A stretch of DNA of 64,000 nucleotides from an uncultured candidate division Zixibacteria bacterium (GTDB lineage: Bacteria; Zixibacteria; MSB-5A5; UBA10806). Of this stretch, positions 1 through 64,000 are shown one piece after another. Below the pieces are notes generated by a model. That model worked only from the letters and a program-made list of their open reading frames with translations. It was not told the origin of the DNA and did no database searches. How positions within the stretch are numbered: position 1 is the first letter of the stretch; the number at the start of each line of letters is the position of its first letter. The position numbers were made by a program, and so were the translations under genes. The DNA lies in NCBI GenBank assembly GCA_963801605.1, contig CAWDFP010000006.1, forward strand, positions 96,001 to 160,000, read 5' to 3'.

Positions 1-1
1 A

Positions 2-241
2 AAAGACCAGTTCCGAATGAAAGCGCGTTCGACCATCACAGGGAAATTCGTTATCATCTATAAACAAGCGGCATTCATCAATTTCAAGAGCTTGCACCGC
101 ATCGAAATTAATCCCTCGCGCTACCAGATTGATTGGGCCCGAGCCGACATCCTCCGTCACGACGGCGATCAACTCGCCATTACACTCAAAGTTTGCGGCT
201 TTCGAGAACCTCGAATGAACCCGGTATCGCCCGGGAACTAA
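2..241 (+). CDS. Hypothetical protein, 3' part (frame open from the window edge)
   Basis: Frame is open from nt 2 to TAA at 239-241 and converges on the DUF35 gene; no motif recognised. Confidence 0.4.
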   Translation, partial: KDQFRMKARSTITGKFVIIYKQAAFINFKSLHRIEINPSRYQIDWARADILRHDGDQLAITLKVCGFREPRMNPVSPGN

Positions 242-267
242 TTTATCTCCGATGCTCAGGACTTCAA

Positions 268-615
268 TCATGCCTTAAAGAATACCATCCCCATATATTC
301 GTTGTACTCATCCCGACGGACAACCTGCACTTTGCCGCGGACTTTCATCCCCATTTGAGGATTTTCGATATCGAGCTGCCCGGTAATACGGTTGCCATCG
401 GAAAGTTCGACGATCCCTAAACCGAGTGTTACAGTTTCAAAATCCGGAGGCAAAGTATAGAGAGTGGTATAAGTAAGAAGCTTCCCCTCTTTAGGAAGCG
501 GCACGATGTCGAATTCGTTGTGGTCGTTCTTATGACAGTTGCAGCAGATAGTTCGATACGGATATTGCACATGGCCGCACTTTTTGCATTTGTAAGCGTA
601 TATGTTCATTTCCAT
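268..615 (-). CDS. DUF35 protein (Zn-ribbon plus OB-fold), thiolase partner
   Basis: CKKC...CCNC Zn ribbon, then EGKLLTYT...GIVEL...GMKV OB-fold; directly downstream of a thiolase-like gene. Confidence 0.9.
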   Translation of the reverse strand: MEMNIYAYKCKKCGHVQYPYRTICCNCHKNDHNEFDIVPLPKEGKLLTYTTLYTLPPDFETVTLGLGIVELSDGNRITGQLDIENPQMGMKVRGKVQVVRRDEYNEYMGMVFFKA

Positions 616-618
616 AAA

Positions 619-1794
619 CTAATTCTCCCTGACAAATGTGAGACAAACCACATTGTTGCCGAAACCGCCGAAATTGCAGGTAAATCCTACTCTGGCATTT
701 TTAACCTGACGCTTGTCGGCCTCACCGCGAAGCTGCTGTACAATTTCATGCGCCTGCCCCACTCCGGTCGCTCCGACCGGATGACCCTTGGCTTTGAGGC
801 CGCCGGAAGTGTTAATCGGAAGCTTACCGCCAAGTTTAGTTACTCCTTTTTCCAGCGCGATATGGCCTTGACCTTTGGGGAAAAATCCTACCTCTTCGCT
901 TTCGGCGATTTCGAGGATCGTAAAGGCATCATGCAACTCGGCAACATTGACATCCTGAGGCGTTAGTTTCGCCATGGCGAATGATTGCCGGGCGGCTTCC
1001 CGGACCGCTAATAGCTCAGTTGGATCTTTACGATCATGCACAGAATGCGTATCGGTGGCCTGGCCTACTCCTGCCAAACGAACCAAAGGTTTGCCAGTCT
1101 TTTTGGCAACATCGGCGCTTGTTAAGATCAGGCAGGCGGCGCCATCAGACACCGGGCAACAATCGAAAAATCTGAGCGGATCGGCAACATAAGGATTGTT
1201 GGTGGAAGCCTCTGGCGAGTCGAGTATGCCCTCGATAGTAATCGGTTCGTGCAAATGCGCAAACGGATTTAGCATGGCGTTGGTATGATTTTTAACGGCC
1301 ACCATCGCCAGATGCCTGGATGTAACTCCATATTTATTCATATACAGCCGAGCGAACATTCCTGCGAGCGATGGCAGCGTTACGCCATAAATATATTCCG
1401 CTAATGGATGAGTGAGCGTAGCCACAAATTCAGTAGCCTCAAGATTGTTTACCTCGCGCATCTTTTCGGCACCAACCACCATGACGACATCATGCATACC
1501 GGAGGCGACCGCCAGGAATCCCTGCTTGATCGCCGAGGCTCCGGATGCCGGTCCGTTTTCGATTCCATCGGCGCCGGCAGGTGTCAGGCTAAGATTATCG
1601 ATTACGGCGCTGGCCAGCCCGGTTTGATGGTTGAGTCTGGCTGCGCCCATGTTGGCCACATAGAGATGATCGATTTTATCCAAGCCCGAATCTCGAAGAG
1701 CCATTAGAGCCGGATAAGCGGCGATTTCAATTAAAGGATATTCCAGGCGAGTGAAGCTTGTTATGCCAATCCCAGCTACATAAACCTCTCGCAT
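619..1794 (-). CDS. Thiolase-like protein (archaeal/SCP-x type) lacking the N-terminal catalytic Cys
   Basis: MREVYVAGIG start with GGAGG RBS; DCCPVSDGA, ELHDAFT and [14 protein letters not shown] motifs; ENGPASG where ExACASG is expected. Confidence 0.88.
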   Translation of the reverse strand: MREVYVAGIGITSFTRLEYPLIEIAAYPALMALRDSGLDKIDHLYVANMGAARLNHQTGLASAVIDNLSLTPAGADGIENGPASGASAIKQGFLAVASGMHDVVMVVGAEKMREVNNLEATEFVATLTHPLAEYIYGVTLPSLAGMFARLYMNKYGVTSRHLAMVAVKNHTNAMLNPFAHLHEPITIEGILDSPEASTNNPYVADPLRFFDCCPVSDGAACLILTSADVAKKTGKPLVRLAGVGQATDTHSVHDRKDPTELLAVREAARQSFAMAKLTPQDVNVAELHDAFTILEIAESEEVGFFPKGQGHIALEKGVTKLGGKLPINTSGGLKAKGHPVGATGVGQAHEIVQQLRGEADKRQVKNARVGFTCNFGGFGNNVVCLTFVREN

Positions 1795-1795
1795 T

Positions 1796-2542
1796 TTAAT
1801 TCCCTCCCAACCTGCGGCGCTGTTCAATCAGAGCGGTGGCAGTAGAATCGTATAGCGAACGGGTAGCAGCCAAAAGATCGATGGGGGGCGTGGGCGGATC
1901 GCTTGGAGGCATTATCGCCTCTTTAGCTTTGATCAGAAGATGTCCCGGTACGGGACGGCGTCCCACCACCAGGCTAGTGCGGGCTTTTTCGAAAATCTCC
2001 TTTGTAAGAGACCAGGACGGCACGCCGCCAAGTTCGTGGGGGATATCAAATCGTTTTTCCAGCTTATATTCAATCATCCAGCGACGGAACCCGATTGGTG
2101 ATTCGGCCACAATCAGCACTTCCTTTTGCCCCAGGATATCCAGATGATACTCCATCTTGGCGGCGAAGGCATGCGCCCCAATCCGGAGCCCTCGTCTGAG
2201 AGCCAGCGTATGATACGACATGCCAATATCGGCGCTCACTCTTCTGCCGTTAACGATGGCGGCCAGTTCACCGTCGATCTGGGCGGCAAGGACGTACTCA
2301 TCCTGAACCCGGTAGGTATAGTAACCCAGCAGTTCGGCGTAAACCCGAGCGGCAACAATATGGTAATAATCGCGCTCGACATGCATCAGCTTTTCGACAT
2401 GCGGCAGGATATCGGGAATCTCATCGCGGCTTACCTGCCTGATAATCATCTCCTCGCCGCCCGCAAGAGTCATAAGTTTGGGCGGAAACTCGGGCATCGG
2501 CGTATCCACAGGGCGAAGAATCTTCTCCAGGTCAACGGCCAT
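1796..2542 (-). CDS. Putative GNAT-fold acyltransferase
   Basis: AGGAGG RBS; IIRQVSRDEIPDIL first strand/helix, YVLAAQIDGELAAIV hairpin, RRGLRIG motif-A-like loop; first gene of the thiolase-DUF35 operon. Confidence 0.6.
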   Translation of the reverse strand: MAVDLEKILRPVDTPMPEFPPKLMTLAGGEEMIIRQVSRDEIPDILPHVEKLMHVERDYYHIVAARVYAELLGYYTYRVQDEYVLAAQIDGELAAIVNGRRVSADIGMSYHTLALRRGLRIGAHAFAAKMEYHLDILGQKEVLIVAESPIGFRRWMIEYKLEKRFDIPHELGGVPSWSLTKEIFEKARTSLVVGRRPVPGHLLIKAKEAIMPPSDPPTPPIDLLAATRSLYDSTATALIEQRRRLGGN

Positions 2543-2722
2543 TTTACCTCCTAAAACAATTATTAACTTTAACGATAATTTCTAAAGAACAGCGTTAATA
2601 AATACTCCCGACCGTTTCCGAATATTAAACAGTCACGATGTTACAATATATATTATTGGACCGATTATTTTCAATCGATATTGTAGCCCGTCTGATAAGA
2701 TGGCCGACAGGGTTAAAAAAGG

Positions 2723-3190
2723 CTAAAGCTCTTCCAGGACCGTAAGGACATAGTCAGTTTGCGGGGGCTTTTGTCCCTGCTCCCGGATAAGGCGATTGAT
2801 TTGCGCCCGATGGCCAATGGAGTGGTAGTTTATCTGAAGAATTATATCGCGGAGTTTGATCCTCATGCTTTTGCTATCGGATGGCCTCTTAAATACGATA
2901 TAATTTTCAAGGATGGCCTCATCGCTTTCATTCAAAAACCTGAGCCACTTGGTGACGCTTGAGTCCCATCGAGTTTCAAGCTCTTCCATGGGGATTGTTG
3001 GGCCCGTCCAGGAGTGAGCACCATCGTCAGCCTCTTTGGTAACCCGATTTAGCCATCTGTCTTGCGCTGCTATTAGATGGCCAAGAAGTCTCACTACCTC
3101 GTCTTTTTCAGGCAGCGTCACAATCGATTTAAGCAATTGGCGAAAGGCCCAATCGTTGTAGCGGAAAAAATCTAGAAAATATTGTTTCAT
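2723..3190 (-). CDS. DinB family protein
   Basis: YNDWA N-terminus, HLIAAQDRW, and NYHSIGHRAQI His motif with C-terminal PPQTDY. Confidence 0.88.
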   Translation of the reverse strand: MKQYFLDFFRYNDWAFRQLLKSIVTLPEKDEVVRLLGHLIAAQDRWLNRVTKEADDGAHSWTGPTIPMEELETRWDSSVTKWLRFLNESDEAILENYIVFKRPSDSKSMRIKLRDIILQINYHSIGHRAQINRLIREQGQKPPQTDYVLTVLEEL

Positions 3191-3342
3191 ATTATAAGTA
3201 TAGCATTATTAACGGTGAAATTGGTAGAAAATTTTTAGTTTTAATTGTCGGGTTTCTCATTCGCAGGGCTCACTCGGAACCCGACCTAGGCTTTCAGGCT
3301 TTGGTGTCATAATAAATTATGACACCCGAGGTTAAGCGCTAT

Positions 3343-5337
3343 CTACTTCAATAAAAGCATTTTTATGGAGGAGGCGTTATCGCCTGAAAGCCTGGCGAAA
3401 TAGATGCCGGCAGAAACGGGAATGCCTTTTAAGTCGGTGCCGTCCCAAACGGGATTATTACCGTTGGCATGAAGCTTTTTAACAAGTCTGCCGGTAGTAT
3501 CATAAATAAGAATGATACTGTTTTGATGCAGTTGGCCATCGAGTTGAATTATGGTTGAGCTATTAAATGGGTTGGGGTAGTTGGCTTTTATCGATAGAAC
3601 CTGAGGTAAAACGGGAGAATCAACCGCTCCGGTAGTTTGATCACCTAAGACGACAATGATATGTCTGTGCGCAGACCAGCCATCGGCGGCAAGTTCGATA
3701 TTAAATATTACGGTATCGCCGGAATTCAGTTCATTCGAAAAATGAACGGTCCATCCCATAACGGCGGAGGTATCGTCATGAGCCAGAGGACCGAAGGCGA
3801 TATCGCCGGAGAGAATCTGAACATTGGGATTTGTAGATGTCAGGTGGGCTGAGGCGTTTGCCGCGGCTGCACCGAGATTATTAATCACGATATTAAAATC
3901 AAGTGTAGCACCGGGAAATATAATGGGATCGGAAGAGTTCTCGGAAACTATCGTTATAAACGGATTGTCGGGAGTCGGCATATAATCGATTGCTCTTAAA
4001 ATATTGATCAGACCCCAGCCGTAATTATTATCCTCGCCGGGCGTTCCCAGATCGAGAGCAGAATTCATCAGCGCTTGCTTGATCTCTGATGGAGTGGCCT
4101 CTGGATTGTATTGCCTCAGTATGGCAACAGCTCCAGCGACATGAGGGGCGGCCATCGAGGTACCCGACATAACAGCATAGCCGCCGGTTCGGCTGGTGGA
4201 ACGGATCCCGACTCCGGGTGCAGTAACCTCGGGCTTGATGCTGACATTATCGCAGGCCGATGGGCCGCGGCTGGAGAAATCAGCGACCTGAAAATCGGGA
4301 GTGCCGGCATTAATAGCGCCAACCGAAAAGGAATTAAAATTGGTCGTAACGCGATCTGCCGGGATACGGATTGTGCTGGGGTTGGAACCCTCATTTCCAG
4401 CGGCGAAAATGCAAACCACTCCGGCGGCTTCGAGATTATCTATGGCCTCCCAGAAAGTGGCCTCACAGGCGGGATAATATCCCAACGGAATTCCCCAGGA
4501 GTTGTTGACAACGTCGGGGACATCATCAGTAGTAGCGGGGTCACCATCGGGATCGGCCGCCCACTGGAATGCGGCCAGGATGTCGGAGATAGTCCTTTGA
4601 ATGCCGGCTCCCCTATCAACCACTGCGGCTGCGATCCACTGCGCGCCAGGAGCGACGCCGACCGTGTCATTTCCCTCGGAGCCGACCATGGTCCCCATAG
4701 TGTGAGTGCCATGGCCGTTGTTATCGAAAGGAGTCTGGGTGTTCGTATAAGAGTCGAACCAACAGGCATCAGGCGTACCGCCGTTGTTGCCTCGGTATTT
4801 AGATGCTAACGCTCCATGAGCGCCATATACGCCAGTATCGAAATTGCAAACCAGGCTACCGGAACCATCAAGACCGATTCTCCAGGCATCAGGAGCTTTG
4901 ATCGCAAAGAGACTGCTGTCGGGACCGTTGCTCAGGATGGTTGTTTCATGCTGCTCAACTGGAGCAATCAATTCGATGGGGTAATCTTCGGATATTGATT
5001 GGACATCGGGACGGGCAGCCAGTGCCTCGAGAGCGGCGGAATCGCCGGTGACCTTAACGATATTGGCAATCCAAAAACGCTCGTAGCTTACAATTTTTCC
5101 GGATTCGACTGCATTGAGAGCGCCGACGAAATCGCTTTGAGATACGGTTGAAGTCGTTCTCAGATTTTCAACTATGGACTTATGACCAAGCTTTTTATTT
5201 CCCGCAAAATTGGCAGCGATTGATGGAGGGGTGTCATTTATAATTTGGAAAAGAATGGTCCTTTCGGAAGCCAGACACAGACTGGGGAAGATCGATAAGA
5301 TTGATATAATTGAAAGCAGATTTCGGTATTTTCTCAA
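3343..5337 (-). CDS. Secreted S8 subtilisin-like peptidase (bacillopeptidase F-like) with propeptide and C-terminal sorting/FlgD-like domain
   Basis: Signal peptide; catalytic motifs DTG, HGTHTMGT, AAGN, GTSMAAPH; NYPNPFN...WDG...GIYF...KMLLLK tail; TTG start with AGGAGG RBS. Confidence 0.93.
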   Translation of the reverse strand: MRKYRNLLSIISILSIFPSLCLASERTILFQIINDTPPSIAANFAGNKKLGHKSIVENLRTTSTVSQSDFVGALNAVESGKIVSYERFWIANIVKVTGDSAALEALAARPDVQSISEDYPIELIAPVEQHETTILSNGPDSSLFAIKAPDAWRIGLDGSGSLVCNFDTGVYGAHGALASKYRGNNGGTPDACWFDSYTNTQTPFDNNGHGTHTMGTMVGSEGNDTVGVAPGAQWIAAAVVDRGAGIQRTISDILAAFQWAADPDGDPATTDDVPDVVNNSWGIPLGYYPACEATFWEAIDNLEAAGVVCIFAAGNEGSNPSTIRIPADRVTTNFNSFSVGAINAGTPDFQVADFSSRGPSACDNVSIKPEVTAPGVGIRSTSRTGGYAVMSGTSMAAPHVAGAVAILRQYNPEATPSEIKQALMNSALDLGTPGEDNNYGWGLINILRAIDYMPTPDNPFITIVSENSSDPIIFPGATLDFNIVINNLGAAAANASAHLTSTNPNVQILSGDIAFGPLAHDDTSAVMGWTVHFSNELNSGDTVIFNIELAADGWSAHRHIIVVLGDQTTGAVDSPVLPQVLSIKANYPNPFNSSTIIQLDGQLHQNSIILIYDTTGRLVKKLHANGNNPVWDGTDLKGIPVSAGIYFARLSGDNASSIKMLLLK

Positions 5338-5535
5338 AGTCCCTCCTTGTTGGCTAAGAATAGGTCAAATGCCATGCCACGAGATGCATATAGTTGGGAC
5401 TGACGATGCCTACATAACTTATTCAATATTAATATGTTAAGGCGCGGTTTCAGGCTTTATCAAAAACAACCAGATACCATATTAAGCGTTATGTGCAGGA
5501 TAATGCAGATATACTGTAAATGAGGGGCTTGAATT

Positions 5536-5571
5536 AAAAAAAGCCTCCAGGCCGTTGAAAGCCTGGAGGCT
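5536..5571 (-). terminator. Rho-independent terminator
   Basis: GCCTCCAGGC/GCCTGGAGGC 10-bp stem plus T7 on the minus strand, after the 5596 stop. Confidence 0.85.
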
Positions 5572-5595
5572 AAGGATTTTGAGTAATCCTAAATC

Positions 5596-7449
5596 TTACT
5601 TAAGCAGAAGCATCTTCTTGGTTTCGACCGAATTGCCGACGCTTAAGCGATAGAAATAGACACCTGAGGCCTTGTCGGAGGCGTTCCAGGTGATGACGTT
5701 GCTACCGGCAGGATAGTTACCGGAGATCTTTTCGACCAACTGCCCGGTGATTGAGTAGATGCTGATGTTAACATCGGATGGTTTTGTCAGCGAGAAGCGG
5801 ATATTAGTTTGGGCGTTGAACGGATTAGGATAATTCTGTGAAAGGCTGAAGGCTTTTGGTGTAGCGCCTTCGTCAACCGACTGAACACCCTGAATAGCAT
5901 TGAGCCTAAACATGATGTTGGAAACTGAGCGGTTACGATCGGGAGCCATACCGCCAGTATATTCCCAGCCTCTATTGGATAGCGGAACTGTGTTATCCAT
6001 ACCAAACGCAACTGTATTTTGGAGGGCATGGAGAGCCACAAAATAGAATCTCTCGTCGGCCTGGAAGTTGAGATGCGCATAGGTGAAATCGACGTTGACC
6101 CAACCCGTATCGGATACCTGGACGGTATCACCAGCCAGTGGGGTAGCCAGATTCGGGTGACCGGTACCATCATCGCCGAATATCCAGGCCCAAACAGCTC
6201 CGGGAGCGGTTACGCTATAAACAAAGAATCGTCCGGTAGTAATGCCGACCGCTTCTGGAAGCTGGAATTCCTGACCAAACCCGGAGGAATCGCCTGTCCA
6301 GCTACGGCCATCATCAACTAATCCATCATCATATTTCAATTCCTGAGGGAATCTGTAGGAAACGATCTGAGATGTAATGCTGTTGTTGCCGGGAACAGCG
6401 TCGCGAAGCATAGTGCTGGACCAGGTTGCTTTGAAAATGGTGCGATTTGAATCGCAGGTGAATGAACCCGGGAAATCAATCCACTGCTGGAGGCCGGGAT
6501 CCAAAAATTCGATGGTATCGGCCTGATTGTAAAGCGATGTCGAACCGCGTCTGATCTGAGCACGTCCAACGATATTGGTATCCGGTCGATTTCCAAAATT
6601 CTTGAAGAGAGCACGGGGAGTGATCGAGCTGGAAGTTGGAATAAAGATTGCCTGGGAACCTTCGTTAAATGCCTGAACAACGCCGGCATCCTTAACCGCA
6701 TAGTTGGGGTTCGGGATGGGATGGAAGCGGATAGCGAGGCCATCATGCCACATATGGTTAGCTGGCAGGTTGCGGCGCAGGTACTGCAGGCCTACTGTTC
6801 CAGTTACATTCTCAATTCCGATGACAGTCATGGTGCTGTCTGAGGAATCAAGGAAACGGCCATGATTTGCCCCGTACTGATATGTGATGGATGAGTCGGC
6901 CGCATTGAGGATTAACTGGAAGGTATGAGTTGAATCGATGAAGCCATATTCACCGACGTTAATCCAGGAGACGACAAACGAATCGGCATGAGAATAATAG
7001 TAGCAGGATGCGTTACCGCGGGAAAAATCAAGGTCGCCGGTAAGGCAGGACATGTAATTGTTCGGCGGAGCAGCAGCCGGGATATCAGCAAAAGGATGGG
7101 CAAAGTTGTAATTATTGTCAAATTCGATATAGCCGTTGGAGCCGACCCAGCAACGGTTAACTGTATACCAATAGTAAGGGAAGTTGAAACCGATCGGTAT
7201 CGGGCCGATGTTGTTATCGTCCGTTAATCCGAGGACACGAGTTCCAATGGTTGAGATATCAACCCAGTTGTAAGGAACGGGACCACCGTTATCGTTGTCA
7301 ACCCAGTTATAACCGTAAGCATCACGGGTGGTGCTGCTATCGAACGGAATCGGGGGCTCAAAGTTCGCAGGATTGAAACCGTTATTGGCAGCAAAGGCCA
7401 ACTGGGCACTCAACAACAACAAAACCAACATCAATAGTAATCTTTTCAT
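5596..7449 (-). CDS. Secreted protein with C-terminal Por-secretion/FlgD-like domain
   Basis: Signal peptide; DAYGYNWVD...IGFNFPYY N-terminal beta domain; [10 protein letters not shown]...SGVYFYRL...KKMLLLK tail. Confidence 0.85.
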   Translation of the reverse strand: MKRLLLMLVLLLLSAQLAFAANNGFNPANFEPPIPFDSSTTRDAYGYNWVDNDNGGPVPYNWVDISTIGTRVLGLTDDNNIGPIPIGFNFPYYWYTVNRCWVGSNGYIEFDNNYNFAHPFADIPAAAPPNNYMSCLTGDLDFSRGNASCYYYSHADSFVVSWINVGEYGFIDSTHTFQLILNAADSSITYQYGANHGRFLDSSDSTMTVIGIENVTGTVGLQYLRRNLPANHMWHDGLAIRFHPIPNPNYAVKDAGVVQAFNEGSQAIFIPTSSSITPRALFKNFGNRPDTNIVGRAQIRRGSTSLYNQADTIEFLDPGLQQWIDFPGSFTCDSNRTIFKATWSSTMLRDAVPGNNSITSQIVSYRFPQELKYDDGLVDDGRSWTGDSSGFGQEFQLPEAVGITTGRFFVYSVTAPGAVWAWIFGDDGTGHPNLATPLAGDTVQVSDTGWVNVDFTYAHLNFQADERFYFVALHALQNTVAFGMDNTVPLSNRGWEYTGGMAPDRNRSVSNIMFRLNAIQGVQSVDEGATPKAFSLSQNYPNPFNAQTNIRFSLTKPSDVNISIYSITGQLVEKISGNYPAGSNVITWNASDKASGVYFYRLSVGNSVETKKMLLLK

Positions 7450-7555
7450 TCATTCCTCCTTAAAGTTTATCGAAAATCTACGATCAGATTAATTCTACTA
7501 AAATTTCACCTCCTTGGCAATGAATCATTTCTTTTCTTTAATAGTGAATTTGAAT

Positions 7556-10500
7556 TTATTTTAATAAAATCATCCTCTTAGTTGAAACGGCTCCGGATGT
7601 TTCCAGCCTATAGAAGTACAGCCCCGATGTTACAGTTTTGCCCAGATCATCAACGCCATTCCAGGTAATTTGATGTATCCCGGCGCCAAGGATTCCGTTT
7701 GCTCAATAACTTGATTCGCCGTCCCAATAGATCGTAAACAGCGAGATTAACATCCTGATCGGAAGGAAGTGAAAAAGAGATAACTGTACTGGCGTTGAAT
7801 GGATTGGGATAGTTCTGGGAAAGCTCGAAGGTGTTCGGTAGATCACCCTTATCGTTAATTCCCGTATCGAAGTGACCATAATAACCGGTGCGAGCCAAAT
7901 CTTTTCCGAAAACCGGCCAGGGGAAAATCTGGTTGGGCAGATCGGTCCTGTAATCTATGACGTCGAGATTATTGCCCGAGGTCTTAACGCCGACGACGAT
8001 TTCGCAATGGTTATCACCATCAAAATCGCTTAGCGCGGCGGCAGCAGAAATCGGTCCGCCAATACTGGCAGCCATCGGAAAGTTGCGTAACATCTGTCCG
8101 TGATGATTGACCGCATAAATGACGCCATCATAAGCACCAAAGACGATATCGGGGAAACCGTCACCGTCAACGTCACCCTCAACAGGTGAGGCGGTGATCA
8201 TAGCTCCAGCCTGAACAGGGAAACCTTCCTGCGGTTGGCCGTTGGCGCGAAAAACGTAAAGACGGGAATCGTTACATCCGACGGCTATTTCGAGATGCCC
8301 GTCATTGTCGATATCGCATAGAGACGGCGATGATGCCAGGGCTCCTCCCGCCATTGCCGGCCATCCGGGCATGGTCGCGCCATTGTAGTCGAGGGCGTAG
8401 AGGCTTCCGGCAGTCGTGCCAACGATCACATTGAGATGGCCATCACCATCGATATCAGCCACACACGGGGTGGTTTTAATTTGCCCGCCAATCCTTCTGG
8501 GAAATCCTGCGACCTCGCTCTTGTCAGCGTTCAAGGCGTGAACTGTTGAATCCATATCGCCGTAGATAACTTCGGGCAGGCCGTCAGCATCGAGATCTGC
8601 CAAAGCCACTGAACCCATAATATTGCCAGTACCCTGGAATGGCCAGGTTTCAAGATCGGCGCCGGTATTGGTTATGACGTAAATCCGCCTGGTGGCAAAC
8701 ATGCCAACCACGATCTCCAGCAGCGAATCGCCATTGATATCTCCAAGGACAGGAGTCGAAAAGGTGAGGGTACCGCAATTGCGCGGGAAATTTGGCAGGG
8801 TGTTACCATCGGGGCCCCAGGCATAAATATTGCCGTCACGGGACATCCCAACGATATCGAGATTGCCGTTATGGCCTAAATCGCCTGCGGCCGCGCCGCC
8901 GGGCGTTTCGCTGGTAACCGCCCTGGGCCATCCAGGTGTGATTGAACCGTTGGCTTCGAAGGAATAATAGTTGGCATTGCTGGCACTTATCAAAATTTCC
9001 CTGGCGCCATCAGCGTCGGTATCAACAATAAGCGGAGGGGAATCAATATTGCCGGGAGTATTAGCGGGGAATCCAGCTTGTTCCAAGGTTACGTCAACAT
9101 TCAAAGTAATAGTGGTATGATAACTGGTGTTGGACGTAAGATAGAGCGTAAAAGTATGGCTGCCCATACTGACATCGGAATTAACTCTGACGTCAAAAGG
9201 ATTGGATGTATTATTACCGGTGCCTGTCGGGCCGGAGATATTGCCAAAATCGGCAATTGAATCGAGGACGGTAAATTGGCCGTCAGAACGAAGCGTACCG
9301 ACTACGTTCGTAGCATTTGACCATATATTGGCCAGATCAACTACCAGCGAAAATCTTTCATTGGGATTGAGCCTGCCATCGCCGTCATCCTCGGTCAAAG
9401 TCAAAGTGCTATCGATCATTTTAAGACGGGGATAAATGTATCGTCCCACGGCGGCGGCGGCATTAACTCTGCCAGCGCCCATCATACCGCGTCGAGTTGG
9501 GTTGAGGTAATCGATTGTATCGGCAGTGGCGGTTAATCTGGTACGAACCTGATCTACCGTAAATGTTGGATTAGCGGCCCGAATAAGGCAGACGACGCCT
9601 GCGGTTATAGGAGATGCCATGGAAGTGCCGTCAAGCGCAGTATAGCTATTATGATCCCAGGTGGAATTGACGCCCTCGCCGGGCGCCGAAACGGTGATCC
9701 AGTTTCCATAGTTGGAAAATGATGCCAATTGGTCGGTGGAGCCAACGGCGGCTACCGCTATAACGTGGGCATAACCGGCCGGGTAAAATCTCGTCGATAC
9801 TCCGTCATTACCGGCGGCTCCGACTATTACCACTCCGGCATTATAAGCAGCCGTAATAATATTCTGTTCATATTGAGAAAAGTAGCTGCTTCCCCAGCTT
9901 AAATTTATGACCGTGGCGCCGTTGTCGGCAGCGTAGGTGATGCCGACAAATCCGTTATAAATATGTTCGGGGTCGTTATCCCTGGCGACTTTAACCGCCA
10001 TAAGCCTCGCGCCCCAGGCAACAGCAGCTCCCCCCTGGCCATTATCGCAAGCCATACTGGCGCATCCGGCCACATGGGTCCCGTGAGTGGGAACCGGCTC
10101 GAATGGAATAGGATCGTTTTGAGCGATATCATATCCGACAACGTCATCAATATAATCGTTACCGTCATCGTCAATGCCATTAATGTCGGTTCTGTGTAAA
10201 TCGTCCGTCGCCGTCGATATCCTCACCGCGATTGATCCACATATTGGGCTCAAGGTCAGGGTGATCGTAATATACACCGGAATCCACGATACCCAGGACC
10301 GGACGGCTGGTGGAATCGCCTCGAATAAAATCCCAAGCCAGGTAAGCCTCAGTGGTTCTCAATTGATACCAGGAGCCGATGAGCGGATCGTTAGGAACAT
10401 AAGTCAAATGCTGCATGCGATAAGGCTCTGAGGTTTCGATATGGGAATCGCCGGCAAAAGCGGTAATTGCCGAACTCAGATTACCGCCGTTACCCACGGT

Positions 10501-10797
10501 GACTACATAAAGACGCTTGACGACGTCGCGCAGGATTTCGTTTTTTATCCGAGCAGGGTAAAATTCTTCGACGGCCGTAATATTTTCTCTCGAAATAATC
10601 TGATCTATAGTGGCATAGCCGGTGGTGGTGTTAATTTGCCTGGCATTGTCAAATGGAGTCAATACGACGCCCTTTTGAACAGAGATAACAAATTGATCGA
10701 CTCGGTAATCGACTCCGGGGACTCCCTCCAATGCCGAAGCACAGGGGGCGAGGATCGCCAGCGTCAACAGAGAAATAAATAGGGAATACAACTTCAT
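7556..10797 (-). CDS. Secreted S8 peptidase with FG-GAP repeats and sorting tail (frameshifts near 10190 and 7700)
   Basis: ORFs 10180-10821 and 7650-10277 join; DSG, HGTHVAG, GTSMASP; many DxDxDGxxEI repeats; a shifted frame restores ITWNG...GLYFYRL...RMILLK ending at 7556; paralog of the next gene. Confidence 0.88.
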
Positions 10798-11031
10798 ACC
10801 GTTTCTCCCTGATAATTCCAATTAATTAAAAACTAAAGACATATAATCTTAGCGCGATCTTTGGTGTAACAAGATCTGGGTCCACATCTCATTTCCCGGC
10901 ATTGATTGCCCGCACACCTAAGATTAAGAAAGTATGAGGTTAATTGTCAAGCAAAATACGACTTTTTACCCCTCTTAAAAAAAGCCAAAAAGACTATGAT
11001 GGGCCAGCTAAAAGACTTTCGTTTTTCGCAC

Positions 11032-11065
11032 AAAAAAAACCGCCCGAGAATTGGGACTCGGGCGG
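11032..11065 (-). terminator. Rho-independent terminator
   Basis: CCGCCCGAG/CTCGGGCGG stem plus T8 on the minus strand. Confidence 0.85.
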
Positions 11066-11094
11066 GAATAAATCTGTTAACCAAGTGTATAATC

Positions 11095-14000
11095 CTACTT
11101 AAGCATAACCATACGCTTAATAAGAGTACCCTCACCACTATCCAGACGGTAGAAGTAAACGCCCGATGTGACCGTAGCGCCTGATTCATCGGTGCCGTTC
11201 CACGTAAAGGTATGCTCACCAGCGGATATCCGTCCAGACTGAAGGAGCTTGACTCTCCGGCCAAGGATATCGAATATCGTTAAGTTGGCTTCGCCATCAT
11301 TCTGCAGCGCAAAGCTGATGTTAGTGGAGGCATTGAACGGGTTCGGGTAGTTTTGCTGAAGATCGAAGGCAACGGGCATGGCAGGTTGTTCGGAAACACC
11401 CACTAATGCGGTCTGGGCGTTATTAGTGCGATACCAATCACGTCCGAAATTCGGCCATTTGAGGTCTCCCACTAAAGCTTGTACTCTATAATCGTAGACT
11501 ACGAGGTTGGCGCCGGTAGCCTTGATTGGCACTACAATCTCCATACGGCCGTCGTGATCGAGATCGCCTAAAGCGACGGTGCCGGCAATTTGACGTGAGC
11601 TTGAGCCGAGAATCGGGAAATTACCAAGCGTCGCGCCAGTTCTATCGACACCATAGAGATTACCGCCAGTGGTGCCCACGACGATATCGGGTAAGCGATC
11701 CCCGGTAATATCGCCGACTACGGGGGTCCCAAAGACGCTATTTCCGACTGCGACTGGGAATCCGGTTAGATCGGTTCCATCGATTTTGAGGGCCCGCAAA
11801 TTGCCGTCGGAAGTGCCGAAAATAATCTCAAGATTGTTATCATTATTGAGATCGACCAATGCTGGGGTCGAACGCAACGAAGTGGAATAGCTCACGGGGA
11901 AACCGGTCATTATCTGACCGAGGTGATCTATGAGATAAACTTTACCCGGCGAATAAGTCGCTACAACGATTTCCAGGTGAGTATCGTTGTTAAGATCACC
12001 CACGGACGGTGCACACCAAACCTGCCCGGCCAGACGCACCGGGAAGCCTGCTACTTCGCTGCCATCAGCATTCCAAACATGAAGAGTGGAATCAAAACCT
12101 GCATAAATTATTTCGGGAAGTCCGTCTTCATCGATATCACCGGCGGAGGCGGAACCATACCATTTATTTATCGCAGCAGAAGGCCAACCAGCCAAGTCGC
12201 TGCCATCGGATTTAACGACATAAACCTTATTATCCGAGAATGAACCGGCGATAATTTCCAGATTCTGATCGCCATTAATGTCGGCTAAAAGCGCTCCGGA
12301 ATAGAATGTGCCGTTTTTACTCACGGGGAAATTGGTAACGGCGGCTCCGTTGGCATGCCAGGCGTAAAATTTACCATCTTTGCTGACTTCGACAATTTCG
12401 TTTGAGCCATCATGATCGATATCGCCAATGGCCGGACCGGTGATAGGATCTCCGGTAACGGCTTGAGGCCAGCCGGCGCTATTTGTGCCATTTGGCTCGA
12501 TGGCATAGACGTTACGGTCGTTAGCCGAGAACACGAGTTCGTTGTCTCCATCACGATCAAAATCGAAGATGATCGGGCTTGATTCGATATTTCCGGGAAT
12601 ATCCATCGGAAAACCGATCTGATCCATAGAGACGGTAACGGTAATGGTATCATCCTTGGAATAAGTTGAATCGGCGGCGATGTGTATCATTATGGGCTGG
12701 ATGCCGGGAACTAAATCCCGGTGCGCGGTGAGAAGAAGGGGATCGCCGGTATTAGTAGACTGCTGATTATGCAGAATATTGCCAAACGAAGCTGTGGAAT
12801 CGGTGATATCGAATCCGGCGCTCCTGATGGTAACGTTAACGTTATTAGCATCGGCCCACATATTGCCAAGAGTAAGAGTCAGATTGAAAGATTCACCGGG
12901 ATTGATCTTGCCATCGCCATCATCATTGGTGATAGTCGCCCAGCTTGAATCGACTGTAATGTTCGGGAAGGAGGACGAACCAAGGGCGGTGAATGCGTTT
13001 ATGCGGCCGCTGCCAAGCTGTCCAACATAGGATGGATTGAGGGCGTCGATATTATCGGTGGTGTTGACAATGCAATCGACGATATCCTGATTGGTCCAGC
13101 CGGGATGAGCAGCTCTGAGCAGAGCGGCGAGGCCGGCGGTTATGGGGGAAGCCATCGAGGTGCCATCGAGGCTCATCATGGCATTCGAGCTCCAGGTTGA
13201 ATAAACGCCCACGCCCGGCGCGCTGACATCAACCCAGGTTCCATAACTGGAGAAATCCGGTTTATGATCGGTGCTATTTAGAGCCGCCACGGAAAGCACA
13301 TTATTGTATGCGCCGGGATAGATACGCGTACTATTATAGTTGTTGCCGGCGGCAGCGACTATAACCACGCCAGAACCCCAAATGGTGTTGACGATATTTT
13401 GATAGCCCTGGTTGAAGGTCGTTGATCCCCAGGAACAATTAATGATATTGGTATAATTATCGGCGGCGTAGGTCATGCCCTGGTAAACTGTCGTAAGGGT
13501 GTCATGCCTGGCGCCTTTGACTGCCATGATACGGGCCTTGAAACCAATTCCAGCGCCGTTAAGGTTGTTATCGGTTGCTTCGGATGCGCATCCGGAAACG
13601 TGAGTGCCATGAATCGGGGCATCTTCCCTGGGATCACGATCATTGAATCCAAGGTCCCAACCAATGACATCGTCTATATAACCGTTGCCATCGTCATCAA
13701 CGCCGTTGATATCGCCGGTATCCATAGTACCGTTAGCATTGATATCCTCCGCCTCGTTAACCCACATATTGGGAGCTAAATCGGGATGGGCCCAATACAC
13801 ACCGGTATCGACTATACTGACAATGGCAGTGCGGGTGGTATCGCCGCGAAATAGATCCCAGGCCTCATAAGCATGGATTCTGGTGAGGTGCCATTGACTG
13901 GTACGCTGAGGATCGTTGGGAAAATAGAAAAGCTGAGGAATGTCGTAGCTATCGGAGCATTCGACATCGGGGCTGGTTCTGAAGGCGTCACGGGCAGCCA

Positions 14001-14331
14001 GCACATCGGTGCCAGGCGCTACATGGAAGATATACATCCTTGTAACCAGGTCCCGTAGTGCCTCGTTTCTAACAGGCGCCGGATACCAGGGTTCAATTTG
14101 GGTAACGTTTTGCAGATAGCAAAGATTATCTATCGAAGGGATTCCTGAAAGCGCCCGGCCCGAGGAAGCTTTGCCAATCTCCAATGGCGCCACTCCAGTA
14201 TAGGTCGTGACGATAAAGCAATCAGCAAGGTACTGACTGCCGTCAGGCCTGGAGGCGATTTGCAAATCGGCCGCCATGAGAGATGCCGGAATCAAGCATA
14301 ATACCGCCAAAACTATTAATTTTTTCATCAA
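11095..14331 (-). CDS. Secreted S8 peptidase with FG-GAP repeats and sorting tail
   Basis: Signal peptide; DTG, HGTHVSG, AAGN, GTSMASP; FG-GAP-like DxDxDG repeats; QNYPNPFN tail. Confidence 0.93.
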   Translation of the reverse strand: MMKKLIVLAVLCLIPASLMAADLQIASRPDGSQYLADCFIVTTYTGVAPLEIGKASSGRALSGIPSIDNLCYLQNVTQIEPWYPAPVRNEALRDLVTRMYIFHVAPGTDVLAARDAFRTSPDVECSDSYDIPQLFYFPNDPQRTSQWHLTRIHAYEAWDLFRGDTTRTAIVSIVDTGVYWAHPDLAPNMWVNEAEDINANGTMDTGDINGVDDDGNGYIDDVIGWDLGFNDRDPREDAPIHGTHVSGCASEATDNNLNGAGIGFKARIMAVKGARHDTLTTVYQGMTYAADNYTNIINCSWGSTTFNQGYQNIVNTIWGSGVVIVAAAGNNYNSTRIYPGAYNNVLSVAALNSTDHKPDFSSYGTWVDVSAPGVGVYSTWSSNAMMSLDGTSMASPITAGLAALLRAAHPGWTNQDIVDCIVNTTDNIDALNPSYVGQLGSGRINAFTALGSSSFPNITVDSSWATITNDDGDGKINPGESFNLTLTLGNMWADANNVNVTIRSAGFDITDSTASFGNILHNQQSTNTGDPLLLTAHRDLVPGIQPIMIHIAADSTYSKDDTITVTVSMDQIGFPMDIPGNIESSPIIFDFDRDGDNELVFSANDRNVYAIEPNGTNSAGWPQAVTGDPITGPAIGDIDHDGSNEIVEVSKDGKFYAWHANGAAVTNFPVSKNGTFYSGALLADINGDQNLEIIAGSFSDNKVYVVKSDGSDLAGWPSAAINKWYGSASAGDIDEDGLPEIIYAGFDSTLHVWNADGSEVAGFPVRLAGQVWCAPSVGDLNNDTHLEIVVATYSPGKVYLIDHLGQIMTGFPVSYSTSLRSTPALVDLNNDNNLEIIFGTSDGNLRALKIDGTDLTGFPVAVGNSVFGTPVVGDITGDRLPDIVVGTTGGNLYGVDRTGATLGNFPILGSSSRQIAGTVALGDLDHDGRMEIVVPIKATGANLVVYDYRVQALVGDLKWPNFGRDWYRTNNAQTALVGVSEQPAMPVAFDLQQNYPNPFNASTNISFALQNDGEANLTIFDILGRRVKLLQSGRISAGEHTFTWNGTDESGATVTSGVYFYRLDSGEGTLIKRMVMLK

Positions 14332-14553
14332 GGGCTCCTCTTTAGTTCTATTTTAAGATTAACTTTAAACGGCTTTCCGGGTCAATAAGCATAATGGGAA
14401 ATAATTAATACACATTCCATGTTAAAATCAAGTAAAAATACTTTTTAATCAATTTATAGATAGGCATTACTGCTTTCACGATCAGACGATAGAGATAAGG
14501 CCATAAATACAAACATCTTGCACAATCGCCTCATCTGTTTTATCATCTTAAGA

Positions 14554-16863
14554 ATGAAACGCTTGAATTCCAAAGAGATCTGGGCTATAGGGATCTTCTG
14601 CCTGGCGTTATTGGTGCGGTTGATTTACTTCTTTCAGGTAAAAGCAAATTTCCCCGGATGGGATACCCCAACCATCGACCCGCTCTATCATGATCTCTGG
14701 GCCAAACAGATTGCCGGGGGAGATTTACTCGGCTCCGGTCCCTTCTTTAGAGCGCCATTTTATGCCTATTTTTTGGGACTGATATACGCTATTTTTGGGC
14801 CATCGCTTACAATTGCAAAAATTATCCAGCATATAATCGGCGCGGCTGGATGCTCGCTCCTTTTTCTTTTCGCCGATAAATATTTTAACCGTAAAATTGC
14901 CGTTACCGCCGGATTAATTGCGGCACTTAACTGGGTATTCATTTACCACGAAGATGAACTTCTGCTCGATTCGCTGTTGGTGGTTTTTGGGGTAATCCTG
15001 GTTTGGTCGCTTTTCAGAGCCGCCGAGAAACCATCCAATAAAAACTTTTTATATTCGGGCCTGATATTGGGGCTAACATGTATTACTCGTCCCAATTACT
15101 TAGCATTTTTACCGGTGATACTTCTATGGCTTGTTATGATTTTCAAAGGCGAAGCACTGCGAGCAGCCAAGAGCTTTCTTTGGGTATTATTGGGAACGGC
15201 AATACTTATCTTTCCGGTGGCGCTTCGAAATTTGGTGGTGGGACATGATGCCGTTCTGATCGCGTCGCAAGGCGGAATTAACTTTTATATCGGAAATAAC
15301 TCCCGCGCTGATGGCGCCAGCGCGACTATACCGGAGTTTGGCCCCACCTGGCAATATTCCGATGCTGAATTTCTGGCCAGAAAAGAAAGCGGCAAGCTGA
15401 ATTCGGAGATGAAACAATCGGAGGTATCGTCGTTTTATTACAGCAAAGGTCTCAAGTATATTATCGGAAATCCCGTAGCCTGGCTGGGACTGACTATTAA
15501 GAAACTCGATTATTTTTGGAATACGTTTGAAATTTCGAACAATCAGGACCTTTATTTTTACCGTCGCTTCGCCTGGATTACCAGGATTTTGCCGTCACTA
15601 TTTTTTATAATTTCCCCTCTTTCTTTAATCGGGTTGGCGTTGATATTCAGACACGAAAGAAAATATCATATCATTCCGTATTTCGTGATCGTTTATATGC
15701 TGACGGTGGTGGCGTTTTTCGTCAACAGCCGTTTCAGGCTTCCGGTGCTTCCATTCCTGATACTACTGGCCAGTTTCGCTTTTTGGAAAGGAGTGGAGTT
15801 TATTCGAACGCGGGACAGAAAACAGATTATCGTAATGGCTGTATCGTTGGTTCTGCTGATACCGCTGACCAATATCGATTTTTACGGCATTTCAAATGAG
15901 TCGTTTGCGATGTCGTATTTTTCGCTTGGCAATGTTTATCTGAAAAAAGGTCTGACCGATAAAGCGCTGGCCGAATACGATACCGCCTTGAGTATGGCTC
16001 CCTGCGTACCAAAAGCGCATCTCAATCGCGGGGTTATCTATTTTGGACAGGGAGATTGCAGGCAGGCCGAAAAGGAATTCTGGCTGGAATTGATCGCAAT
16101 GTCATTCATCACCTGAGGCCGATAATAATCTCTCGGTACTTTACAGGCTGGAGGGATATTTCGAAACCCTCGCTTGATCACGCGCAGAAAGCAGTTTTTG
16201 AAAAACCTCAGTATCTCGAAGCTTATATCAATGTGATTCTGGCTTATAGAGCGTTGAACGATAATAACAGCGCCAAGGCAGTGGCTGACACGCTGACTTC
16301 ATTTTATCCGGATTATATGCCGGGACGATATTTCGAGGGCAAGATACTTTCCGAATACGGCCAAAATCGAAAAGGCGCGGGAGGAATTTGGCCGGGTGCT
16401 CCAAATGAAGCCTGCAGATATCGTGGAGAGATACGATTTATCGACGATATACACATCACAAGCGGGATATGGTTATAGCCCCGATAAAATTAAGGGATTG
16501 GCCAATTATGAGATGGGACTATTAGAAGTCAGAGCGGGAAGACCCGATTCGGCTTTGGTTTATTTCGGAGAGGCAACCAAGCTTCTCCCCCGATACGCCG
16601 ACGCCTGGATAAATCTGGCATTGGCCTACGATCATCAGAAGATGTACAAAGAGGCGATAGGCGCGTTTAAGACCGCCAGCGATCTCGATCCCGAAAATGC
16701 GTTGATATACTACGATGCCGGATTGACGTTGGGAAAGATTGGGAAGATCAGGGAAGCGGCGGATTTTTTCAGACAGGCGCTGGAATTGAAACCCGATTTC
16801 CCGGAAGCCAAAGAGAAGCTAAAATTATCGGAATCAATTTTGAATTCTACCGCTAAGAAGTAG
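14554..16863 (+). CDS. GT-C (GT39/PMT-like) membrane glycosyltransferase with C-terminal TPR repeats (frameshifts at about 16090-16380)
   Basis: Multi-TM protein; IDPLYHDLWA, RAPFYAYFL, TRPN, GGINFYIGN and SRFRLP motifs; TPR segments continue across ORFs 16056-16478 and 16396-16863. Confidence 0.82.
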
Positions 16864-17850
16864 CTCCGCCGCCTCGATAATTTTTTCAGGCAATAATTCT
16901 TTCATACAGCGAAAATGACCCTGAGGGCATTCTTTGGAACCATGCCTGGTGCAGGGACGGCAATATAAATTCCCGATATCAATCACCCGGGATTTTTGGG
17001 AATAAGGCGCAAATCCAAATGACGGCACGGTGGGGCCAAAGATGGCGATTCCCGGAGTTCCCACAGCGGCGGCGATATGAGCCGGGGCGGAATCGTTGGT
17101 AATAGCAAGGATTGCTTTTGAGATGATGGCAGCCGAAAGCAGCAGATCGGTTTTGCCGGATAAATCGACAGGCGGATAAGTACACGATTTGGCAAGCTCG
17201 GCACAAAGAAAGCGATCATCCGGTCCGCCAAGAAGCACAATCGGCAGATTGAATCTTTCGCTTAAAAGGTCGATCAGTTTGCCATATTGGCTATATCGTT
17301 TGGTAAACCAAACCGAGCCCGGGGCCAGGGCGATGAATTTTCCCTTAACATTATTTAATTCAAGCCCCAGCTTAGCATCGCCAAGAGTTTTATCATCAAA
17401 ATATATTTTAGGACTGTATTTACCATCCTTATTATCTACGCCAACAAGATCGAGACAGCGCTCAACCTCGTGGATATTTTCACGATATATGACCCTGGTC
17501 GTATAAAGCAGATGGGCGCTTGAGTTATTGTATCCGATTCGTTTGGGAATTTTGGCGAAAACCGGAATAAGCGCAGAGCGCAGGTGACGTTGAACCAGGA
17601 TCGCCTGATTGAATCCCTTGAGCTTTGAGGCGACTCTCATGATTCCCGTCAGGCCTTTGTCAGCGCCATATTTATCGAATATAATGATTTCATCGATATA
17701 GGGATTGTTGCGAAGCAAACAAGCCGATTCCGGCCTAACGACCGCCGCGAGGTGACATCCGGGCTCACTATCTTTCAAAGCTTCATAGAGGGGAATTGAA
17801 AGGATAACATCACCCGGAAAAGCGGTCTGAATTATGGCGGTCCTGGTCAT
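16834..17850 (-). CDS. waaF: GT9 LPS heptosyltransferase
   Basis: TAFPGDVIL, LAPGSVWFTKR, NDSAPAHIAAA, IFGPT and CRPC...C...HFRCM motifs. Confidence 0.8.
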   Translation of the reverse strand: MTRTAIIQTAFPGDVILSIPLYEALKDSEPGCHLAAVVRPESACLLRNNPYIDEIIIFDKYGADKGLTGIMRVASKLKGFNQAILVQRHLRSALIPVFAKIPKRIGYNNSSAHLLYTTRVIYRENIHEVERCLDLVGVDNKDGKYSPKIYFDDKTLGDAKLGLELNNVKGKFIALAPGSVWFTKRYSQYGKLIDLLSERFNLPIVLLGGPDDRFLCAELAKSCTYPPVDLSGKTDLLLSAAIISKAILAITNDSAPAHIAAAVGTPGIAIFGPTVPSFGFAPYSQKSRVIDIGNLYCRPCTRHGSKECPQGHFRCMKELLPEKIIEAAELLLSGRIQN

Positions 17851-19412
17851 TTCTTTCTATTAAGGAGCGCTTTGAGATGGCCGAACTCTTCAACTTTCAA
17901 AATAGCGCAGATCGTAAAATAAATGATAACACAAGCCAGCGCCGAAAGGATTGTCGCGGCCGCTGAACCTTTAATACCTCCAAAACCATTGGCCCCCATG
18001 AAAAATCTTGAAACGCCATAAGCGCCAAAGCCCGCAACTGCTGACGCCATCAGAATGGTAATAGAGTATTTGGCCAAACCGAATTTGTCGGGGGTCGGGG
18101 CTTTACGATGCGAGTAAAAGTAGAGAAGCGAAAAGTTTACAATCGCCGCAATCGATGTTGCCAGCGCCAGGGCGGCGAATTTTAGAGCGTTGAGCAATAA
18201 CAAGCTTAAGATGATATTGGTTGCCACTGCCACCAGCGAAATAAGCACCGGAGTTCGAGTATCTTTGTAAGCATAGAATACCTGAGCTGTCACTCTCACC
18301 AAACCGAAAAATACCAGCCCGATTCCATAGGCCCGCAGGGCGAGAGAGACATCGATAGTATCTGTCCAGGTGAAGTGGCCGTGCTGATAAGCAAGCGCCA
18401 CTATCGCCTCCGCAGCTCCGAAAAAGTAAGCTACCGATGGCAGGAGCAGAAAGATAACCATCCTTGAGGAATACCGTTGGGCAGCGCCCACCCCGGTATG
18501 GTCTCCGGAGGAAACCAAATGGGACATCTCAGGAAGCGAGACTACGGCCAGCGCCACTCCAAAAATACCCAGCGGAAAATGAATAAGACGCAGGGCATAG
18601 TAGAGACTGGAAATGCTACCCGTTTCAAGATGGGATGCGATCCAGGTGCCCACTACGACATTGACCTGCCAGGCAGCGCCTCCCAGCGCAGCGGGTAAGA
18701 TTAACTTAAGGATTCGTCTGACTGCCTCGTCCTTGAACGGCAGCCGGAATTGGAACTTAAATCCCGCACGAATAAGCTGCGGCAGCTGAACGGCAAATTG
18801 GCCGAGCCCTCCTATAACAACTCCAACGGCCAATACCAGAATAGGCGGATTGAAGAACTGCGAAAAACATACCGCTATAATAATCGTGATAATATTGAAT
18901 GCCGCGGGAGCTACAGCAGGGATTCCGAATTTTCCCAGAGCATTGAGGGTTCCCATGCTGGCAACCGCCAACGCCACCAGCAGGAGGAACGGAAACATGA
19001 TCTGCGAAAGCTGAACTGTTAGATTGAGCTTGGCAGGATCGCCGGAAAAACCAGAAACATAAAGCTTCACGAAATATGGCGCCAGAATAATACCCAGGAC
19101 GACAATTGCGCCGACAACTACCACTAATATAGAGAGGACGGCTGAGGTCAGCTTAAATGCTTCATCTTTGCCGTCATTTTTCAGTTTTTCGATAAAGGTG
19201 GGCACATAGGCGGCTGAGAGGGCGCCCTCGGCGAAAAGATCACGCAAGAGGTTGGGGATACGGAAGGCGGCCACGAAAGCATCCATACTGCCGGAGGCTC
19301 CAAAGAGGGCCGCCAGGGTGGTTTCGCGCAGCAGGCCAGTCAGGCGCGAGATGATGGTGGCCAGGGAAAACCGGCCAGTTCTTCTGAGGAACGATGTTTT
19401 TTCGGTTGACAA
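17847..19412 (-). CDS. murJ: Lipid II flippase MurJ
   Basis: SRLTGLLRE, DAFVAAFRIPNLLRDLFAEGALSAAYVP, FYAYKDTRTP. Confidence 0.96.
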   Translation of the reverse strand: MSTEKTSFLRRTGRFSLATIISRLTGLLRETTLAALFGASGSMDAFVAAFRIPNLLRDLFAEGALSAAYVPTFIEKLKNDGKDEAFKLTSAVLSILVVVVGAIVVLGIILAPYFVKLYVSGFSGDPAKLNLTVQLSQIMFPFLLLVALAVASMGTLNALGKFGIPAVAPAAFNIITIIIAVCFSQFFNPPILVLAVGVVIGGLGQFAVQLPQLIRAGFKFQFRLPFKDEAVRRILKLILPAALGGAAWQVNVVVGTWIASHLETGSISSLYYALRLIHFPLGIFGVALAVVSLPEMSHLVSSGDHTGVGAAQRYSSRMVIFLLLPSVAYFFGAAEAIVALAYQHGHFTWTDTIDVSLALRAYGIGLVFFGLVRVTAQVFYAYKDTRTPVLISLVAVATNIILSLLLLNALKFAALALATSIAAIVNFSLLYFYSHRKAPTPDKFGLAKYSITILMASAVAGFGAYGVSRFFMGANGFGGIKGSAAATILSALACVIIYFTICAILKVEEFGHLKALLNRKK

Positions 19413-19463
19413 TGTTTACTGTGGAGTTATATTCGTTTTTTGAATATTTGAAAGGAGATTTAA

Positions 19464-19712
19464 TTGCCTACACACAAATCGGCGGCCAAGAGAATGAAGA
19501 CCGCGGAGAGAGACAGACTTAAAAATCGCACCACCAAGTCGAACTTGCGCAGCGCCATAAAGGATTTCAAAGACAGCAAGCCGGCGGATAAATCGGCGGC
19601 GCTCAAAGCAGTGTCCAGCAAGGCCGACACCGCGGCTCGCAAGCATGTCATTCATAAAAAGAAAGCTGCCCGGATTAAATCCAGGTTGGCCAAGAGTCTG
19701 AAAACCAAGTAA
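19464..19712 (+). CDS. rpsT: 30S ribosomal protein S20
   Basis: MPTHKSAAKR...VIHKKKAARIKSRL; AAGGAG RBS, TTG start. Confidence 0.96.
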   Translation: MPTHKSAAKRMKTAERDRLKNRTTKSNLRSAIKDFKDSKPADKSAALKAVSSKADTAARKHVIHKKKAARIKSRLAKSLKTK

Positions 19713-19714
19713 GC

Positions 19715-20890
19715 TCATTTTGCTATTAGATGCCTCGCCATTCGTAATAGGCCCGGGTTTCTAAATATCAGTTTGAATATAATGTCTGGGACGTTAACGT
19801 CCCGGACTTTTTTTTGCGGGATAAGCTCGTCGATTTCTTTTATAATCTGCTCGAATTCCTGATCGGTCGTTCTTACGTATATCGATCTAAACAGTTTATA
19901 GGCGTAAAGTTCACGTTTTTTTAGCTTAAAAAACTCCTTAGGATAATCACTCAGTTGGCCCTGGCCAGCCACAAAGGCCGCCGCTGTTTTTCCAGCGATC
20001 GAGCCGGAGAGCAGAGCGTTGGCAATCCCCGCGCCCGATAGAGAATCGACCAATCTGGCCGCATCGCCGGTTAAAAGAAGATTGCCGTATTGAAGCGGCA
20101 AATTACGATTGAAAGCAGGAACCGCGCCCATTATGGTACCGAATTGTATATGGTTTGGGTATCGCTCTTTCACGAAATGATCGAGATAATCTTTGGCACT
20201 TCTCCCGTTGGCTCGCGCCGGACAAACTGCTATTCCGATATTGGCGGTATCTTTCGATTTAGGGAAAAGCCAGACATAGCCACCGGGGGCGATTTCGTTC
20301 CCGATTAATATCTGAACTATCCCCTCCTTAAAAGAGATGTTGCCGACATAGTATTGACAGGCGGAGTCGATATCGTCGAGCGGGATGGTGGTATCGATCC
20401 CGGACATATAAGCCAGGCGCGATTCAATACCATCGGCAGCAATGATAACCTTGCCTGTAACTTCTCTGCGACCGTCACCATTCGAAATAATCAGGCTTTC
20501 AATGTAGTTTTTGCCCCTAATATTAACAGCGATTGCCGGCGATGAAGTCGCAAGATCGACTCCGTTTTCGACAGCTAATTGGGCCAATCCGGCATCGAAA
20601 ATATCCCTATTAAGAACATAACCAGCCGCGGGGTGCAGGAAGGTCAGGGTCGTCCCGCGGGGACTCTCGACACTGGCACCCTCGATGGTCGTAGCTATCC
20701 ATTCAGGCCGGGGCTTAACGATTTGTTTAAGCCCTGAGGTAGTAATTCCCTCGGCGCAGCAGACCGGCATACCGACCTTCTCATGCTTTTCCAGAAGAAG
20801 AGTTTTAGCACCGCCACGGGCAGCGTTTAAGGCTGCTGTAGAACCGGCAGGCCCGGCTCCAACCACAATGACGTCATAAAGGCTATCCAT
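19715..20890 (-). CDS. Geranylgeranyl reductase family flavoprotein (DGGGPL reductase-like)
   Basis: VVGAGPAGS, PVCCAEG, LNRDIFD, AADG, PGGYVWLFPK and GDAA...GAGIANA motifs. Confidence 0.88.
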   Translation of the reverse strand: MDSLYDVIVVGAGPAGSTAALNAARGGAKTLLLEKHEKVGMPVCCAEGITTSGLKQIVKPRPEWIATTIEGASVESPRGTTLTFLHPAAGYVLNRDIFDAGLAQLAVENGVDLATSSPAIAVNIRGKNYIESLIISNGDGRREVTGKVIIAADGIESRLAYMSGIDTTIPLDDIDSACQYYVGNISFKEGIVQILIGNEIAPGGYVWLFPKSKDTANIGIAVCPARANGRSAKDYLDHFVKERYPNHIQFGTIMGAVPAFNRNLPLQYGNLLLTGDAARLVDSLSGAGIANALLSGSIAGKTAAAFVAGQGQLSDYPKEFFKLKKRELYAYKLFRSIYVRTTDQEFEQIIKEIDELIPQKKVRDVNVPDIIFKLIFRNPGLLRMARHLIAK

Positions 20891-21086
20891 CGTTATCAAG
20901 CTCCAGAGCACCAACCGGGCAGGCTACCACACAGTCACCACAGGCGGTGCAGAGCTGTCTGTCAATTACCAGAGTTTGCGGGCTCAGATAGATAGCGTCG
21001 ACAGAGCAGACGGGGACGCAGCCTCCACAGCAACCGCAGAGGACATTGTCGACTCTGAGTTTTGGCGCGATCATGGTCATATCCAC
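20883..21086 (-). CDS. 2x[4Fe-4S] ferredoxin
   Basis: CGCCGGCVPVC and CTACGDCVVACP motifs; stop overlaps the reductase start. Confidence 0.9.
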   Translation of the reverse strand: MDMTMIAPKLRVDNVLCGCCGGCVPVCSVDAIYLSPQTLVIDRQLCTACGDCVVACPVGALELDNDG

Positions 21087-21407
21087 CGTGAATTTTAGGC
21101 CGTTCGGAGCCGGGATTCAAGGGGAAATATAAGGTATGAAACTCAATTGATAAGGAAACGGTAGGGGTGGGATTAGCTGGAAAAGAGGTTCCAGAGCGAA
21201 AAAAGTGAAAAAAAAGCGTTTTTTCCTCTAAAAATCGCAAATTTTAGTTGAATTTCCTCATGCGTATCTCCTACAATTTCGCTCGCGGAATGCCAATCCT
21301 GGTAATTATAAGGAACGGGCGAGCCGATTTAGTCGAGCAAGTTTTAAAATGATATTGCTAATTTTTACGGAAAATAGCAGCCAATAACCCAAACCAAGGA
21401 GGCATAG

Positions 21408-21764
21408 ATGCCCGCAAAGAAAAAGGTCGCTAAAAAGAAAACCGCAAAGAAAGTAGTAAAGAAAGCAGCCAAGAAACCAGCTAAGAAAAAAGCAGCCAAG
21501 GGCGGCGGCAGAGGCAAATCGAATCCAGCTTTCATGAAACCGATGCAGCCGGATGCAGCGTTAGCAGCCGTAGTTGGCGATAAGCCGCAACCTCGTACCC
21601 AGATCACCAAGAAGGTATGGGATTATATCAAGGCCAGAGGCCTTCAAGATAAGGTCAACAGGCGAAACATCAATGCCGATGAGAATCTGCTCAAGGTTTT
21701 CGGCGGCAAGAAGCAAGTCAGCATGTTCGAAATGACCAAGCTGGTCAACAAGCACCTGCTCTAA
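21408..21764 (+). CDS. SWIB/MDM2 domain protein with histone H1-like Lys/Ala N-terminal tail
   Basis: AGGAGG RBS; MPAKKKVAKKK tail; FMKPMQP...LAAVVG...PRTQITKKVWDYIK...VSMFEMTKLVNKHL. Confidence 0.93.
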   Translation: MPAKKKVAKKKTAKKVVKKAAKKPAKKKAAKGGGRGKSNPAFMKPMQPDAALAAVVGDKPQPRTQITKKVWDYIKARGLQDKVNRRNINADENLLKVFGGKKQVSMFEMTKLVNKHLL

Positions 21765-21783
21765 AAACTGCTTTCTCTTTAAG

Positions 21784-21816
21784 AAAAAAGGCCCTCTGAT
21801 AAGAAGGGGGCCTTTT
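21784..21816. terminator. Bidirectional terminator between convergent SWIB and CBS genes
   Basis: A-tract, AGGCCCTCT/AGGGGGCCT imperfect stem, T-tract. Confidence 0.7.
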
Positions 21817-21864
21817 GAATTTTAAATTGCCGGACGAAACCTCCGGCTTATTATTTTCAGGGGG

Positions 21865-22758
21865 TTATTTTGGACGTTTAGTATCGAGCGTTTTTAATTT
21901 GGTGATAAGCTTGACCTTAACAATACGCTGACCTTCGACAAGCTCTACTACGAAAGTAACGTCATGATAACTTACGGTCCTTCCCTTTTCGGGAAGAGAG
22001 CCTACCAGATCGTAAATCAAACCTCCGACAGTCTCAAACTCCTCCTCGGGAAGCGTTAAGCCAATTTCATCATTAAGATCTGCGATTGTGACGAAACCGC
22101 TCACCAGATAGTTGCCGGCCGATTGTTTGATGATCGGCGGAGGCTCGCCGTCATATTCATCCTCGATCTCTCCGACTATTTCCTCGAGGATATCCTCCAT
22201 TGTGACCAGGCCGGCAGTTCCGCCGTATTCATCAACCACAATAGCGATATGCAGCCTTTTTTTCTTAAGTTCGCGTAAAAGCTCATCGACTTTTTTATTT
22301 TCGGGGATAAAATATGCTTTGCGGGCGACTTTGAGCGGATCCACCTCGCCGCCATCGAGAACGCGAAGAAGCAAGTCCTTGGAATAGAGGATACCCTTGA
22401 TATCATCGAGCGAATCCACATATAGCGGAAACCTGGAATGGCCGGTCTTCTTGATTATGCCGATAATCTCCTGAAGCGACGTTCCAACCTCGATACCCAC
22501 AATCTCCACTCTGGGAACCATGATCTCTTTAACCGCGGTCTCCCCCATCTCGACCACGCCGTGGATCATCTCGCGTTCGTCTGCTTCGAGCACGACCTGG
22601 CCGGACGGCAATTCCAATCCCATTTTCTCGATAGATTTATCGATAGCTTTTTCGCGCTCCTCCTCCGGCTTGAGATCGCTTTTGCTCAGGAATTTATGCC
22701 ACCAGCGCCGGCGCGTCGGTTGGTTACTTGAAGGTTTGTCTGCTTCCTCTTTAGCCAT
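21865..22758 (-). CDS. Hemolysin/CorC family protein (CBS pair plus CorC_HlyC)
   Basis: [48 protein letters not shown]. Confidence 0.92.
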
Positions 22759-22763
22759 TGTAA

Positions 22764-23171
22764 TTAAAGATAACTCTCCTGCCGAGCCCACATCCTGGCG
22801 CGATTCTCCGGGGTATCATCCCGGTATCCCAACAGGTGCAGGACTCCATGGATAGTCAATCTTTTCACCTCCTCAAGATATGTAACATGATTGTCCCGGG
22901 CTTGTCGCCGGGCCATCTGCAAATTAACGTAAATTTCGCCCAAATGAATCTTCTGGCCGGGATCATCGAGATTAAATGCCAGCACATCGGTGCTACGTGA
23001 CTTGCCTTTGAAACGCAAATTGAGCGGTATGATTTCGCTATCGCGGCAATAGATAATATCGAACGACCATTGCGACGCCTTCTCGCGTAAGAGAATTTTC
23101 TTAACAAGCGCCGTCATGCTTTTTTTATCGAGCGCAAAACGTTTATCAGTTAAAATTATAGTTACCCTCAA
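22764..23171 (-). CDS. ybeY: rRNA maturation endonuclease YbeY
   Basis: TDVLAF, LGEIY, HGVLHLLGY Zn motif. Confidence 0.93.
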   Translation of the reverse strand: MRVTIILTDKRFALDKKSMTALVKKILLREKASQWSFDIIYCRDSEIIPLNLRFKGKSRSTDVLAFNLDDPGQKIHLGEIYVNLQMARRQARDNHVTYLEEVKRLTIHGVLHLLGYRDDTPENRARMWARQESYL

Positions 23172-25405
23172 GCTCCGACCTCGTGCGGCTCGGATTCAGG
23201 ATAAACAATCCGTCGATGGAATATGCCGGTCAGTACCCGTGCGAAACTCTCTTCGATAAGATGCAATTCGCGAAGGGTAATGTCGCAATCATCGAGCTCG
23301 CCGGATTCGAACTTGGTGGATATTATCCGATGTGCCAGATTTTTAATGCGCGCCGGCTTGGGGTCATCGAGGGTACGCGAAGCGGCCTCCACGGAATCAG
23401 CCAGCATGACGATTGCCACTTCCCTGCTTCTGGGCCTGGGGCCGGGATAACGATACTCGTTTATATCGACATCGTCTCCCTCGAGGGTTTTGGCTTTTTC
23501 ATAGAAATATGACATGACCGTGGTACCATGATGGCCGGTGATGAAATCGATGATGGAATCGGGCAGACCGTTTTTCTCGGCTAGTTCTCTGCCTTCCTTG
23601 ACGTGCGCTTCAAGAATGAGGGCCGACATCGATGGCGCCAGCCGCTCATGTTTATTTCGGGCGCCAACCTGGTTCTCCACAAAATATTCGGGTTTGAGCA
23701 TTTTACCAATATCATGATAATACGAACCAACTCTGGCCAGCAGCGAGTTAGCGCCGATAGCCTTGGCAGCGTCCTCGGCTAAAGTGCCGATCATAATCGA
23801 GTGATGGTATGTGCCGGGAGCCTCGATCGCGAGACGCTTGAGAAGCGGACGATTGAGATCGGAAAGCTCCAGCAGGGTGATATCGGTGGTAAGCTTGAAA
23901 GTCGTTTCAAAGAGCGGCAGCAAACCGATAGTAAGAATTGGCGAGATAAAACCGTTGATAGCCGCCAACCCGGTATGACGCCAGAGATCCGCATAGGGCG
24001 GTGAGCTTGAGCGATTCGATAATATAAACTAATCCGAAATAGACTAACGGCCAGATAAAAGATCGAGCGATAAAATTCGTGGCGATGGCGCACCTTGCGC
24101 ACTGAAAAAGCGGCCACCACTCCGGCTACGATCCCCACAAAGGCGATATCGATCTTAAAGCCGGAAAGGATTCCGATAAGCATCGCGGCGGTAAAGTTCA
24201 GGAAGATACCGGTCTCGAGATCGAATGCGATTGTAGACAGCATGGCGGCGATAGTAATAGGAACCAGATAGGGCGAGAGATAAGCCTGGAAACTGACGAT
24301 ATCGAGAATCATCACCAAGCCCTGCCAGAAGTATGGCAAAAAGTATTAAAGCTGAATTGGATGCAAATATATTCCGTCGGAAATGATGAAGATAGAACGC
24401 AAAAAAGAGTATCGGAAATGCCACGAAAAAGAGCCGTCCCAAAGGAGGCAGCAGAAATTGAACTACGTCACTCTGGATAAGCTTGGTTCTTTTGTATCGG
24501 GCGAGCGAAAGAAGTTTGTCGCGAATAAGCTTGGTAATTCTTTCGTTGGCCCGTACGATTTTTTGATCTTTATAAACCCAACCCTTTTCGGCTCGGATAC
24601 CTGTCAATTCCGAATTTTTACTGGATTCTGTCAGGCTTTTATCGAATACAAGATTGGGCTCCAGGAATTGCCAGCCGATTTCCCTGCCCGCCGGTCGCAA
24701 GGCGGGACGTCTTGAAAGGGCAGCGTCGGCCTGCACGGTGACATACCAGTGGGCCTTATCGAGATCGAAAATCTGTTCGCGCACTACGGTTTTGGTCTCT
24801 CCGCGTTTATCGACAATCACAATTCCGGATTCTTCAAGAGGCAGATTAACCAGGCTGGGATAAATGCCATCGAACATAAGCGTATCTAAAACCGGGATAG
24901 CAAACTCAGCCAGGGCATGAGCGGCTCGCGTATCATGAAGAGAGTTGATGGTGTTTTCAGACAGATTGGGATAGTTGGACCGCATTATCTGAAGGAAAGC
25001 CAGGGAATCGAGTTTCAGGGCATTAAGCGAATCGGCAGTTGAGAACAACCGTCGAATGCGTTCTCTGGCATTCTCCGCGATGGCAACATCATAAGAGAGC
25101 ACCGGCCGCAGATTAGCCAGGACGGATTCACGGTCTTTTTGCAATTCTTCATCGGATTTCAAGATCGGGAAATCAAAGGGAGCGATAATATCGCGCTCGG
25201 CGATCTCCCCTATCACGGGAATTTGAATCGGCTCGTATATTTTATCTATCGGATAAAGAAAGGTTATCCCAAAAATTAAAACAAAGCCCAATGCCACCCG
25301 GAACAAGATCTGATTGCTGCTTAAAGGCTCCTGGACACGATTGCCATTGCCGTTCTCAGTTCCTTTGGGAGCGGGGTTAATCTTTCTCTTAAAGGGATTT
25401 CTCAC
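23168..25405 (-). CDS. 7TM-HD phosphohydrolase (PgpH/YqfF-like; frameshifts near 24330 and 24040-23990)
   Basis: Three overlapping ORFs give the extracellular, 7TM and HD parts (APGTYHHS, YHDIGK, HHGT, YRYPGP, MLADSVEAA); conserved phoH-HD-ybeY context. Confidence 0.88.
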
Positions 25406-26394
25406 TTACGACCACCACTGCTCTTGTTTTTCTGCGCTTCATTCACCTTAGCGTAAGCTTTAATAATATCCTGCACAAGTTTGTGCCGGACGACATCTTT
25501 TTCGGTCAAATATATAAATCCGATCCCCGGAATGTGCCCCAATATCCTCTTAACAGCCAAAAGACCGGAGCCCTTCCTATTTTCCAGATCGATTTGGGTG
25601 ACATCGCCGGTAATCACCGCTTTGGAACCCTCGCCAAGGCGAGTGAGAAACATAAACATCTGGCCCGAGGTAGTATTCTGGGCCTCGTCCAAAATCACAA
25701 AGGCATTATTAAGGGTGCGGCCGCGCATGAAAGCCAGGGGAGCAATTTCGATGACTCCCAGTTCCATGAGTTTTTTAACTTTGTCGAAAGCCAGCATTTC
25801 CTGAAGTGCGTCATAGAGCGGACGCAGGTAGGGATCGACCTTAGCCCTGATATCGCCGGGTAAAAAGCCCAGGCTCTCGCCGGCCTCGACAGCCGGCCTG
25901 GTCAAGATTATGCGCGACACTCGTTTTTGCTTAAAAGCCCGGACTGCCATAGCTACGGCCAAATAAGTTTTACCGGTACCGGCCGGGCCAATCGAGAAGA
26001 CAATATCTTTGGATTCGATAAGATCCACATAGTGCTTCTGACCGACCGTTTTAGGTTTGACCACTTTCTGAGTGGAGACGGCAGTAATCAGGCCGGTATT
26101 GATATCCATTTCCTGTGACGGCGGCCGGCCGTTTTCGCTGATAACTGCTATAGAATAGAGGATATATCGCTCGTTTAACTCTCCGGACGCTCTGACATGA
26201 TCGATGATATCGGAAATGACGCGCTCGGCCTTATCGACATTTTCGGATTCTCCGCGAATATTAATCCAGTCGCCGCGGGCCACTAATTCGACATCAAGCT
26301 CTTTTTCGATGAGATCGAGATGCGAATGATCTGTCCCGAACAACAGGCGCGGATCGATATCGCTAAGATTTATCGTTTTTTGGATTACTGACAC
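25402..26394 (-). CDS. phoH: PhoH-like ATPase
   Basis: GPAGTGKTYLA, RPAVEAGESLGFLPG, FMRGRTL, DEAQN. Confidence 0.95.
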   Translation of the reverse strand: MSVIQKTINLSDIDPRLLFGTDHSHLDLIEKELDVELVARGDWINIRGESENVDKAERVISDIIDHVRASGELNERYILYSIAVISENGRPPSQEMDINTGLITAVSTQKVVKPKTVGQKHYVDLIESKDIVFSIGPAGTGKTYLAVAMAVRAFKQKRVSRIILTRPAVEAGESLGFLPGDIRAKVDPYLRPLYDALQEMLAFDKVKKLMELGVIEIAPLAFMRGRTLNNAFVILDEAQNTTSGQMFMFLTRLGEGSKAVITGDVTQIDLENRKGSGLLAVKRILGHIPGIGFIYLTEKDVVRHKLVQDIIKAYAKVNEAQKNKSSGGRK

Positions 26395-28225
26395 CTTTAT
26401 TATCCGTCTCCTTCAAGCATATTCCCAGTTCATCCAACTGCGCGGCATCAACCTCCGCTGGTGAACCGTCCATAAGCGACTGCGCCGCGGTCGTCTTGGG
26501 AAACGCGATGACATCCCGAATCGATTCGGAGTTGGTCATCAGCGCCACGATACGATCGAAACCCGGCGCAATGCCTCCATGCGGAGGAGCGCCATATTCC
26601 AGTGCCCGCAGAAGAAATCCGAACATCTTATCCGCCCGTTCGCTATCGATGCCCAGAACCGAGAGGACCTTCTCCTGCATTTCGCGGTTATGAATCCTGA
26701 TGCCGCCGGATGCAATCTCAACTCCATTCAGAACCAGATCGTATTGATTAGCCCTGATACCCGCCCAGGGATGATTAGGATCATCGAGAGAAAGGTTGGA
26801 TTTGAAGCCTAAATCGAGCTTGGAGATATCATCCGAAACAGGCGAGGTTACTATATTGTGCATGGCATCGAAACGACCTATATCCTTATTATACTCAAAC
26901 AAGGGGAATTCGCACACCCATAGGAACGCCCATTTGGGGCTCTCTTTTTCCAATATGGTTTTGCCCAATGAACGTCTTAGGAAGCCCAATGAATCGCAGA
27001 CAGTCTTCCATTTATCGGCCACGATAAGAAGAATATCACCGGTTTCAAGTCCGGTTTTCTTTATAGCCGAATCGATCTCCTGCTGGCTCAAATTCTTGGC
27101 AACCGATGAGCGGATACCGTCAGGAGTGAGAGCCAAATATGCAAGACCCTTAGCGCCCGCGGTTTTAGCAATTTCGGTAAGCCCATCAATCTGCTTTCGG
27201 GAGAGCGAGGCGCCTCCTTTAAGGTTGATACCTCGAACCACACCACCGTTGGCGATTGTATCGGAGAAGACCTTAAAGGCGCTGCTTTTAAAGATATCAC
27301 TCAACTCGATGATTTCAAGGCCATATCGCAAATCCGGTTTGTCGCTGCCGTAACGGTCCATGACATCCTGATAGGTATAACGCGGAAAAGGAATAGGAAT
27401 ATCGACATTCAATGTAGCCTTAAAGAGGTGTTTCATCATGCCCTCGACAACCCCGAAGATATCATCGATGGTAACGTAGGACATTTCCATGTCGATCTGA
27501 GTATGTTCGGGTTGACGATCGGCTCTAAGGTCTTCGTCTCTGAGACAGCGGGCAAGCTGGAAATAGCGGTCAAAACCTGAGACCATCAGGATCTGCTTGA
27601 AGAGTTGCGGAGATTGGGGCAATGCGTAAAATTTCCCGTTGTGCTCACGCGATGGCACGATGAAATCTCTGGCGCCCTCGGGAGTTGACCTTATTAGCAG
27701 GGGAGTTTCTATTTCGAGAAATCCCTGCGAATTGAGAAATTTTCTTATCTCCTGGGCAGCTTTATGCCGAAGAATCATTTTATCGCGAAGAACAGGACGC
27801 CGGAGATCGAGATAACGGTACTTTAGTCTGAGGTCCTCGGAGGCGTTGGTCTCATCCTCAACCATAAACGGAGGGGTCTTAGCCGGATTCAATATTTTAA
27901 AGGATTCAACTAAAACCTCGATATCCCCGGTGGGATTCTGCTTATTGTGCATGCCATCAGGACGGGAACGGACGAGACCCTTGATCTGCACCGAAAATTC
28001 ATAGCGTACCGCGCGGGCAGCTTCCATCTCATCTGAAGAAATGAGATTGGGATCGAATACCGCCTGCGTTATTCCCCAGCGGTCGCGTAAATCTATAAAG
28101 AGAAGGCCTCCCAAATCGCGATGGCCGTTAACCCATCCGCAGAGCACTACTTTTTTATCAATGCTATTTTGATTTAATTCGCCGCAGGTATGCGTGCGAA
28201 ATGACGTCGCCAAAATATTATCCAA
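26363..28225 (-). CDS. aspS: Aspartate-tRNA ligase
   Basis: [56 protein letters not shown]. Confidence 0.97.
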
Positions 28226-29502
28226 TTATCGCTCCAAAATCATCAGCGCTGGAAAGAGCATAAAGCTTTCCAAGCTCAATTTCCGTTTGTTTCGAATTTG
28301 TCATATTACGTACAAGCGCCAGCCCCTTTGCCATCTCATTATCCGCTAAAATTATGGCATAGGCAAACCGGCTCCGATCGGCCTGTTTCATCTGAGACTT
28401 CATGGACCGGCCCAAATAATCAATATCGGCAGGAAAGCCTATCTGCCTGAATCGGTTGGCAAGTTTGAACGCCTCCGGTTCGAAAGCCTTATTGGTGGTT
28501 ACTATGAATGCTCCCGGCCTGTGAGATTTCATCAACAGCCTCATTTTTAGGCATGGCCATGATGATGCGTTCGATCCCGGCGGCAAAACCTATAGCCGGA
28601 GTAGGCGAGCCGCCAAGTTCCTCAACCAAAAGGTCGTACCGTCCGCCGCCGGATAGCGAATCTTGCGAGCCGAGTTTATCGGATTTTATCTCCCAGGCAG
28701 TTCTGGTATAGTAGTCGAGGCCTCGAACCAGCCGTTTATCTATTATATAAGGAACCGCCGCGGCTTCAAGATATTCACAGACTTTATCGAAATGGACCCT
28801 GTTTTCATCGGTGAGATAATCCATGATGGTGGGAGCATCTTTTAGCAGTTGCTGGCAGGAGGATTCCTTGCAGTCGAACATCCGCAGCGGGTTTTGCTCG
28901 TAACGTTTACGGCAATCCGCGCAGAACTTATCAAGTTTCGGCTCCACAAATTGAGCAAATGCCTTCTTATGCGTTTTGCGATCCTCCGGCATTCCGATGG
29001 AGTTAATATGAATTTTGAGTTCAGTCAGACCGAGATCGCACAATATCCTGTAATTGAGACCGATAACCTCAGCGTCCAGCGCCGGGTCAAGCGACCCGAT
29101 AGCCTCCACTCCCAACTGGTAAAACTGACGGAGCCGTCCGGCCTGGGGGCGCTCCTGACGGAACATGGGGCCGACATACCATAATTTTACCAAACCTTCT
29201 TTGGCGCCTAATGAATGTTCGAGATAGGCGCGCACCACCGAAGCGGTACCTTCGGGTCTCAATGTCAGGGAACGCTGCCCCTGATCGCTGAAAGTATACA
29301 TTTCTTTGGAGACGATATCGGTAGTTTCGCCAATACCCCGGGCGAAGAGCTCGGTTGCCTCGAAAACGGGCGGCTGAATGAAGCTGTAATTGGCAGCAGC
29401 GGCAAGACGCGAAAGAGAGGAGATCACCTTTAAATAATATGGGTAATCATCCGGAAGGATATCGCGGGTGCCGTATATTGCCTTAAATTTTTTCTCTGAC
29501 AT
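28218..29502 (-). CDS. hisS: Histidine-tRNA ligase (frameshift near 28530)
   Basis: GTRD, LRPEGTA, FRQERPQAGR, LVRGLDYY, GGGRYD; the anticodon domain (SMKSQMKQADR) is in the overlapping ORF 28218-28586. Confidence 0.95.
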
Positions 29503-29550
29503 ATAAGATTCTATCCTATAAATAATGATATAATGTCTTAGTTTTCAAGC

Positions 29551-29952
29551 TTATTTAATGTTTTCGACAGGCGCCTGGCGGAATGAAAGGCAAACGAATC
29601 TATGCTTTAGCCAAAGATATATCCCGGCTCCGGCGGCTCCACCCAGGATATCCGCCAGGGCATCAAAAGGATCGCAAACTCTGCCCGGAATATAAAGCTG
29701 ATGAAGCTCATCGATAATACCGTATGCTCCGCATATAATAACGGCGACCCAGAATAGCGGTCGGGGACGAGTCTTGGCCAATGCATAGGCCATAAAAAAT
29801 CCCAGGAAACTGTATTCGATAAAGTGCTCGACCTTATCGGACCAAGTGAACTGGAAGGGAGGCGGTCCGAGATACGGAATCGAGGAAACAGTAATGATAA
29901 GAACCGCCCAGACAATGACCGGGATATAATATTTCTTGTTTGTTGTACTCAT
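29551..29952 (-). CDS. VanZ-like membrane protein
   Basis: DKVEHFIEY, YGIIDELHQLYIPGR, DALAD. Confidence 0.88.
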   Translation of the reverse strand: MSTTNKKYYIPVIVWAVLIITVSSIPYLGPPPFQFTWSDKVEHFIEYSFLGFFMAYALAKTRPRPLFWVAVIICGAYGIIDELHQLYIPGRVCDPFDALADILGGAAGAGIYLWLKHRFVCLSFRQAPVENIK

Positions 29953-29992
29953 AAGGTCAACTACTATAATAAAATAAGGTTGAAATACCAAT

Positions 29993-30020
29993 AAAAAAAG
30001 TCCGCCTGAGGGCGGACCTT
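29993..30020 (-). terminator. Rho-independent terminator after the microprotein gene
   Basis: Minus strand reads GTCCGCC-CTCA-GGCGGAC followed by T7. Confidence 0.85.
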
Positions 30021-30040
30021 ATAACAATATCGGAAGACTC

Positions 30041-30109
30041 TTACTTTTTGCCCTTCTTGGCGGCCTTCTTCGCGGGTTTCTTCTTAGCTGCTTTCTTTTT
30101 GGCTGGCAT
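30041..30109 (-). CDS. 22-aa Lys/Ala-rich histone H1-like microprotein (MPAKKKAAKKKPAKKAAKKGKK)
   Basis: AGGAGGTG RBS 5 nt before ATG, TAA stop, terminator just downstream; same N-terminus as the SWIB tail; too short for the ORF track. Confidence 0.8.
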   Translation of the reverse strand: MPAKKKAAKKKPAKKAAKKGKK

Positions 30110-30130
30110 AAATTCACCTCCTCTCGCGTC

Positions 30131-30526
30131 TCAACGTTCGACGGTTCTAATCTCCAAGATGTCCTTGGAAAAGTTGATTATAAGCCCCAATTTCATTCGA
30201 TTAGCTTTGAGAATGCTCTTTAGTTTGGATTCATCCATATCAGTAAGATGGTCACCGGTTTGAACCGCAACCACCAAGGCGCCCTCGACTACAAAATCAA
30301 GCCGGTATTCGCCAGCGACCGAACCCTTGTAAGCAAGCTGGATAATCTTATCTCTTTCGAATTCGATATTTTCCAATCCGAATTCGTAGGCTAAGGCATG
30401 GCAATATTCCTCACGACCGAACCCCAGGCCCATATTTTTATGGACTTCGAGTGCAACGTCCATAACGCGGGCTTGAACTTCTCGTTCAACTTGGTTGGGT
30501 TTTGTCGCTAACTTCTGATCTCTCAT
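30131..30526 (-). CDS. GxxExxY family PD-(D/E)XK-fold protein with degenerate catalytic motif
   Basis: ALEVHKNMGLG, YKG...YRLDFVVE and KLGLIINF hallmarks; signature reads GFGREEY and VAVQT instead of GxxExxY and ExK. Confidence 0.82.
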   Translation of the reverse strand: MRDQKLATKPNQVEREVQARVMDVALEVHKNMGLGFGREEYCHALAYEFGLENIEFERDKIIQLAYKGSVAGEYRLDFVVEGALVVAVQTGDHLTDMDESKLKSILKANRMKLGLIINFSKDILEIRTVER

Positions 30527-30549
30527 ACAATTTACCGTAAGTTATTTAG

Positions 30550-30565
30550 CGCAAAATCCGTGCCA
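30550..30565 (-). promoter_or_regulatory. Sigma-54 (-24/-12) promoter
   Basis: Minus strand TGGCAC-GGATT-TTGCG matches TGGCAC-N5-TTGC, 23 nt upstream of the GxxExxY ATG. Confidence 0.8.
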
Positions 30566-30661
30566 ATAATTCAATAATTTTGAAATATCTTATAACTGAG
30601 TGTATTATATGAGGTTATCTATAAGAGTCGAAATCCTGTTATGTTTCAATAAGATATGGTT

Positions 30662-30749
30662 TCGAGACAATGCTGTCGCAATTTTTATATAATAGTTAGC
30701 TAATTTGACCCTCTTCCCTATGAAAACTGCTGCGACCGAAGTGTCTCGA
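30662..30749. promoter_or_regulatory. Pair of putative enhancer (UAS) sites for the adjacent sigma-54 activator
   Basis: TCGAGACAATGCTGTCGCA (30662-30680) and the reverse complement of 30731-30749 (TCGAGACACTTCGGTCGCA) match at 16 of 19 nt; each is semi-palindromic. Confidence 0.6.
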
Positions 30750-30777
30750 TTTTGAGGAAAAAAATTATAAAATTTGA

Positions 30778-32553
30778 TTATTTTTCTTTGTCAGGCTTAA
30801 TTTCGGCACTCAAATTGTTTCGCTTCAAAATCCGCTGAAGCTGCTTGCGATGCAGGCCTCCCAAACGGGCAGCCTCGGAGATATTGTGGTCACTCCTGTC
30901 CAGTAGATTTCTGGCAAATTCGGTTTCCAGGGGCGATATGACCTCGCGCCAGAGCCGTCGTTTGAGTTCCTCGAGCTCCTTGCCGTTGGCGGGAAGTTCA
31001 GTTTTATCGGAGCCACCGCGACGCTTGATCGAATCAGAAAGTTCATTGGCCGTGAGGGTATCCCCTTTGCAGAGAACCACAGCGCGTTCGATTACATTTT
31101 CAAGTTCGCGTACATTCCCGGGGAACGTATATCCTTTTAGATAGGACATCGCCAGAGCATCGATTCCGATAATATTTTTGCTATTCTTAAGCGAATATTT
31201 TTTTATGAAATGAGATACCAGAAGCTCGATTTCGCCGGTGCGCTCCATCAGCGGCGGAAGCTTGATCGCAATAACATTGATGCGATAGAAAAGATCATCG
31301 CGGAATTCTTCGGTTTCAACCATTTTGGCGAGATCTTTTTTAGTGGCGGAGATAATCCGCACGTCAGCCATCTTCACACCGGTTGATCCCAGCGGTTCAA
31401 ATTCGTGGGACTGTAAAAATCTTAGCAGCTTAACCTGCAATAGCGGCGGGAGTTCGCCGATCTCATCCAAAAAAATCGTGCCGCCGTTGGCTTGTTCAAC
31501 CCGTCCGGGTTTTCGTCCCACGGCGCCGGTGAAAGCGCCTTTTTCGTAACCGAAAAGCTCCGACTCCAACAGCGTTTCCGGGATGGCGGCGCAGTTGATC
31601 GTAACGAAAGGGCTGTCTTTGCGTTTGGAATTAAAATGCAGGGCGCGCGCCAGCAGCTCTTTGCCCGTACCGGATTCACCCTCGATAAGAACCGCGCTAT
31701 CGGATTCGGCAACGTCAGCGACGACCGAGAGGACTCTGGCCATCTCAGGAGAGTTGCCGATGATCTCGTCAAACTTGCATTTGCCGCGCAAATCAACCAT
31801 GAGGCTTTCGCCTTCGGAAATAAGATTCGATGAGTTGAGCGCCGGTTTGAGAGTCTGCCAGATTTGTTCGGATAAAATTTTGAGAAGTTCCATATCGGCT
31901 TTGGTGAAAGCGCTTTTGATTCGGACGGCGTGCAAAAGCCCGGTGACTTCATCTCCCGATTTCAACGGCACGCAAACGGTGCATCCCATCTCGGAGTCGT
32001 TGGCAGAATCGATCATGACAGGATCGCCGGTGGAAAGAACCGCCGCGCAAATCTGTTTCGATGGTGTATATTTGCCGTTTCGCGAGGCCGATGCATACTG
32101 AGTTTGAATTTTACCATTATCATCGACCAATTGTAGGACAGCATGGTCGCAGGCAAGTATATCGGATACCGCTAACGCGATTTCCGGAAGAATGCCTTTG
32201 ACATCTTTTTCGGTTGAAATGAGGTTGGAAAGCTCGTAGAGAGTTTTATAAAGCTTCTTTTCTTTGGTTACGCCATCGATTTCGGTTTTAAGTTTTTCGT
32301 ATTCCCGAATCAGACGCGCCACACGATCGTTGAGCGAATCCTCGAAACGCGAAAGTTTCTTTTCCATCAGATCGAGTTTGGAAAGAAGCTTGGCGTAACG
32401 ATCCGAGCTGGAGATCTCGGTGGCCTCGGAGAGAAAATCTTTAAGCGTTACGATGGAGTCGAACGACCGTCTGATTTGATCGGTTGACTCCTTGCGCAAC
32501 TGTTCGAGGTCGGCTGCGAATCGTTCTGATGCTCTGCTTACGGTGACTTTCAT
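30778..32553 (-). CDS. Sigma-54-dependent enhancer-binding protein (coiled coil, GAF, AAA+, HTH)
   Basis: GESGTGKE, ESELFGYEKGAFTGA, FLDEIGE, FRDDLFYRIN, FPGNVRELEN, NISEAAR HTH. Confidence 0.95.
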   Translation of the reverse strand: MKVTVSRASERFAADLEQLRKESTDQIRRSFDSIVTLKDFLSEATEISSSDRYAKLLSKLDLMEKKLSRFEDSLNDRVARLIREYEKLKTEIDGVTKEKKLYKTLYELSNLISTEKDVKGILPEIALAVSDILACDHAVLQLVDDNGKIQTQYASASRNGKYTPSKQICAAVLSTGDPVMIDSANDSEMGCTVCVPLKSGDEVTGLLHAVRIKSAFTKADMELLKILSEQIWQTLKPALNSSNLISEGESLMVDLRGKCKFDEIIGNSPEMARVLSVVADVAESDSAVLIEGESGTGKELLARALHFNSKRKDSPFVTINCAAIPETLLESELFGYEKGAFTGAVGRKPGRVEQANGGTIFLDEIGELPPLLQVKLLRFLQSHEFEPLGSTGVKMADVRIISATKKDLAKMVETEEFRDDLFYRINVIAIKLPPLMERTGEIELLVSHFIKKYSLKNSKNIIGIDALAMSYLKGYTFPGNVRELENVIERAVVLCKGDTLTANELSDSIKRRGGSDKTELPANGKELEELKRRLWREVISPLETEFARNLLDRSDHNISEAARLGGLHRKQLQRILKRNNLSAEIKPDKEK

Positions 32554-32844
32554 AACTTGATGTTGATTTTAAGATGATTGTTCTGTGTTGTCAAACAAAT
32601 AATAAAAATTTGAACGATGTTTGAAAAATAATTCTTTGATTTTCCTGTCATACCAAAACTAAAAACACAAATTGAAGATGAAAAGTTTTGGTTTGGATGA
32701 CGAAATTAAATAAATTTTGAATCTGCGTGGAGCATTTTTTTATATGAACGTATTGGAATTCTCACTCGTCCCGATAAAAAACATCATGACTCGTTTAGAA
32801 CCCGATCTATCATACCGTTAATATTAAAACCAGGTTTCGGAAAC

Positions 32845-34383
32845 CTACGACCAGTCGGAAACCCGTTTTTTTACCCACACTTTCCCTTTTCGCTCAGCCA
32901 CACCATCGGCATGTTGAAGGTAAATCGCAAAAAGTCTATCGCGCAAATCGCTGGGGATGGCATTAACAGGCGATTTATCATTATCAATCATCAGTTTCAT
33001 AACCTGGGGATGTGGCTTAATTTTCGAATTATCAACCGGCGGAAGCAATCTTTTCTGCGAAAGCATAGAGAGCATCTGGCCGGCAGTAGCGGCATCCTGA
33101 CGGAGCGTAGTATCAGCGAGGTCCCTGAGAACATTTTTAATTTGCGCACGCTTGTAGCCACAGCGCGAGGGATCAGCTTCCAGAGCCAGAAGCATCCCAA
33201 CTATGCGGCGGCATTTCTCGCAAGCGCCGCAGGGGTAAATCCGACCATGCTCGATATGAGTGGCGTGACATGAAACCTGCTGACGCTGTAGATCGGGGTA
33301 ACGTTCGACAAGTAGCTTTTCTATCATAAGCTCCGAGAGCTGCCTGATAAGTGAAAACTGCAGAATTCCCCAATCTTTGCGCTTATAGTAGGCCGACATC
33401 GCCTGGTCAAAATAGCGGCTTTGATCGTAAAGGCCGTCATAATGCAGGATTCCCTTGTGATACATCTTGCGGGTGGTGTCGTATTCATCGCCGATGATTA
33501 GCCGGCCCAAGCCCCGTTTGCGCAAAAGAGGTAAGGCGCCAAAAATGAAGACTGCCACAGTCCAGAGTCTAATGGGGTACTCGTCGGCCCGAAAATTGGC
33601 GAAATCCTGTCGAACGAACGGCAGATGGCGCAGCATCCAGTTGAACAGACGGTCGGCGTTGGTCCAGACACGCGCTGTGCGGGGAATATGACGCTCGAAG
33701 TATCGATAGGCATTCAGGGCGGTGTACCAATGCCGTCCAGACTCGTTGACGTAGATAGCGTCGGTGTAATATTTCAATTCATTCAAGAGACCAAAGCTGA
33801 GCAGGCTGTCTTTCCCTCCGCTTGAAAGAACCGCATAGCGAGATTGATCCGAATTCCATTTATAATCGGTTAAACCGCTTTGGGACGATAACCTGTCATC
33901 GATAAATATTAATTTGGCCCTGAGATATGAATTTCGCTTTATAGCCGTAAGATGGGCGGCAGCACCGAGCAAGAACGGGTTAGGCTCCAGAAATTTTTTG
34001 ACATAAATCTCCCGGGCTGTGTTTTCAGCCATATTTTCGATAAAGATGCGATCCTGTTTATCGTAAGGGCCGTGGAATACAATCTTTTTACAGAACAGGC
34101 CATAGTTCAGCGCCACCTGTGCGGCAATCATCGAACCCAGATTTTGGGATTCTATACTGGTCGGCTCAAAAACGTCCTCATTATAACGGTAAATAAGCTC
34201 GGTGGAATCTCGCCGCGATCCCCGGACAACTGAATAAGGGGCGATGAGTCGGTTTCGTTCCAGGCGTATGGGACCGATATCGAGTTGGTCTATAACCTCG
34301 AGAATTTTGAGGGGGTCTTTAGATCGAATTGACATCGATGTATTCTTTGAAGCCTTCTTTTGCGCTTGAATTCGGATCGCCAC
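32845..34383 (-). CDS. PP-loop (N-type ATP pyrophosphatase) protein, QueC/MurL-like
   Basis: VLSSGGKDS PP-loop; QVSCH...PCGACEKC metal-binding motif; the start may instead be ATG at 34335. Confidence 0.7.
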   Translation of the reverse strand: MAIRIQAQKKASKNTSMSIRSKDPLKILEVIDQLDIGPIRLERNRLIAPYSVVRGSRRDSTELIYRYNEDVFEPTSIESQNLGSMIAAQVALNYGLFCKKIVFHGPYDKQDRIFIENMAENTAREIYVKKFLEPNPFLLGAAAHLTAIKRNSYLRAKLIFIDDRLSSQSGLTDYKWNSDQSRYAVLSSGGKDSLLSFGLLNELKYYTDAIYVNESGRHWYTALNAYRYFERHIPRTARVWTNADRLFNWMLRHLPFVRQDFANFRADEYPIRLWTVAVFIFGALPLLRKRGLGRLIIGDEYDTTRKMYHKGILHYDGLYDQSRYFDQAMSAYYKRKDWGILQFSLIRQLSELMIEKLLVERYPDLQRQQVSCHATHIEHGRIYPCGACEKCRRIVGMLLALEADPSRCGYKRAQIKNVLRDLADTTLRQDAATAGQMLSMLSQKRLLPPVDNSKIKPHPQVMKLMIDNDKSPVNAIPSDLRDRLFAIYLQHADGVAERKGKVWVKKRVSDWS

Positions 34384-34529
34384 GGTCGAAACGACTTCGC
34401 GATGACAAGGCTCCTCTAATTAGTGGCATCTGATGTAATTGCGGAACCTGGAGGTCCCGCCTATTAAGAAAAAGACGTCAGGTTTGGGGAGTATAAAAAG
34501 CTCGACCAGGCCTGACGCCACATTTGAAA

Positions 34530-35627
34530 TCAAACGAAGCTGGTTTCGTGGCGGCTTTTAATCAATGGCGCTAAAGCATCCACCAACTTGTCGGCACCTT
34601 CGATAAGCACGTCAATTGCAGGACGGCCGGTGCTTTCGGCAATGTTGGCGCAAACAGCCTTAATTTGCGAGCGCGGTATGTTTTCATGATTTATCGTAAT
34701 CGCAACCACCGGTTTCGATGAAACAACCTCGATTGCTTGTATCTGATGCGACAGGGGATGAATCTTGTAATTGGGGAAGCCGTCGTAATGAGTTCTGGTA
34801 GGAGCGTGTTGAAGAATGACAGCGTCAGGACGAGAAGCCGCCAGAAGCTCATAGCCTCCCGGATAGGCGGGATTCAATAAACTCCCCTGGCCCTCGATGA
34901 CGATAACCTCCGGATGAAACTTATCCCAGGCCGACCAAATAACATGTTCGATCTCACCTGTCAGGAAATCGTTTACAATCGTATCGAGCATGATTCCAAA
35001 ACAAACACCCTGCATCCAGGCGGTCTGGCCGGTGCCGATCATCTCGGCCGAGATACCGGCTTTGTTCAGGGCCTCCACCAAAAGCCAGGCGGTGGTGCGT
35101 TTGCCAACCGCCGAATCGGTGCCCAATACAACAACTTTAATAGCTTTGACATCATCAATCTTGCAACTGAAAAAATGCTGTTCCGACATCGGGGGCGGTT
35201 TTCTGATATCGCGAATTGCGACGTTATGTGCCAGGGCCAGCGGAGCCAGGATGGGATCTTCGGAAATAAAATCGTGCAAACCACAATCGATATTCATGCC
35301 AAGTTCGATGGCGCGCTTGATGTCATCTCTGGCCTGCTGATTAAGTCTGCCTCCATCAGGCGCCAAGCCGATTACGAAATGCGTAGCTCGTTTGCCAGAC
35401 GCTCCTGCTGACTGGTAAGCTTCACCGATGGAACTAAAAATCGGGATTCCCTTGGTTTTGCCATCAAGCATTCGGCCGGCATCTTTGCCGGCGTGACAGG
35501 AATCGATTACCGATAGGACGTTATATCGTTTAGTAAAGCGCACCAGTCCATGCGCGGTCTTGCCGTTGGGGGTGCCAAAGGCTCCCTCGCAATAGACAAT
35601 AGCGTTACCCTCGGGAAACCGGCTCAT
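34530..35627 (-). CDS. DUF1611 family protein (DgcN-like)
   Basis: GKTAHGLVR, GLHDF, GTDSAVGKRTT, GTGQT, IEGQGSL motifs. Confidence 0.88.
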   Translation of the reverse strand: MSRFPEGNAIVYCEGAFGTPNGKTAHGLVRFTKRYNVLSVIDSCHAGKDAGRMLDGKTKGIPIFSSIGEAYQSAGASGKRATHFVIGLAPDGGRLNQQARDDIKRAIELGMNIDCGLHDFISEDPILAPLALAHNVAIRDIRKPPPMSEQHFFSCKIDDVKAIKVVVLGTDSAVGKRTTAWLLVEALNKAGISAEMIGTGQTAWMQGVCFGIMLDTIVNDFLTGEIEHVIWSAWDKFHPEVIVIEGQGSLLNPAYPGGYELLAASRPDAVILQHAPTRTHYDGFPNYKIHPLSHQIQAIEVVSSKPVVAITINHENIPRSQIKAVCANIAESTGRPAIDVLIEGADKLVDALAPLIKSRHETSFV

Positions 35628-36769
35628 GCTTTCCTACCTGTTAAAACTATTACATAACGATCGCTGGGAAGAGGCTCGACGCGATGCCGTTCTACGAAGG
35701 CTACCAATCCGGCCGAGGAAGCCGGAAGGATGCTCAAACCTTCGCGCTCCAGAATCATACGTGAGTATGACAGCATGCTTTTATCACTAACATCGTCAGC
35801 CCATCCATTGGTTTGACGAATAGCCTCAAGTGCGAGATTGCCGTCAATGGAATGCCAGTTGATAAGAGGCTCGTTGATCGGAGTTTCATGAATCAAGTCC
35901 GGGCTTAAATCCTCACAAAATGGCGAGCCCTTGAGATAAGCTTGAATAATCGGATTTTTACCGAAGGACGACCCCGCGATCATGCGCGGGATTCGAGAAG
36001 TTTTGCCTCGACGATAGAGACTGACGAACCCTTTATAGATGCCTGCCAGAGTGCTGCCATTGGATACGGGCACAGCCACAGCCGCGGGAGCGTCGCGAAG
36101 CTCATCATATATCTCATAAGCAATCTCGCCATAAGCTCGGAGTTGAAGCGCGGTATTGGCGCCACCGGGATTGGCGTCATAAATCTCATCATTTTCGGCT
36201 CGTTCGCGGGAAACCAAAATGGCATGTTCGTAATCGCCGGGCACCATGACGATTTCGCTGCCGTAATTTATGATTTCCTGTATCCGCTTGGTGCGGTAAG
36301 TTTCGGGGATATAGATGATACAGCGTAAACCGGCCAGCGAGGCGGCCAGGGCAACTGCCACACCGTAGTTGCCGCAGGTGGCAGTGGTTATGGAATCGAA
36401 TCGACGGCGCATGGCATCCATAGCCTGGGCAAAGGCGACACGATCTTTTTGGGTACCGGTCGGATTACCACCGTCGAATTTAAGGAAAATCTGGCGCAAT
36501 CCCACCTCGCGTTCGATATTTCTGGCGCGGGATAGAGTGGTATCGCCAATTTCGGAATCAATGATATCCTCGAAAGCTTCCAGACGCTCGTCAAGCAGGC
36601 GATTTTTATCGGCGGCTACAATCTTTTGAGTTTCAAGCTCGGGCGCAATAGTCGGGGCCGCCGAACTGGCTCCATCAAGCAGCGACAGCGATTGGCCATT
36701 GCCGTTGCCGTTGCTCCCGTTTAGCGGGATGGTGGCTTGATCATCTTTTTGTAATTTGAAATTGTTCAC
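35624..36769 (-). CDS. PLP-dependent fold-type II enzyme (threonine synthase/cysteate synthase-like)
   Basis: NPTGTQKDR PLP lysine, ATCGNYG, VPVSNGSTLAG; start uncertain (GTG 36769 or TTG 36805). Confidence 0.85.
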   Translation of the reverse strand: MNNFKLQKDDQATIPLNGSNGNGNGQSLSLLDGASSAAPTIAPELETQKIVAADKNRLLDERLEAFEDIIDSEIGDTTLSRARNIEREVGLRQIFLKFDGGNPTGTQKDRVAFAQAMDAMRRRFDSITTATCGNYGVAVALAASLAGLRCIIYIPETYRTKRIQEIINYGSEIVMVPGDYEHAILVSRERAENDEIYDANPGGANTALQLRAYGEIAYEIYDELRDAPAAVAVPVSNGSTLAGIYKGFVSLYRRGKTSRIPRMIAGSSFGKNPIIQAYLKGSPFCEDLSPDLIHETPINEPLINWHSIDGNLALEAIRQTNGWADDVSDKSMLSYSRMILEREGLSILPASSAGLVAFVERHRVEPLPSDRYVIVLTGRKA

Positions 36770-36877
36770 TTTTCTTTTCCATTTATTAATTAAATAACCA
36801 AACAATTAGAATCATTCCATAAACCTATGGCGATTTATAGTTGAGACTACGGCGGTGTTAATTGAATAAATGTCGAG

Positions 36878-37036
36878 GGAACGGAGGAAAAAAGAATAGA
36901 GCCCAGGGTTACTGCGCTCCGGATTAGTCGCATCAAAGAGGCGCGATTATTAAGCTCTTGCACTTTTTTTCAAGGCGATCAACTCGCCCTGTTATCCTCC
37001 CATTCCACGCAGGATTGCCACTCATGCGGTTTTGCG
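36878..37036 (-). promoter_or_regulatory. Candidate structured 5' leader (attenuator/riboswitch-like)
   Basis: TTGACA -35 box at 37065-37070; several complementary segments and a terminator-like hairpin plus U-tract before the PLP gene. Confidence 0.45.
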
Positions 37037-37221
37037 AACAATTTTTATTACAAACAATAGGTATTGTCAACAAAAATGAATTAGCGAAACGTACTAATCA
37101 ATTAATTCCTGCCGCAACATCGCATTGTCATCGTTTGAATTAAACGAGAAAAGGAGGGATATGTTTCAATTATGATCGTCGCGCCGCAGATTGGGAATCC
37201 ATGACGCTTAGGACATCCAAT

Positions 37222-37809
37222 TTATTTCGGCTTAGTGCCGGGATCGAGGTCGGCCTTGGCCACCTCATCCTTTATCTCCTTAAATAAGGAATCGAAATCT
37301 TCGGGCGTATCATCGATAATAATCGAACCGGTTTGGGTCTTATCGATCTTTGTAATGCCCGGATGGCGACGTTCTACCTGTTTAACCAGAGCCGACTGAT
37401 GTCTATAAGCCAGGAGGAGGTGCTTGGTTTCGGTCTGAAAGTCTTTTTGCTGGATAGCCTGCCTTAAAGTGACGGTCAATTCTCCGAAATTACAGGGTTT
37501 GGTGAAAAAGCGATATATCTCGCCATCGTTAATTGCCCGGATGGCGGTTTCGAGATCGGCGTGTCCGGTGAGGAGAATGCGGATGGTGTCAGGATATTCC
37601 CGACGCACCACTCCCAGAAATTTACTGCCGGACATACCCGACATCCATTCATCTGAAATAACAACGTCGATGACTTCTTCGGCGAGAATTCCCAAAGCGT
37701 CTTCGCCAGAGGCGGCGGTTAGAACATCGTATTGTTCCATTTGGAGAAACCGGCGCATAACATCAATTACTTCCGGTTCATCATCGACGATTAAAACTTT
37801 GTGCGGCAT
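37222..37809 (-). CDS. Response regulator (receiver domain with helical C-terminus)
   Basis: VLIVDDE, VISD, ILLTGH, FFTKP. Confidence 0.9.
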   Translation of the reverse strand: MPHKVLIVDDEPEVIDVMRRFLQMEQYDVLTAASGEDALGILAEEVIDVVISDEWMSGMSGSKFLGVVRREYPDTIRILLTGHADLETAIRAINDGEIYRFFTKPCNFGELTVTLRQAIQQKDFQTETKHLLLAYRHQSALVKQVERRHPGITKIDKTQTGSIIIDDTPEDFDSLFKEIKDEVAKADLDPGTKPK

Positions 37810-38048
37810 AAATCCTTCTTTCTCAAGCCAGCATATTTGGTATTGCTCCAGGATACCCGGCCGCGTCCCTTAAAAACTGCCCCTAATCCGGGACTCTCAT
37901 CCTGAGAATTACTACTATCTATTGATTCGGCAAAATAGGATGTAAAATTAAGGGTGTGATTCAAAATGGAACACAAAATCACAGAAATCTTTATGGCAAA
38001 ATGCCCCGGATTGAGTGTCGGAAACAATAGGTCAGGCCGGTCTTATTC

Positions 38049-38084
38049 AAAATAATAGGGCCGCCTTGGAGAACAGCGGCCCAT
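38049..38084 (-). terminator. Putative terminator
   Basis: GGGCCGC/GCGGCCC stem followed by TATTATTTT on the minus strand. Confidence 0.6.
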
Positions 38085-38123
38085 AATTACAGGACTATCA
38101 GGTATTAGAGTGTAACTCGCAAA

Positions 38124-41100
38124 TTAATTGGCACTCGAGTTGGTTTCGCTTGATGGCTTTACCATAGGAATATACTTATCATCGACCTTTAAGGTTCCGA
38201 CCGGTGCGCAATCAGGACATGGATGAGCGGCAGGGCCACCCTTGAAATAGGAAACCATGTAGGTAACATCGAGACCGTTGAAACTGCAGCTGGCGTTAAC
38301 ATCACCTGCTACATACCAGATATGCCCCGGAGTGCATTCGCAGGAGTAAGGAGGAAGTGCGCCGCCTTTGAAGTAACCGACACTATAGGTCACATCCAAT
38401 CCGTTGAAGACGCCGCTTCCGTTAGCGTCGCCAACAGCATACTGGCAATTGGGACCGCCACTTGTTACAGTCAAAATCACGGGAACATCGACGCGAGAGT
38501 TAATCGCCGCATTAGAGAATACAGTGATATTGCCGTTGTAGGTCCCTGCCGTAAGCCGGGAAGCGTCCAGAGTAACGTTGATAACCTGCGGCGCGCCATA
38601 GACTGGTATCGAGCCGAAATTCGAATCGACCAAAAGCCAGGCGGGCTCGGTATGCAGGGTAATCAGGTAATCGTTGGTATAATCACCTGAACCATCGCAG
38701 GGGACGTTCGGGAAGGCCGGATAGCCATAAGGAGCAACGAAAATCCAATAGTCACCTGTCGGCAAGGTCATACCGGCGGTTGCAACCGTACACGGCGGAG
38801 CAATGGCGCCCCAGAGCAGCTGCTCGGCAGGTATCGAGCCGGACGGGCATCCCATGGAAGCATCGAGCACCATGATAAGCATCGGGAATTCGGCTACGCC
38901 TGTCAGAGTCAGGTACTTGGGTTCGGTTATATTGAGAAGGTACCAATCGGTATCGCGAAGGTTGGGATCGGACCAGCCGGTACCGCAAACTGAACCGTCA
39001 GCAAGAATCGGCTCAAAGGCGTTAGGGGTCGCATTGCAGCCGCCATTGACGTCCTCACCGCAAACCTCAGCCTCGGCAATTGAACCCTCGGGGCATTCCA
39101 CAACGCAGGGGACGTTTTCGAATACATTGATAACGTAATCGCCGCTTCTGCCGGATGCGTAACCGTCAACTACGATATAATAAATATTCCCGGATGTTAC
39201 ATGTATCCGGTCAAGCTGCGAAGCCGTACCGCAGTAATCGTCATTGCAGGCGATTGTATTTTCAGCGGTATTTTCCATGATATAGAGTTTGCTGTCGAAA
39301 CTGGTACCGCAGAGACTGACAGTAATATCCATATCAAACGCCGGCGAGAACGAATAGACCACATCCGGTCCGCCGACATCACCGCAAGTCCCGGTATAAT
39401 CATCAGCGGCGCCATCAGTATTGCCGTTATCGGTAAATGGCAGGACATCGATCGGATAGGCTGTATTGATATCCTCGCCGCCCTGCAGGATGCGATTATA
39501 GACAATTCCGTTATTCCGGCCGTTATTCAACAGGCTGGGATCCTTGGCAGTCTCCGCTGACGGGACAGCGCCGGTATAGAACTGCGAATTGTTGTAAGCA
39601 ATCGGCCTGTGTGAGAGAATCCTGTCAGATGTTTGGGACGTTACAATGTTGTAATTTAGCTGATCGGAGCCGATATTTTCAATCGCCAAAGGCGCGGTAG
39701 TTGAATTGCCGGCAACTAAATCGCCGGTGATCTGCTCGGGCATGACGCTCATTTCGGGTGTGCCTTCGGCTTTGATATTTATCGTATATGGACCGGAGGC
39801 AATTCCCCACTTGGACATGATCGGGTAATAATAGGTACCCGGAGCAAGGCTATCCCAGCGAAGCGTGAAGTTGTGATCCTCGCAAATATACTGCGTGTAC
39901 ATGTTGCAGCCGATGTACTGGCCGCAAGGGCACTGGTCTTCCAGCACGATAAAGCAGGTGCCGAAAGCCGGAGTTGTGCCGCAATAATCGAGCGTCACAT
40001 TGGCTGTAAAGTCAAGTGTGAAGGCCGCCCAGGATTCTGGCATCCCAAGATTGACACAGTCCATCGTCGCGCCGGTGTTATCGCCTGTTAAGGTAATCGG
40101 CGTGCCGGGAATCAAGGCAAGGGGAGTGACATCCGCGCAGTTATCGTTCGGGGGCGGAGCCGGTGATGGGCTGGAGTTCAGCCAGGCCAGGTACTGCATC
40201 GGGCACTGATAGATTGGATCGAAATTCTGGGGGGAAACATAGAAATAATAAGTGCCGGGAACGCAGTTGGCGGATATATCGATAGTCTCGCCGGCATTGG
40301 CGAACTTTACATTGAGATCAGTTAGGTTCGCGCAATCGGCCGCGTAGAACATAAAAATCTGGATGGGGCACTCGGCCACCGCGCTCCAGGTGAGGACCTG
40401 GGTTTCAGTGATCGTGGTGCTGAACCAATCTGTATCGCGGAATCGTCCGCCTTCACCGGCGAATGTTCCGGTTTCACCGCAAATGGTATCGCCAATCGAA
40501 ATCGGTATGAAGGCCTCAAGCGTAGGATCGTTGCAACCGCTGTTGTAGGTATCGACATAGCCGTCACCGCAAGATGGTTCGCCTTCAGGAATGGCGGTCG
40601 GGGGACAGTCGACATGCGGCGGTTCAAGAACCTGGATGGAGTAAGCGCCCTGCGAGGAGTAGTAACCGTCAACAACGATATAATAGGTATTGCCGGCATA
40701 AACGGGCAGCAGGTCTAATGAACCGGATGGCGGACCGGGGCAGACAGTTGAAAAGGAACTGCAGCCCACAAGATTATTTTCATCGTTTTGAAATACATAC
40801 AGGATGGCATAAAAGGATGTGCCGCAGAGATGGATATTGAGCACTTGATCGACCGGCGGTGTGTACGAATAAAAAACGTCAGGGCCGCCGACAGTGCTGC
40901 CGCAGGGGGCTTCATAGTCGTTGTTGTAACCGGTAGTAGTGCCATCATCATTAAAAGGAAGAGAAGGTATCTGGAAGGCGTCACCGAAATTGTCGCCTCC
41001 CTGGAGTATCGTCCGAGGAGTCTGGGCCGGCTCGGACGGAAGCGGATAATCGATTGCGGGAGTCGGAATGGCTTTGGCTCCCCAGTAGGGTTCCACGCCT

Positions 41101-41198
41101 GATGGCGCGGTCCTGGCGATTACATTGCTGTTGCCGGCCAGGGCCTGCGCCAGGCAGATCAGAATAAGTGGCAGCGACAACAGTAAAGCTTTCTTCAT
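38124..41198 (-). CDS. Secreted Cys-rich repeat protein with C-terminal dockerin-like domain
   Basis: Signal peptide; duplicated ILQGG...LPFxDxG...GGPDVxY...YYIVVDGY module; twin GD(A/V)N...NGLDVTY Ca-binding repeats at the C-terminus. Confidence 0.85.
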   Translation of the reverse strand: MKKALLLSLPLILICLAQALAGNSNVIARTAPSGVEPYWGAKAIPTPAIDYPLPSEPAQTPRTILQGGDNFGDAFQIPSLPFNDDGTTTGYNNDYEAPCGSTVGGPDVFYSYTPPVDQVLNIHLCGTSFYAILYVFQNDENNLVGCSSFSTVCPGPPSGSLDLLPVYAGNTYYIVVDGYYSSQGAYSIQVLEPPHVDCPPTAIPEGEPSCGDGYVDTYNSGCNDPTLEAFIPISIGDTICGETGTFAGEGGRFRDTDWFSTTITETQVLTWSAVAECPIQIFMFYAADCANLTDLNVKFANAGETIDISANCVPGTYYFYVSPQNFDPIYQCPMQYLAWLNSSPSPAPPPNDNCADVTPLALIPGTPITLTGDNTGATMDCVNLGMPESWAAFTLDFTANVTLDYCGTTPAFGTCFIVLEDQCPCGQYIGCNMYTQYICEDHNFTLRWDSLAPGTYYYPIMSKWGIASGPYTINIKAEGTPEMSVMPEQITGDLVAGNSTTAPLAIENIGSDQLNYNIVTSQTSDRILSHRPIAYNNSQFYTGAVPSAETAKDPSLLNNGRNNGIVYNRILQGGEDINTAYPIDVLPFTDNGNTDGAADDYTGTCGDVGGPDVVYSFSPAFDMDITVSLCGTSFDSKLYIMENTAENTIACNDDYCGTASQLDRIHVTSGNIYYIVVDGYASGRSGDYVINVFENVPCVVECPEGSIAEAEVCGEDVNGGCNATPNAFEPILADGSVCGTGWSDPNLRDTDWYLLNITEPKYLTLTGVAEFPMLIMVLDASMGCPSGSIPAEQLLWGAIAPPCTVATAGMTLPTGDYWIFVAPYGYPAFPNVPCDGSGDYTNDYLITLHTEPAWLLVDSNFGSIPVYGAPQVINVTLDASRLTAGTYNGNITVFSNAAINSRVDVPVILTVTSGGPNCQYAVGDANGSGVFNGLDVTYSVGYFKGGALPPYSCECTPGHIWYVAGDVNASCSFNGLDVTYMVSYFKGGPAAHPCPDCAPVGTLKVDDKYIPMVKPSSETNSSAN

Positions 41199-41472
41199 TT
41201 CATTTCCCCGTTCACGTTAAGTTGCCTAAAGTGTAGTTCCGTTAAATTTTAACCCGATTTCCATTTTTTGTTAATCTTTTTCACATACAATCACATTAGA
41301 ATAAAATACTAATCTGCCTTATAAAGATTGGTTTTGGGATTGTTCAAGGGCTGATTTAGCCTTGACAATTAAGTCGAAATTAGGGATAATTAAACTCTGT
41401 CAAGATAGGGGATCGATTATAGTCGACCAGCGCGCCAACGCTTATTTTAGGACGACTTTGTTGATTCCCTTT

Positions 41473-42501
41473 TTATTTCCTCGAATGGCCGAGGCTCAGC
41501 CTTAAAACAGATATCCACCTCCTCTCGTCTCGTTTTGGCATTTGTCCGATCATCGCAGGAACCTCGATGTTCCTGCCGGACCGGCCCGGGTTTTTAGATT
41601 TATCCGCCTCAGTTATATTTGAACTATTACCAATTAAATCGCTGTTGCTTTGGGCCTGATCCCAGACAGTTTGAAATAGAATTTTCAAGCCTTTTGCCAG
41701 GCTGCTGTGTTCGATAACCTGGGTGGTAGTGGATGGCTTGTGCAGCAGAGGATCTTCGAGAGTGAAGACCACGACCTTTTCATCGAATATCATCATTTTA
41801 ATGGGGATTTGCTCAATGACGCGAGCCTCCTCACCGGCGCCGGACGCCAGAGTGATATATTCGTACAGCCATTTGCGCTGATCATCGTTTTTAGGAATCT
41901 CATAAACGCATTTGCTTATAACGCCTTTCTTGAGGGATTCTTTCTCCAGATCGATCTGCTGAAGGATGATATCGCGATCTTCGAGGCGAGGCGGTTTGGA
42001 TAAAACCAGCACCTCGCGTTCGGCGGAATCAATCAGCTGGCAGATTCTATTTTGAAGCTGGTTGGTTTCTTTGATGATTTCGATATATTCAAGAGGATCG
42101 TTCTCGGAGCGGCTGGCCTCATAGAGAGGAGTAAGCTTTTTTACCAGGCCATCGGCGGATTTTATTTTGGAGCCGAGCTCCTCCTCTTTGGCCTTGATCT
42201 CTTCGCGCAGCTTATCGAGTTTCATCTCGAGCTTTTCGCGTTCCATCTGAATAAAGATATCTTTAAGAGCCGAGGGGCTGACGGCGCTGTATTTTTTTAC
42301 CTTACCGGGGATAGTATGGCAGAATCCGCGGGAGGTTAGGTTCTCAAGCGTTTCATAAACCTTAGCACGGGGAATGCCGGCGATACGGGAGACTTCGACA
42401 GCGGTCAGACGATTTCGTTCCAAAAGCGATAGATAGCTTTTAGCCTCATAGCTGTTGAGGCCGAACTTATCGAAGTCTTTGAGGATTAACTTAGGTTGCA
42501 C
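41473..42501 (-). CDS. TrmB family transcriptional regulator
   Basis: GLNSYEAKSYLSLL...IPRAKVYETLENL wHTH; C-terminal PIKMMIFDEK effector domain. Confidence 0.9.
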   Translation of the reverse strand: MQPKLILKDFDKFGLNSYEAKSYLSLLERNRLTAVEVSRIAGIPRAKVYETLENLTSRGFCHTIPGKVKKYSAVSPSALKDIFIQMEREKLEMKLDKLREEIKAKEEELGSKIKSADGLVKKLTPLYEASRSENDPLEYIEIIKETNQLQNRICQLIDSAEREVLVLSKPPRLEDRDIILQQIDLEKESLKKGVISKCVYEIPKNDDQRKWLYEYITLASGAGEEARVIEQIPIKMMIFDEKVVVFTLEDPLLHKPSTTTQVIEHSSLAKGLKILFQTVWDQAQSNSDLIGNSSNITEADKSKNPGRSGRNIEVPAMIGQMPKRDERRWISVLRLSLGHSRK

Positions 42502-42569
42502 AGATACCTTCTTTTTGCATCTCGCAATGCGAGGAGGTCAGGGGTGTTGGCTCTTCTTTTTCCAACTAC

Positions 42570-42638
42570 TACTACTACTTATTATTTTGCGGTAGTAGTA
42601 ACTGACCAGAAGATATAGATGACCTCAAATATTGTCAA
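42570..42638 (-). promoter_or_regulatory. trmB promoter with downstream inverted-repeat operator
   Basis: TTGACA-N17-TATCTT on the minus strand; TACTACTACT-N11-GGTAGTAGTA inverted repeat at 42570-42600. Confidence 0.55.
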
Positions 42639-42785
42639 GAAAAAAATAGAGTGATTTTAAAGATTTTTTATGGAGGCCATGATTAATTCGCATATCTCGT
42701 TGATAATTAATGGATTGCGGAATAAATTACAAGGTGGGCAGGAGATGATTGGCGCTAAATATGAGAAAAAAGTAACAAGGGGTGA

Positions 42786-43120
42786 GCATGGCATTTGAGG
42801 ACGCATGCCACGCACTCGAAACATAATAATGTTAATTTATTTGAGTCGTCTTAAATTCCTATCGATTTCCGCAAGGCCGTTTTCGCCCAGAATCCAGTCT
42901 TTTGAGCTGGAGTATTTTCAATATTGAAATGTTTTGCGTAAATGATGTTTCATCCAATTGAATTGCCGCCAAGCAGCTGCTTGATCAATGGAAAATACCG
43001 GAAGGCAATTAAGGCAAGCGGTGGTAATGAAGGCGTGGCCGGGGCCATAAAGATCATTGGTTCTTGTGACATAATATTATAGTGACTCGTGTGCATGACA
43101 TATGTCCCCATGCGCCATGC
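42786..43120. repeat. Inverted pair of REP-like palindromes (family 1) flanking a transposase remnant
   Basis: GCATGGCATTTGAGGACGCATGCCACGCAC (42786-42815) and an inverted copy at 43091-43120; other copies at 47873-47902, 50148-50178 and 57442-57471. Confidence 0.7.
42837..43049 (-). pseudogene. Internally deleted REP-associated tyrosine transposase (RAYT/IS200-like) remnant
   Basis: Translates YGPGHAFITTACLNCLPVF...*KYSSSKDWILGENGLAEID, resembling RAYT N- and C-termini; the HUH core is absent and there is an internal stop. Confidence 0.5.
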
Positions 43121-43228
43121 AATTTAAAAAGAAAGAAACAAAATTAATCACGAAAATTCCAAAAATATCGGCACCCTGAAAAGTCAAAGACCGCAGGGTC
43201 TAGACCTACTAATCTTGGCATGGTGATC

Positions 43229-43256
43229 GGTGCAGGGTACGGAGACCCTGCACCAC
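43229..43256 (+). repeat. REP-like palindrome family 2 (GGTGCAGGGTACGGAGACCCTGCACCAC)
   Basis: Near-identical copy at 49238-49265; variants at 50316-50343, 57258-57285 (inverted), 57291-57318, 61326-61352, 34474-34521 and 51936-51963. Confidence 0.8.
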
Positions 43257-43311
43257 AGGGAACAAGAGCGGACAGCCGAGGGCATTTGCCGCCCATATCT
43301 TCAAAAAAATC

Positions 43312-43338
43312 GGTAACTGAGGGGGCATCTTTTTCGTA
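43312..43338 (+). promoter_or_regulatory. ECF-sigma type promoter upstream of the ABC exporter operon
   Basis: GGTAAC-N17-CGTA, the same spacing as the element upstream of the ECF sigma gene. Confidence 0.55.
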
Positions 43339-43383
43339 TGATTAAAGTGTGTCGGAACTCTATTTGCCTAAGGAGCCTACCTG

Positions 43384-44466
43384 ATGAAAAAATTTATCAT
43401 AATCGGAATTATCGTAATCGTGGCCGGAGCCGGGGCCTACTGGGCGTTTGGCTCATCTAAAGATAAGAAAAACGGCGTTAAGTTAGTCGAGGTCACCCGC
43501 GGAACCATTGTCGATAAGGCCCTGGCTATCGGACGGCTGGAGCCGCGGCAAGAGGTGCAGGTCAAATCGAAAATCTCCGGTATCGTGACCAAGCTTCATG
43601 CCGATGTCGGCGATGTAGTCAAGGCCGGAGCGCCACTTATTACAATAGCCCCGAATCCCACGCCGTTAGAATTCTCCGAGGCCAAGCGTTCGCTCGAAAT
43701 GGCGATGGTCGATACCGACAACGCTCAGACCATTTTCCAGCGAACCAAAGAAATGTACGACAAGAAGCTCATCAGCCAGGCCGATTACGACCGCAGTAAA
43801 ATCGAACTCTCGCAATCGCAGCTTCGGTTACGCATGGCGCAGGAAAAACTCGATCTGCTCCAAAAGGGTGTAACATCCGACGGCGAGAACCAGAATACAA
43901 TCCTCTCCCCTATCGATGGCACAATCCTCGAAAAGCTGGTGAACGAAGGCGATCCGGTGGTGCCGCTGACATCCTACCAGGCCGGCACACCGCTGATGAC
44001 AATGGCTCCGATGGAGAATTTAGTATTCAAAGGTACAGTTGATGAAATCGATGTCGGCAAGCTTTCCGAGGGGATGCCGGTTGATCTTAAAATAGGAGCG
44101 TTGCCAAACGAGAAGCTGGCGGGAAGGCTTTCAAAGATTTCCCCCAAAGCCAAAAAACAGGATAATACCACGCTGTTCGATTTAGAGGTTGAGATTGCAG
44201 ATTCGACCAAGAAGGATCTTCGCGCCGGATACTCCGCCAATGCCGAGGTAATCATCAGCAAAAAGGATAGTGTCCTGATGGTTCCGGAGCGGCTGGTGAC
44301 ATTTATGGGAGACAGCGCCAAAGTCGAGGTGCAGGATTCGTCCAGCGGTAAAGCAAGTTTCAAGAATATCAAGGTGGGGCTTTCGGACGGATTGAATATT
44401 GAAGTCGTCGACGGGCTTTCCAAAGGAGATAAGATCGTCGAGCGGCCGCCCAAGGAGATCGAATAG
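43384..44466 (+). CDS. Periplasmic adaptor subunit (MacA/YknX-like)
   Basis: N-terminal TM, VKSKISGIV lipoyl half, alpha-hairpin, SPIDGTI, VDEIDVGKL. Confidence 0.92.
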   Translation: MKKFIIIGIIVIVAGAGAYWAFGSSKDKKNGVKLVEVTRGTIVDKALAIGRLEPRQEVQVKSKISGIVTKLHADVGDVVKAGAPLITIAPNPTPLEFSEAKRSLEMAMVDTDNAQTIFQRTKEMYDKKLISQADYDRSKIELSQSQLRLRMAQEKLDLLQKGVTSDGENQNTILSPIDGTILEKLVNEGDPVVPLTSYQAGTPLMTMAPMENLVFKGTVDEIDVGKLSEGMPVDLKIGALPNEKLAGRLSKISPKAKKQDNTTLFDLEVEIADSTKKDLRAGYSANAEVIISKKDSVLMVPERLVTFMGDSAKVEVQDSSSGKASFKNIKVGLSDGLNIEVVDGLSKGDKIVERPPKEIE

Positions 44467-45699
44467 TTGAAAGCTCTAATCATATTAAAGCAGTTTATGC
44501 ATGATATCAAGAAGCAGAAACTGCGAACTTTTCTAACCACGTTCGGAATTATCTGGGGGACGGCGGCTACTGTTATTCTGGTGGCATTTGGTGAAGGGAT
44601 GTACCGCTATCAAAACAAACAGTTTCTCGGGCTGGGCGAAAAACTGGTGATCATGTGGGGCGGACGAACATCGATACCTTTCAAGGGCCTGCCCAAAAAC
44701 CGTTATATCCGATTCACAGATGACGATATCGCTCTCCTGAAAAAGGAGATTCCCGAAATTACGGCAGCGTCACCGGAATACAGCGGTCAGGCCAAAATGA
44801 CCTATCACAAGAAAACAATTTCGCAGAATGTAATTGGAGTTAAGCCGGAATGGGGCCTGGCGCGGAATATGATTCCGGAGGCCGGAGGCAGGTTTTTGGA
44901 CGAGATCGATCTTCAATATCGTAAAAGGGTTGTGTTCTTAGGCAACGATATCAGAAATGATCTGTTCGGAGAGGGCGTTAATCCGGTTGGGCAGTACGTA
45001 ACTATGAACGGGGCACCCTTTGTAGTGATAGGAGTGCTCAAAGAAAAATCGCAGAACTCGTCATACCGCGGGCGCGATGGCCGCAAAGTGTATATACCAT
45101 CGGATACGTTCAAAGCTATCTGGGGGCATACTCATCCGGAGAATCTGATATTTCAGATTTCCAATCCGGCGCATTCCAAAGCCGTTGAAAAGGAAGTCTT
45201 CAAGGTTTTAGGGCGGAAATATAGTTTCGATCCCAACGACGAGCAGGCTCTCTGGGTCTGGAACACGATGGAGAGCCTTAAGGAATGGATTCCCTTTTTC
45301 CAGGGGTTGAAGATTTTCCTGGGAATAATCGGAGTATTCACGCTTATGGTTGGCGGAATCGGAACCGCTAATATCATGTATGTGGTGGTAAAGGAGCGGA
45401 CCCGCGAGATCGGAGTCAAGATGGCGCTGGGAGCGACCCGCATCCATATCATGACGCAGATAATTGTAGAGTCGCTTCTGATCACAACTATCGGTGGAAT
45501 TTTAGGATTTATAATCGCCAAACTATTCGAGGCCGGATTTCCTCTACTCAAGCTTGGGGAATATGTGGGCGATCCGATTATAGCATCCAACTCCGTTTTT
45601 ATTTCCGCGGGTATAATTGGGACTATCGGTCTGATTGCGGGATTTTTCCCGGCCCGTCGGGCGGCGCACCTTAATCCCGTTGAGGCTTTGAGGATGTAA
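44467..45699 (+). CDS. ABC transporter permease (MacB/FtsX family)
   Basis: LRTFLTTFGIIWG, VGGIGTANIMYVVVKERTREIGVKMALGA, PARRAAHLNPVEALR. Confidence 0.93.
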   Translation: MKALIILKQFMHDIKKQKLRTFLTTFGIIWGTAATVILVAFGEGMYRYQNKQFLGLGEKLVIMWGGRTSIPFKGLPKNRYIRFTDDDIALLKKEIPEITAASPEYSGQAKMTYHKKTISQNVIGVKPEWGLARNMIPEAGGRFLDEIDLQYRKRVVFLGNDIRNDLFGEGVNPVGQYVTMNGAPFVVIGVLKEKSQNSSYRGRDGRKVYIPSDTFKAIWGHTHPENLIFQISNPAHSKAVEKEVFKVLGRKYSFDPNDEQALWVWNTMESLKEWIPFFQGLKIFLGIIGVFTLMVGGIGTANIMYVVVKERTREIGVKMALGATRIHIMTQIIVESLLITTIGGILGFIIAKLFEAGFPLLKLGEYVGDPIIASNSVFISAGIIGTIGLIAGFFPARRAAHLNPVEALRM

Positions 45700-45762
45700 G
45701 GGATGTTAAAAGTGTATTTTAGAGTCGGATACAATATTTATCAATGAGGATTGAGATCTAGT

Positions 45763-45790
45763 GCAGGGGCGTATAGCAATACGCCCCTAC
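45763..45790. repeat. REP-like palindrome family 3
   Basis: GCAGGGGCGTATAGCAATACGCCCCTAC; perfect palindromic copy GTAGGGGCGTATTGCAATACGCCCCTAC at 59169-59196. Confidence 0.8.
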
Positions 45791-45835
45791 ATAAAAAAAG
45801 TAATAATATTAACTGGAATCTAACCACGATATAAG

Positions 45836-47095
45836 ATGAAATTATTCATTTACAAAATCCTGCTTTTCCTCAAAGTTATGTTTCGGGAGTTCAAGGCCCA
45901 GAAGCTTCGAATGGCATTGACCATTCTTGGCATTACCTGGGGCACAATTGCAATTACACTTTTGATGGCGTTCAGCGTGGGAATAGAGCGTCAGATGACC
46001 AAAGCCAATGCCGGTATGGGACAGGGAATCATTGTCATGTGGCCGGGGCAAACCACAATTCCGTTCCAGGGACTTCCCCAGGGACGGGTGCTTCATTTTG
46101 TACCGGATGATATGCCTCTCCTAAAAGAACGTGTGGCGGGAATCGATAAAATTTCCGGCGAGTATCAGCGTTGGGGATTGACTTTCGAATATGGCAAGAA
46201 ACAGGTAAATAAGCTTGTCAGCGGCGTATATCCTGATTTCAGGGATATGCGGGCGCATTTTCCGCAAATGGGCGGAAGATTTATCGACCAGGTGGATATT
46301 GACTCAAAGCGGCGGGTGATATTTCTGGGATCGAAGGTGGCTGATGAATTGTTTGGCGAAACTGATCCTGTCGGCAAGATGATAATGGTCAACGGAATTC
46401 CTTTCGATGTTATCGGCGTGATGATAAAAAAATCGCAGGATTCCAGCTATCATGGGTCGGATGAAGATTACGCCGTTATTCCGGCCACTACCTTTGTCGC
46501 GCTATACGGCGATCCGTATTACGATAACATGGTTTATTCGCTGAAGCCTAATGTTGATTCCAAGGCGGTTCGAAACGATATTCTTCGGGTTCTGGGTGGA
46601 AAATACAGGTTCGATCCCAAAGATACGCATGCGCTCTGGTTCTGGGACATGGTCGAGCAAGCCGAGACTCAGCGCAAGATATTTGTGGGGATCAATATAT
46701 TCATGTGGTTTATCGGCGGTATGACACTGGTAATTGCCGGAGTGGGAGTGGCCAATATTATGTATGTGGCCATTCGCGAGAGGACTCGCGAGATCGGCAC
46801 TAAGATGGCGCTGGGGGCCAAGCGGGGCCATCTGATGTTCCAGTTCATGACGGAAGCGATGTTTATTTCTTTAGTTGGAGGATTTCTGGGAATCGTAATC
46901 AGCATGGGGGTGGCGCGGGCTTTCTGGCTTATCCCGATGAAAGGAGCGATGGCTTTCATGGGTAAACCGCTGGTAAATATGCCTGTAGCCATTATAACGG
47001 TGATCACCCTTTCCCTGATAGGCTTTCTTTCGGGCTATTTCCCGGCTCGCAAGGCGGCCTCGATTAATCCGGTGGAGGCTCTGAGATACGAATGA
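45836..47095 (+). CDS. ABC transporter permease (MacB/FtsX family), paralog
   Basis: AGVGVANIMYVAIRERTREIGTKMALGA, PARKAASINPVEALRYE. Confidence 0.93.
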   Translation: MKLFIYKILLFLKVMFREFKAQKLRMALTILGITWGTIAITLLMAFSVGIERQMTKANAGMGQGIIVMWPGQTTIPFQGLPQGRVLHFVPDDMPLLKERVAGIDKISGEYQRWGLTFEYGKKQVNKLVSGVYPDFRDMRAHFPQMGGRFIDQVDIDSKRRVIFLGSKVADELFGETDPVGKMIMVNGIPFDVIGVMIKKSQDSSYHGSDEDYAVIPATTFVALYGDPYYDNMVYSLKPNVDSKAVRNDILRVLGGKYRFDPKDTHALWFWDMVEQAETQRKIFVGINIFMWFIGGMTLVIAGVGVANIMYVAIRERTREIGTKMALGAKRGHLMFQFMTEAMFISLVGGFLGIVISMGVARAFWLIPMKGAMAFMGKPLVNMPVAIITVITLSLIGFLSGYFPARKAASINPVEALRYE

Positions 47096-47790
47096 CATCA
47101 AACGGCACACTTATTTCAATGAAGGACATTTACAAGGTTTATAAAACCGGTAAAATTCAGTTGGAGGCCTTAAAGGGAGTCTGTCTCGATATCGCCCGCG
47201 GTGAATTTGTGGCGATTATCGGGCCGTCGGGATCGGGCAAATCAACTCTGATGAATATCATGGGATGTTTGGATATGCCGACAACGGGGAGCTATCATCT
47301 CGATGGCCAGGCGGTGGCGGAGATGAATATCAACGAGTTGGCTGCGATTCGAAATCAGAAGATCGGGTTTATCTTTCAGAATTTTAATCTCTTGCCGTAT
47401 GCCACGACTTTCGAGAATGTTGAGCTGCCGCTGATATTTGCAGGCAAACCGGGCGCTTTTAGAAGAAAGAAATCGCTGGAATGTTTGGAACGGGTGGGAT
47501 TGGTCGATTGGGCCGAGCATAAGCCGACCGAGCTATCAGGGGGACAGATGCAGCGAGTGGCGATTGCACGTTCTCTGGCCAATGATCCGGATATCATTTT
47601 AGCTGACGAACCGACCGGCAATCTCGATTCCAAATCGGGCAGCGAGATTATCGATATATTTGAGGAGCTTAATAAGGCCGGATGTTCGGTGGTAACAATC
47701 ACGCATGATATGACGATTGCGGCCAGATGCCATCGTACGGTTAAGATCATGGATGGACAGATAGAATCAGTGATGCACAACGGGAATTAG
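47092..47790 (+). CDS. ABC transporter ATP-binding protein (MacB/LolD type)
   Basis: GPSGSGKST, LSGGQMQRV, ADEPTGNLD. Confidence 0.96.
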   Translation: MTSNGTLISMKDIYKVYKTGKIQLEALKGVCLDIARGEFVAIIGPSGSGKSTLMNIMGCLDMPTTGSYHLDGQAVAEMNINELAAIRNQKIGFIFQNFNLLPYATTFENVELPLIFAGKPGAFRRKKSLECLERVGLVDWAEHKPTELSGGQMQRVAIARSLANDPDIILADEPTGNLDSKSGSEIIDIFEELNKAGCSVVTITHDMTIAARCHRTVKIMDGQIESVMHNGN

Positions 47791-47992
47791 GGGGCAATTC
47801 TTAATAACTCAAAGCGGTTGGGTCAGGTCTCGTGTCGTATTGACCGGGACCTGATCTTTTTTATTGTAAAAAGCATGGCATGTGAGGACATACGCCAGAC
47901 ACTATAATGCAATAAGGGAGCGTCGGGCCTTGGACCTGGCGCCACCAATATTTATCCTTGTTTCCGCCAATGTTACCTTATACTTTATTGCT

Positions 47993-49145
47993 ATGAACGA
48001 ACAGGACAGACCGCGAGCAGGTCTATATATTCATGTGCCGTTTTGCGGACGGAAATGCTTGTACTGCGATTTTTATTCCAAGGTCCCCAAAGCGGGTGAA
48101 ATGGAAGCTTATATCGATGCGCTGGGGGTTGAGGCCAAGCTGCGGGCAAAGGACGGTTACGATAGATTCATCTTTGACAGCGTCTTCTTAGGCGGCGGGA
48201 CACCATCGCTATTAAGTGTCAATCTGCTCAAAGGACTTTACAGGCATATCAGAGCGAATTATAAGGTTGACCCCAAAGCTGAAGTAACAATTGAGTGCAA
48301 CCCATCATCGATCCAAAATGAGCTTCTGGGAGTTTATAAGGAGCTCCGCGTCAACCGCATCTCGCTCGGTGTGCAGAGTTTCAATGACAAGCATCTCGAA
48401 AAGCTGGGACGGTTGCACGACAGCGCCGAGGCGAAAGCGTCGTTCAGGGAAATTCGTCTGGCGGGTTTCGAGAATATCAGTATCGATTTGATATATGGGC
48501 TGCCCAACCAGACGATCGAAGAGTGGCGCGCTGATCTGGCACAAACGATCAGCCTGGGGCCGACTCATATTTCGGCTTACAATCTCATAATCGAACCTGG
48601 CACGCATTTTGGCAAGCTTTACGCCCAGGGCAAGTTAGAGTTGCCATCGGAAGAGATTCAGGGCGAGATGTATGAGGCCTTAAATAACGATCTCGGCGTG
48701 GCGGGATATATGCGCTACGAGCTTTCCAATTTTGCCAGGCCCGGTTTTGAATGTCAGCATAATCTTAAATACTGGAGGCTGGAGCCGTTTCTGGGACTGG
48801 GGCCATCGGCAGTATCGTTCGATGGCGAAAAGCGCACCAGGAACGAAGCCAATCTCGATTCATATTTGAAAGCGGCATCCGACAAGAAAAATCCTCCCGC
48901 ATGAGGATGAGATGCTCGGCCCGGAGAAGCTTCGCGAAGAGGCAATCATGATGGGCCTGAGGTTGACCGAGGGGCTATCAATCTCGGAGATGCGGGAGCG
49001 ATTCGGTTATGATATCCTTCAAGATAAAGCCGATGTTATAAAATCGTTGACCCAAAATGGCTATCTGATATTAGAGACTGACCATTTGAAACTCGCCCCC
49101 AAATCGCTGTTTATATCTGATGAAGTGATTGTGAGGTTGATATAG
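47993..49145 (+). CDS. hemW: Radical SAM heme chaperone HemW (frameshift near 48900)
   Basis: LYIHVPFCGRKCLYCDF, GGGTPS, HNLKYW; the C-terminal MMGLRLTEG domain is in ORF 48912-49145. Confidence 0.88.
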
Positions 49146-49295
49146 TATCCGCAGGTCGCAGGCGACCTGCGCTACAAAGATTGTAGGTCGGGCGCCCTGG
49201 CGCCCGACTTTGTTTGACCGGGGTAAAAAGCTGCTGGGGTGCAGGGTGCGGAGACCCTGCACCACGCAAACGCAAGAACGCTCAATAAAAAATGA

Positions 49296-50011
49296 TTATG
49301 CTTCCACCTGCTTTATGTCGTCAACCTGCTCCTTGGGATCAAGCTCCAGCATGTGATGGGACTTTTCTTGCTTGGTGAGCAAATAGCGGGCATTGTATTC
49401 GTTCGGGGGGATGATAATCGGTATTCTGTCTGTAATGGTGATGCCAAGACTTACGAGCGCATTGATTTTTCTGGGATTATTGGTGATCAGTCTAATCGAT
49501 TTTATCTGTAGAGATTTTAGCATGTGCGCCGCGATGGCATAATCTCTTTCGTCATCCTTAAAGCCCAACCTGATATTGGCCTCCACAGTATCGGCGCCGG
49601 CATCCTGAAGCTGATAGGCTTTGATTTTGTTGATAAACCCGATGCCTCGTCCCTCTTGACGCAGATACAATAATACTCCCTCGTCCATCGCACCGATAAT
49701 CTTCATTGATTTTTCCAGTTGGTCCCGGCAATCGCATCTTAAGGAGCCGATGGCGTCCCCGGTCAGGCATTCAGAGTGCAGCCTGACTGCGACGTTCTCC
49801 TTGGAGGTAACATCGCCTCTGACGAAAGCGGCATGCTCTTTGCCATCCATGTTATTATAAAAGGCAACTACCTGAAAATGGCCAAATCTGCTTGGCAGAT
49901 CGCCGACAGCGACGATCTTTACGCAGATTCCTTTGATTCCCTTGCAACGAATGTATTCTCATTACATTTATAGATCAGTTCATCCGGACTTTGAGTTTTG
50001 GTATTGCGCAT
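49296..50011 (-). CDS. ribA: GTP cyclohydrolase II (probable frameshift near 49955)
   Basis: RLHSECLTGD...RCDC, RQEGRGIG, TNNPRK; the frame extends upstream through LPSRFGHF. Confidence 0.9.
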
Positions 50012-50352
50012 ACAGTTTAAACTTACCGGCATTAATGATACAAGGTCCAGTAACAAATGGGAATCAAAAGTTAGAATGTTTCCCGGCAAAACAGTGAAAA
50101 TTCAGCATTCATTAATGTAGGTGAGGTAAGTATGGGGATGGGAGTAGGCGTGACATTTGAGGACAAACTGCCATGCACACGGAATTAAAAGGGTTCGGTG
50201 ATAGGCGCAGGGTGCGTAGGACCGCTGTCACAGTCGACGACAAATTTATCTTCTCGCTATACGCCCGTCGGCAGACAACCTGCGTCTACAGAAGATAATT
50301 CATAAGAGAATCTTTGCGGTCAGGTTCGGAGACCTGACGCCACAGTAAAGGT

Positions 50353-50379
50353 TGCAACCCCCATCCCCCTTCAAGCGTC
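50353..50379 (+). promoter_or_regulatory. Autoregulatory ECF promoter
   Basis: TGCAAC-N17-CGTC, 9 nt before the sigma factor GTG. Confidence 0.6.
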
Positions 50380-50388
50380 TTATGTACG

Positions 50389-50937
50389 GTGGACAGTAAA
50401 ATAGAGCTCTTTTGGACACTTCTTGAGGCCGAACACCCTAGGGCGGAGGCTTTCTGCAGAAGGCTGGCCGGCAACCGTCCCGATGGCGACGACCTCTACC
50501 AGGATTCGCTTTTGGCGGCCATGCGGAAGTTCGCAAGGCTGCGCAGCCGAACGGCATTCAGGCCGTGGCTCTACCGGATAATAGTCAACACTTTCGTCAG
50601 CGCCCGACGCGGCCCCTGGTGGAAAAAGCGAACCGAATTGACAACCGAGATACTTGAGACGCTCTCCGGAGCCGATCCGGGAAACGAGTACGCGGCCAGA
50701 CGGTGGCTCGAAATCGCCATGAAATCGCTTAGCCCGTCAGACCGCGCCCTGGTGACCCTGTTCGATCTTGAGGGCTGGAGCGTGACGGAACTGGCCATAC
50801 TGGAGGGCAAACCGGTTGGGACGATCAAATCCCGGCTGTCCCGCGCCAGGGGCAAGATGCGCCAGACAATCGCCAGGTATCTCACAAACGAAGTTCACGT
50901 GGAGAAAGAATATGCGTTGCCACAAAGCGAAAGCTAA
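50389..50937 (+). CDS. ECF RNA polymerase sigma factor
   Basis: DDLYQD, FRPWLYRI, GTIKSRLSRAR. Confidence 0.93.
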   Translation: MDSKIELFWTLLEAEHPRAEAFCRRLAGNRPDGDDLYQDSLLAAMRKFARLRSRTAFRPWLYRIIVNTFVSARRGPWWKKRTELTTEILETLSGADPGNEYAARRWLEIAMKSLSPSDRALVTLFDLEGWSVTELAILEGKPVGTIKSRLSRARGKMRQTIARYLTNEVHVEKEYALPQSES

Positions 50938-51889
50938 AATCGAATCGTCCGATTGGACAGACCCGGAGTTGACAGCTCATCTAAAAAGCTGCCAATCCTG
51001 CGCGAAATTGGCCGCGGCGCAAAGAGTGATCGATTTAGCTCAAGAGAGTATCACAAATGAGGCGGTTCTTAAGCCAAGTGACCTGTCTGTTATCAAGGCC
51101 AATCTGGCAGCGCGTCAATCACAAAAGGAGCTATCATTTATGTCTAAAATCAGCACTGCACTTGCCGGCCATAAAAGTTGGGGATTGGGCCTGGGGTTTG
51201 TAGTATTCGCAATATTATTCCTGACTCTGGTGCCGCTGCCATATCAACGGATTAACGGATACAATGTCAGTTTCGCGGGGGTCGAGGGTGTCATTCCGCA
51301 GGCGCAGATGACCAAAGCCCTGAACGCCATTGGTTACGGCAACGTGGCCGTTAAAGTGGCTGCATCCGAAAAAGGGACGGATTATGAAGTTTCATCACTA
51401 CCGTCGCTTCAGGCTGCCAAAGAGGTGGCGGCCGCTTTGGCCGCGTTGACAGAAGCCAAGGCCAATGCGAAAATCGCTCCAAACATCGAGACGGTATCAG
51501 CCAGCCTCTACGCTCAAGCTCGCAACCGGATAATCCAGATCGAGGTCAACGGCGAGGGGAAAACCGATGAGCAAATCAAAGCTGAGATAGAATCCAAACT
51601 GGCAGCGCAAGGGTGTACAGGATCACTCGTATATCTAAAAACCGATTCGACAGGTAGGAGAGAAATAAAACTCGATATCCAGACGTCGGATAGCGCCGCC
51701 TGTCAAATGGGAACAACTATAGAAGTTGACACACGCGGCAAAACGGATGATCAGATAAAGGCGGAGGTCGAATCTAAACTGGCCGCCCAGGGACATCCCG
51801 GCGCTCAGGTCGAGGTCCGTTCTAATGGTGGTGATAGCCTGCATAATGTGGAGATTCGAATAGAAAACATTGACACCACGCAGCATTAA
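50912..51889 (+). CDS. Zinc-binding anti-sigma factor (ZAS) with TM and duplicated periplasmic domain
   Basis: MRC...HLKSCQSC; one TM; GKTD(E/D)QIKAE(I/V)ESKLAAQG occurs twice; overlaps the sigma gene. Confidence 0.8.
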   Translation: MRCHKAKAKIESSDWTDPELTAHLKSCQSCAKLAAAQRVIDLAQESITNEAVLKPSDLSVIKANLAARQSQKELSFMSKISTALAGHKSWGLGLGFVVFAILFLTLVPLPYQRINGYNVSFAGVEGVIPQAQMTKALNAIGYGNVAVKVAASEKGTDYEVSSLPSLQAAKEVAAALAALTEAKANAKIAPNIETVSASLYAQARNRIIQIEVNGEGKTDEQIKAEIESKLAAQGCTGSLVYLKTDSTGRREIKLDIQTSDSAACQMGTTIEVDTRGKTDDQIKAEVESKLAAQGHPGAQVEVRSNGGDSLHNVEIRIENIDTTQH

Positions 51890-51980
51890 TAGCATTTGAT
51901 TACTTGTTCCGTCAGGTGGCCTCACCTGACGGAACGGTGTCGGGTCAGGCGACTCAACACCACGGTTTATAACTCAAGCA

Positions 51981-52035
51981 TTAATAGGAAAACCATACCA
52001 AATAAGGGCGGCGCCGGCGAGTGCCGTTTTTTTTT
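51981..52035 (+). repeat. Conserved motif plus terminator element, copy 1
   Basis: TTAATAGGAAAACCATACCAAATAAGGGCGGCG, 31/33 identical to 53683-53715, then hairpin and T9. Confidence 0.7.
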
Positions 52036-52198
52036 ATGGAAGATCCCGTCAGGGAATAATGGAACTATATGACGAGCCTAATTTGTTGACATGGTGCACC
52101 AAATAGATACTGCCGTCTTTGTCGTTGTTTTGAAAGCCCTGATTTGTTCAAAAAAGCAATTCTCAGGGAATGAAAATTTACCTCAAACGGAGGATAAT

Positions 52199-53572
52199 AT
52201 GTCTGGGATCGAGGGAGCGAAACTGTCCGTATTATGCCGCCATTGGCATATCCTGGTTCTTGGTCTAATACTATTATTAACGGGATGCACACGCGAAAAA
52301 GTGGTCTTAGTTCAGCAGGTCTTCGGGGAGTTTCCAGAGCCGCTTTCGCTTATTCATCCCGCGCCGGATTCGCTTATTACCTCCGATCACCCCAGCTTTT
52401 TCTGGCACAAAACCGCCGATGGAATTCGCCATCAAATACAAGTGGCCCGAACAAGCGATTTCATGAGCAAAACGATCGATGCTTATACTGATGACACCAG
52501 CTATACAACTATCTCGGCGATGTCAAATGACACCTATTACTGGCGGGTAAGAAGCCGTAATCTTGAAGAAGTATGGGGCAACTGGGCCGACGCTGAGCTG
52601 AGATTATTTTACAAAAGCGATTATATCAATTTCGTGGAATTGCTGTCTCAAACGGAAACTTATGGCGTGCCCCAGGATGTCTTTGTGCGAGGCGATACTG
52701 CATACGTGGCTGATGGTCAAGCCGATCTCACGATGTTTGATATCAGCATACCAGCCTATCCGGCCTTAATAAGGAATATCGATACTCGGCAGGACGATTT
52801 TGCCAAGGGTGTATTCGCCTCGCAATCCGATTCCTTTCCTTTCGTCTATGTGGCCGATATGGATGGCAAAATTCAGGCGTTTTGTGTCAATGATACCTCG
52901 GGTTTGCAGGACGCCTCATTAGGCGGTGATCAGAATATCGAAGATATTACAGGTGTAATATTGCCCGATTCAACGGGAGTGCTTGATCTATGGCTTATAA
53001 GCGTTTCATCAGGCTACAATCGACGAAAACTGACAGCTTACCAACTGCCCAGCGGGACTGGCGGCAACTCTTATGGATTTATGAATTGGATTGCGATGCC
53101 CGCCGATGCCATGGGGCTTTGCGTCGACTCGGGCTATATCTACGTGGCTGGCGGCGGCGCAGGATTACTGGTTATTGATTTTCAAGACCCTCACAATTTT
53201 GTAGAGATATCGTCCTGCATTTTACCCGGTATCGCCCTATCTATCGAAATTAAAAACAATCTGCTCTATTTGACATGCGACCGGGCCGGTGTCTTTATTG
53301 TCGATATCAGCGACAGGTATAACCCAACCGTGGTCAAAAATATCAATACCTCCGGACGGGCAAAGGATATTCAGATCGTTGGCGATTACGCTTTTATCGC
53401 CGATGGCGGCGGGGGCCTGAAAGTGATTGATATCGCCCAGACTGATTCGGCTCATATAGTGACATCATACGCCACTCCTTATGCTTACGGCCTTTGGGTG
53501 GGGCCGGATTATATTTATCTTTGCGACAGGGATCTAGGGCTCATGGTTTTTAGAAATAAAATTAATCCGTGA
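52199..53572 (+). CDS. Lipoprotein with Fn3-like domain and LVIVD beta-propeller repeats
   Basis: GGAGG RBS; LLTGC lipobox; YYWRVR; AYVADG, GLLVID and GLKVIDI repeats. Confidence 0.85.
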   Translation: MSGIEGAKLSVLCRHWHILVLGLILLLTGCTREKVVLVQQVFGEFPEPLSLIHPAPDSLITSDHPSFFWHKTADGIRHQIQVARTSDFMSKTIDAYTDDTSYTTISAMSNDTYYWRVRSRNLEEVWGNWADAELRLFYKSDYINFVELLSQTETYGVPQDVFVRGDTAYVADGQADLTMFDISIPAYPALIRNIDTRQDDFAKGVFASQSDSFPFVYVADMDGKIQAFCVNDTSGLQDASLGGDQNIEDITGVILPDSTGVLDLWLISVSSGYNRRKLTAYQLPSGTGGNSYGFMNWIAMPADAMGLCVDSGYIYVAGGGAGLLVIDFQDPHNFVEISSCILPGIALSIEIKNNLLYLTCDRAGVFIVDISDRYNPTVVKNINTSGRAKDIQIVGDYAFIADGGGGLKVIDIAQTDSAHIVTSYATPYAYGLWVGPDYIYLCDRDLGLMVFRNKINP

Positions 53573-53682
53573 AAATGTCGGAGTTGCCCCCAGGGAAACT
53601 TATCTGACGATTTTTGTTATAATGGCCAATGGTCTCGGCTTGTCTGAAGGGCCATCCTTTTACATTTGAGGCTACATTTATT

Positions 53683-53738
53683 TTAATATGAAAACCATAC
53701 CAACTAAGGGCGGCGAGTAACAATGCCGCCTTTTTTTA
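53683..53738 (+). repeat. Conserved motif plus terminator element, copy 2
   Basis: TTAATATGAAAACCATACCAACTAAGGGCGGCG, then GGCGGC/GCCGCC hairpin and T7; preceded by extended -10 TGTTATAAT at 53615-53623. Confidence 0.7.
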
Positions 53739-53768
53739 TTCATCTAATTGGATATCGCCAAAGCGGTC

Positions 53769-53797
53769 TTGACATTAATGCCATTAATTCTTAATAT
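53769..53797 (+). promoter_or_regulatory. Sigma-70 promoter of the HMG-CoA synthase operon
   Basis: TTGACA-N17-TAATAT. Confidence 0.6.
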
Positions 53798-53867
53798 GGT
53801 GAACAATATTTGTATCTTGCGGTTTAATGAGTTGTAAGAATTGTCACCGAAAGAGAGGTATTTTATT

Positions 53868-54928
53868 ATGGTAGGAATTGTCGGGTATGGTGCCTACATA
53901 CCTCGTAATAGAATCAAAGTCGAAGAGATCGCCAAGGTTTGGGGGGCGGATGCTCCCAGCTATAAAAAGGGACTGATGCTCCAGGAAAAATCGGTACCCA
54001 GCCCCGATCAGGATACCATCACCATGTCGGTGGAAGCGACCAAGAACGCTCTTCGACGGGCCGGGATCGATCCGGTTAAAATCGGAGCGGTTTATGTCGG
54101 TTCGGAATCTCATCCCTACGCGGTGAAACCGTCGGGAACGACCCTGGCCGAAGCTATTGGCGCGGTTCCGGATTGCCATTGCGCCGATTTCGAATTCGCC
54201 TGCAAGGCAGGTTCGGAGGGCATGTTTGTAGCGATGGGTCTGGTTAAGGCCGGCGAAATCGAATACGGTCTCGGTGTGGGCGCGGATACATCGCAAGGCG
54301 CACCCGGTGATGCCTTCGAGTATTCAGCGTCAGCAGGCGCGGCGGCCTATATTTTCGGGACCAAAACAGAAGAGATTATAGCCGAGTGCCATTTCACTCA
54401 TTCTTATATGACTGATACACCCGATTTCTGGAGACGAGAATATCAGTTCTATCCTCGTCATGCTTCAAGCTTCACCGGCGAACCGGCCTATTTCAAACAT
54501 GTGTTAGGCTGTTCGGAGGCACTCATGAAAAAGGCCAACATGAAGCCCAAGGATTTCGCGCATGTGGTCTTTCATCAACCCAACGGTAAATTCCCGATGA
54601 ATGTCGGTTTGATGCAGGGGTTCACCAAGAAGCAGATCGAAACCGGCTGGCTCGTCTCCGACACTTCGGCAACACCTATTCGGGTGCGTCGCCGATAGGC
54701 CTGACCGCCATTCTCGATATCGCCAAGCCCGGCGACTGGATCATGATGGTATCTTACGGTTCCGGCGCGGGCAGCGATGGTTTCGTTTGGAAAGTTACCG
54801 ACCGAATCGACGAAGTTCGCGATAAGGCGGTCCAGACCCGAGCAATGCTCGATTCACCGAAGAAGAAATATCTCGATTACGGCACTTATGCCAAATATCG
54901 AGGCAAAATCAAAAAGCTTTCCAATTAG
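53868..54928 (+). CDS. mvaS: Archaeal-type hydroxymethylglutaryl-CoA synthase (frameshift near 54660)
   Basis: GIVGYGAYIP, GSESHPYAVKP, EFACKAG, TPDFWRR, FTGEPAYF, HQPNGKFP, SYGSGAGSD. Confidence 0.9.
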
Positions 54929-54952
54929 ATGATATTTATCGGAGGAAAATAG

Positions 54953-56113
54953 ATGAGAGATGTAGCAGTAATCGGCATCGGAATGAACAAATGGGGCGAG
55001 CTCTGGGAGAAATCGATCTCCGATCTCATTGCCGAAAGCGCCCTGCTGGCGTTGGATGACGCCGGGATCGATAAGGTCGATGCCATGTATATCGGCTGTA
55101 TGTCATCGGGGCTGTTTACCGATCAGGAGCATTTGGGTTCGATCGGCCCCGACTATAGCGGGCTCTGTCCCACGCCGGGAATCCGGGTGGAATCGGCTTG
55201 CGCGTCGGGCGGTGTGGCTTTCGCTCGGGATTCCTGCATGTAGCATCGGGGATGGCTGATATCGTCATGGTTCTCGGAGTCGAGAAGATGAACGATGTCG
55301 ACGGGGCCAAAGCCACGTTTGCGTTGGCTACCGCCGCCGATCAGGAATACGAAGTTTACAACGGTGTCACGTTCCCCGGCCTGTACGCCATGATGGCCAA
55401 TCATCATATGAATAAATATGGCACCACGCGCGATCAGATGGCGCAGGTGGCGGTGAAAAATCATAAGAACGGCATGAAGAATCCGTTGGCGCAATTCCGT
55501 ATGGAAGTGACGCTCGACCAGGTGAAAAACGCGGTCATGGTGGCCGATCCGTTGACGATACTCGATTGCTCACCTATTACCGATGGTTCCGCGGCTGTGA
55601 TTCTCTGCCCGCTCGATATGGCAAAATCATTATCGAAGAAGCGAATCGTGAAAGTGATTGGTTCGGGGCACGCGTCGGATACGATTCAGTTGGCCCAACG
55701 CGAAGACCTGTCATACATCAAATCGACTGAGATTGCCGCTAAGGAAGCGTCTGAAAATGGCGGGCCGCAAAATCAGCGATATCAATTTCGCCGAGGTGCA
55801 TGACTGCTTTACGATTGCCGAGATCATGGTGATCGAGGCATTGGGCGTTGCCGAAAACGGCAAGGGCGGCCCGGCAACCATGGATGGGTTAACCGCTGTT
55901 GATGGCAAGTTTCCGGTTAATGCATCCGGCGGATTGAAATCCAAGGGGCATCCGGTCGGCGCCACGGGCGTGGCGCAGATTGTGGAGCTTACCAAGCAGA
56001 TCCGCGGCGAGGCCGATGAGGGCCGTAAGGTGAAAAACGCAAATATCGGTCTGGCGCAGAACATGGGCGGCAGCGGCGCCAGCTCCGTGGTTCATATTCT
56101 GGAGGGAATTTAA
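54953..56113 (+). CDS. Archaeal-type acetoacetyl-CoA thiolase (frameshifts near 55225 and 55750)
   Basis: [49 protein letters not shown]. Confidence 0.9.
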
Positions 56114-56114
56114 G

Positions 56115-56510
56115 ATGTCATCACCAAGATACTGGCGGGCGATGCCCCAGAGATACCGTTTCGAGGCGGCCAAATGCAAAAAGTGCGGCAAGGTGCTGTT
56201 CCCTCCGAGACTGGTTTGCCCGAATTGCCATAATCGCGAATTCGTGAAAACCAATATTCACGATACCGGCAAGGTTGAGACTTTCACGGTTATTCGCGTG
56301 GCACCGAGCGGCTTTACGGATTTAACGCCGTACCCAATCGCAATCGTGAATGTCGGCGATGGCGTCAGAATCCTCTGCCAGATGGCCGACTGCGATTTAG
56401 AGGATCTCAAAATCGGAATGAGTGTGCGTCTGGAGTTCCGCAAAGTCTCCGCCGAGGGCGAAAGCGGGATTATCTACTACGGATATAAGGCTGTCCCGGA
56501 AGTAAAATAG
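56115..56510 (+). CDS. DUF35 scaffold protein (Zn-ribbon plus OB-fold)
   Basis: PRYWR...CKKCG...PPRLVCPNC...GKVETFT...IYYGYK. Confidence 0.92.
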   Translation: MSSPRYWRAMPQRYRFEAAKCKKCGKVLFPPRLVCPNCHNREFVKTNIHDTGKVETFTVIRVAPSGFTDLTPYPIAIVNVGDGVRILCQMADCDLEDLKIGMSVRLEFRKVSAEGESGIIYYGYKAVPEVK

Positions 56511-56545
56511 TTATGAGTTATGGGTTGTGAGTTATGAGTTAATAG
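56511..56545 (+). repeat. Heptamer tandem repeat (TTATGAG-like)
   Basis: TTATGAG TTATGGG TTGTGAG TTATGAG TTAATAG; a similar array lies at 60437-60485. Confidence 0.7.
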
Positions 56546-56594
56546 GAAATGTGAAAAGGTTAGTGGAAAATCAAAAACTCATATCGTACAATAG

Positions 56595-56621
56595 AGGGGC
56601 GCGAGAATTGCGCCCCTTTTT
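56595..56621 (+). terminator. Rho-independent terminator
   Basis: AGGGGCGC/GCGCCCCT stem plus T-tract. Confidence 0.7.
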
Positions 56622-56627
56622 GATGTT

Positions 56628-57238
56628 ATGAAACTTGAAAATCGGATAAAGGTTGGCAGGGGTTTGCGTCAAATTTTCATCATCATTCTAGTTCTAATGT
56701 TAAATAGTATATCTTTTGGTCAATATAATAATGAATTTAACTCAGATGAAAATGTAACAGGTATGCGATTTATAAATTTCAGTGGAATCACCGCCGCAAC
56801 CGGCAACCACGGAAGCGCATATGGAATTAAGTTTATTAACGGAGCGCTATTGGACAATAGATTTGGAATGGGATTTGGACTCGGATATGATAAATATTCC
56901 AAGTCCAGTGTGATTCCACTCTATTTAGATTTGAGGTTTTTTCCGGATTTCCAGGGGGACGAAGGAGCTTTTTTTTCGCGGATATTGGGTATTCTCTGGA
57001 TTCCGAGGACATATTAAAAGATACTCAAAAGGCCGGATTTTATTTTAATGGCGGCGGCGGGATAATCTTTTTGCTTCGAGGTACTACCGGCATCTCTCTT
57101 GATGTCGGCTATAAAATACAGAGAATGCCTGAGAATTGGGACAGGGTAATTTATTATCCTCATGGAGTATATAGTGAAGGCGGTACAAGGCACGTAGATT
57201 ATAAATCCTTTGCTATAAGTGCCGGAGTCACTTTTTAG
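56628..57238 (+). CDS. Small outer-membrane beta-barrel protein (frameshift near 56965)
   Basis: Signal peptide; GFGLGYD, IPLYLDLR; a shifted frame gives FADIGYS...LDVGYK...SAGVTF with C-terminal Phe. Confidence 0.7.
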
Positions 57239-57497
57239 AATTTTGTCCGGTTCAAACGTGCGGTCAGGTCTCCGCACCTGACCGCTCAAGGCTGGCGGGT
57301 ACGGAGACCCGACACCACAAGTTGGGAGAGGGCATAAACACTACCTCATCAACGAGAAAAAGATGAAACGAGATTAATCTTGCAAGAACTTCTGAAGACA
57401 TAATAATTATTATTATAAGATGGATTATTTTTTCATTAGCAGGATGGCATACGGGGACGTATGCCATCCACATGCCAGATAGATGGAAAGGCAAACC

Positions 57498-59105
57498 ATG
57501 TTCCGCATAGAATCCAAGATCGATACCAAAAGCGAAGAGTTCAATAAGAACACCGAAGCTTTGAAAAAGGTTGTGGGACTTTCGAGGAACGCCTGGCTGT
57601 CGTGCAAGCAGGGCGGGCCACCAGCGGCGCGAGAGAAACATCTGGCGCGCGGCAAACTACTGACGCGCGACCGGGTCAAAAAGCTGTTCGATAAAAATAC
57701 GCCGTTTTTAGAACTCTCCGCTTTGGCAGCCTACGATATCTACGACAACGACGCTCCCAGCGCCGGGATTATCACCGGTGTCGGCGTAGTGCATGGCCGC
57801 GAGGTGCTGGTTGTGGCCAACGATGCCACAGTCAAAGGCGGCACCTATTACCCGATGACGATCAAAAAGCATGTCCGGGCGCAGGAGATCGCCATGGAGA
57901 ATCGTCTGCCCTGTGTTTATCTGGTTGATTCGGGCGGGATATTTTTGCCGCATCAAAAGGATACATTCCCTGATAAAGGGCATTTCGGCAGCATCTTCTA
58001 CAACCAGGCGCGGATGTCGGCCATGGGGCTGGCACAGATTGCGGTAGTGCTTGGTTCCTGCACCGCGGGCGGGGCGTATGTACCGGCCATGAGCGATGAG
58101 GCGGTGATCGTGCGCAAGCAGGGGACGATCTTTATCGGCGGGCCGCCGCTGGTCAAGGCCGCTACCGGTGTCGATGTCACCGACGAGGAACTGGGCGGAG
58201 CCGATGTCCATTGCCGTATCTCCGGCGTGGCCGATCATTATGCGCTCAACGACGAGCACGCGCTGGAGATTACCCGCAATATCATTCAATGCCTTGAGGT
58301 CCCCAGGAAAACTGATATCGGACGAATCGAACCGGTGGAGCCGGAATACGATCAGAAAGAATTATACGGTGTCATGCCCCGCGATATCCGGAAGCCGTTC
58401 GATATGCGGGAGATAATCGCACGTATTGTTGACGGCAGCGAGTTTCAGGAGTTCAAGGAGCTTTACGGCCAAACTTTGGTTTGCGGTTTCGCGCGAATCA
58501 TGGGATATCCGGTGGGAATTCTGGGTAATAACGGCGTGCTATTTTCGGAAAGTGCGAAGAAGGGAGCGCATTTTATCGAGCTATGCACCATGCGAAAGAT
58601 TCCGCTGGTATTCCTGCAGAATATCACCGGCTTTATCGTCGGGAAAGAGTATGAGCACGGCGGGATAGCGTCAGATGGCGCCAAGATGGTGCATGCGGTG
58701 GCCAACGCCGATGTCCCCAAGTTCACGGTGATTGTGGGCGGCTCATACGGGGCGGGCAATTACGCCATGTGCGGGCGAGGCTACGATCCTCGATTTGTCT
58801 GGATGTGGCCCAATGCCAGGATCAGCGTTATGGGCGGCGAACAGGCGGCCAGCGTGCTTCTAACGGTCAAACTTAAGATCCTCGAAGCGCAAGGCAAGAC
58901 CATGACCAAAGAAGAGCAGGAGGCGTTCATGGCGCCGATACTCGAAAAATATGAGGCTGAAGGTTCGCCGTATTTTTCTACCGCCAGACTGTGGGATGAT
59001 GGCATCATCGATCCGATCGATACCCGGAATGTGCTGGGATTAGGAATATCGATTGCCTTAAATGCGCCGATACCGGAGCAAAAATATGGAATTTTCAGGA
59101 TGTAA
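57498..59105 (+). CDS. liuB: 3-methylcrotonyl-CoA carboxylase beta (carboxyltransferase) subunit
   Basis: [57 protein letters not shown]. Confidence 0.92.
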
Positions 59106-59218
59106 TTAGGATTGGGCGCGCAGATGGCCTTGTCTGCCGCTTAGTTGGAAAATGATTTAAATAAAAATGTAGGGGCGTATTGCAATACGCCCCTACACAA
59201 AGAAAACAAATAATTTTT

Positions 59219-59637
59219 ATGAATACCGTAAATAAATATTCGCTTATCGCTCCCTGCGGAATCAATTGCGGAATTTGTTCGGCATATTTGAGAGATAAAA
59301 ACAATTGTCCCGGCTGCCGGGTGATAGATGCAAACAAACCCGTGACGCGCGTTCAGTTGTAAAATCAAGACCTGCGATTTATTCCAGGATGGGAACGGCG
59401 AAATTCTGTTTCAAATGCGATGATTTTCCCTGCACCAACCTGGCGCATTTGGATAAAAGATATCGCACTAAATATCAGATGAGTATGATTGAAAATTTGG
59501 AAAATATCGAAAAGCATGGAATAAGGAAATTTATCGAAAATGAAAAATTAAGATGGGCCTGCCCCAAATGCGAGGGGACTATTAACGTTCATAAAAGTAT
59601 TTGTGCTAATTGCGGAGCAAAACCGAGTTCTCAATAG
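59219..59637 (+). CDS. DUF3795 Cys-rich protein (frameshift near 59355)
   Basis: IAPCGINCGIC...CPGC, then FCFKCDDFPC...LDKRYR...SMIENL. Confidence 0.75.
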
Positions 59638-59645
59638 GAATATAT

Positions 59646-60432
59646 ATGGCTGATTACTCAACAATTAAATTCGATGTTCGCGGCAAGGTGGCCTGGATAA
59701 CAATCAACAGGCCACAAGTTAAAAACGCGTTTAATGCGACAGTCATAATCGGAAATTGCGTCGGCGTTTCGGGATATAAACCAACGCAAAGACCTGCGCG
59801 TGGTTGTCCTGACCGGAGTGGCCGATGCTTTCTGCGCCGGAGCCGATCTCAACTGGATGGGCGATGTCCTCAAGTACTCGTATGAGGAAAATCTGGCCGA
59901 TTCGCTCATCTTGGCGGAAATGTTTCATCTGATCTTTACCTGCCCCCTGCCTACGATTGCCCGTGTTAACGGCCCCGCTATCGGCGGTGGATGCGGCCTG
60001 GCGGCGGTTTGCGATATAGTGATTGCATCGGATAAAGCGGTTTTTTCGCTCAGCGAGGTCAAGCTTGGCCTGGTGCCGGCCTGTATTTCGCCTTATGTGA
60101 TTCGTCGTATGGGCGATAAGAACTGCCGCGAATATTTTCTGACAGGCGAACGTCTAAATGCGCAAAAGGCATTAGCGGCGGGGCTGGTCAACGAGGTTGT
60201 GCCATCGGAAAAACTTAATAATGCTGTTAATGCCCGAGTCGATCAACTTCTCTCCAGCGGCCCGGAGGCGTTGGCCTGGTGCAAGGAGCTTCTGCATAAG
60301 GTGCCATCGATTTCCGAGCCGGAGGTTGGCAAATACACCGCCGAGGTGATCGCCCGTCTGCGCATGGGCGACGAGGGCCAGGAAGGCATGAAGGCATTTT
60401 TCGAGAAACGCAAGCCGAAGTGGGTGGAGTAG
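59646..60432 (+). CDS. liuC: Enoyl-CoA hydratase, probable methylglutaconyl-CoA hydratase (frameshift near 59760)
   Basis: INRPQVKNAFN, FCAGADLNWM, AIGGGCGL, SEVKLGLVPACISPYV; lies between the MCC subunit genes. Confidence 0.85.
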
Positions 60433-60551
60433 GGAGTTGCGATTTATGGGTTTTGAGTTTTGAGTTATGCGTTGTGAGTTAGCAAGAGTTGTGATTGTAG
60501 GTCAAAATCCCTGTGGTTTTGACAAACTGTGGCGTGAAAGGAATTATTAAT

Positions 60552-61298
60552 ATGAATAATGGGAATGAGAAATTTACAGCGCTTTTATTTGAAATTGTGA
60601 AAAACATTAAAGAAACTGATCATATTTACAAAACACAATTGTACTCAAAAAACATTACGCATCCTATTCCCTTTTTTGGAAATATTGAGAAAGCTAAAAT
60701 AGTCACAGTAGGGATTAATCCTGCTTCATCTGAATTTAAAGTTAATCGAACTTGGCCCCAAAGTGTTGATTTAGAGTATCTAATAGAACGGCTGAAACAT
60801 TACTTTAATTATCCTGGTATTCCTCCGCATAGCTGGTTTGATGTATGGGAAAAAGCATTAAATCACATTTCCATTTCATATTATTCTGGAGACGCCGCAC
60901 ATATCGATCTTTCGGCTCGTTCGACAATAAATATTGGAGAAATTTCAGAAATGGAGCTTTTTGAAAATATGATTGCAAGCGACCTGAGAGAATTCTTTCA
61001 GTTAATATATTGCTGTAGAAATTTGAGGCTATTATTAATAGCAGGAACTGTGACCAAGCGATATTATATTAATGAATTTATTAGCAAACATTGCAATCAA
61101 TATGGATTTAAACTTGTCGGGGATTTCAAGAGAAAGGAAAACCCCGGACGAGGTAAAATATACTTTCATCACCTAACTGGGCATGATTTTGACTTACCAG
61201 TGTTTTTTTGTAGCGTATCCCCGAGCGCACGCAATTCAAGTTTGCTTGTTGATAGAATTAGGGAGAACAAGCCCAAAATAATCGATTTGATGAAATAA
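60552..61298 (+). CDS. AT-rich hypothetical protein, possible uracil-DNA glycosylase-like fold
   Basis: PIPFFGN...IVTVGINP motif and C-terminal SPSAR; visibly AT-richer than its neighbours. Confidence 0.55.
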   Translation: MNNGNEKFTALLFEIVKNIKETDHIYKTQLYSKNITHPIPFFGNIEKAKIVTVGINPASSEFKVNRTWPQSVDLEYLIERLKHYFNYPGIPPHSWFDVWEKALNHISISYYSGDAAHIDLSARSTINIGEISEMELFENMIASDLREFFQLIYCCRNLRLLLIAGTVTKRYYINEFISKHCNQYGFKLVGDFKRKENPGRGKIYFHHLTGHDFDLPVFFCSVSPSARNSSLLVDRIRENKPKIIDLMK

Positions 61299-61445
61299 TA
61301 ATTACAAGTAAGGAAGTGCTTGGCAGCGTCAGGTTCGGGGACCTGACGCCACGGGATTAGGTCGGGGCAAGCTCCGACACCTAAGACAACATGCTTATCC
61401 CGACTCCGTCGGGACAAGCATGCCACCCATGAATAAGGGAAATAG

Positions 61446-62947
61446 ATGTTCACCAAAATCCTCATTGCCAATCGCGGCGAAATAGCGATCAGAGTAATCA
61501 AGGCCTGCCGGGAGTTAGGCATCAAATCGGTGGCGGTCTATTCGACCGTCGACCGCAATGCGCTTCATGTGCAGGAGGCCGATGAAGCTGTCTGGATCGG
61601 CGAGGCATCGGCGCAAGAGAGCTATCTCAATATCGAAGCCATAATCGGCGCTATCAAAAAGACCGGCGCGGAAGCGGTTCATCCCGGCTATGGATTCTCT
61701 AGCCGAAAACCATCTTTTCGCCGAACGCTGCGAAAAAGAAGGAATCGTCTTCATCGGCCCCGATTCGCGCTCAATGAAACTGGTTGGCGATAAGGTTGCG
61801 TCCCGTCAGGTAACAGAAAAGGCTGGCATTCCCCTAATTCCGGGAATGAAAAATAAGAGCACCAGCGTTGACGAATGCCGGGAAGCAGCCTGGCAAATCG
61901 GTTTCCCGGTGCTTCTCAAGGCCTCCGCGGGCGGCGGCGGCAAAGGTATGAGGATTATCAACAAACCATCGGAACTGGCGTCGGCGGTTGAGGCGGGAAT
62001 GCGCGAGGCGCAATCAGCGTTCGGTGATCCGTCGGTATATCTCGAAAAATATATCGAACAACCCCGACATGTGGAATTCCAGGTTTTAGCTGATAAGCAT
62101 GGCAACGCAGTTCACGTATTCGAACGGGAATGTTCGATTCAGCGGCGTCACCAGAAGATTGTTGAGGAATCACCATCACCGGCGCTCAATGACGATCTCC
62201 GCCGTCGAATGGGCGAGACGGCGCTGAAAGTAGTTGAGGTTTCCGGCTATTCCAATGCCGGCACAGTGGAATTTCTGGTCGATAAATCGGGCAATTTCTA
62301 TTTCCTGGAAGTCAATGCGCGCTTGCAAGTGGAACATCCGGTGACTGAGCTTGTGGCCGGAATCGATCTGGTACATGCGCAGTTTCGAATCGCCATCGGG
62401 CGAAAAACTCTGGCTCAAGCAGGAAGATATTCGGCAAAACGGTCATGCTATTGAGTGCCGTATCTACGCCGAGGACCCCGAGAACGGCTTTCTGCCGTCA
62501 GCAGGAAAAATCTTATTTATGAAAGAGCCGTCCGGGCCGGGGGTCCGTCATGATTGCGGAATCTACTCCGGGTATGAGGTGCCGGTCTATTATGATCCAA
62601 TCCTCTCCAAGCTCATTGTCTGGGCGCAAACCAGAGAGCAAGCAATCCAAAGAATGGCGGCAACGCTTCGGGATTTTCCGATTCTGGGGATCAAGACTAA
62701 TATCGAGTTTTTACGCGAGGTAATAACTCATCTCGAATTCCGCGAGGGACGGACATTCACAGATTTCATCCCCCAAAATCTACCTGAATGGGTTCCACAG
62801 CGAAGCGAGGAACTATTATCACAGGCCGCCATTGCCGCTGAAATCATGACGCAAAAAACAAAGCATGGCGTCTATGGAGGTAAAACCCAGTTACCGTCAC
62901 CGTGGGAAACGATTGGCGACTGGCATATCGGATCAGGCAAAGGTTAG
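61446..62947 (+). CDS. liuD: Biotin carboxylase (MCC alpha subunit; frameshifts near 61700 and 62400)
   Basis: [61 protein letters not shown]. Confidence 0.9.
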
Positions 62948-62952
62948 GAAAA

Positions 62953-63456
62953 ATGGATTTTATATTTGATGGTAAGACTTATTCAGTGGACCTGGGACCC
63001 ACAAGTCCCGTTGGCGAGATTAACGGAAAAGTTAATGATAAACCGATCAAAGCCTCGATGACCAGAATCTCCGAACACTGCTTGTTGATTTTTCAAGGTG
63101 AAAAGGTGCAGAAGGTTTATGCGGCATCAAATGGGCAACAGGTTTTTGTACATCTAAACGGCCAGGCAATCGCGCTTGAAAAAATAACCGAGGATCGCAA
63201 GAGTTTCTCAAAAGATGCCCTGGAATATGGCGCTAAAGACCATGTGGCAACCCCGATGCCGGGCAAGGTGGTTAAGATTCTGGTCGCGGTGGGAGATAAA
63301 ATTACGCTCAAGCAGCCGCTGGTGATTGTGGAGTCGATGAAGATGGAGAACGAACTCAAGTCGCCATCTAACGGCACCGTCAAATCAATTCATTTCGCAC
63401 CCGGCGATCTGGTGGGCACCGGACAGCCAATAATCAAGATTGAACCCGAGGAATAA
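62953..63456 (+). CDS. Biotin carboxyl carrier protein
   Basis: TPMPGKV...VESMKMENE biotinylation motif. Confidence 0.92.
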   Translation: MDFIFDGKTYSVDLGPTSPVGEINGKVNDKPIKASMTRISEHCLLIFQGEKVQKVYAASNGQQVFVHLNGQAIALEKITEDRKSFSKDALEYGAKDHVATPMPGKVVKILVAVGDKITLKQPLVIVESMKMENELKSPSNGTVKSIHFAPGDLVGTGQPIIKIEPEE

Positions 63457-63458
63457 TT

Positions 63459-64000
63459 ATGACTGAGATTTTTCGTATCCTGAGTTCGCATCGCTCTATT
63501 CGCAAATTCAAATCAAGCGCGATCCCCGAAGACCTGCTTAATAAAATCATCAATTTTTCCAGGCAAGCGCCAACGACATCCAATCTTCAAGCCTATTCTA
63601 TAATAGTTGTGAGGGATTCGGAGAAGAAAAAAGTTCTGGCTCATCTGGCAGGCGATCAGCCCTGGGTCGAATCCTGCCCGGTTTTTCTGGTGCTCTGTCC
63701 GGACCTCTATCGTCTGCAGCAGGTTTGCAGTTTGCGAGGATATGAGATCAATGATAAATATATCGAGGATTTTATCGTGGCGGTGGTTGACGCCTCATTG
63801 GTGGCACAAAATATCCTGGTGGCAGCGGAGGCCAACGGCCTGGGGGTATGTGTCGTCGGAGGAATTCGCCGCAATCCGGACGAAGTATCGCATTTATTGA
63901 ATCTTCCTAAACGCGTTTTTCCGTTATTGGGAATTTGTCTGGGATATCCCGATCAGGCGGGAGTTGTCAAGCCGCGTCTGCCAAATGACATCATCGTTTT
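63459..64000 (+). CDS. NfsA/Frp-type nitroreductase (partial, runs off the window)
   Basis: HRSIRKF, APTTSNLQAYS, VDASLVAQN, VGGIR, LGYP. Confidence 0.9.
   Translation, partial: MTEIFRILSSHRSIRKFKSSAIPEDLLNKIINFSRQAPTTSNLQAYSIIVVRDSEKKKVLAHLAGDQPWVESCPVFLVLCPDLYRLQQVCSLRGYEINDKYIEDFIVAVVDASLVAQNILVAAEANGLGVCVVGGIRRNPDEVSHLLNLPKRVFPLLGICLGYPDQAGVVKPRLPNDIIV

Follow-up and report, generated by a model that had tools for sequence, protein, structure and literature searches.

A GNAT-fold protein, a cysteine-less thiolase and a DUF35 protein as a possible ATP-free module from malonamate to acetyl-CoA in uncultured bacteria

The stretch of DNA analysed here (the window: 64 000 nucleotides from an uncultured bacterium of the candidate division Zixibacteria) carries near its start, all on the minus strand, three closely packed genes. 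A GNAT-fold protein of 248 residues, belonging to subfamily A of an unnamed family (1796-2542), is followed by a 391-residue thiolase-fold protein of the archaeal/SCP2 type (619-1794) and by a DUF35 protein of 115 residues (268-615), made of a zinc ribbon, in which C10, C13, C24 and C27 are invariant, and an OB fold. The intergenic gaps are 1 nt between GNAT and thiolase and 3 nt between thiolase and DUF35, the thiolase start being placed at the conserved ATG that gives 391 residues (the ORF caller runs on to a TTG at 1827). A previous sequence-only reading had seen here a three-gene operon. The tight linkage of the trio holds; its status as a stand-alone unit does not, since the start of allH (273 residues, PF11392; 5′ part at 1-271, minus strand) overlaps the DUF35 stop (ATGA at 268-271) and the operon goes on past the window edge with allF/fdrA, allG, a cyclase gene and a molybdo-hydroxylase arranged M-S-L (L001, 16271 down to about 7900, which is G000:C6:80001-99500). 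Promoter-like sites were about as frequent as expected by chance (5 vs 4.5).

At its active site, as first noted from the sequence, the thiolase reads ENGPASG, with a CCG codon (1549-1551, minus strand) for Pro82, in the column occupied by the nucleophilic Cys in 7YVY (IEAACASG) and 6ESQ (VEAACASG). Proline stands there in 79 of 79 aligned thiolases and is written with all four of its codons (CCG 50, CCC 18, CCT 8, CCA 3), which rules out a sequencing error. The HDAF (residues 288-291, with His288; 922-933, minus strand) and GHPV motifs (GHP at 337-339, with His338; 775-786, minus strand) are kept, as had been claimed, with His in all 78 and all 76 rows that have residues at these places. HDAF, moreover, has no counterpart to the acid/base Cys that SCP2-type thiolases carry in HDCF, a feature shared with 7YVY, so that both catalytic cysteines are missing from this protein, henceforth the Pro-thiolase. 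In the alignment its only invariant cysteine, C213, is paired with the Ser in HCSPVSDG of 6ESQ and the second Cys in CCPTSDG of SCP2, neither of them a catalytic Cys, while C373 varies among Pro-thiolases (63/72). The second thiolase of the window does carry ESACASG (55190-55210), together with HDCF, and is part of an HMGS-thiolase-DUF35 run at 53841-56510. The Pro-thiolase model superimposes on 6ET9 with a TM of 0.92, and Pro-thiolases are 71-95% identical across phyla, with both His and 164 columns near-invariant. A GNAT-thiolase fusion (P0391), seen in one sequence that is out of frame over long stretches, was taken as an artefact.

The sequence-only reading had gone on to propose a three-component acyl-CoA enzyme with chemistry other than Claisen, either aldol or acyl transfer. 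The two outcomes that would have spoken against it, Cys in close homologs and a GNAT linkage that is not conserved, did not occur. A conserved module of the three genes and its non-Claisen character are supported; the two named chemistries are not. In Ltp2 and Sal the Tyr of YDHF/YDCY is the base (PMC12329534); this YDxx tyrosine is absent here, HDAF being found in every one of the 78 rows with residues. PhlC and MucB work through an acylated Cys (PMC12960953), and Pro82 occupies its place.

The upstream gene had been called GNAT-like, and structure prediction bears this out: its AlphaFold2 model (pLDDT 81) has 8GXK as best structural match (Z 12.4, rmsd 2.9, 155 residues aligned), Foldseek gave 26 matches at E≤0.001, and the 50 matches listed are GNATs throughout. 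Sequence comparison was far less telling, with no match in Pfam, a chance match only in NCBIfam (E 0.035), nothing significant in profile searches against PDB sequences, and no homologs of the family in a plasmid search. In all, 2868 homologs of the GNAT were found, and 794 with a subfamily-B query, while a search of 1.84 billion sequences gave 203 matches, of which the 150 listed are apparent members or fragments of the family. S109, H111, G118, G122, E147, S148, G151, W155, H169 and E170 are invariant in 36 of 36 rows from both subfamilies; S109-x-H111 lies in the predicted beta-4 strand (2210-2218, minus strand), and the segment from E147-S148 to HELGG (169-173) at 2024-2104 (minus strand), where model residues 164-175 have a pLDDT under 50. 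After beta-4, where motif A, the CoA pyrophosphate loop (Q/R)xxGx(G/A), would be expected, R117-G-x-R120-x-G122 is conserved, with Arg where Gly is usual.

The linkage of these genes extends well beyond Zixibacteria. In each of 80 loci the gene after the GNAT is the thiolase, and in the 70 where the contig is long enough to tell, DUF35 always comes next; the statement that the trio lacks an HMG-CoA synthase proved right too, no HMGS cluster recurring among the neighbours. The trio is spread over about a dozen phyla of uncultured bacteria, all 80 locus titles being those of MAGs or SAGs, with no cultured member. Further pathway genes adjoin it in 63 loci, and AllG is encoded elsewhere in 15 genomes of the other 17. 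Among 301 genomes of the phylum Elusimicrobiota, members of the Pro-thiolase clade (scores above 700 bits) occur in exactly the six that have GNAT-A, adjacent to it each time, and in none of the ten that have GNAT-B; AllG is found in 15/16 of these GNAT genomes vs 48/301 overall, and in another count GNAT and AllG co-occurred in 37/40.

Prediction of the complex of the three proteins gave 0.56, against 0.00 for the best control, with runs agreeing in at least 83% of contacts and a partner pLDDT of at least 76. In calibration, 18 of 157 solved complexes, and both of the two mismatches that passed among 215, reached the mark with a score of 0.60 or under, counts that are only rough for a run of three chains with custom alignments. 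The proposed three-component complex is thus weakly supported by modelling.

Subfamily B throws light on the division of labour. No thiolase or DUF35 gene lies beside GNAT-B (0/80 loci), although the same pathway genes adjoin. Instead, a carboxyltransferase, Na+-pump decarboxylase or MdcA is found there in 15 of 80 loci, against none of the 80 trio loci: a fused AccD/AccA carboxyltransferase directly downstream in 12, MmdA with biotin carrier and Na+ pump in two, and MdcA in one (L142). On a quick tree (79/80 B rows, 13/81 A rows) these decarboxylase-type modules appear at four or more positions; the 12 carboxyltransferase loci are close kin, and the Mmd genes of L102 run in the opposite direction. 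We can therefore understand the GNAT, which also occurs in the pathway without a thiolase, as the core enzyme, and thiolase/DUF35 as an exchangeable part. It counts against the model preferred below that 65 of the 80 B loci (26 of the 36 of 8 kb or more) have no decarboxylase module. The beta subunit of the Na+ pump was over the cut-off in 0/16 Elusimicrobiota GNAT genomes, and hence does not explain GNAT-B there. The Zixibacteria genome, where MdcA was not found, contains an unlinked MmdA-like carboxyltransferase (59%), so that a dedicated decarboxylase is not strictly needed.

One might conclude that Pro-thiolase/DUF35 is a dead scaffold, or a CoA shuttle for GNAT-A, with catalysis left entirely to the GNAT, which might for instance split ureidomalonate directly with CoA into malonyl-CoA and urea. 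The absence of the thiolase beside GNAT-B fits this, and MucA/PhlA show that subunits of such complexes may lose catalytic residues (PMC12960953). We hold it improbable in view of the conservation of the thiolase, its two His included, the co-occurrence of GNAT with AllG, and the absence of a detectable urease in the Zixibacteria genome (87% complete).

As to the substrate, which the sequence-only reading had left unconstrained, the surrounding genes indicate the malonyl unit left over from uracil or thymine. In homologous operons a barbiturase takes the place of the cyclase and a uracil permease is added. The barbiturase is present in 12/80 A and 14/80 B loci and never together with the cyclase (0 of 160 loci); it matches barbiturase 5HWE with 537 bits and the best cyanuric acid hydrolase with 318. 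The Zixibacteria genome gave no match in a barbiturase search, the cyclase-family gene standing there. A uracil-permease-like NCS2 gene lies in 20/80 A and 10/80 B loci, uridine phosphorylase in 4/80 B loci, and cytosine deaminase in L157, L185 and L187. Homologs of allF, allG and allH occur together (PF00549/PF02629, PF06545, PF11392; the FdrA match to 3DMY has 282 bits), and carbamate kinase is above cut-off in the Zixibacteria genome. The barbiturase and permease neighbours suggest a route from uracil to barbiturate, ureidomalonate, and then malonamate plus carbamoyl phosphate, and it is likely that the trio operon degrades uracil (and thymine) via barbiturate. The molybdo-hydroxylase remained below all NCBIfam cut-offs, with best plasmid matches of 36% and no tie to a characterised uracil dehydrogenase, which counts against the model; the matching XDH on a R. 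erythropolis plasmid has no pyrimidine genes nearby.

It counts against the pyrimidine model that, in the Zixibacteria genome, the trio operon runs into purine-type genes: hydA, ygeW-like, ssnA-like and further XDHs. Purine and allantoin breakdown is the setting in which AllFGH and XDH-family genes are most familiar, AllFGH acting on oxalurate in E. coli (PMC11326118), and an aldolase or acyltransferase working on another acyl-CoA, as in a purine-linked aldol reaction of acetyl-CoA with glyoxylate, would suit such surroundings. The link of hydA and ygeW to the trio is seen in this genome only (0/80 other trio loci), which lowers the purine/allantoin reading; the neighbours that recur are those of pyrimidine metabolism just listed, along with malonyl-handling enzymes, and the thiolase has neither Tyr base nor Cys, so that we give this alternative little credence.

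A further clue comes from a YafV-like amidase, found in 14/20 sampled GNAT-less allFGH loci (13 of these lie at a single chromosomal site among the 20, and are hence kin) vs 1/14 loci from GNAT genomes, and absent from 45/50 trio genomes. Despite this locus-level pattern, it fails at genome level as a clean replacement of the GNAT: among Elusimicrobiota it is carried by 5/6 GNAT-A, 4/10 GNAT-B and 25/33 GNAT-less AllG genomes. We use it only to suggest that AllFGH yields an amide, an amidase being expected where the product is a dicarboxylic monoamide.

The pathway that we favour would run as follows. The molybdo-hydroxylase would oxidise uracil to barbiturate, and the cyclase, or in other lineages the barbiturase that is swapped for it, would open the ring to ureidomalonate. 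By analogy with the E. coli oxalurate reaction, here with a substrate one carbon longer, AllFGH and phosphate would yield malonamate and carbamoyl phosphate, from which carbamate kinase could make ATP. The GNAT, as a malonamate:CoA malonyltransferase, would then shift the malonyl group from the amide to CoA, and Pro-thiolase/DUF35, as a malonyl-CoA decarboxylase, would pull this uphill step, giving in net terms acetyl-CoA, CO2 and ammonia without ATP. Amide-to-thioester transfer should cost roughly +17 to +21 kJ/mol, and decarboxylation should return roughly -17 to -30 kJ/mol; a DUF35-scaffolded complex might couple the two, as the archaeal thiolase/HMGS/DUF35 complex does with its own two steps. 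To our knowledge no GNAT carries out amide-to-CoA transfer with ammonia as the leaving group, which speaks against the model, and we grant this assignment of the trio slightly less than an even chance.

In the Pro-thiolase, invariant H288 and H338 with loss of the Cys may be compared with ketosynthase-type malonyl decarboxylases. The enolate of the thioester would be stabilised by these two residues, presumably equivalent to the His pair in ketosynthases of the FabF type. In canonical thiolases the backbone NH of the nucleophilic Cys forms a second oxyanion hole, which Pro82 removes; with neither nucleophile nor NH, the carboxylate would be left unstabilised and Claisen chemistry blocked. His298/His335 of FabF are described as forming the thioester oxyanion hole (bioRxiv 10.64898/2026.05.19.726425), and the HDxF His as essential in PfACAT (PMC12960953). 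The thiolase-fold TbSLP slowly decarboxylates malonyl-CoA, at 0.005/s as cited in PMC12329534; against the model, the same source gives CtSal as having no malonyl-CoA decarboxylase activity. More broadly, and with greater reserve, we put forward the trio as a channelling enzyme able to form a CoA thioester directly from a primary amide with no ATP spent, the GNAT running backwards (malonamate + CoA to malonyl-CoA + NH3) under the pull of a Cys-to-Pro thiolase turned cofactor-free decarboxylase. It may thereby close an undescribed, oxygen-independent pyrimidine pathway giving carbamoyl phosphate and acetyl-CoA, with two possible ATP per uracil, in about a dozen uncultured phyla.

Reversed roles have also to be considered: the GNAT would then be the malonyl-CoA decarboxylase, and malonyl-CoA would come from Pro-thiolase/DUF35 by direct attack of CoA on the amide, where Pro82 removes the very backbone NH expected to stabilise attack at that carbonyl, or elsewhere from amidase with MdcA/FdrA. 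In MCD and CurA the GNAT fold serves decarboxylation by means of a Ser/Thr-His dyad (PMC3701320), and neither subfamily shows any change at S148 (after predicted beta-5), H111 or H169; yet the canonical Tyr position (His in MCD) holds, in a by-eye register, the invariant Trp155. H169 sits in a low-confidence loop. MCD and CurA do not figure among the 50 matches listed in either VIA search with the GNAT models, a listing too short to count against them, and a search of the Zixibacteria genome for the MCD family gave no match, in the controls no more than elsewhere. The amidase adjoins GNAT-B in L112, L119, L188 and L189, and L142, with amidase, MdcA and GNAT-B, holds the complete set that reversed roles call for; since MdcA activates free malonate, its presence there suits a GNAT that decarboxylates more than one that loads CoA. 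In the 12 loci with a carboxyltransferase directly after the GNAT, where no amidase or CoA transferase was found, this arrangement would leave two decarboxylases and no CoA-loading step, and we judge it on the whole unlikely.

The CoA thioester might instead be made earlier, AllF/FdrA, which has CoA-binding and CoA-ligase domains, producing malonamoyl-CoA. The Pro-thiolase, with both enolate-stabilising His kept, would split it by a retro-Claisen elimination that needs no nucleophile, releasing acetyl-CoA with cyanate or carbamate, much as Ltp2 does in its retro-aldol reaction, and the GNAT would be accessory. This we find very unlikely: E. coli AllFGH is described as releasing free oxamate (PMC11326118), the Tyr base is absent, and the replacement of the thiolase by carboxyltransferase-type modules would go unexplained.

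If the malonamate route is correct, it provides a function for two unannotated GNAT subfamilies, a new reaction type for thiolase/DUF35 complexes besides Claisen, retro-aldol and Friedel-Crafts reactions, and an extension of AllFGH beyond oxalurate. It would also represent an energy-conserving use of pyrimidine bases in anaerobic sediments and groundwater, and an ATP-free amide-to-acyl-CoA step of interest for biocatalysis. No comparable route from the C3 remnant of uracil to acetyl-CoA was found in the literature searched.

The oxidative pyrimidine pathway of Rhodococcus comprises uracil/thymine dehydrogenase, barbiturase (5HWE) and ureidomalonase. The homologous operons have a near ortholog of its barbiturase and a three-subunit molybdo-hydroxylase; they differ in that AllFGH stands in the place of ureidomalonase, a cyclase-family enzyme replaces barbiturase in the Zixibacteria genome, and the trio would take the C3 remnant. 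E. coli oxamic transcarbamylase AllFGH works with carbamate kinase (PMC11326118), and here allH, allF and allG homologs directly follow the trio, with carbamate kinase in the genome; the neighbours indicate ureidomalonate rather than oxalurate, and the accessible text of that paper describes no trio with the E. coli enzyme. With MCD and CurA (PMC3701320) the trio GNAT shares its fold and an invariant Ser after beta-5, and differs by the lack of a His at the matching position, by eye, and of any sequence match. The steroid aldolases Ltp2-ChsH2(DUF35) and Sal-Shy (6OK1, 9MYR) and TbSLP (5AB4-7) also use a thiolase fold without an acyl-Cys intermediate, the first two with a DUF35 partner; in them the motif is YDHF, YDCY or YDCF, with Tyr as base, where the Pro-thiolase has HDAF, identity is about 22-25%, and no steroid genes recur among the neighbours of the trio. 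The Friedel-Crafts acyltransferases PhlABC and MucABC (5M3K, 9VBO) are likewise three-gene thiolase/DUF35 units with new chemistry and, unlike the trio, keep and acylate the catalytic Cys and have a dead HMGS as third subunit (PMC12960953). A further comparison is with the archaeal thiolase/HMGS/DUF35 complex, which couples an unfavourable step to a favourable one (PMC12960953): its thiolase belongs to the same branch (35-40% identity, TM 0.87-0.92), with a DUF35 partner, here the four-Cys gene, and the same HDxF and GHP His. The trio departs from it in the change of Cys to Pro, in a GNAT rather than HMGS as third gene, and in its catabolic context, while a separate HMGS-thiolase-DUF35 run is kept in the genome.

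Three genes of the minus strand, read as coding for a GNAT-fold protein of 248 aa (1796-2542), a thiolase of 391 aa (619-1794) and a DUF35 protein of 115 aa (268-615), and separated by gaps of only 1 and 3 nt, form a real, strongly conserved module. The sequence-only reading had described the thiolase as Cys-less, and its codon 1549-1551, CCG, does align with the nucleophilic Cys of 7YVY and 6ESQ; proline occupies this position in all 79 thiolases aligned (the window's own and those of 78 of the 80 related loci, two being too short and left out), with all four Pro codons in use. HDAF and GHP are kept as had been claimed, His288 and His338 respectively being invariant wherever these residues are present in the alignment, and the sole invariant Cys, C213, matches a non-catalytic loop position. 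Another Cys-less member of the branch, the Sulfolobus thiolase-like ST0096 (PDB 4YZO), has Ser at the nucleophile position together with HDMA. The second thiolase of the window indeed has ESACASG, with HDCF, and is part of a run of archaeal-type HMG-CoA synthase, thiolase and DUF35 genes in this bacterium (53841-56510, plus strand), frameshifted in the assembly and followed by carboxyltransferase, enoyl-CoA hydratase-like and biotin carboxylase-like genes (57483-63456). A terminator-like hairpin within the DUF35 gene (480-499, minus strand) is probably due to chance.

The 248-aa protein matched no Pfam family, and it is its predicted structure (pLDDT 81) that structure comparison identifies as GNAT, in agreement with the original call. 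Its linkage is conserved as well: the thiolase gene directly follows it in 80 of 80 related loci, which span about a dozen phyla by record titles, and DUF35 comes next in all 70 that reach far enough. Upstream lie a DinB-family gene (2723-3190, minus strand), not linked to the trio in the other 80 loci, and a series of subtilase-type peptidases and related proteins that look secreted and share a C-terminal 'QNYPNPFN' domain (3343-14331, minus strand; labels by eye). Downstream, the stop codon of the DUF35 gene and the start codon of allH overlap, after which come, outside the window, allF/fdrA, allG, a cyclase-family hydrolase and a three-subunit molybdo-hydroxylase. Several of these genes are frameshifted in the assembly, probably through sequencing error, as the same genes are whole in relatives; split genes, probably long-read errors, are seen at 7883-12477 of L001 (the operon beyond the window) and at 7650-10821, 23168-25405, 53841-56113 and 61690-62947 of the window, the trio being intact. 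Further pathway genes accompany 63 of the 80 related trios, and AllG turned up in 37 of the 40 trio genomes examined for it, a subset picked mostly for short or trio-only loci. An AIR-synthase/HypE/ThiL-like gene lies near the trio in five loci (L004, L013, L015, L019 and L031, e.g. 3751-4809 of the last).

The trio probably belongs to an energy-conserving pyrimidine pathway, and we consider it likely that this pathway runs from uracil via barbiturate to malonamate. Taking the Rhodococcus pyrimidine pathway as comparison, the barbiturase homolog scores 537 bits against Rhodococcus barbiturase versus 318 or less against cyanuric acid hydrolases; a uracil-permease-like transporter, uridine phosphorylase and cytosine deaminase are recurrent neighbours. 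Across 160 loci barbiturase never occurs with the cyclase-family gene (kynurenine formamidase-like; L009 16099-16920, L001 11820-12477), a candidate second class of barbiturase. In E. coli, AllFGH turns oxalurate and phosphate into oxamate and carbamoyl phosphate (PMC11326118), and an analogous reaction would yield malonamate from ureidomalonate; the genome has a carbamate kinase, and no urease was found in it. Against this pathway, the hydroxylase was not matched to any characterised uracil dehydrogenase. A further point against it is that the operon adjoins purine-type genes here and could alternatively serve purine breakdown, though hydA and ygeW are absent from all the other 80 loci. Directly downstream (L001 1-7750, G000:C6:70200-81100) are hydA, a ygeW-like carbamoyltransferase gene, mocA and two more XDH sets, with preT/preA-, ssnA-, threonine synthase-, cysteine synthase- and xdhC-like genes labelled by eye, a stretch resembling a catabolic island for purines and for reductive pyrimidine breakdown.

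A second GNAT subfamily (GNAT-B), revealed via a relative's genome and about 35-40% identical to that of the trio (GNAT-A), has pathway genes in 58 of its 80 loci, and thiolase or DUF35 in none. We can therefore understand the GNAT protein as the core, and thiolase and DUF35 as an exchangeable part. Among 301 genomes of the Elusimicrobiota phylum, the Pro-thiolase clade is found in exactly the 6 with GNAT-A and in none of the 10 with GNAT-B. Operons devoid of GNAT (L206-L225, e.g. L212 11411-12169) often carry, between hydroxylase and allH, a YafV-like carbon-nitrogen hydrolase, a candidate malonamidase, whose presence in 14 of 20 such loci fits an amide as product. GNAT does not exclude it at the genome level (the hydrolase is in 5 of 6 GNAT-A, 4 of 10 GNAT-B and 25 of 33 GNAT-less genomes of that phylum); a search of 50 other trio genomes found none in 45, the best match in the window's genome is 25%, and AllG occurs in 34 of 39 genomes having the hydrolase. 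Two divergently transcribed GNAT-B paralogs stand side by side, adjoining pathway genes, in L095 (1-1429), L096 (7107-8726) and L105 (4674-6351). With copies in loci lacking pathway genes (L091, L092, L094, L107, L087), and AllG not found in genome G023, some GNAT-B copies may be orphans.

Beside GNAT-B we find a fused AccD/AccA carboxyltransferase directly downstream in 12 related loci, MmdA with a biotin carrier and a Na+-pump subunit in two (one with opposite strand) and MdcA in one; none of these occurs in a trio locus. Such decarboxylase-type modules occupy four or more positions in a quickly built tree, and none was seen within the other 65 GNAT-B loci. The fused protein, encoded within barbiturase operons (L141 8729-10345 and 11 related loci) where no biotin carrier was found, is a candidate biotin-independent malonyl-CoA decarboxylase. 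On the simplest reading, GNAT makes malonyl-CoA, with Pro-thiolase/DUF35 as a non-homologous stand-in for malonyl-CoA decarboxylase. Its main rival swaps the roles, making GNAT the decarboxylase: GNAT-fold MCD and CurA decarboxylate by a Ser/Thr-His dyad (PMC3701320), S148 of GNAT is invariant and the MdcA locus agrees with this rival. It would, however, leave the carboxyltransferase operons with two decarboxylases and no CoA-loading step.

Our best model, a tentative one, is that GNAT moves malonyl from malonamate to CoA, and Pro-thiolase/DUF35 decarboxylates malonyl-CoA. Replacement of Cys by Pro removes the nucleophile and also the backbone NH of the second oxyanion hole, which would suit loss of CO2; His288 and His338, which we take to be positional equivalents of two His of FabF, would stabilise the thioester enolate. 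PfACAT cannot do without its HDxF His (PMC12960953), two His form the FabF oxyanion hole (bioRxiv 10.64898/2026.05.19.726425), and malonyl-CoA decarboxylase activity is weak in TbSLP and absent in CtSal (PMC12329534). Moving malonyl from an amide onto CoA should be energetically unfavourable, so that its coupling to decarboxylation within a single complex would follow the same principle as the archaeal thiolase/HMGS/DUF35 complex (cited in PMC12960953). Multimer modelling of the three proteins weakly suggests the physical complex claimed earlier (score 0.56 vs 0.00 for the best control; contact agreement at least 83%, partner pLDDT at least 76); in a benchmark whose counts hold only roughly for a three-chain job, the passes at 0.60 or under were 18 of the 157 solved complexes and, among 215 mismatches, both of the two that passed.

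A literature search that took in few subscription journals found no paper dealing with this trio, with a place for malonamate in the breakdown of pyrimidines, or with barbiturase and FdrA together, and the trio is apparently undescribed to date. It lacks a defining feature of the thiolase/HMGS family and is not a member; the aldolase and acyltransferase chemistries proposed at the outset are likewise not supported, since it lacks a defining feature of the Ltp2/Sal and of the PhlABC/MucABC families and belongs to neither. By analogy, its way of working would resemble that of the archaeal channelling complex and of nucleophile-less ketosynthases, as a new variant of thiolase/DUF35 complexes.

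Follow-up and report, generated by a model that had tools for sequence, protein, structure and literature searches.

The closest described systems are sigma-54 activators that are controlled by products of their own operons. In the E. coli phage-shock response, the activator PspF lacks an N-terminal sensor, and its AAA+ domain is where PspA binds. PspA is described as a negative regulator that is freed by stress (PMC3068692). In RNA repair, the activator RtcR is reported to be bound at its N-terminal regulatory domain by RtcA and RtcB, products of its own operon; they do so independently of catalysis, and activation needs them (PMC9650030). Chlamydial Hc2 (HctB, PF07382) carries a variable number of Lys-rich pentamer repeats (PMC2848022); it is 165–237 aa long and transcribed by an alternative sigma factor, sigma-28, and hctB has no sigma-54 promoter in the accounts cited (PMC7482065, PMC12282069). 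GxxExxY proteins (TIGR04256 / PF13366, PDDEXK_3) form a large, uncharacterised family with a nuclease fold. AlgP of Pseudomonas aeruginosa is a large protein whose N-terminal part is folded. Its H1-tail-like repeats of K, P and A bind polyanions, and it is described as organising polyphosphate granules (PMC9239181).

We analysed a 64-kb stretch of DNA (the window) from an uncultured Zixibacteria assembly (G000), which encodes on its minus strand a sigma-54 activator, two putative enhancer boxes, a −24/−12 promoter, a degenerate GxxExxY protein (the pseudo-nuclease), a Lys-rich micro-ORF and a terminator (Table 1). Like PspA, the pseudo-nuclease is encoded in an activator-driven sigma-54 operon, but it is predicted to bind at a GAF domain, it has a nuclease fold, and the output would be an H1-like peptide. 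RtcR has a CARF domain and RtcA and RtcB are active enzymes, whereas here the activator has a GAF domain and the partner appears non-catalytic and is dispensable in one lineage. The peptides share Lys-rich pentamer repeats of variable number and an alternative sigma factor with Hc2, but they are shorter, fall under the Pfam cut-off and have a dedicated activator. Unlike typical GxxExxY proteins, members of this clade lack ExK and QxxxY, sit in a fixed operon and are predicted to bind an activator. AlgP resembles the peptides in its repeats and is tied to polyphosphate, whereas most genomes with the module gave no ppk1 hit. In the literature searched, mostly open-access papers, no description of this activator/pseudo-nuclease/peptide module was found, and the term GxxExxY turned up in three papers, in one of them as a passing mention; the predicted docking on GAF, the loss in one lineage with decay of the docking surface, and the contrast between the Shine-Dalgarno (SD) sequences of the two genes appear to be new. 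If true, a pseudo-nuclease on GAF would be a new input class for sigma-54 activators and the first role for any GxxExxY protein, and a stand-alone H1-tail-like peptide of just 13–22 residues, a size that gene callers easily overlook, would have its own feedback circuit in an uncultured phylum. At ~2.6 kb, the unit could be rebuilt in E. coli, so GxxExxY function and the minimal length of a DNA-compacting peptide are directly testable.

Table 1. Features of the operon and its surroundings in the window, with the basis of each assignment.
Feature	Position	Strand	Basis
Sigma-70-type promoter-like site of activator gene, TTGACA-17-TAAAAT	32566..32594	-	11/12 matches, consensus match alone
Sigma-54 enhancer-binding protein (activator), 591 aa	30778..32553	-	domain matches and co-occurrence
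Activator codons 165–189, GAF helix and strand, predicted pseudo-nuclease contact	31987..32061	-	complex model; decay after partner loss
Putative distal enhancer box, TGCGAC-N6-GTCGCA type, centre ~−175	30731..30749	.	repeat, matrix, HTH covariation
Putative proximal enhancer box, centre ~−107	30662..30680	.	repeat, matrix, HTH covariation
Sigma-54 −24/−12 promoter, TTGGCAC-N5-TTGC	30551..30566	-	motif match
Degenerate GxxExxY (PD-(D/E)xK-fold) protein, 131 aa	30131..30526	-	PF13366, TIGR04256, residue comparison
Shine-Dalgarno AGGAGGTGA of peptide ORF	30114..30122	-	pairing with the 16S rRNA tail of the genome
Lys/Ala-rich histone-H1-tail-like micro-ORF, 22 aa, MPAKKKAAKKKPAKKAAKKGKK	30041..30109	-	ORF and ortholog comparison
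Intrinsic terminator, hairpin and T run	29990..30020	-	sequence, folding energy
Sigma-70-like site for vanZ-hisS-aspS, after terminator	29991-29963	-	sequence match

Profile searches assign the activator a GAF domain (residues 116–235), a Sigma54_activat domain (264–430) and HTH_8, and both GAFTGA and Walker A are intact. Its N-terminus (about 1–114) consists of long helices, and the structural matches of the N-terminal model are generic GAF domains. The HTH is of the Fis type, with the recognition motif HRKQLQR. The two inverted 19-mers are identical at 16/19 positions, with centres counted from the GG of the −24 element, and TGGCAC-N5-TTGC has a single exact match in the window, at 30565..30551. 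The terminator (30020-29997) has a folding energy of −20 kcal/mol (z −3.5; 0/200 shuffles equally stable). All parts named by the initial annotation lie where it had placed them: the GAF-AAA+ activator with intact GAFTGA, the inverted 19-mers about 100–180 nt upstream, the promoter, the GxxExxY gene, and the micro-ORF after its SD with a terminator behind it.

A position-weight matrix made from 36 ortholog boxes gave 23 hits in the whole genome, in which the proximal box ranks 1st and the distal box 8th, and the two are the genome's only pair of hits at a spacing of 55–85 nt. Activators with xQ in the HTH pair with a G-box in 38/38 cases and those with xE with an A-box in 29/30, with one tie; from this covariation, which amounts to one phylogenetic split, we infer that the activator binds both boxes. 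The sigma-54 motif precedes the pseudo-nuclease gene in 49/49 GTDB loci and in 74/76 metagenome loci with enough upstream DNA, and occurs in 43/3219 background windows of 140 nt from the 49 loci, true sites counted in. These results support a genuine sigma-54 operon that the neighbouring activator controls through the two boxes, with a transcription start probably near 30539 and hence a leader of 13 nt. A wider regulon was rejected, as the genome holds no second box pair and none of its remaining box hits lies close to a sigma-54 motif. We did not find rpoN in the window's assembly, which is 86.9% complete; it is present in 40/40 relatives. The IHF consensus is absent from the window's promoter at ≤1 mismatch, exact or near sites are present in some relatives, and the window's genome has one HU/IHF gene.

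Conservation was assessed in 49 GTDB and 80 metagenome loci from Zixibacteria-type genomes. A Lys-rich pentamer-repeat ORF follows the pseudo-nuclease gene in 48/49 GTDB and 73/73 metagenome loci, and 26 of the 27 pseudo-nuclease-bearing genomes (among 151) have an activator ortholog. The micro-ORF, promoter and boxes are conserved in orthologous loci, where their absence would have counted against the initial annotation. Its description of the module as self-contained applies to the 30/49 loci in which the activator gene adjoins the operon, and fails for the 19/49 in which it lies elsewhere. A vanZ-like gene is a neighbour in 29/49 loci. Pseudo-nuclease distances track activator distances (r 0.87–0.88, 30 pairs), for which shared ancestry alone would suffice. 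Judged from these comparisons, the operon is vertically inherited in Zixibacteria; single copy, shared neighbours and the tracking of activator distances rule out a recent mobile insertion.

The GxxExxY ORF scores 82 bits against PF13366 (cut-off 22), its sole Pfam hit, and 90 bits against TIGR04256 (cut-off 35), and has no PspA family match. In the window its signature departs from GxxExxY and reads GFGREEY, with R38 for Glu; this substitution, as annotated initially, is real but specific to the lineage, since Glu is kept in 30/49 orthologs. The annotated D...AVQ in place of PD-(D/E)xK is confirmed in the window: D77 is followed by A87-V-Q89 at the ExK position and by K101/I105 at QxxxY, leaving the catalytic set D + (D/E)xK + QxxxY incomplete. 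Lesions common to the orthologs are loss of the motif-III Glu (48/49) and Gln replaced by Lys or Arg (49/49), and ExK is intact in 0/49 loci and 0/120 homologs; the initial annotation had named its retention in orthologs as a refuting outcome. Median dN/dS is 0.035 (45 pairs), and in the window's family the active-site positions vary freely while dN/dS is ~0.05. These data support a protein that is catalytically degenerate yet under selection. Its structure model (pLDDT 88) has a restriction-endonuclease-like fold, with Cas4 SSO0001 as best match (4ic1; E 1.7e-4, Z 8.0, rmsd 3.3 over 98 residues); matches in this middle range indicate fold, not function. When solved structures were searched with an alignment query, the sole match was ribosomal L7 (E 0.053), which we treated as chance, and an Atlas search returned GxxExxY clusters alone. 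With a pI of 5.7 and a net charge of −3, the protein in the window is acidic, and the clade is stand-alone, single-copy and monophyletic (FastTree 0.97). A canonical GxxExxY copy is also present in 7/27 module genomes; the other 20, the window's genome among them, have no active copy, which rules out a partnership with active copies for most genomes. Elsewhere, tandem GxxExxY proteins commonly have a degenerate domain as their second half, and cluster look-ups name other degenerate single-domain proteins in two outside lineages alone.

The initial annotation had described a 22-aa microprotein, which is correct for the window, while orthologs range from 13 to 146 aa (median 29). Their composition is 55% K, 17% A, 14% T and 7% R, in variable pentamer repeats with arrays of KKKTA, KKKAT and KKKVA; the peptide has a charge of +13 and no DNA-selecting sequence feature. 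Its SD is fully complementary to the 16S rRNA tail (−16.0 kcal/mol, vs. −3.1 for the GxxExxY gene), and the peptide SD beats that of the pseudo-nuclease in 49/49 loci. The PF07382 (Hc2) profile gave no hit with the 22-aa and 116-aa peptides and 19.3 bits, under the cut-off of 40, with the 146-aa peptide. One genome (G017) keeps a 122-aa peptide without a sigma-54 site and without a detected activator. The comparisons support a selected H1-like ORF, which is likely the operon's output and, by analogy with Hc2, likely compacts DNA; when chlamydial histones were knocked down, nucleoid condensation is reported to have still taken place (PMC13317200). The dormancy and the signal induction suggested in the initial annotation find no support in these data. 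A role of the poly-Lys ORF as an attenuator was rejected, since a separate sigma-70-like site serves the next gene, which differs between lineages.

When the pseudo-nuclease was modelled with the activator, it was placed on the GAF domain and the complex reached an ipSAE of 0.75 (best of three controls 0.00) on a scale whose mark is passed by 116/157 solved complexes and 2/215 mismatched pairs; this was a single modelling job, with alignments outside those in the tool's calibration. Runs share at least 94% of contacts, with a partner pLDDT of at least 84. The modelled interface comprises activator residues 165–186, 189, 218 and 221, and on the other side helix 1 (ALEVHKN) and the last strand of the pseudo-nuclease; the invariant K67 and K/R101 lie outside it. 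A score from memorised structures is unlikely because we found no solved sequence relative, and the fold matches are just 4–23% identical. Pseudo-nuclease interface columns are as conserved as others (0.76 vs. 0.76), and the interface core shows no special conservation in other clades (p 0.05 in f1, 0.52 in f18 and 0.88 in f8/f12).

Three genomes (G014, G019 and G022) keep the activator, boxes, promoter, peptide, terminator and vanZ, and have no GxxExxY gene or remnant. Their activators form one clade with that of G020 (98/95). Across the ten interface columns of lowest predicted error, taken from the modelling tool's list, identity is 95% within a set of four relatives that retain the gene and falls to 37.5% when the comparison is with the losers, compared with 65% to 43% for the remaining GAF columns (permutation p 0.003, the loss being one evolutionary event and the columns not independent). 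In a scan of GAF decay, the top 3 of 105 windows fall on the predicted interface. The coiled region of the activator (60–115), off the interface, decayed about equally (64% to 25%). This decay of the docking surface after gene loss supports the predicted binding, and together the evidence points to the activator's GAF domain as the protein that the pseudo-nuclease partners.

We propose a circuit whose chance of being right as a whole we put at about even: a sigma-54 operon with a DNA-compacting peptide as output and the pseudo-nuclease on GAF as likely negative feedback. The activator would bind the two boxes and open the −24/−12 promoter, giving a single mRNA of ~550 nt that bears both genes and from which the peptide would be translated far more strongly. 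The weakly translated pseudo-nuclease, for which the model predicts docking at residues 165–186 (a helix and a strand of GAF), would thereby damp the activator. Being co-transcribed, it would be counted as a proxy for the peptide, which has too few features to be sensed directly. The peptide, by analogy, would neutralise and condense chromosomal DNA. By the logic of PspA and PspF, a negative sign is most likely, about twice as likely as a positive one, because the pseudo-nuclease is dispensable in the three genomes. The same binding with the opposite sign, in which the pseudo-nuclease is a GAF co-activator in a feed-forward and possibly bistable switch to a high-peptide, condensed state, is unlikely. 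The predicted complex itself gives no sign, RtcA and RtcB offer a precedent, and the whole N-terminal region of the activator evolved fast after the loss, as expected if independence from the partner was needed; however, since three genomes hold the complete unit without the gene, a brake is easier to accommodate than a required role.

Other readings change the target or the partner. That the circuit works as proposed while the peptide mainly targets, in place of the chromosome, polyphosphate granules or else RNA or ribosomes, for storage or hibernation, is quite unlikely: a +13 peptide without a DNA-selecting feature would allow it, as would the AlgP precedent, but ppk1 is present in 7/41 genomes and in 0/13 of the window's family and was not found in the window's genome, and a length that varies freely over 13–146 aa is more in keeping with a non-specific polymer than with a fit to a ribosomal pocket. 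The initial annotation saw a nuclease-dead nucleic-acid binder, of which the loss of catalytic residues stands, while for its role the evidence favours a GAF partner that can be lost alone. A nucleic-acid-binding effector beside the peptide, with a false GAF complex, would fit the PD-(D/E)xK fold, the two invariant basic positions off the interface and the frequency of degenerate tandem halves; the gap between complex and control scores, the targeted decay of the GAF surface, the weak SD of its gene and the acidity of the window's protein make it improbable. Still less credible, and close to dismissed, is a nuclease with a rewired site (E38, E77, K89, D98, K101), or a subunit of an active GxxExxY nuclease: these residues occur together in 26/49 orthologs and some genomes carry a canonical copy alongside, but the protein encoded in the window carries R38, A87 and Q89, these positions are free to vary in its family under the constraint given above, and most genomes have no active copy. 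Within the proposed negative-feedback circuit, we tentatively consider, as a rather unlikely extension, a chromatin homeostat: the dead nuclease would sense exposed nucleic acid through its old active-site face and bind GAF through another, so that uncoated or damaged DNA would free the activator and raise the protamine-like peptide until the DNA is recoated. The sensing face in this reading would consist of K67 and K/R101.

Features of the window discussed in the text
Feature	Position	Strand
Activator gene	30778-32553	minus
Enhancer boxes	30662-30680 and 30731-30749	region of the minus-strand operon
-24/-12 sigma-54 site	30565-30551	minus
GxxExxY ORF	30131-30526	minus
AGGAGGTGA, listed between the GxxExxY and peptide ORFs		minus
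22-codon peptide ORF	30041-30109	minus
Terminator	downstream of the peptide ORF	minus
Operon adjoining the module	32845-36805	minus
Secreted-looking protein	38124-41198	plus
SWIB-domain protein	21408-21764	plus

The pseudo-nuclease/peptide module is real and conserved. All elements claimed in the initial annotation, from activator to terminator, were located on the minus strand (table). With the transcription start placed from the −12 position, the GxxExxY gene would have a leader of 13 nt. This gene lacks a good Shine-Dalgarno sequence (−3.1 kcal/mol) and the peptide ORF has a perfect one (−16.0 kcal/mol), the peptide having the stronger of the two in 49 of 49 loci scored. We infer that a single transcript carries both genes.

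Scanning 185,579 species genomes yielded 49 loci, titled Zixibacteria (27), Ignavibacteria (15), uncultured bacterium (6) or Terriglobales (1); loci with other titles, where placed on the activator tree, were nested among Zixibacteria. When conservation of the promoter and micro-ORF was checked in these loci, both held: the sigma-54 motif was present in 49/49, at a distance fixed per clade, and a Lys-rich ORF lay in frame behind GGAGG in 48/49, one of them leaving its contig end. Adjacency of the activator was less general (30 of 49 loci; not in 19). Of 48 loci examined, 34 had a hairpin with a perfect stem and T tail. Among 80 metagenome loci kept out of 104 confirmed, those with enough flank had the promoter in 74/76 cases and the peptide in 73/73. 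Codons 1-6 of 40 peptides were near-fixed at positions 1 and 2 and free to vary at position 3, the codon pattern of a translated gene. Decay or assembly errors may explain an activator in two ORFs (locus L065, 601-2196), a frameshifted peptide (L051, near 5400) and a locus without the promoter motif (L229).

The window's GxxExxY protein had matches in 22 of 41 relatives. In the 151-genome phylum set, the pseudo-nuclease occurred in 27 genomes and was not found in the searched members of the large families f9, f5, f10, f13 and f16; canonical copies turned up only in f12 and f18 genomes (7/151). The Zixibacteria pseudo-nucleases form one clade (support 0.97). The modeled window protein (pLDDT 88) has a PD-(D/E)xK fold, with Cas4 SSO0001 as the closest match. 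Where three canonical copies from relatives carry E38, D77, E87, K89, H98, Q101 and Y105, it carries R, D, A, Q, D, K and I. Across the 49 loci, one kept E87 (without K89), one kept Y105 and none kept Q101, and E87 together with K89 was found in 0 of 120 homologs, bearing out the degenerate active site described earlier. Loss of the signature Glu, also described, applies to the window (R38) but is not a shared feature, as 30 of 49 loci keep E38. Median dN/dS was 0.035 (45 pairs with unsaturated dS, which exclude the window's own gene) and 0.052 (8 pairs in the window's family). Sequence comparison thus indicates that the catalytic residues are lost, yet the gene is kept under selection. Degeneracy by itself is not new: among the 150 best representatives, GxxExxY proteins >230 aa held 37 canonical and 46 degenerate domains, mainly as active-plus-dead tandems (P0122, P0123, P0125-P0131 and others), which suggests that the family may work as an active-plus-dead dimer. 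The canonical copies L090-L092 (f18) have repetitive DNA upstream, with NGFNG/NPLHPL repeats in translation.

Three relatives (G014, G019 and G022) provide a natural knockout. They retain the activator, both boxes, the promoter, a 20-21-residue peptide, the terminator and vanZ; the leader is 175-250 nt of non-coding DNA, and the GxxExxY gene has left no trace. The pseudo-nuclease gene is dispensable. Because their activators form one clade with that of G020 inside family f2 (98/95), the loss was one event. Another relative, G017, retains a 122-residue H1-like peptide in a different context with a sigma-70-like site (L160, G017:C8:297324-300352); neither a sigma-54 site nor an activator ortholog was detected for it. 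Persistence runs from peptide, through activator and promoter, to pseudo-nuclease.

Once the gene was lost, the N-terminal part of the activator diverged while its AAA+ domain remained conserved (identity 80% to 75%); we therefore tried complex prediction. Activator residues 1-262 with the pseudo-nuclease scored an ipSAE of 0.75 (0.72, 0.75, 0.76; best control 0.00), against a mark reached by 116/157 solved complexes vs. 2/215 mismatched pairs. Runs agreed in at least 94% of contacts, with partner pLDDT of at least 84. These models support binding of the pseudo-nuclease to the GAF domain, with GAF 165-186 facing the partner's helix 1 (22-34) and strand 122-130. The partner's predicted interface residues L26, K30 and N31 are near-invariant and are not those of canonical copies, and its former active-site positions fall outside the predicted contacts. 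After partner loss, identity in the ten lowest-error GAF columns fell from 95% to 37.5%, and in other columns from 65% to 43% (p 0.003 by column permutation, on a single loss event; the top 3 of 105 windows fall on the interface). Weighing against targeted decay, coil 60-115 decayed nearly equally (64% to 25%). Nor in its favor, interface columns showed no special conservation within f18 (p 0.52) or f8/f12 (p 0.88); f1 gave p 0.05.

Docking of the pseudo-nuclease on the GAF domain of its own operon's activator would give feedback. We moderately favor a negative over a positive sign, because the operon unit survives without the pseudo-nuclease gene. The peptide, built of pentamer repeats (55% Lys, 17% Ala, 14% Thr, 7% Arg), would target DNA; polyphosphate is less likely, as a search for ppk1 in the window's family detected it in 0 of 13 genomes. 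Hc2 is described as another Lys-rich pentamer-repeat protein (PMC2848022), and by analogy the peptide may work like it; the peptide fails the Hc2 model. The peptide gene lies behind a sigma-54 promoter, whereas hctB is reported to be a sigma-28 gene without one (PMC7482065, PMC12282069). In PspF/PspA (PMC3068692) and RtcR/RtcAB (PMC9650030), operon products bind their own sigma-54 activator; the predicted binding would give the pseudo-nuclease circuit similar logic, yet it is a member of neither. If the predicted complex holds, this would be a new type of regulator. In the part of the literature covered, we came across neither the module nor any report of activator binding by a GxxExxY protein, and the module is apparently undescribed.

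The activator is dedicated to this operon. A profile of its N-terminal part (E below 1e-40) found orthologs solely in genomes with the pseudo-nuclease, in 26 of the 27 (G163 is the exception); in f18 the ortholog (7/8 genomes) is sited elsewhere in the genome. Recognition helix xQ (HRKQ) was paired with TGCGAC-N6-GTCGCA boxes in 38/38 loci and xE (HRVE) with TG(T/C)AAC-N6-GTT(A/G)CA in 29/30, a covariation that reflects a single phylogenetic split, not 68 independent events. The window's two boxes are the genome's only box pair. No rpoN was found in the source assembly (86.9% complete), which holds at least 13 sigma-54 activator-like loci; rpoN is present in 40/40 relatives, and its absence here is probably an assembly gap.

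Similar peptides occur elsewhere. The N-terminal 40 residues of the window's 118-aa SWIB-domain protein (PF02201) form an H1-like tail near-identical to the micro-ORF, with no sigma-54 box pair near its gene. Outside the window, which spans 96001-160000 of G000:C6, there lies at G000:C6:376379 (plus strand) another stand-alone 20-aa K/A/P-rich ORF, with a Shine-Dalgarno sequence and TTGACA upstream and a hairpin downstream. In f8, f12 and f18, the micro-ORF's MPAKKK start, with a strong Shine-Dalgarno sequence, also opens small Cys-rich proteins (CxxC...CC; 34-65 aa long) and a SWIB-like protein of 58 aa; such loci (L123-L126, L134, L147, L148, L151, L152, L133) have no sigma-54 sites. The adjoining operon encodes proteins of 512 aa (no Pfam or NCBIfam match), 365 aa and 393 aa, the last presumably threonine-synthase-like. 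The 1024-aa secreted-looking protein has repeated Cys-rich modules and a C-terminus that we take to be dockerin-like.
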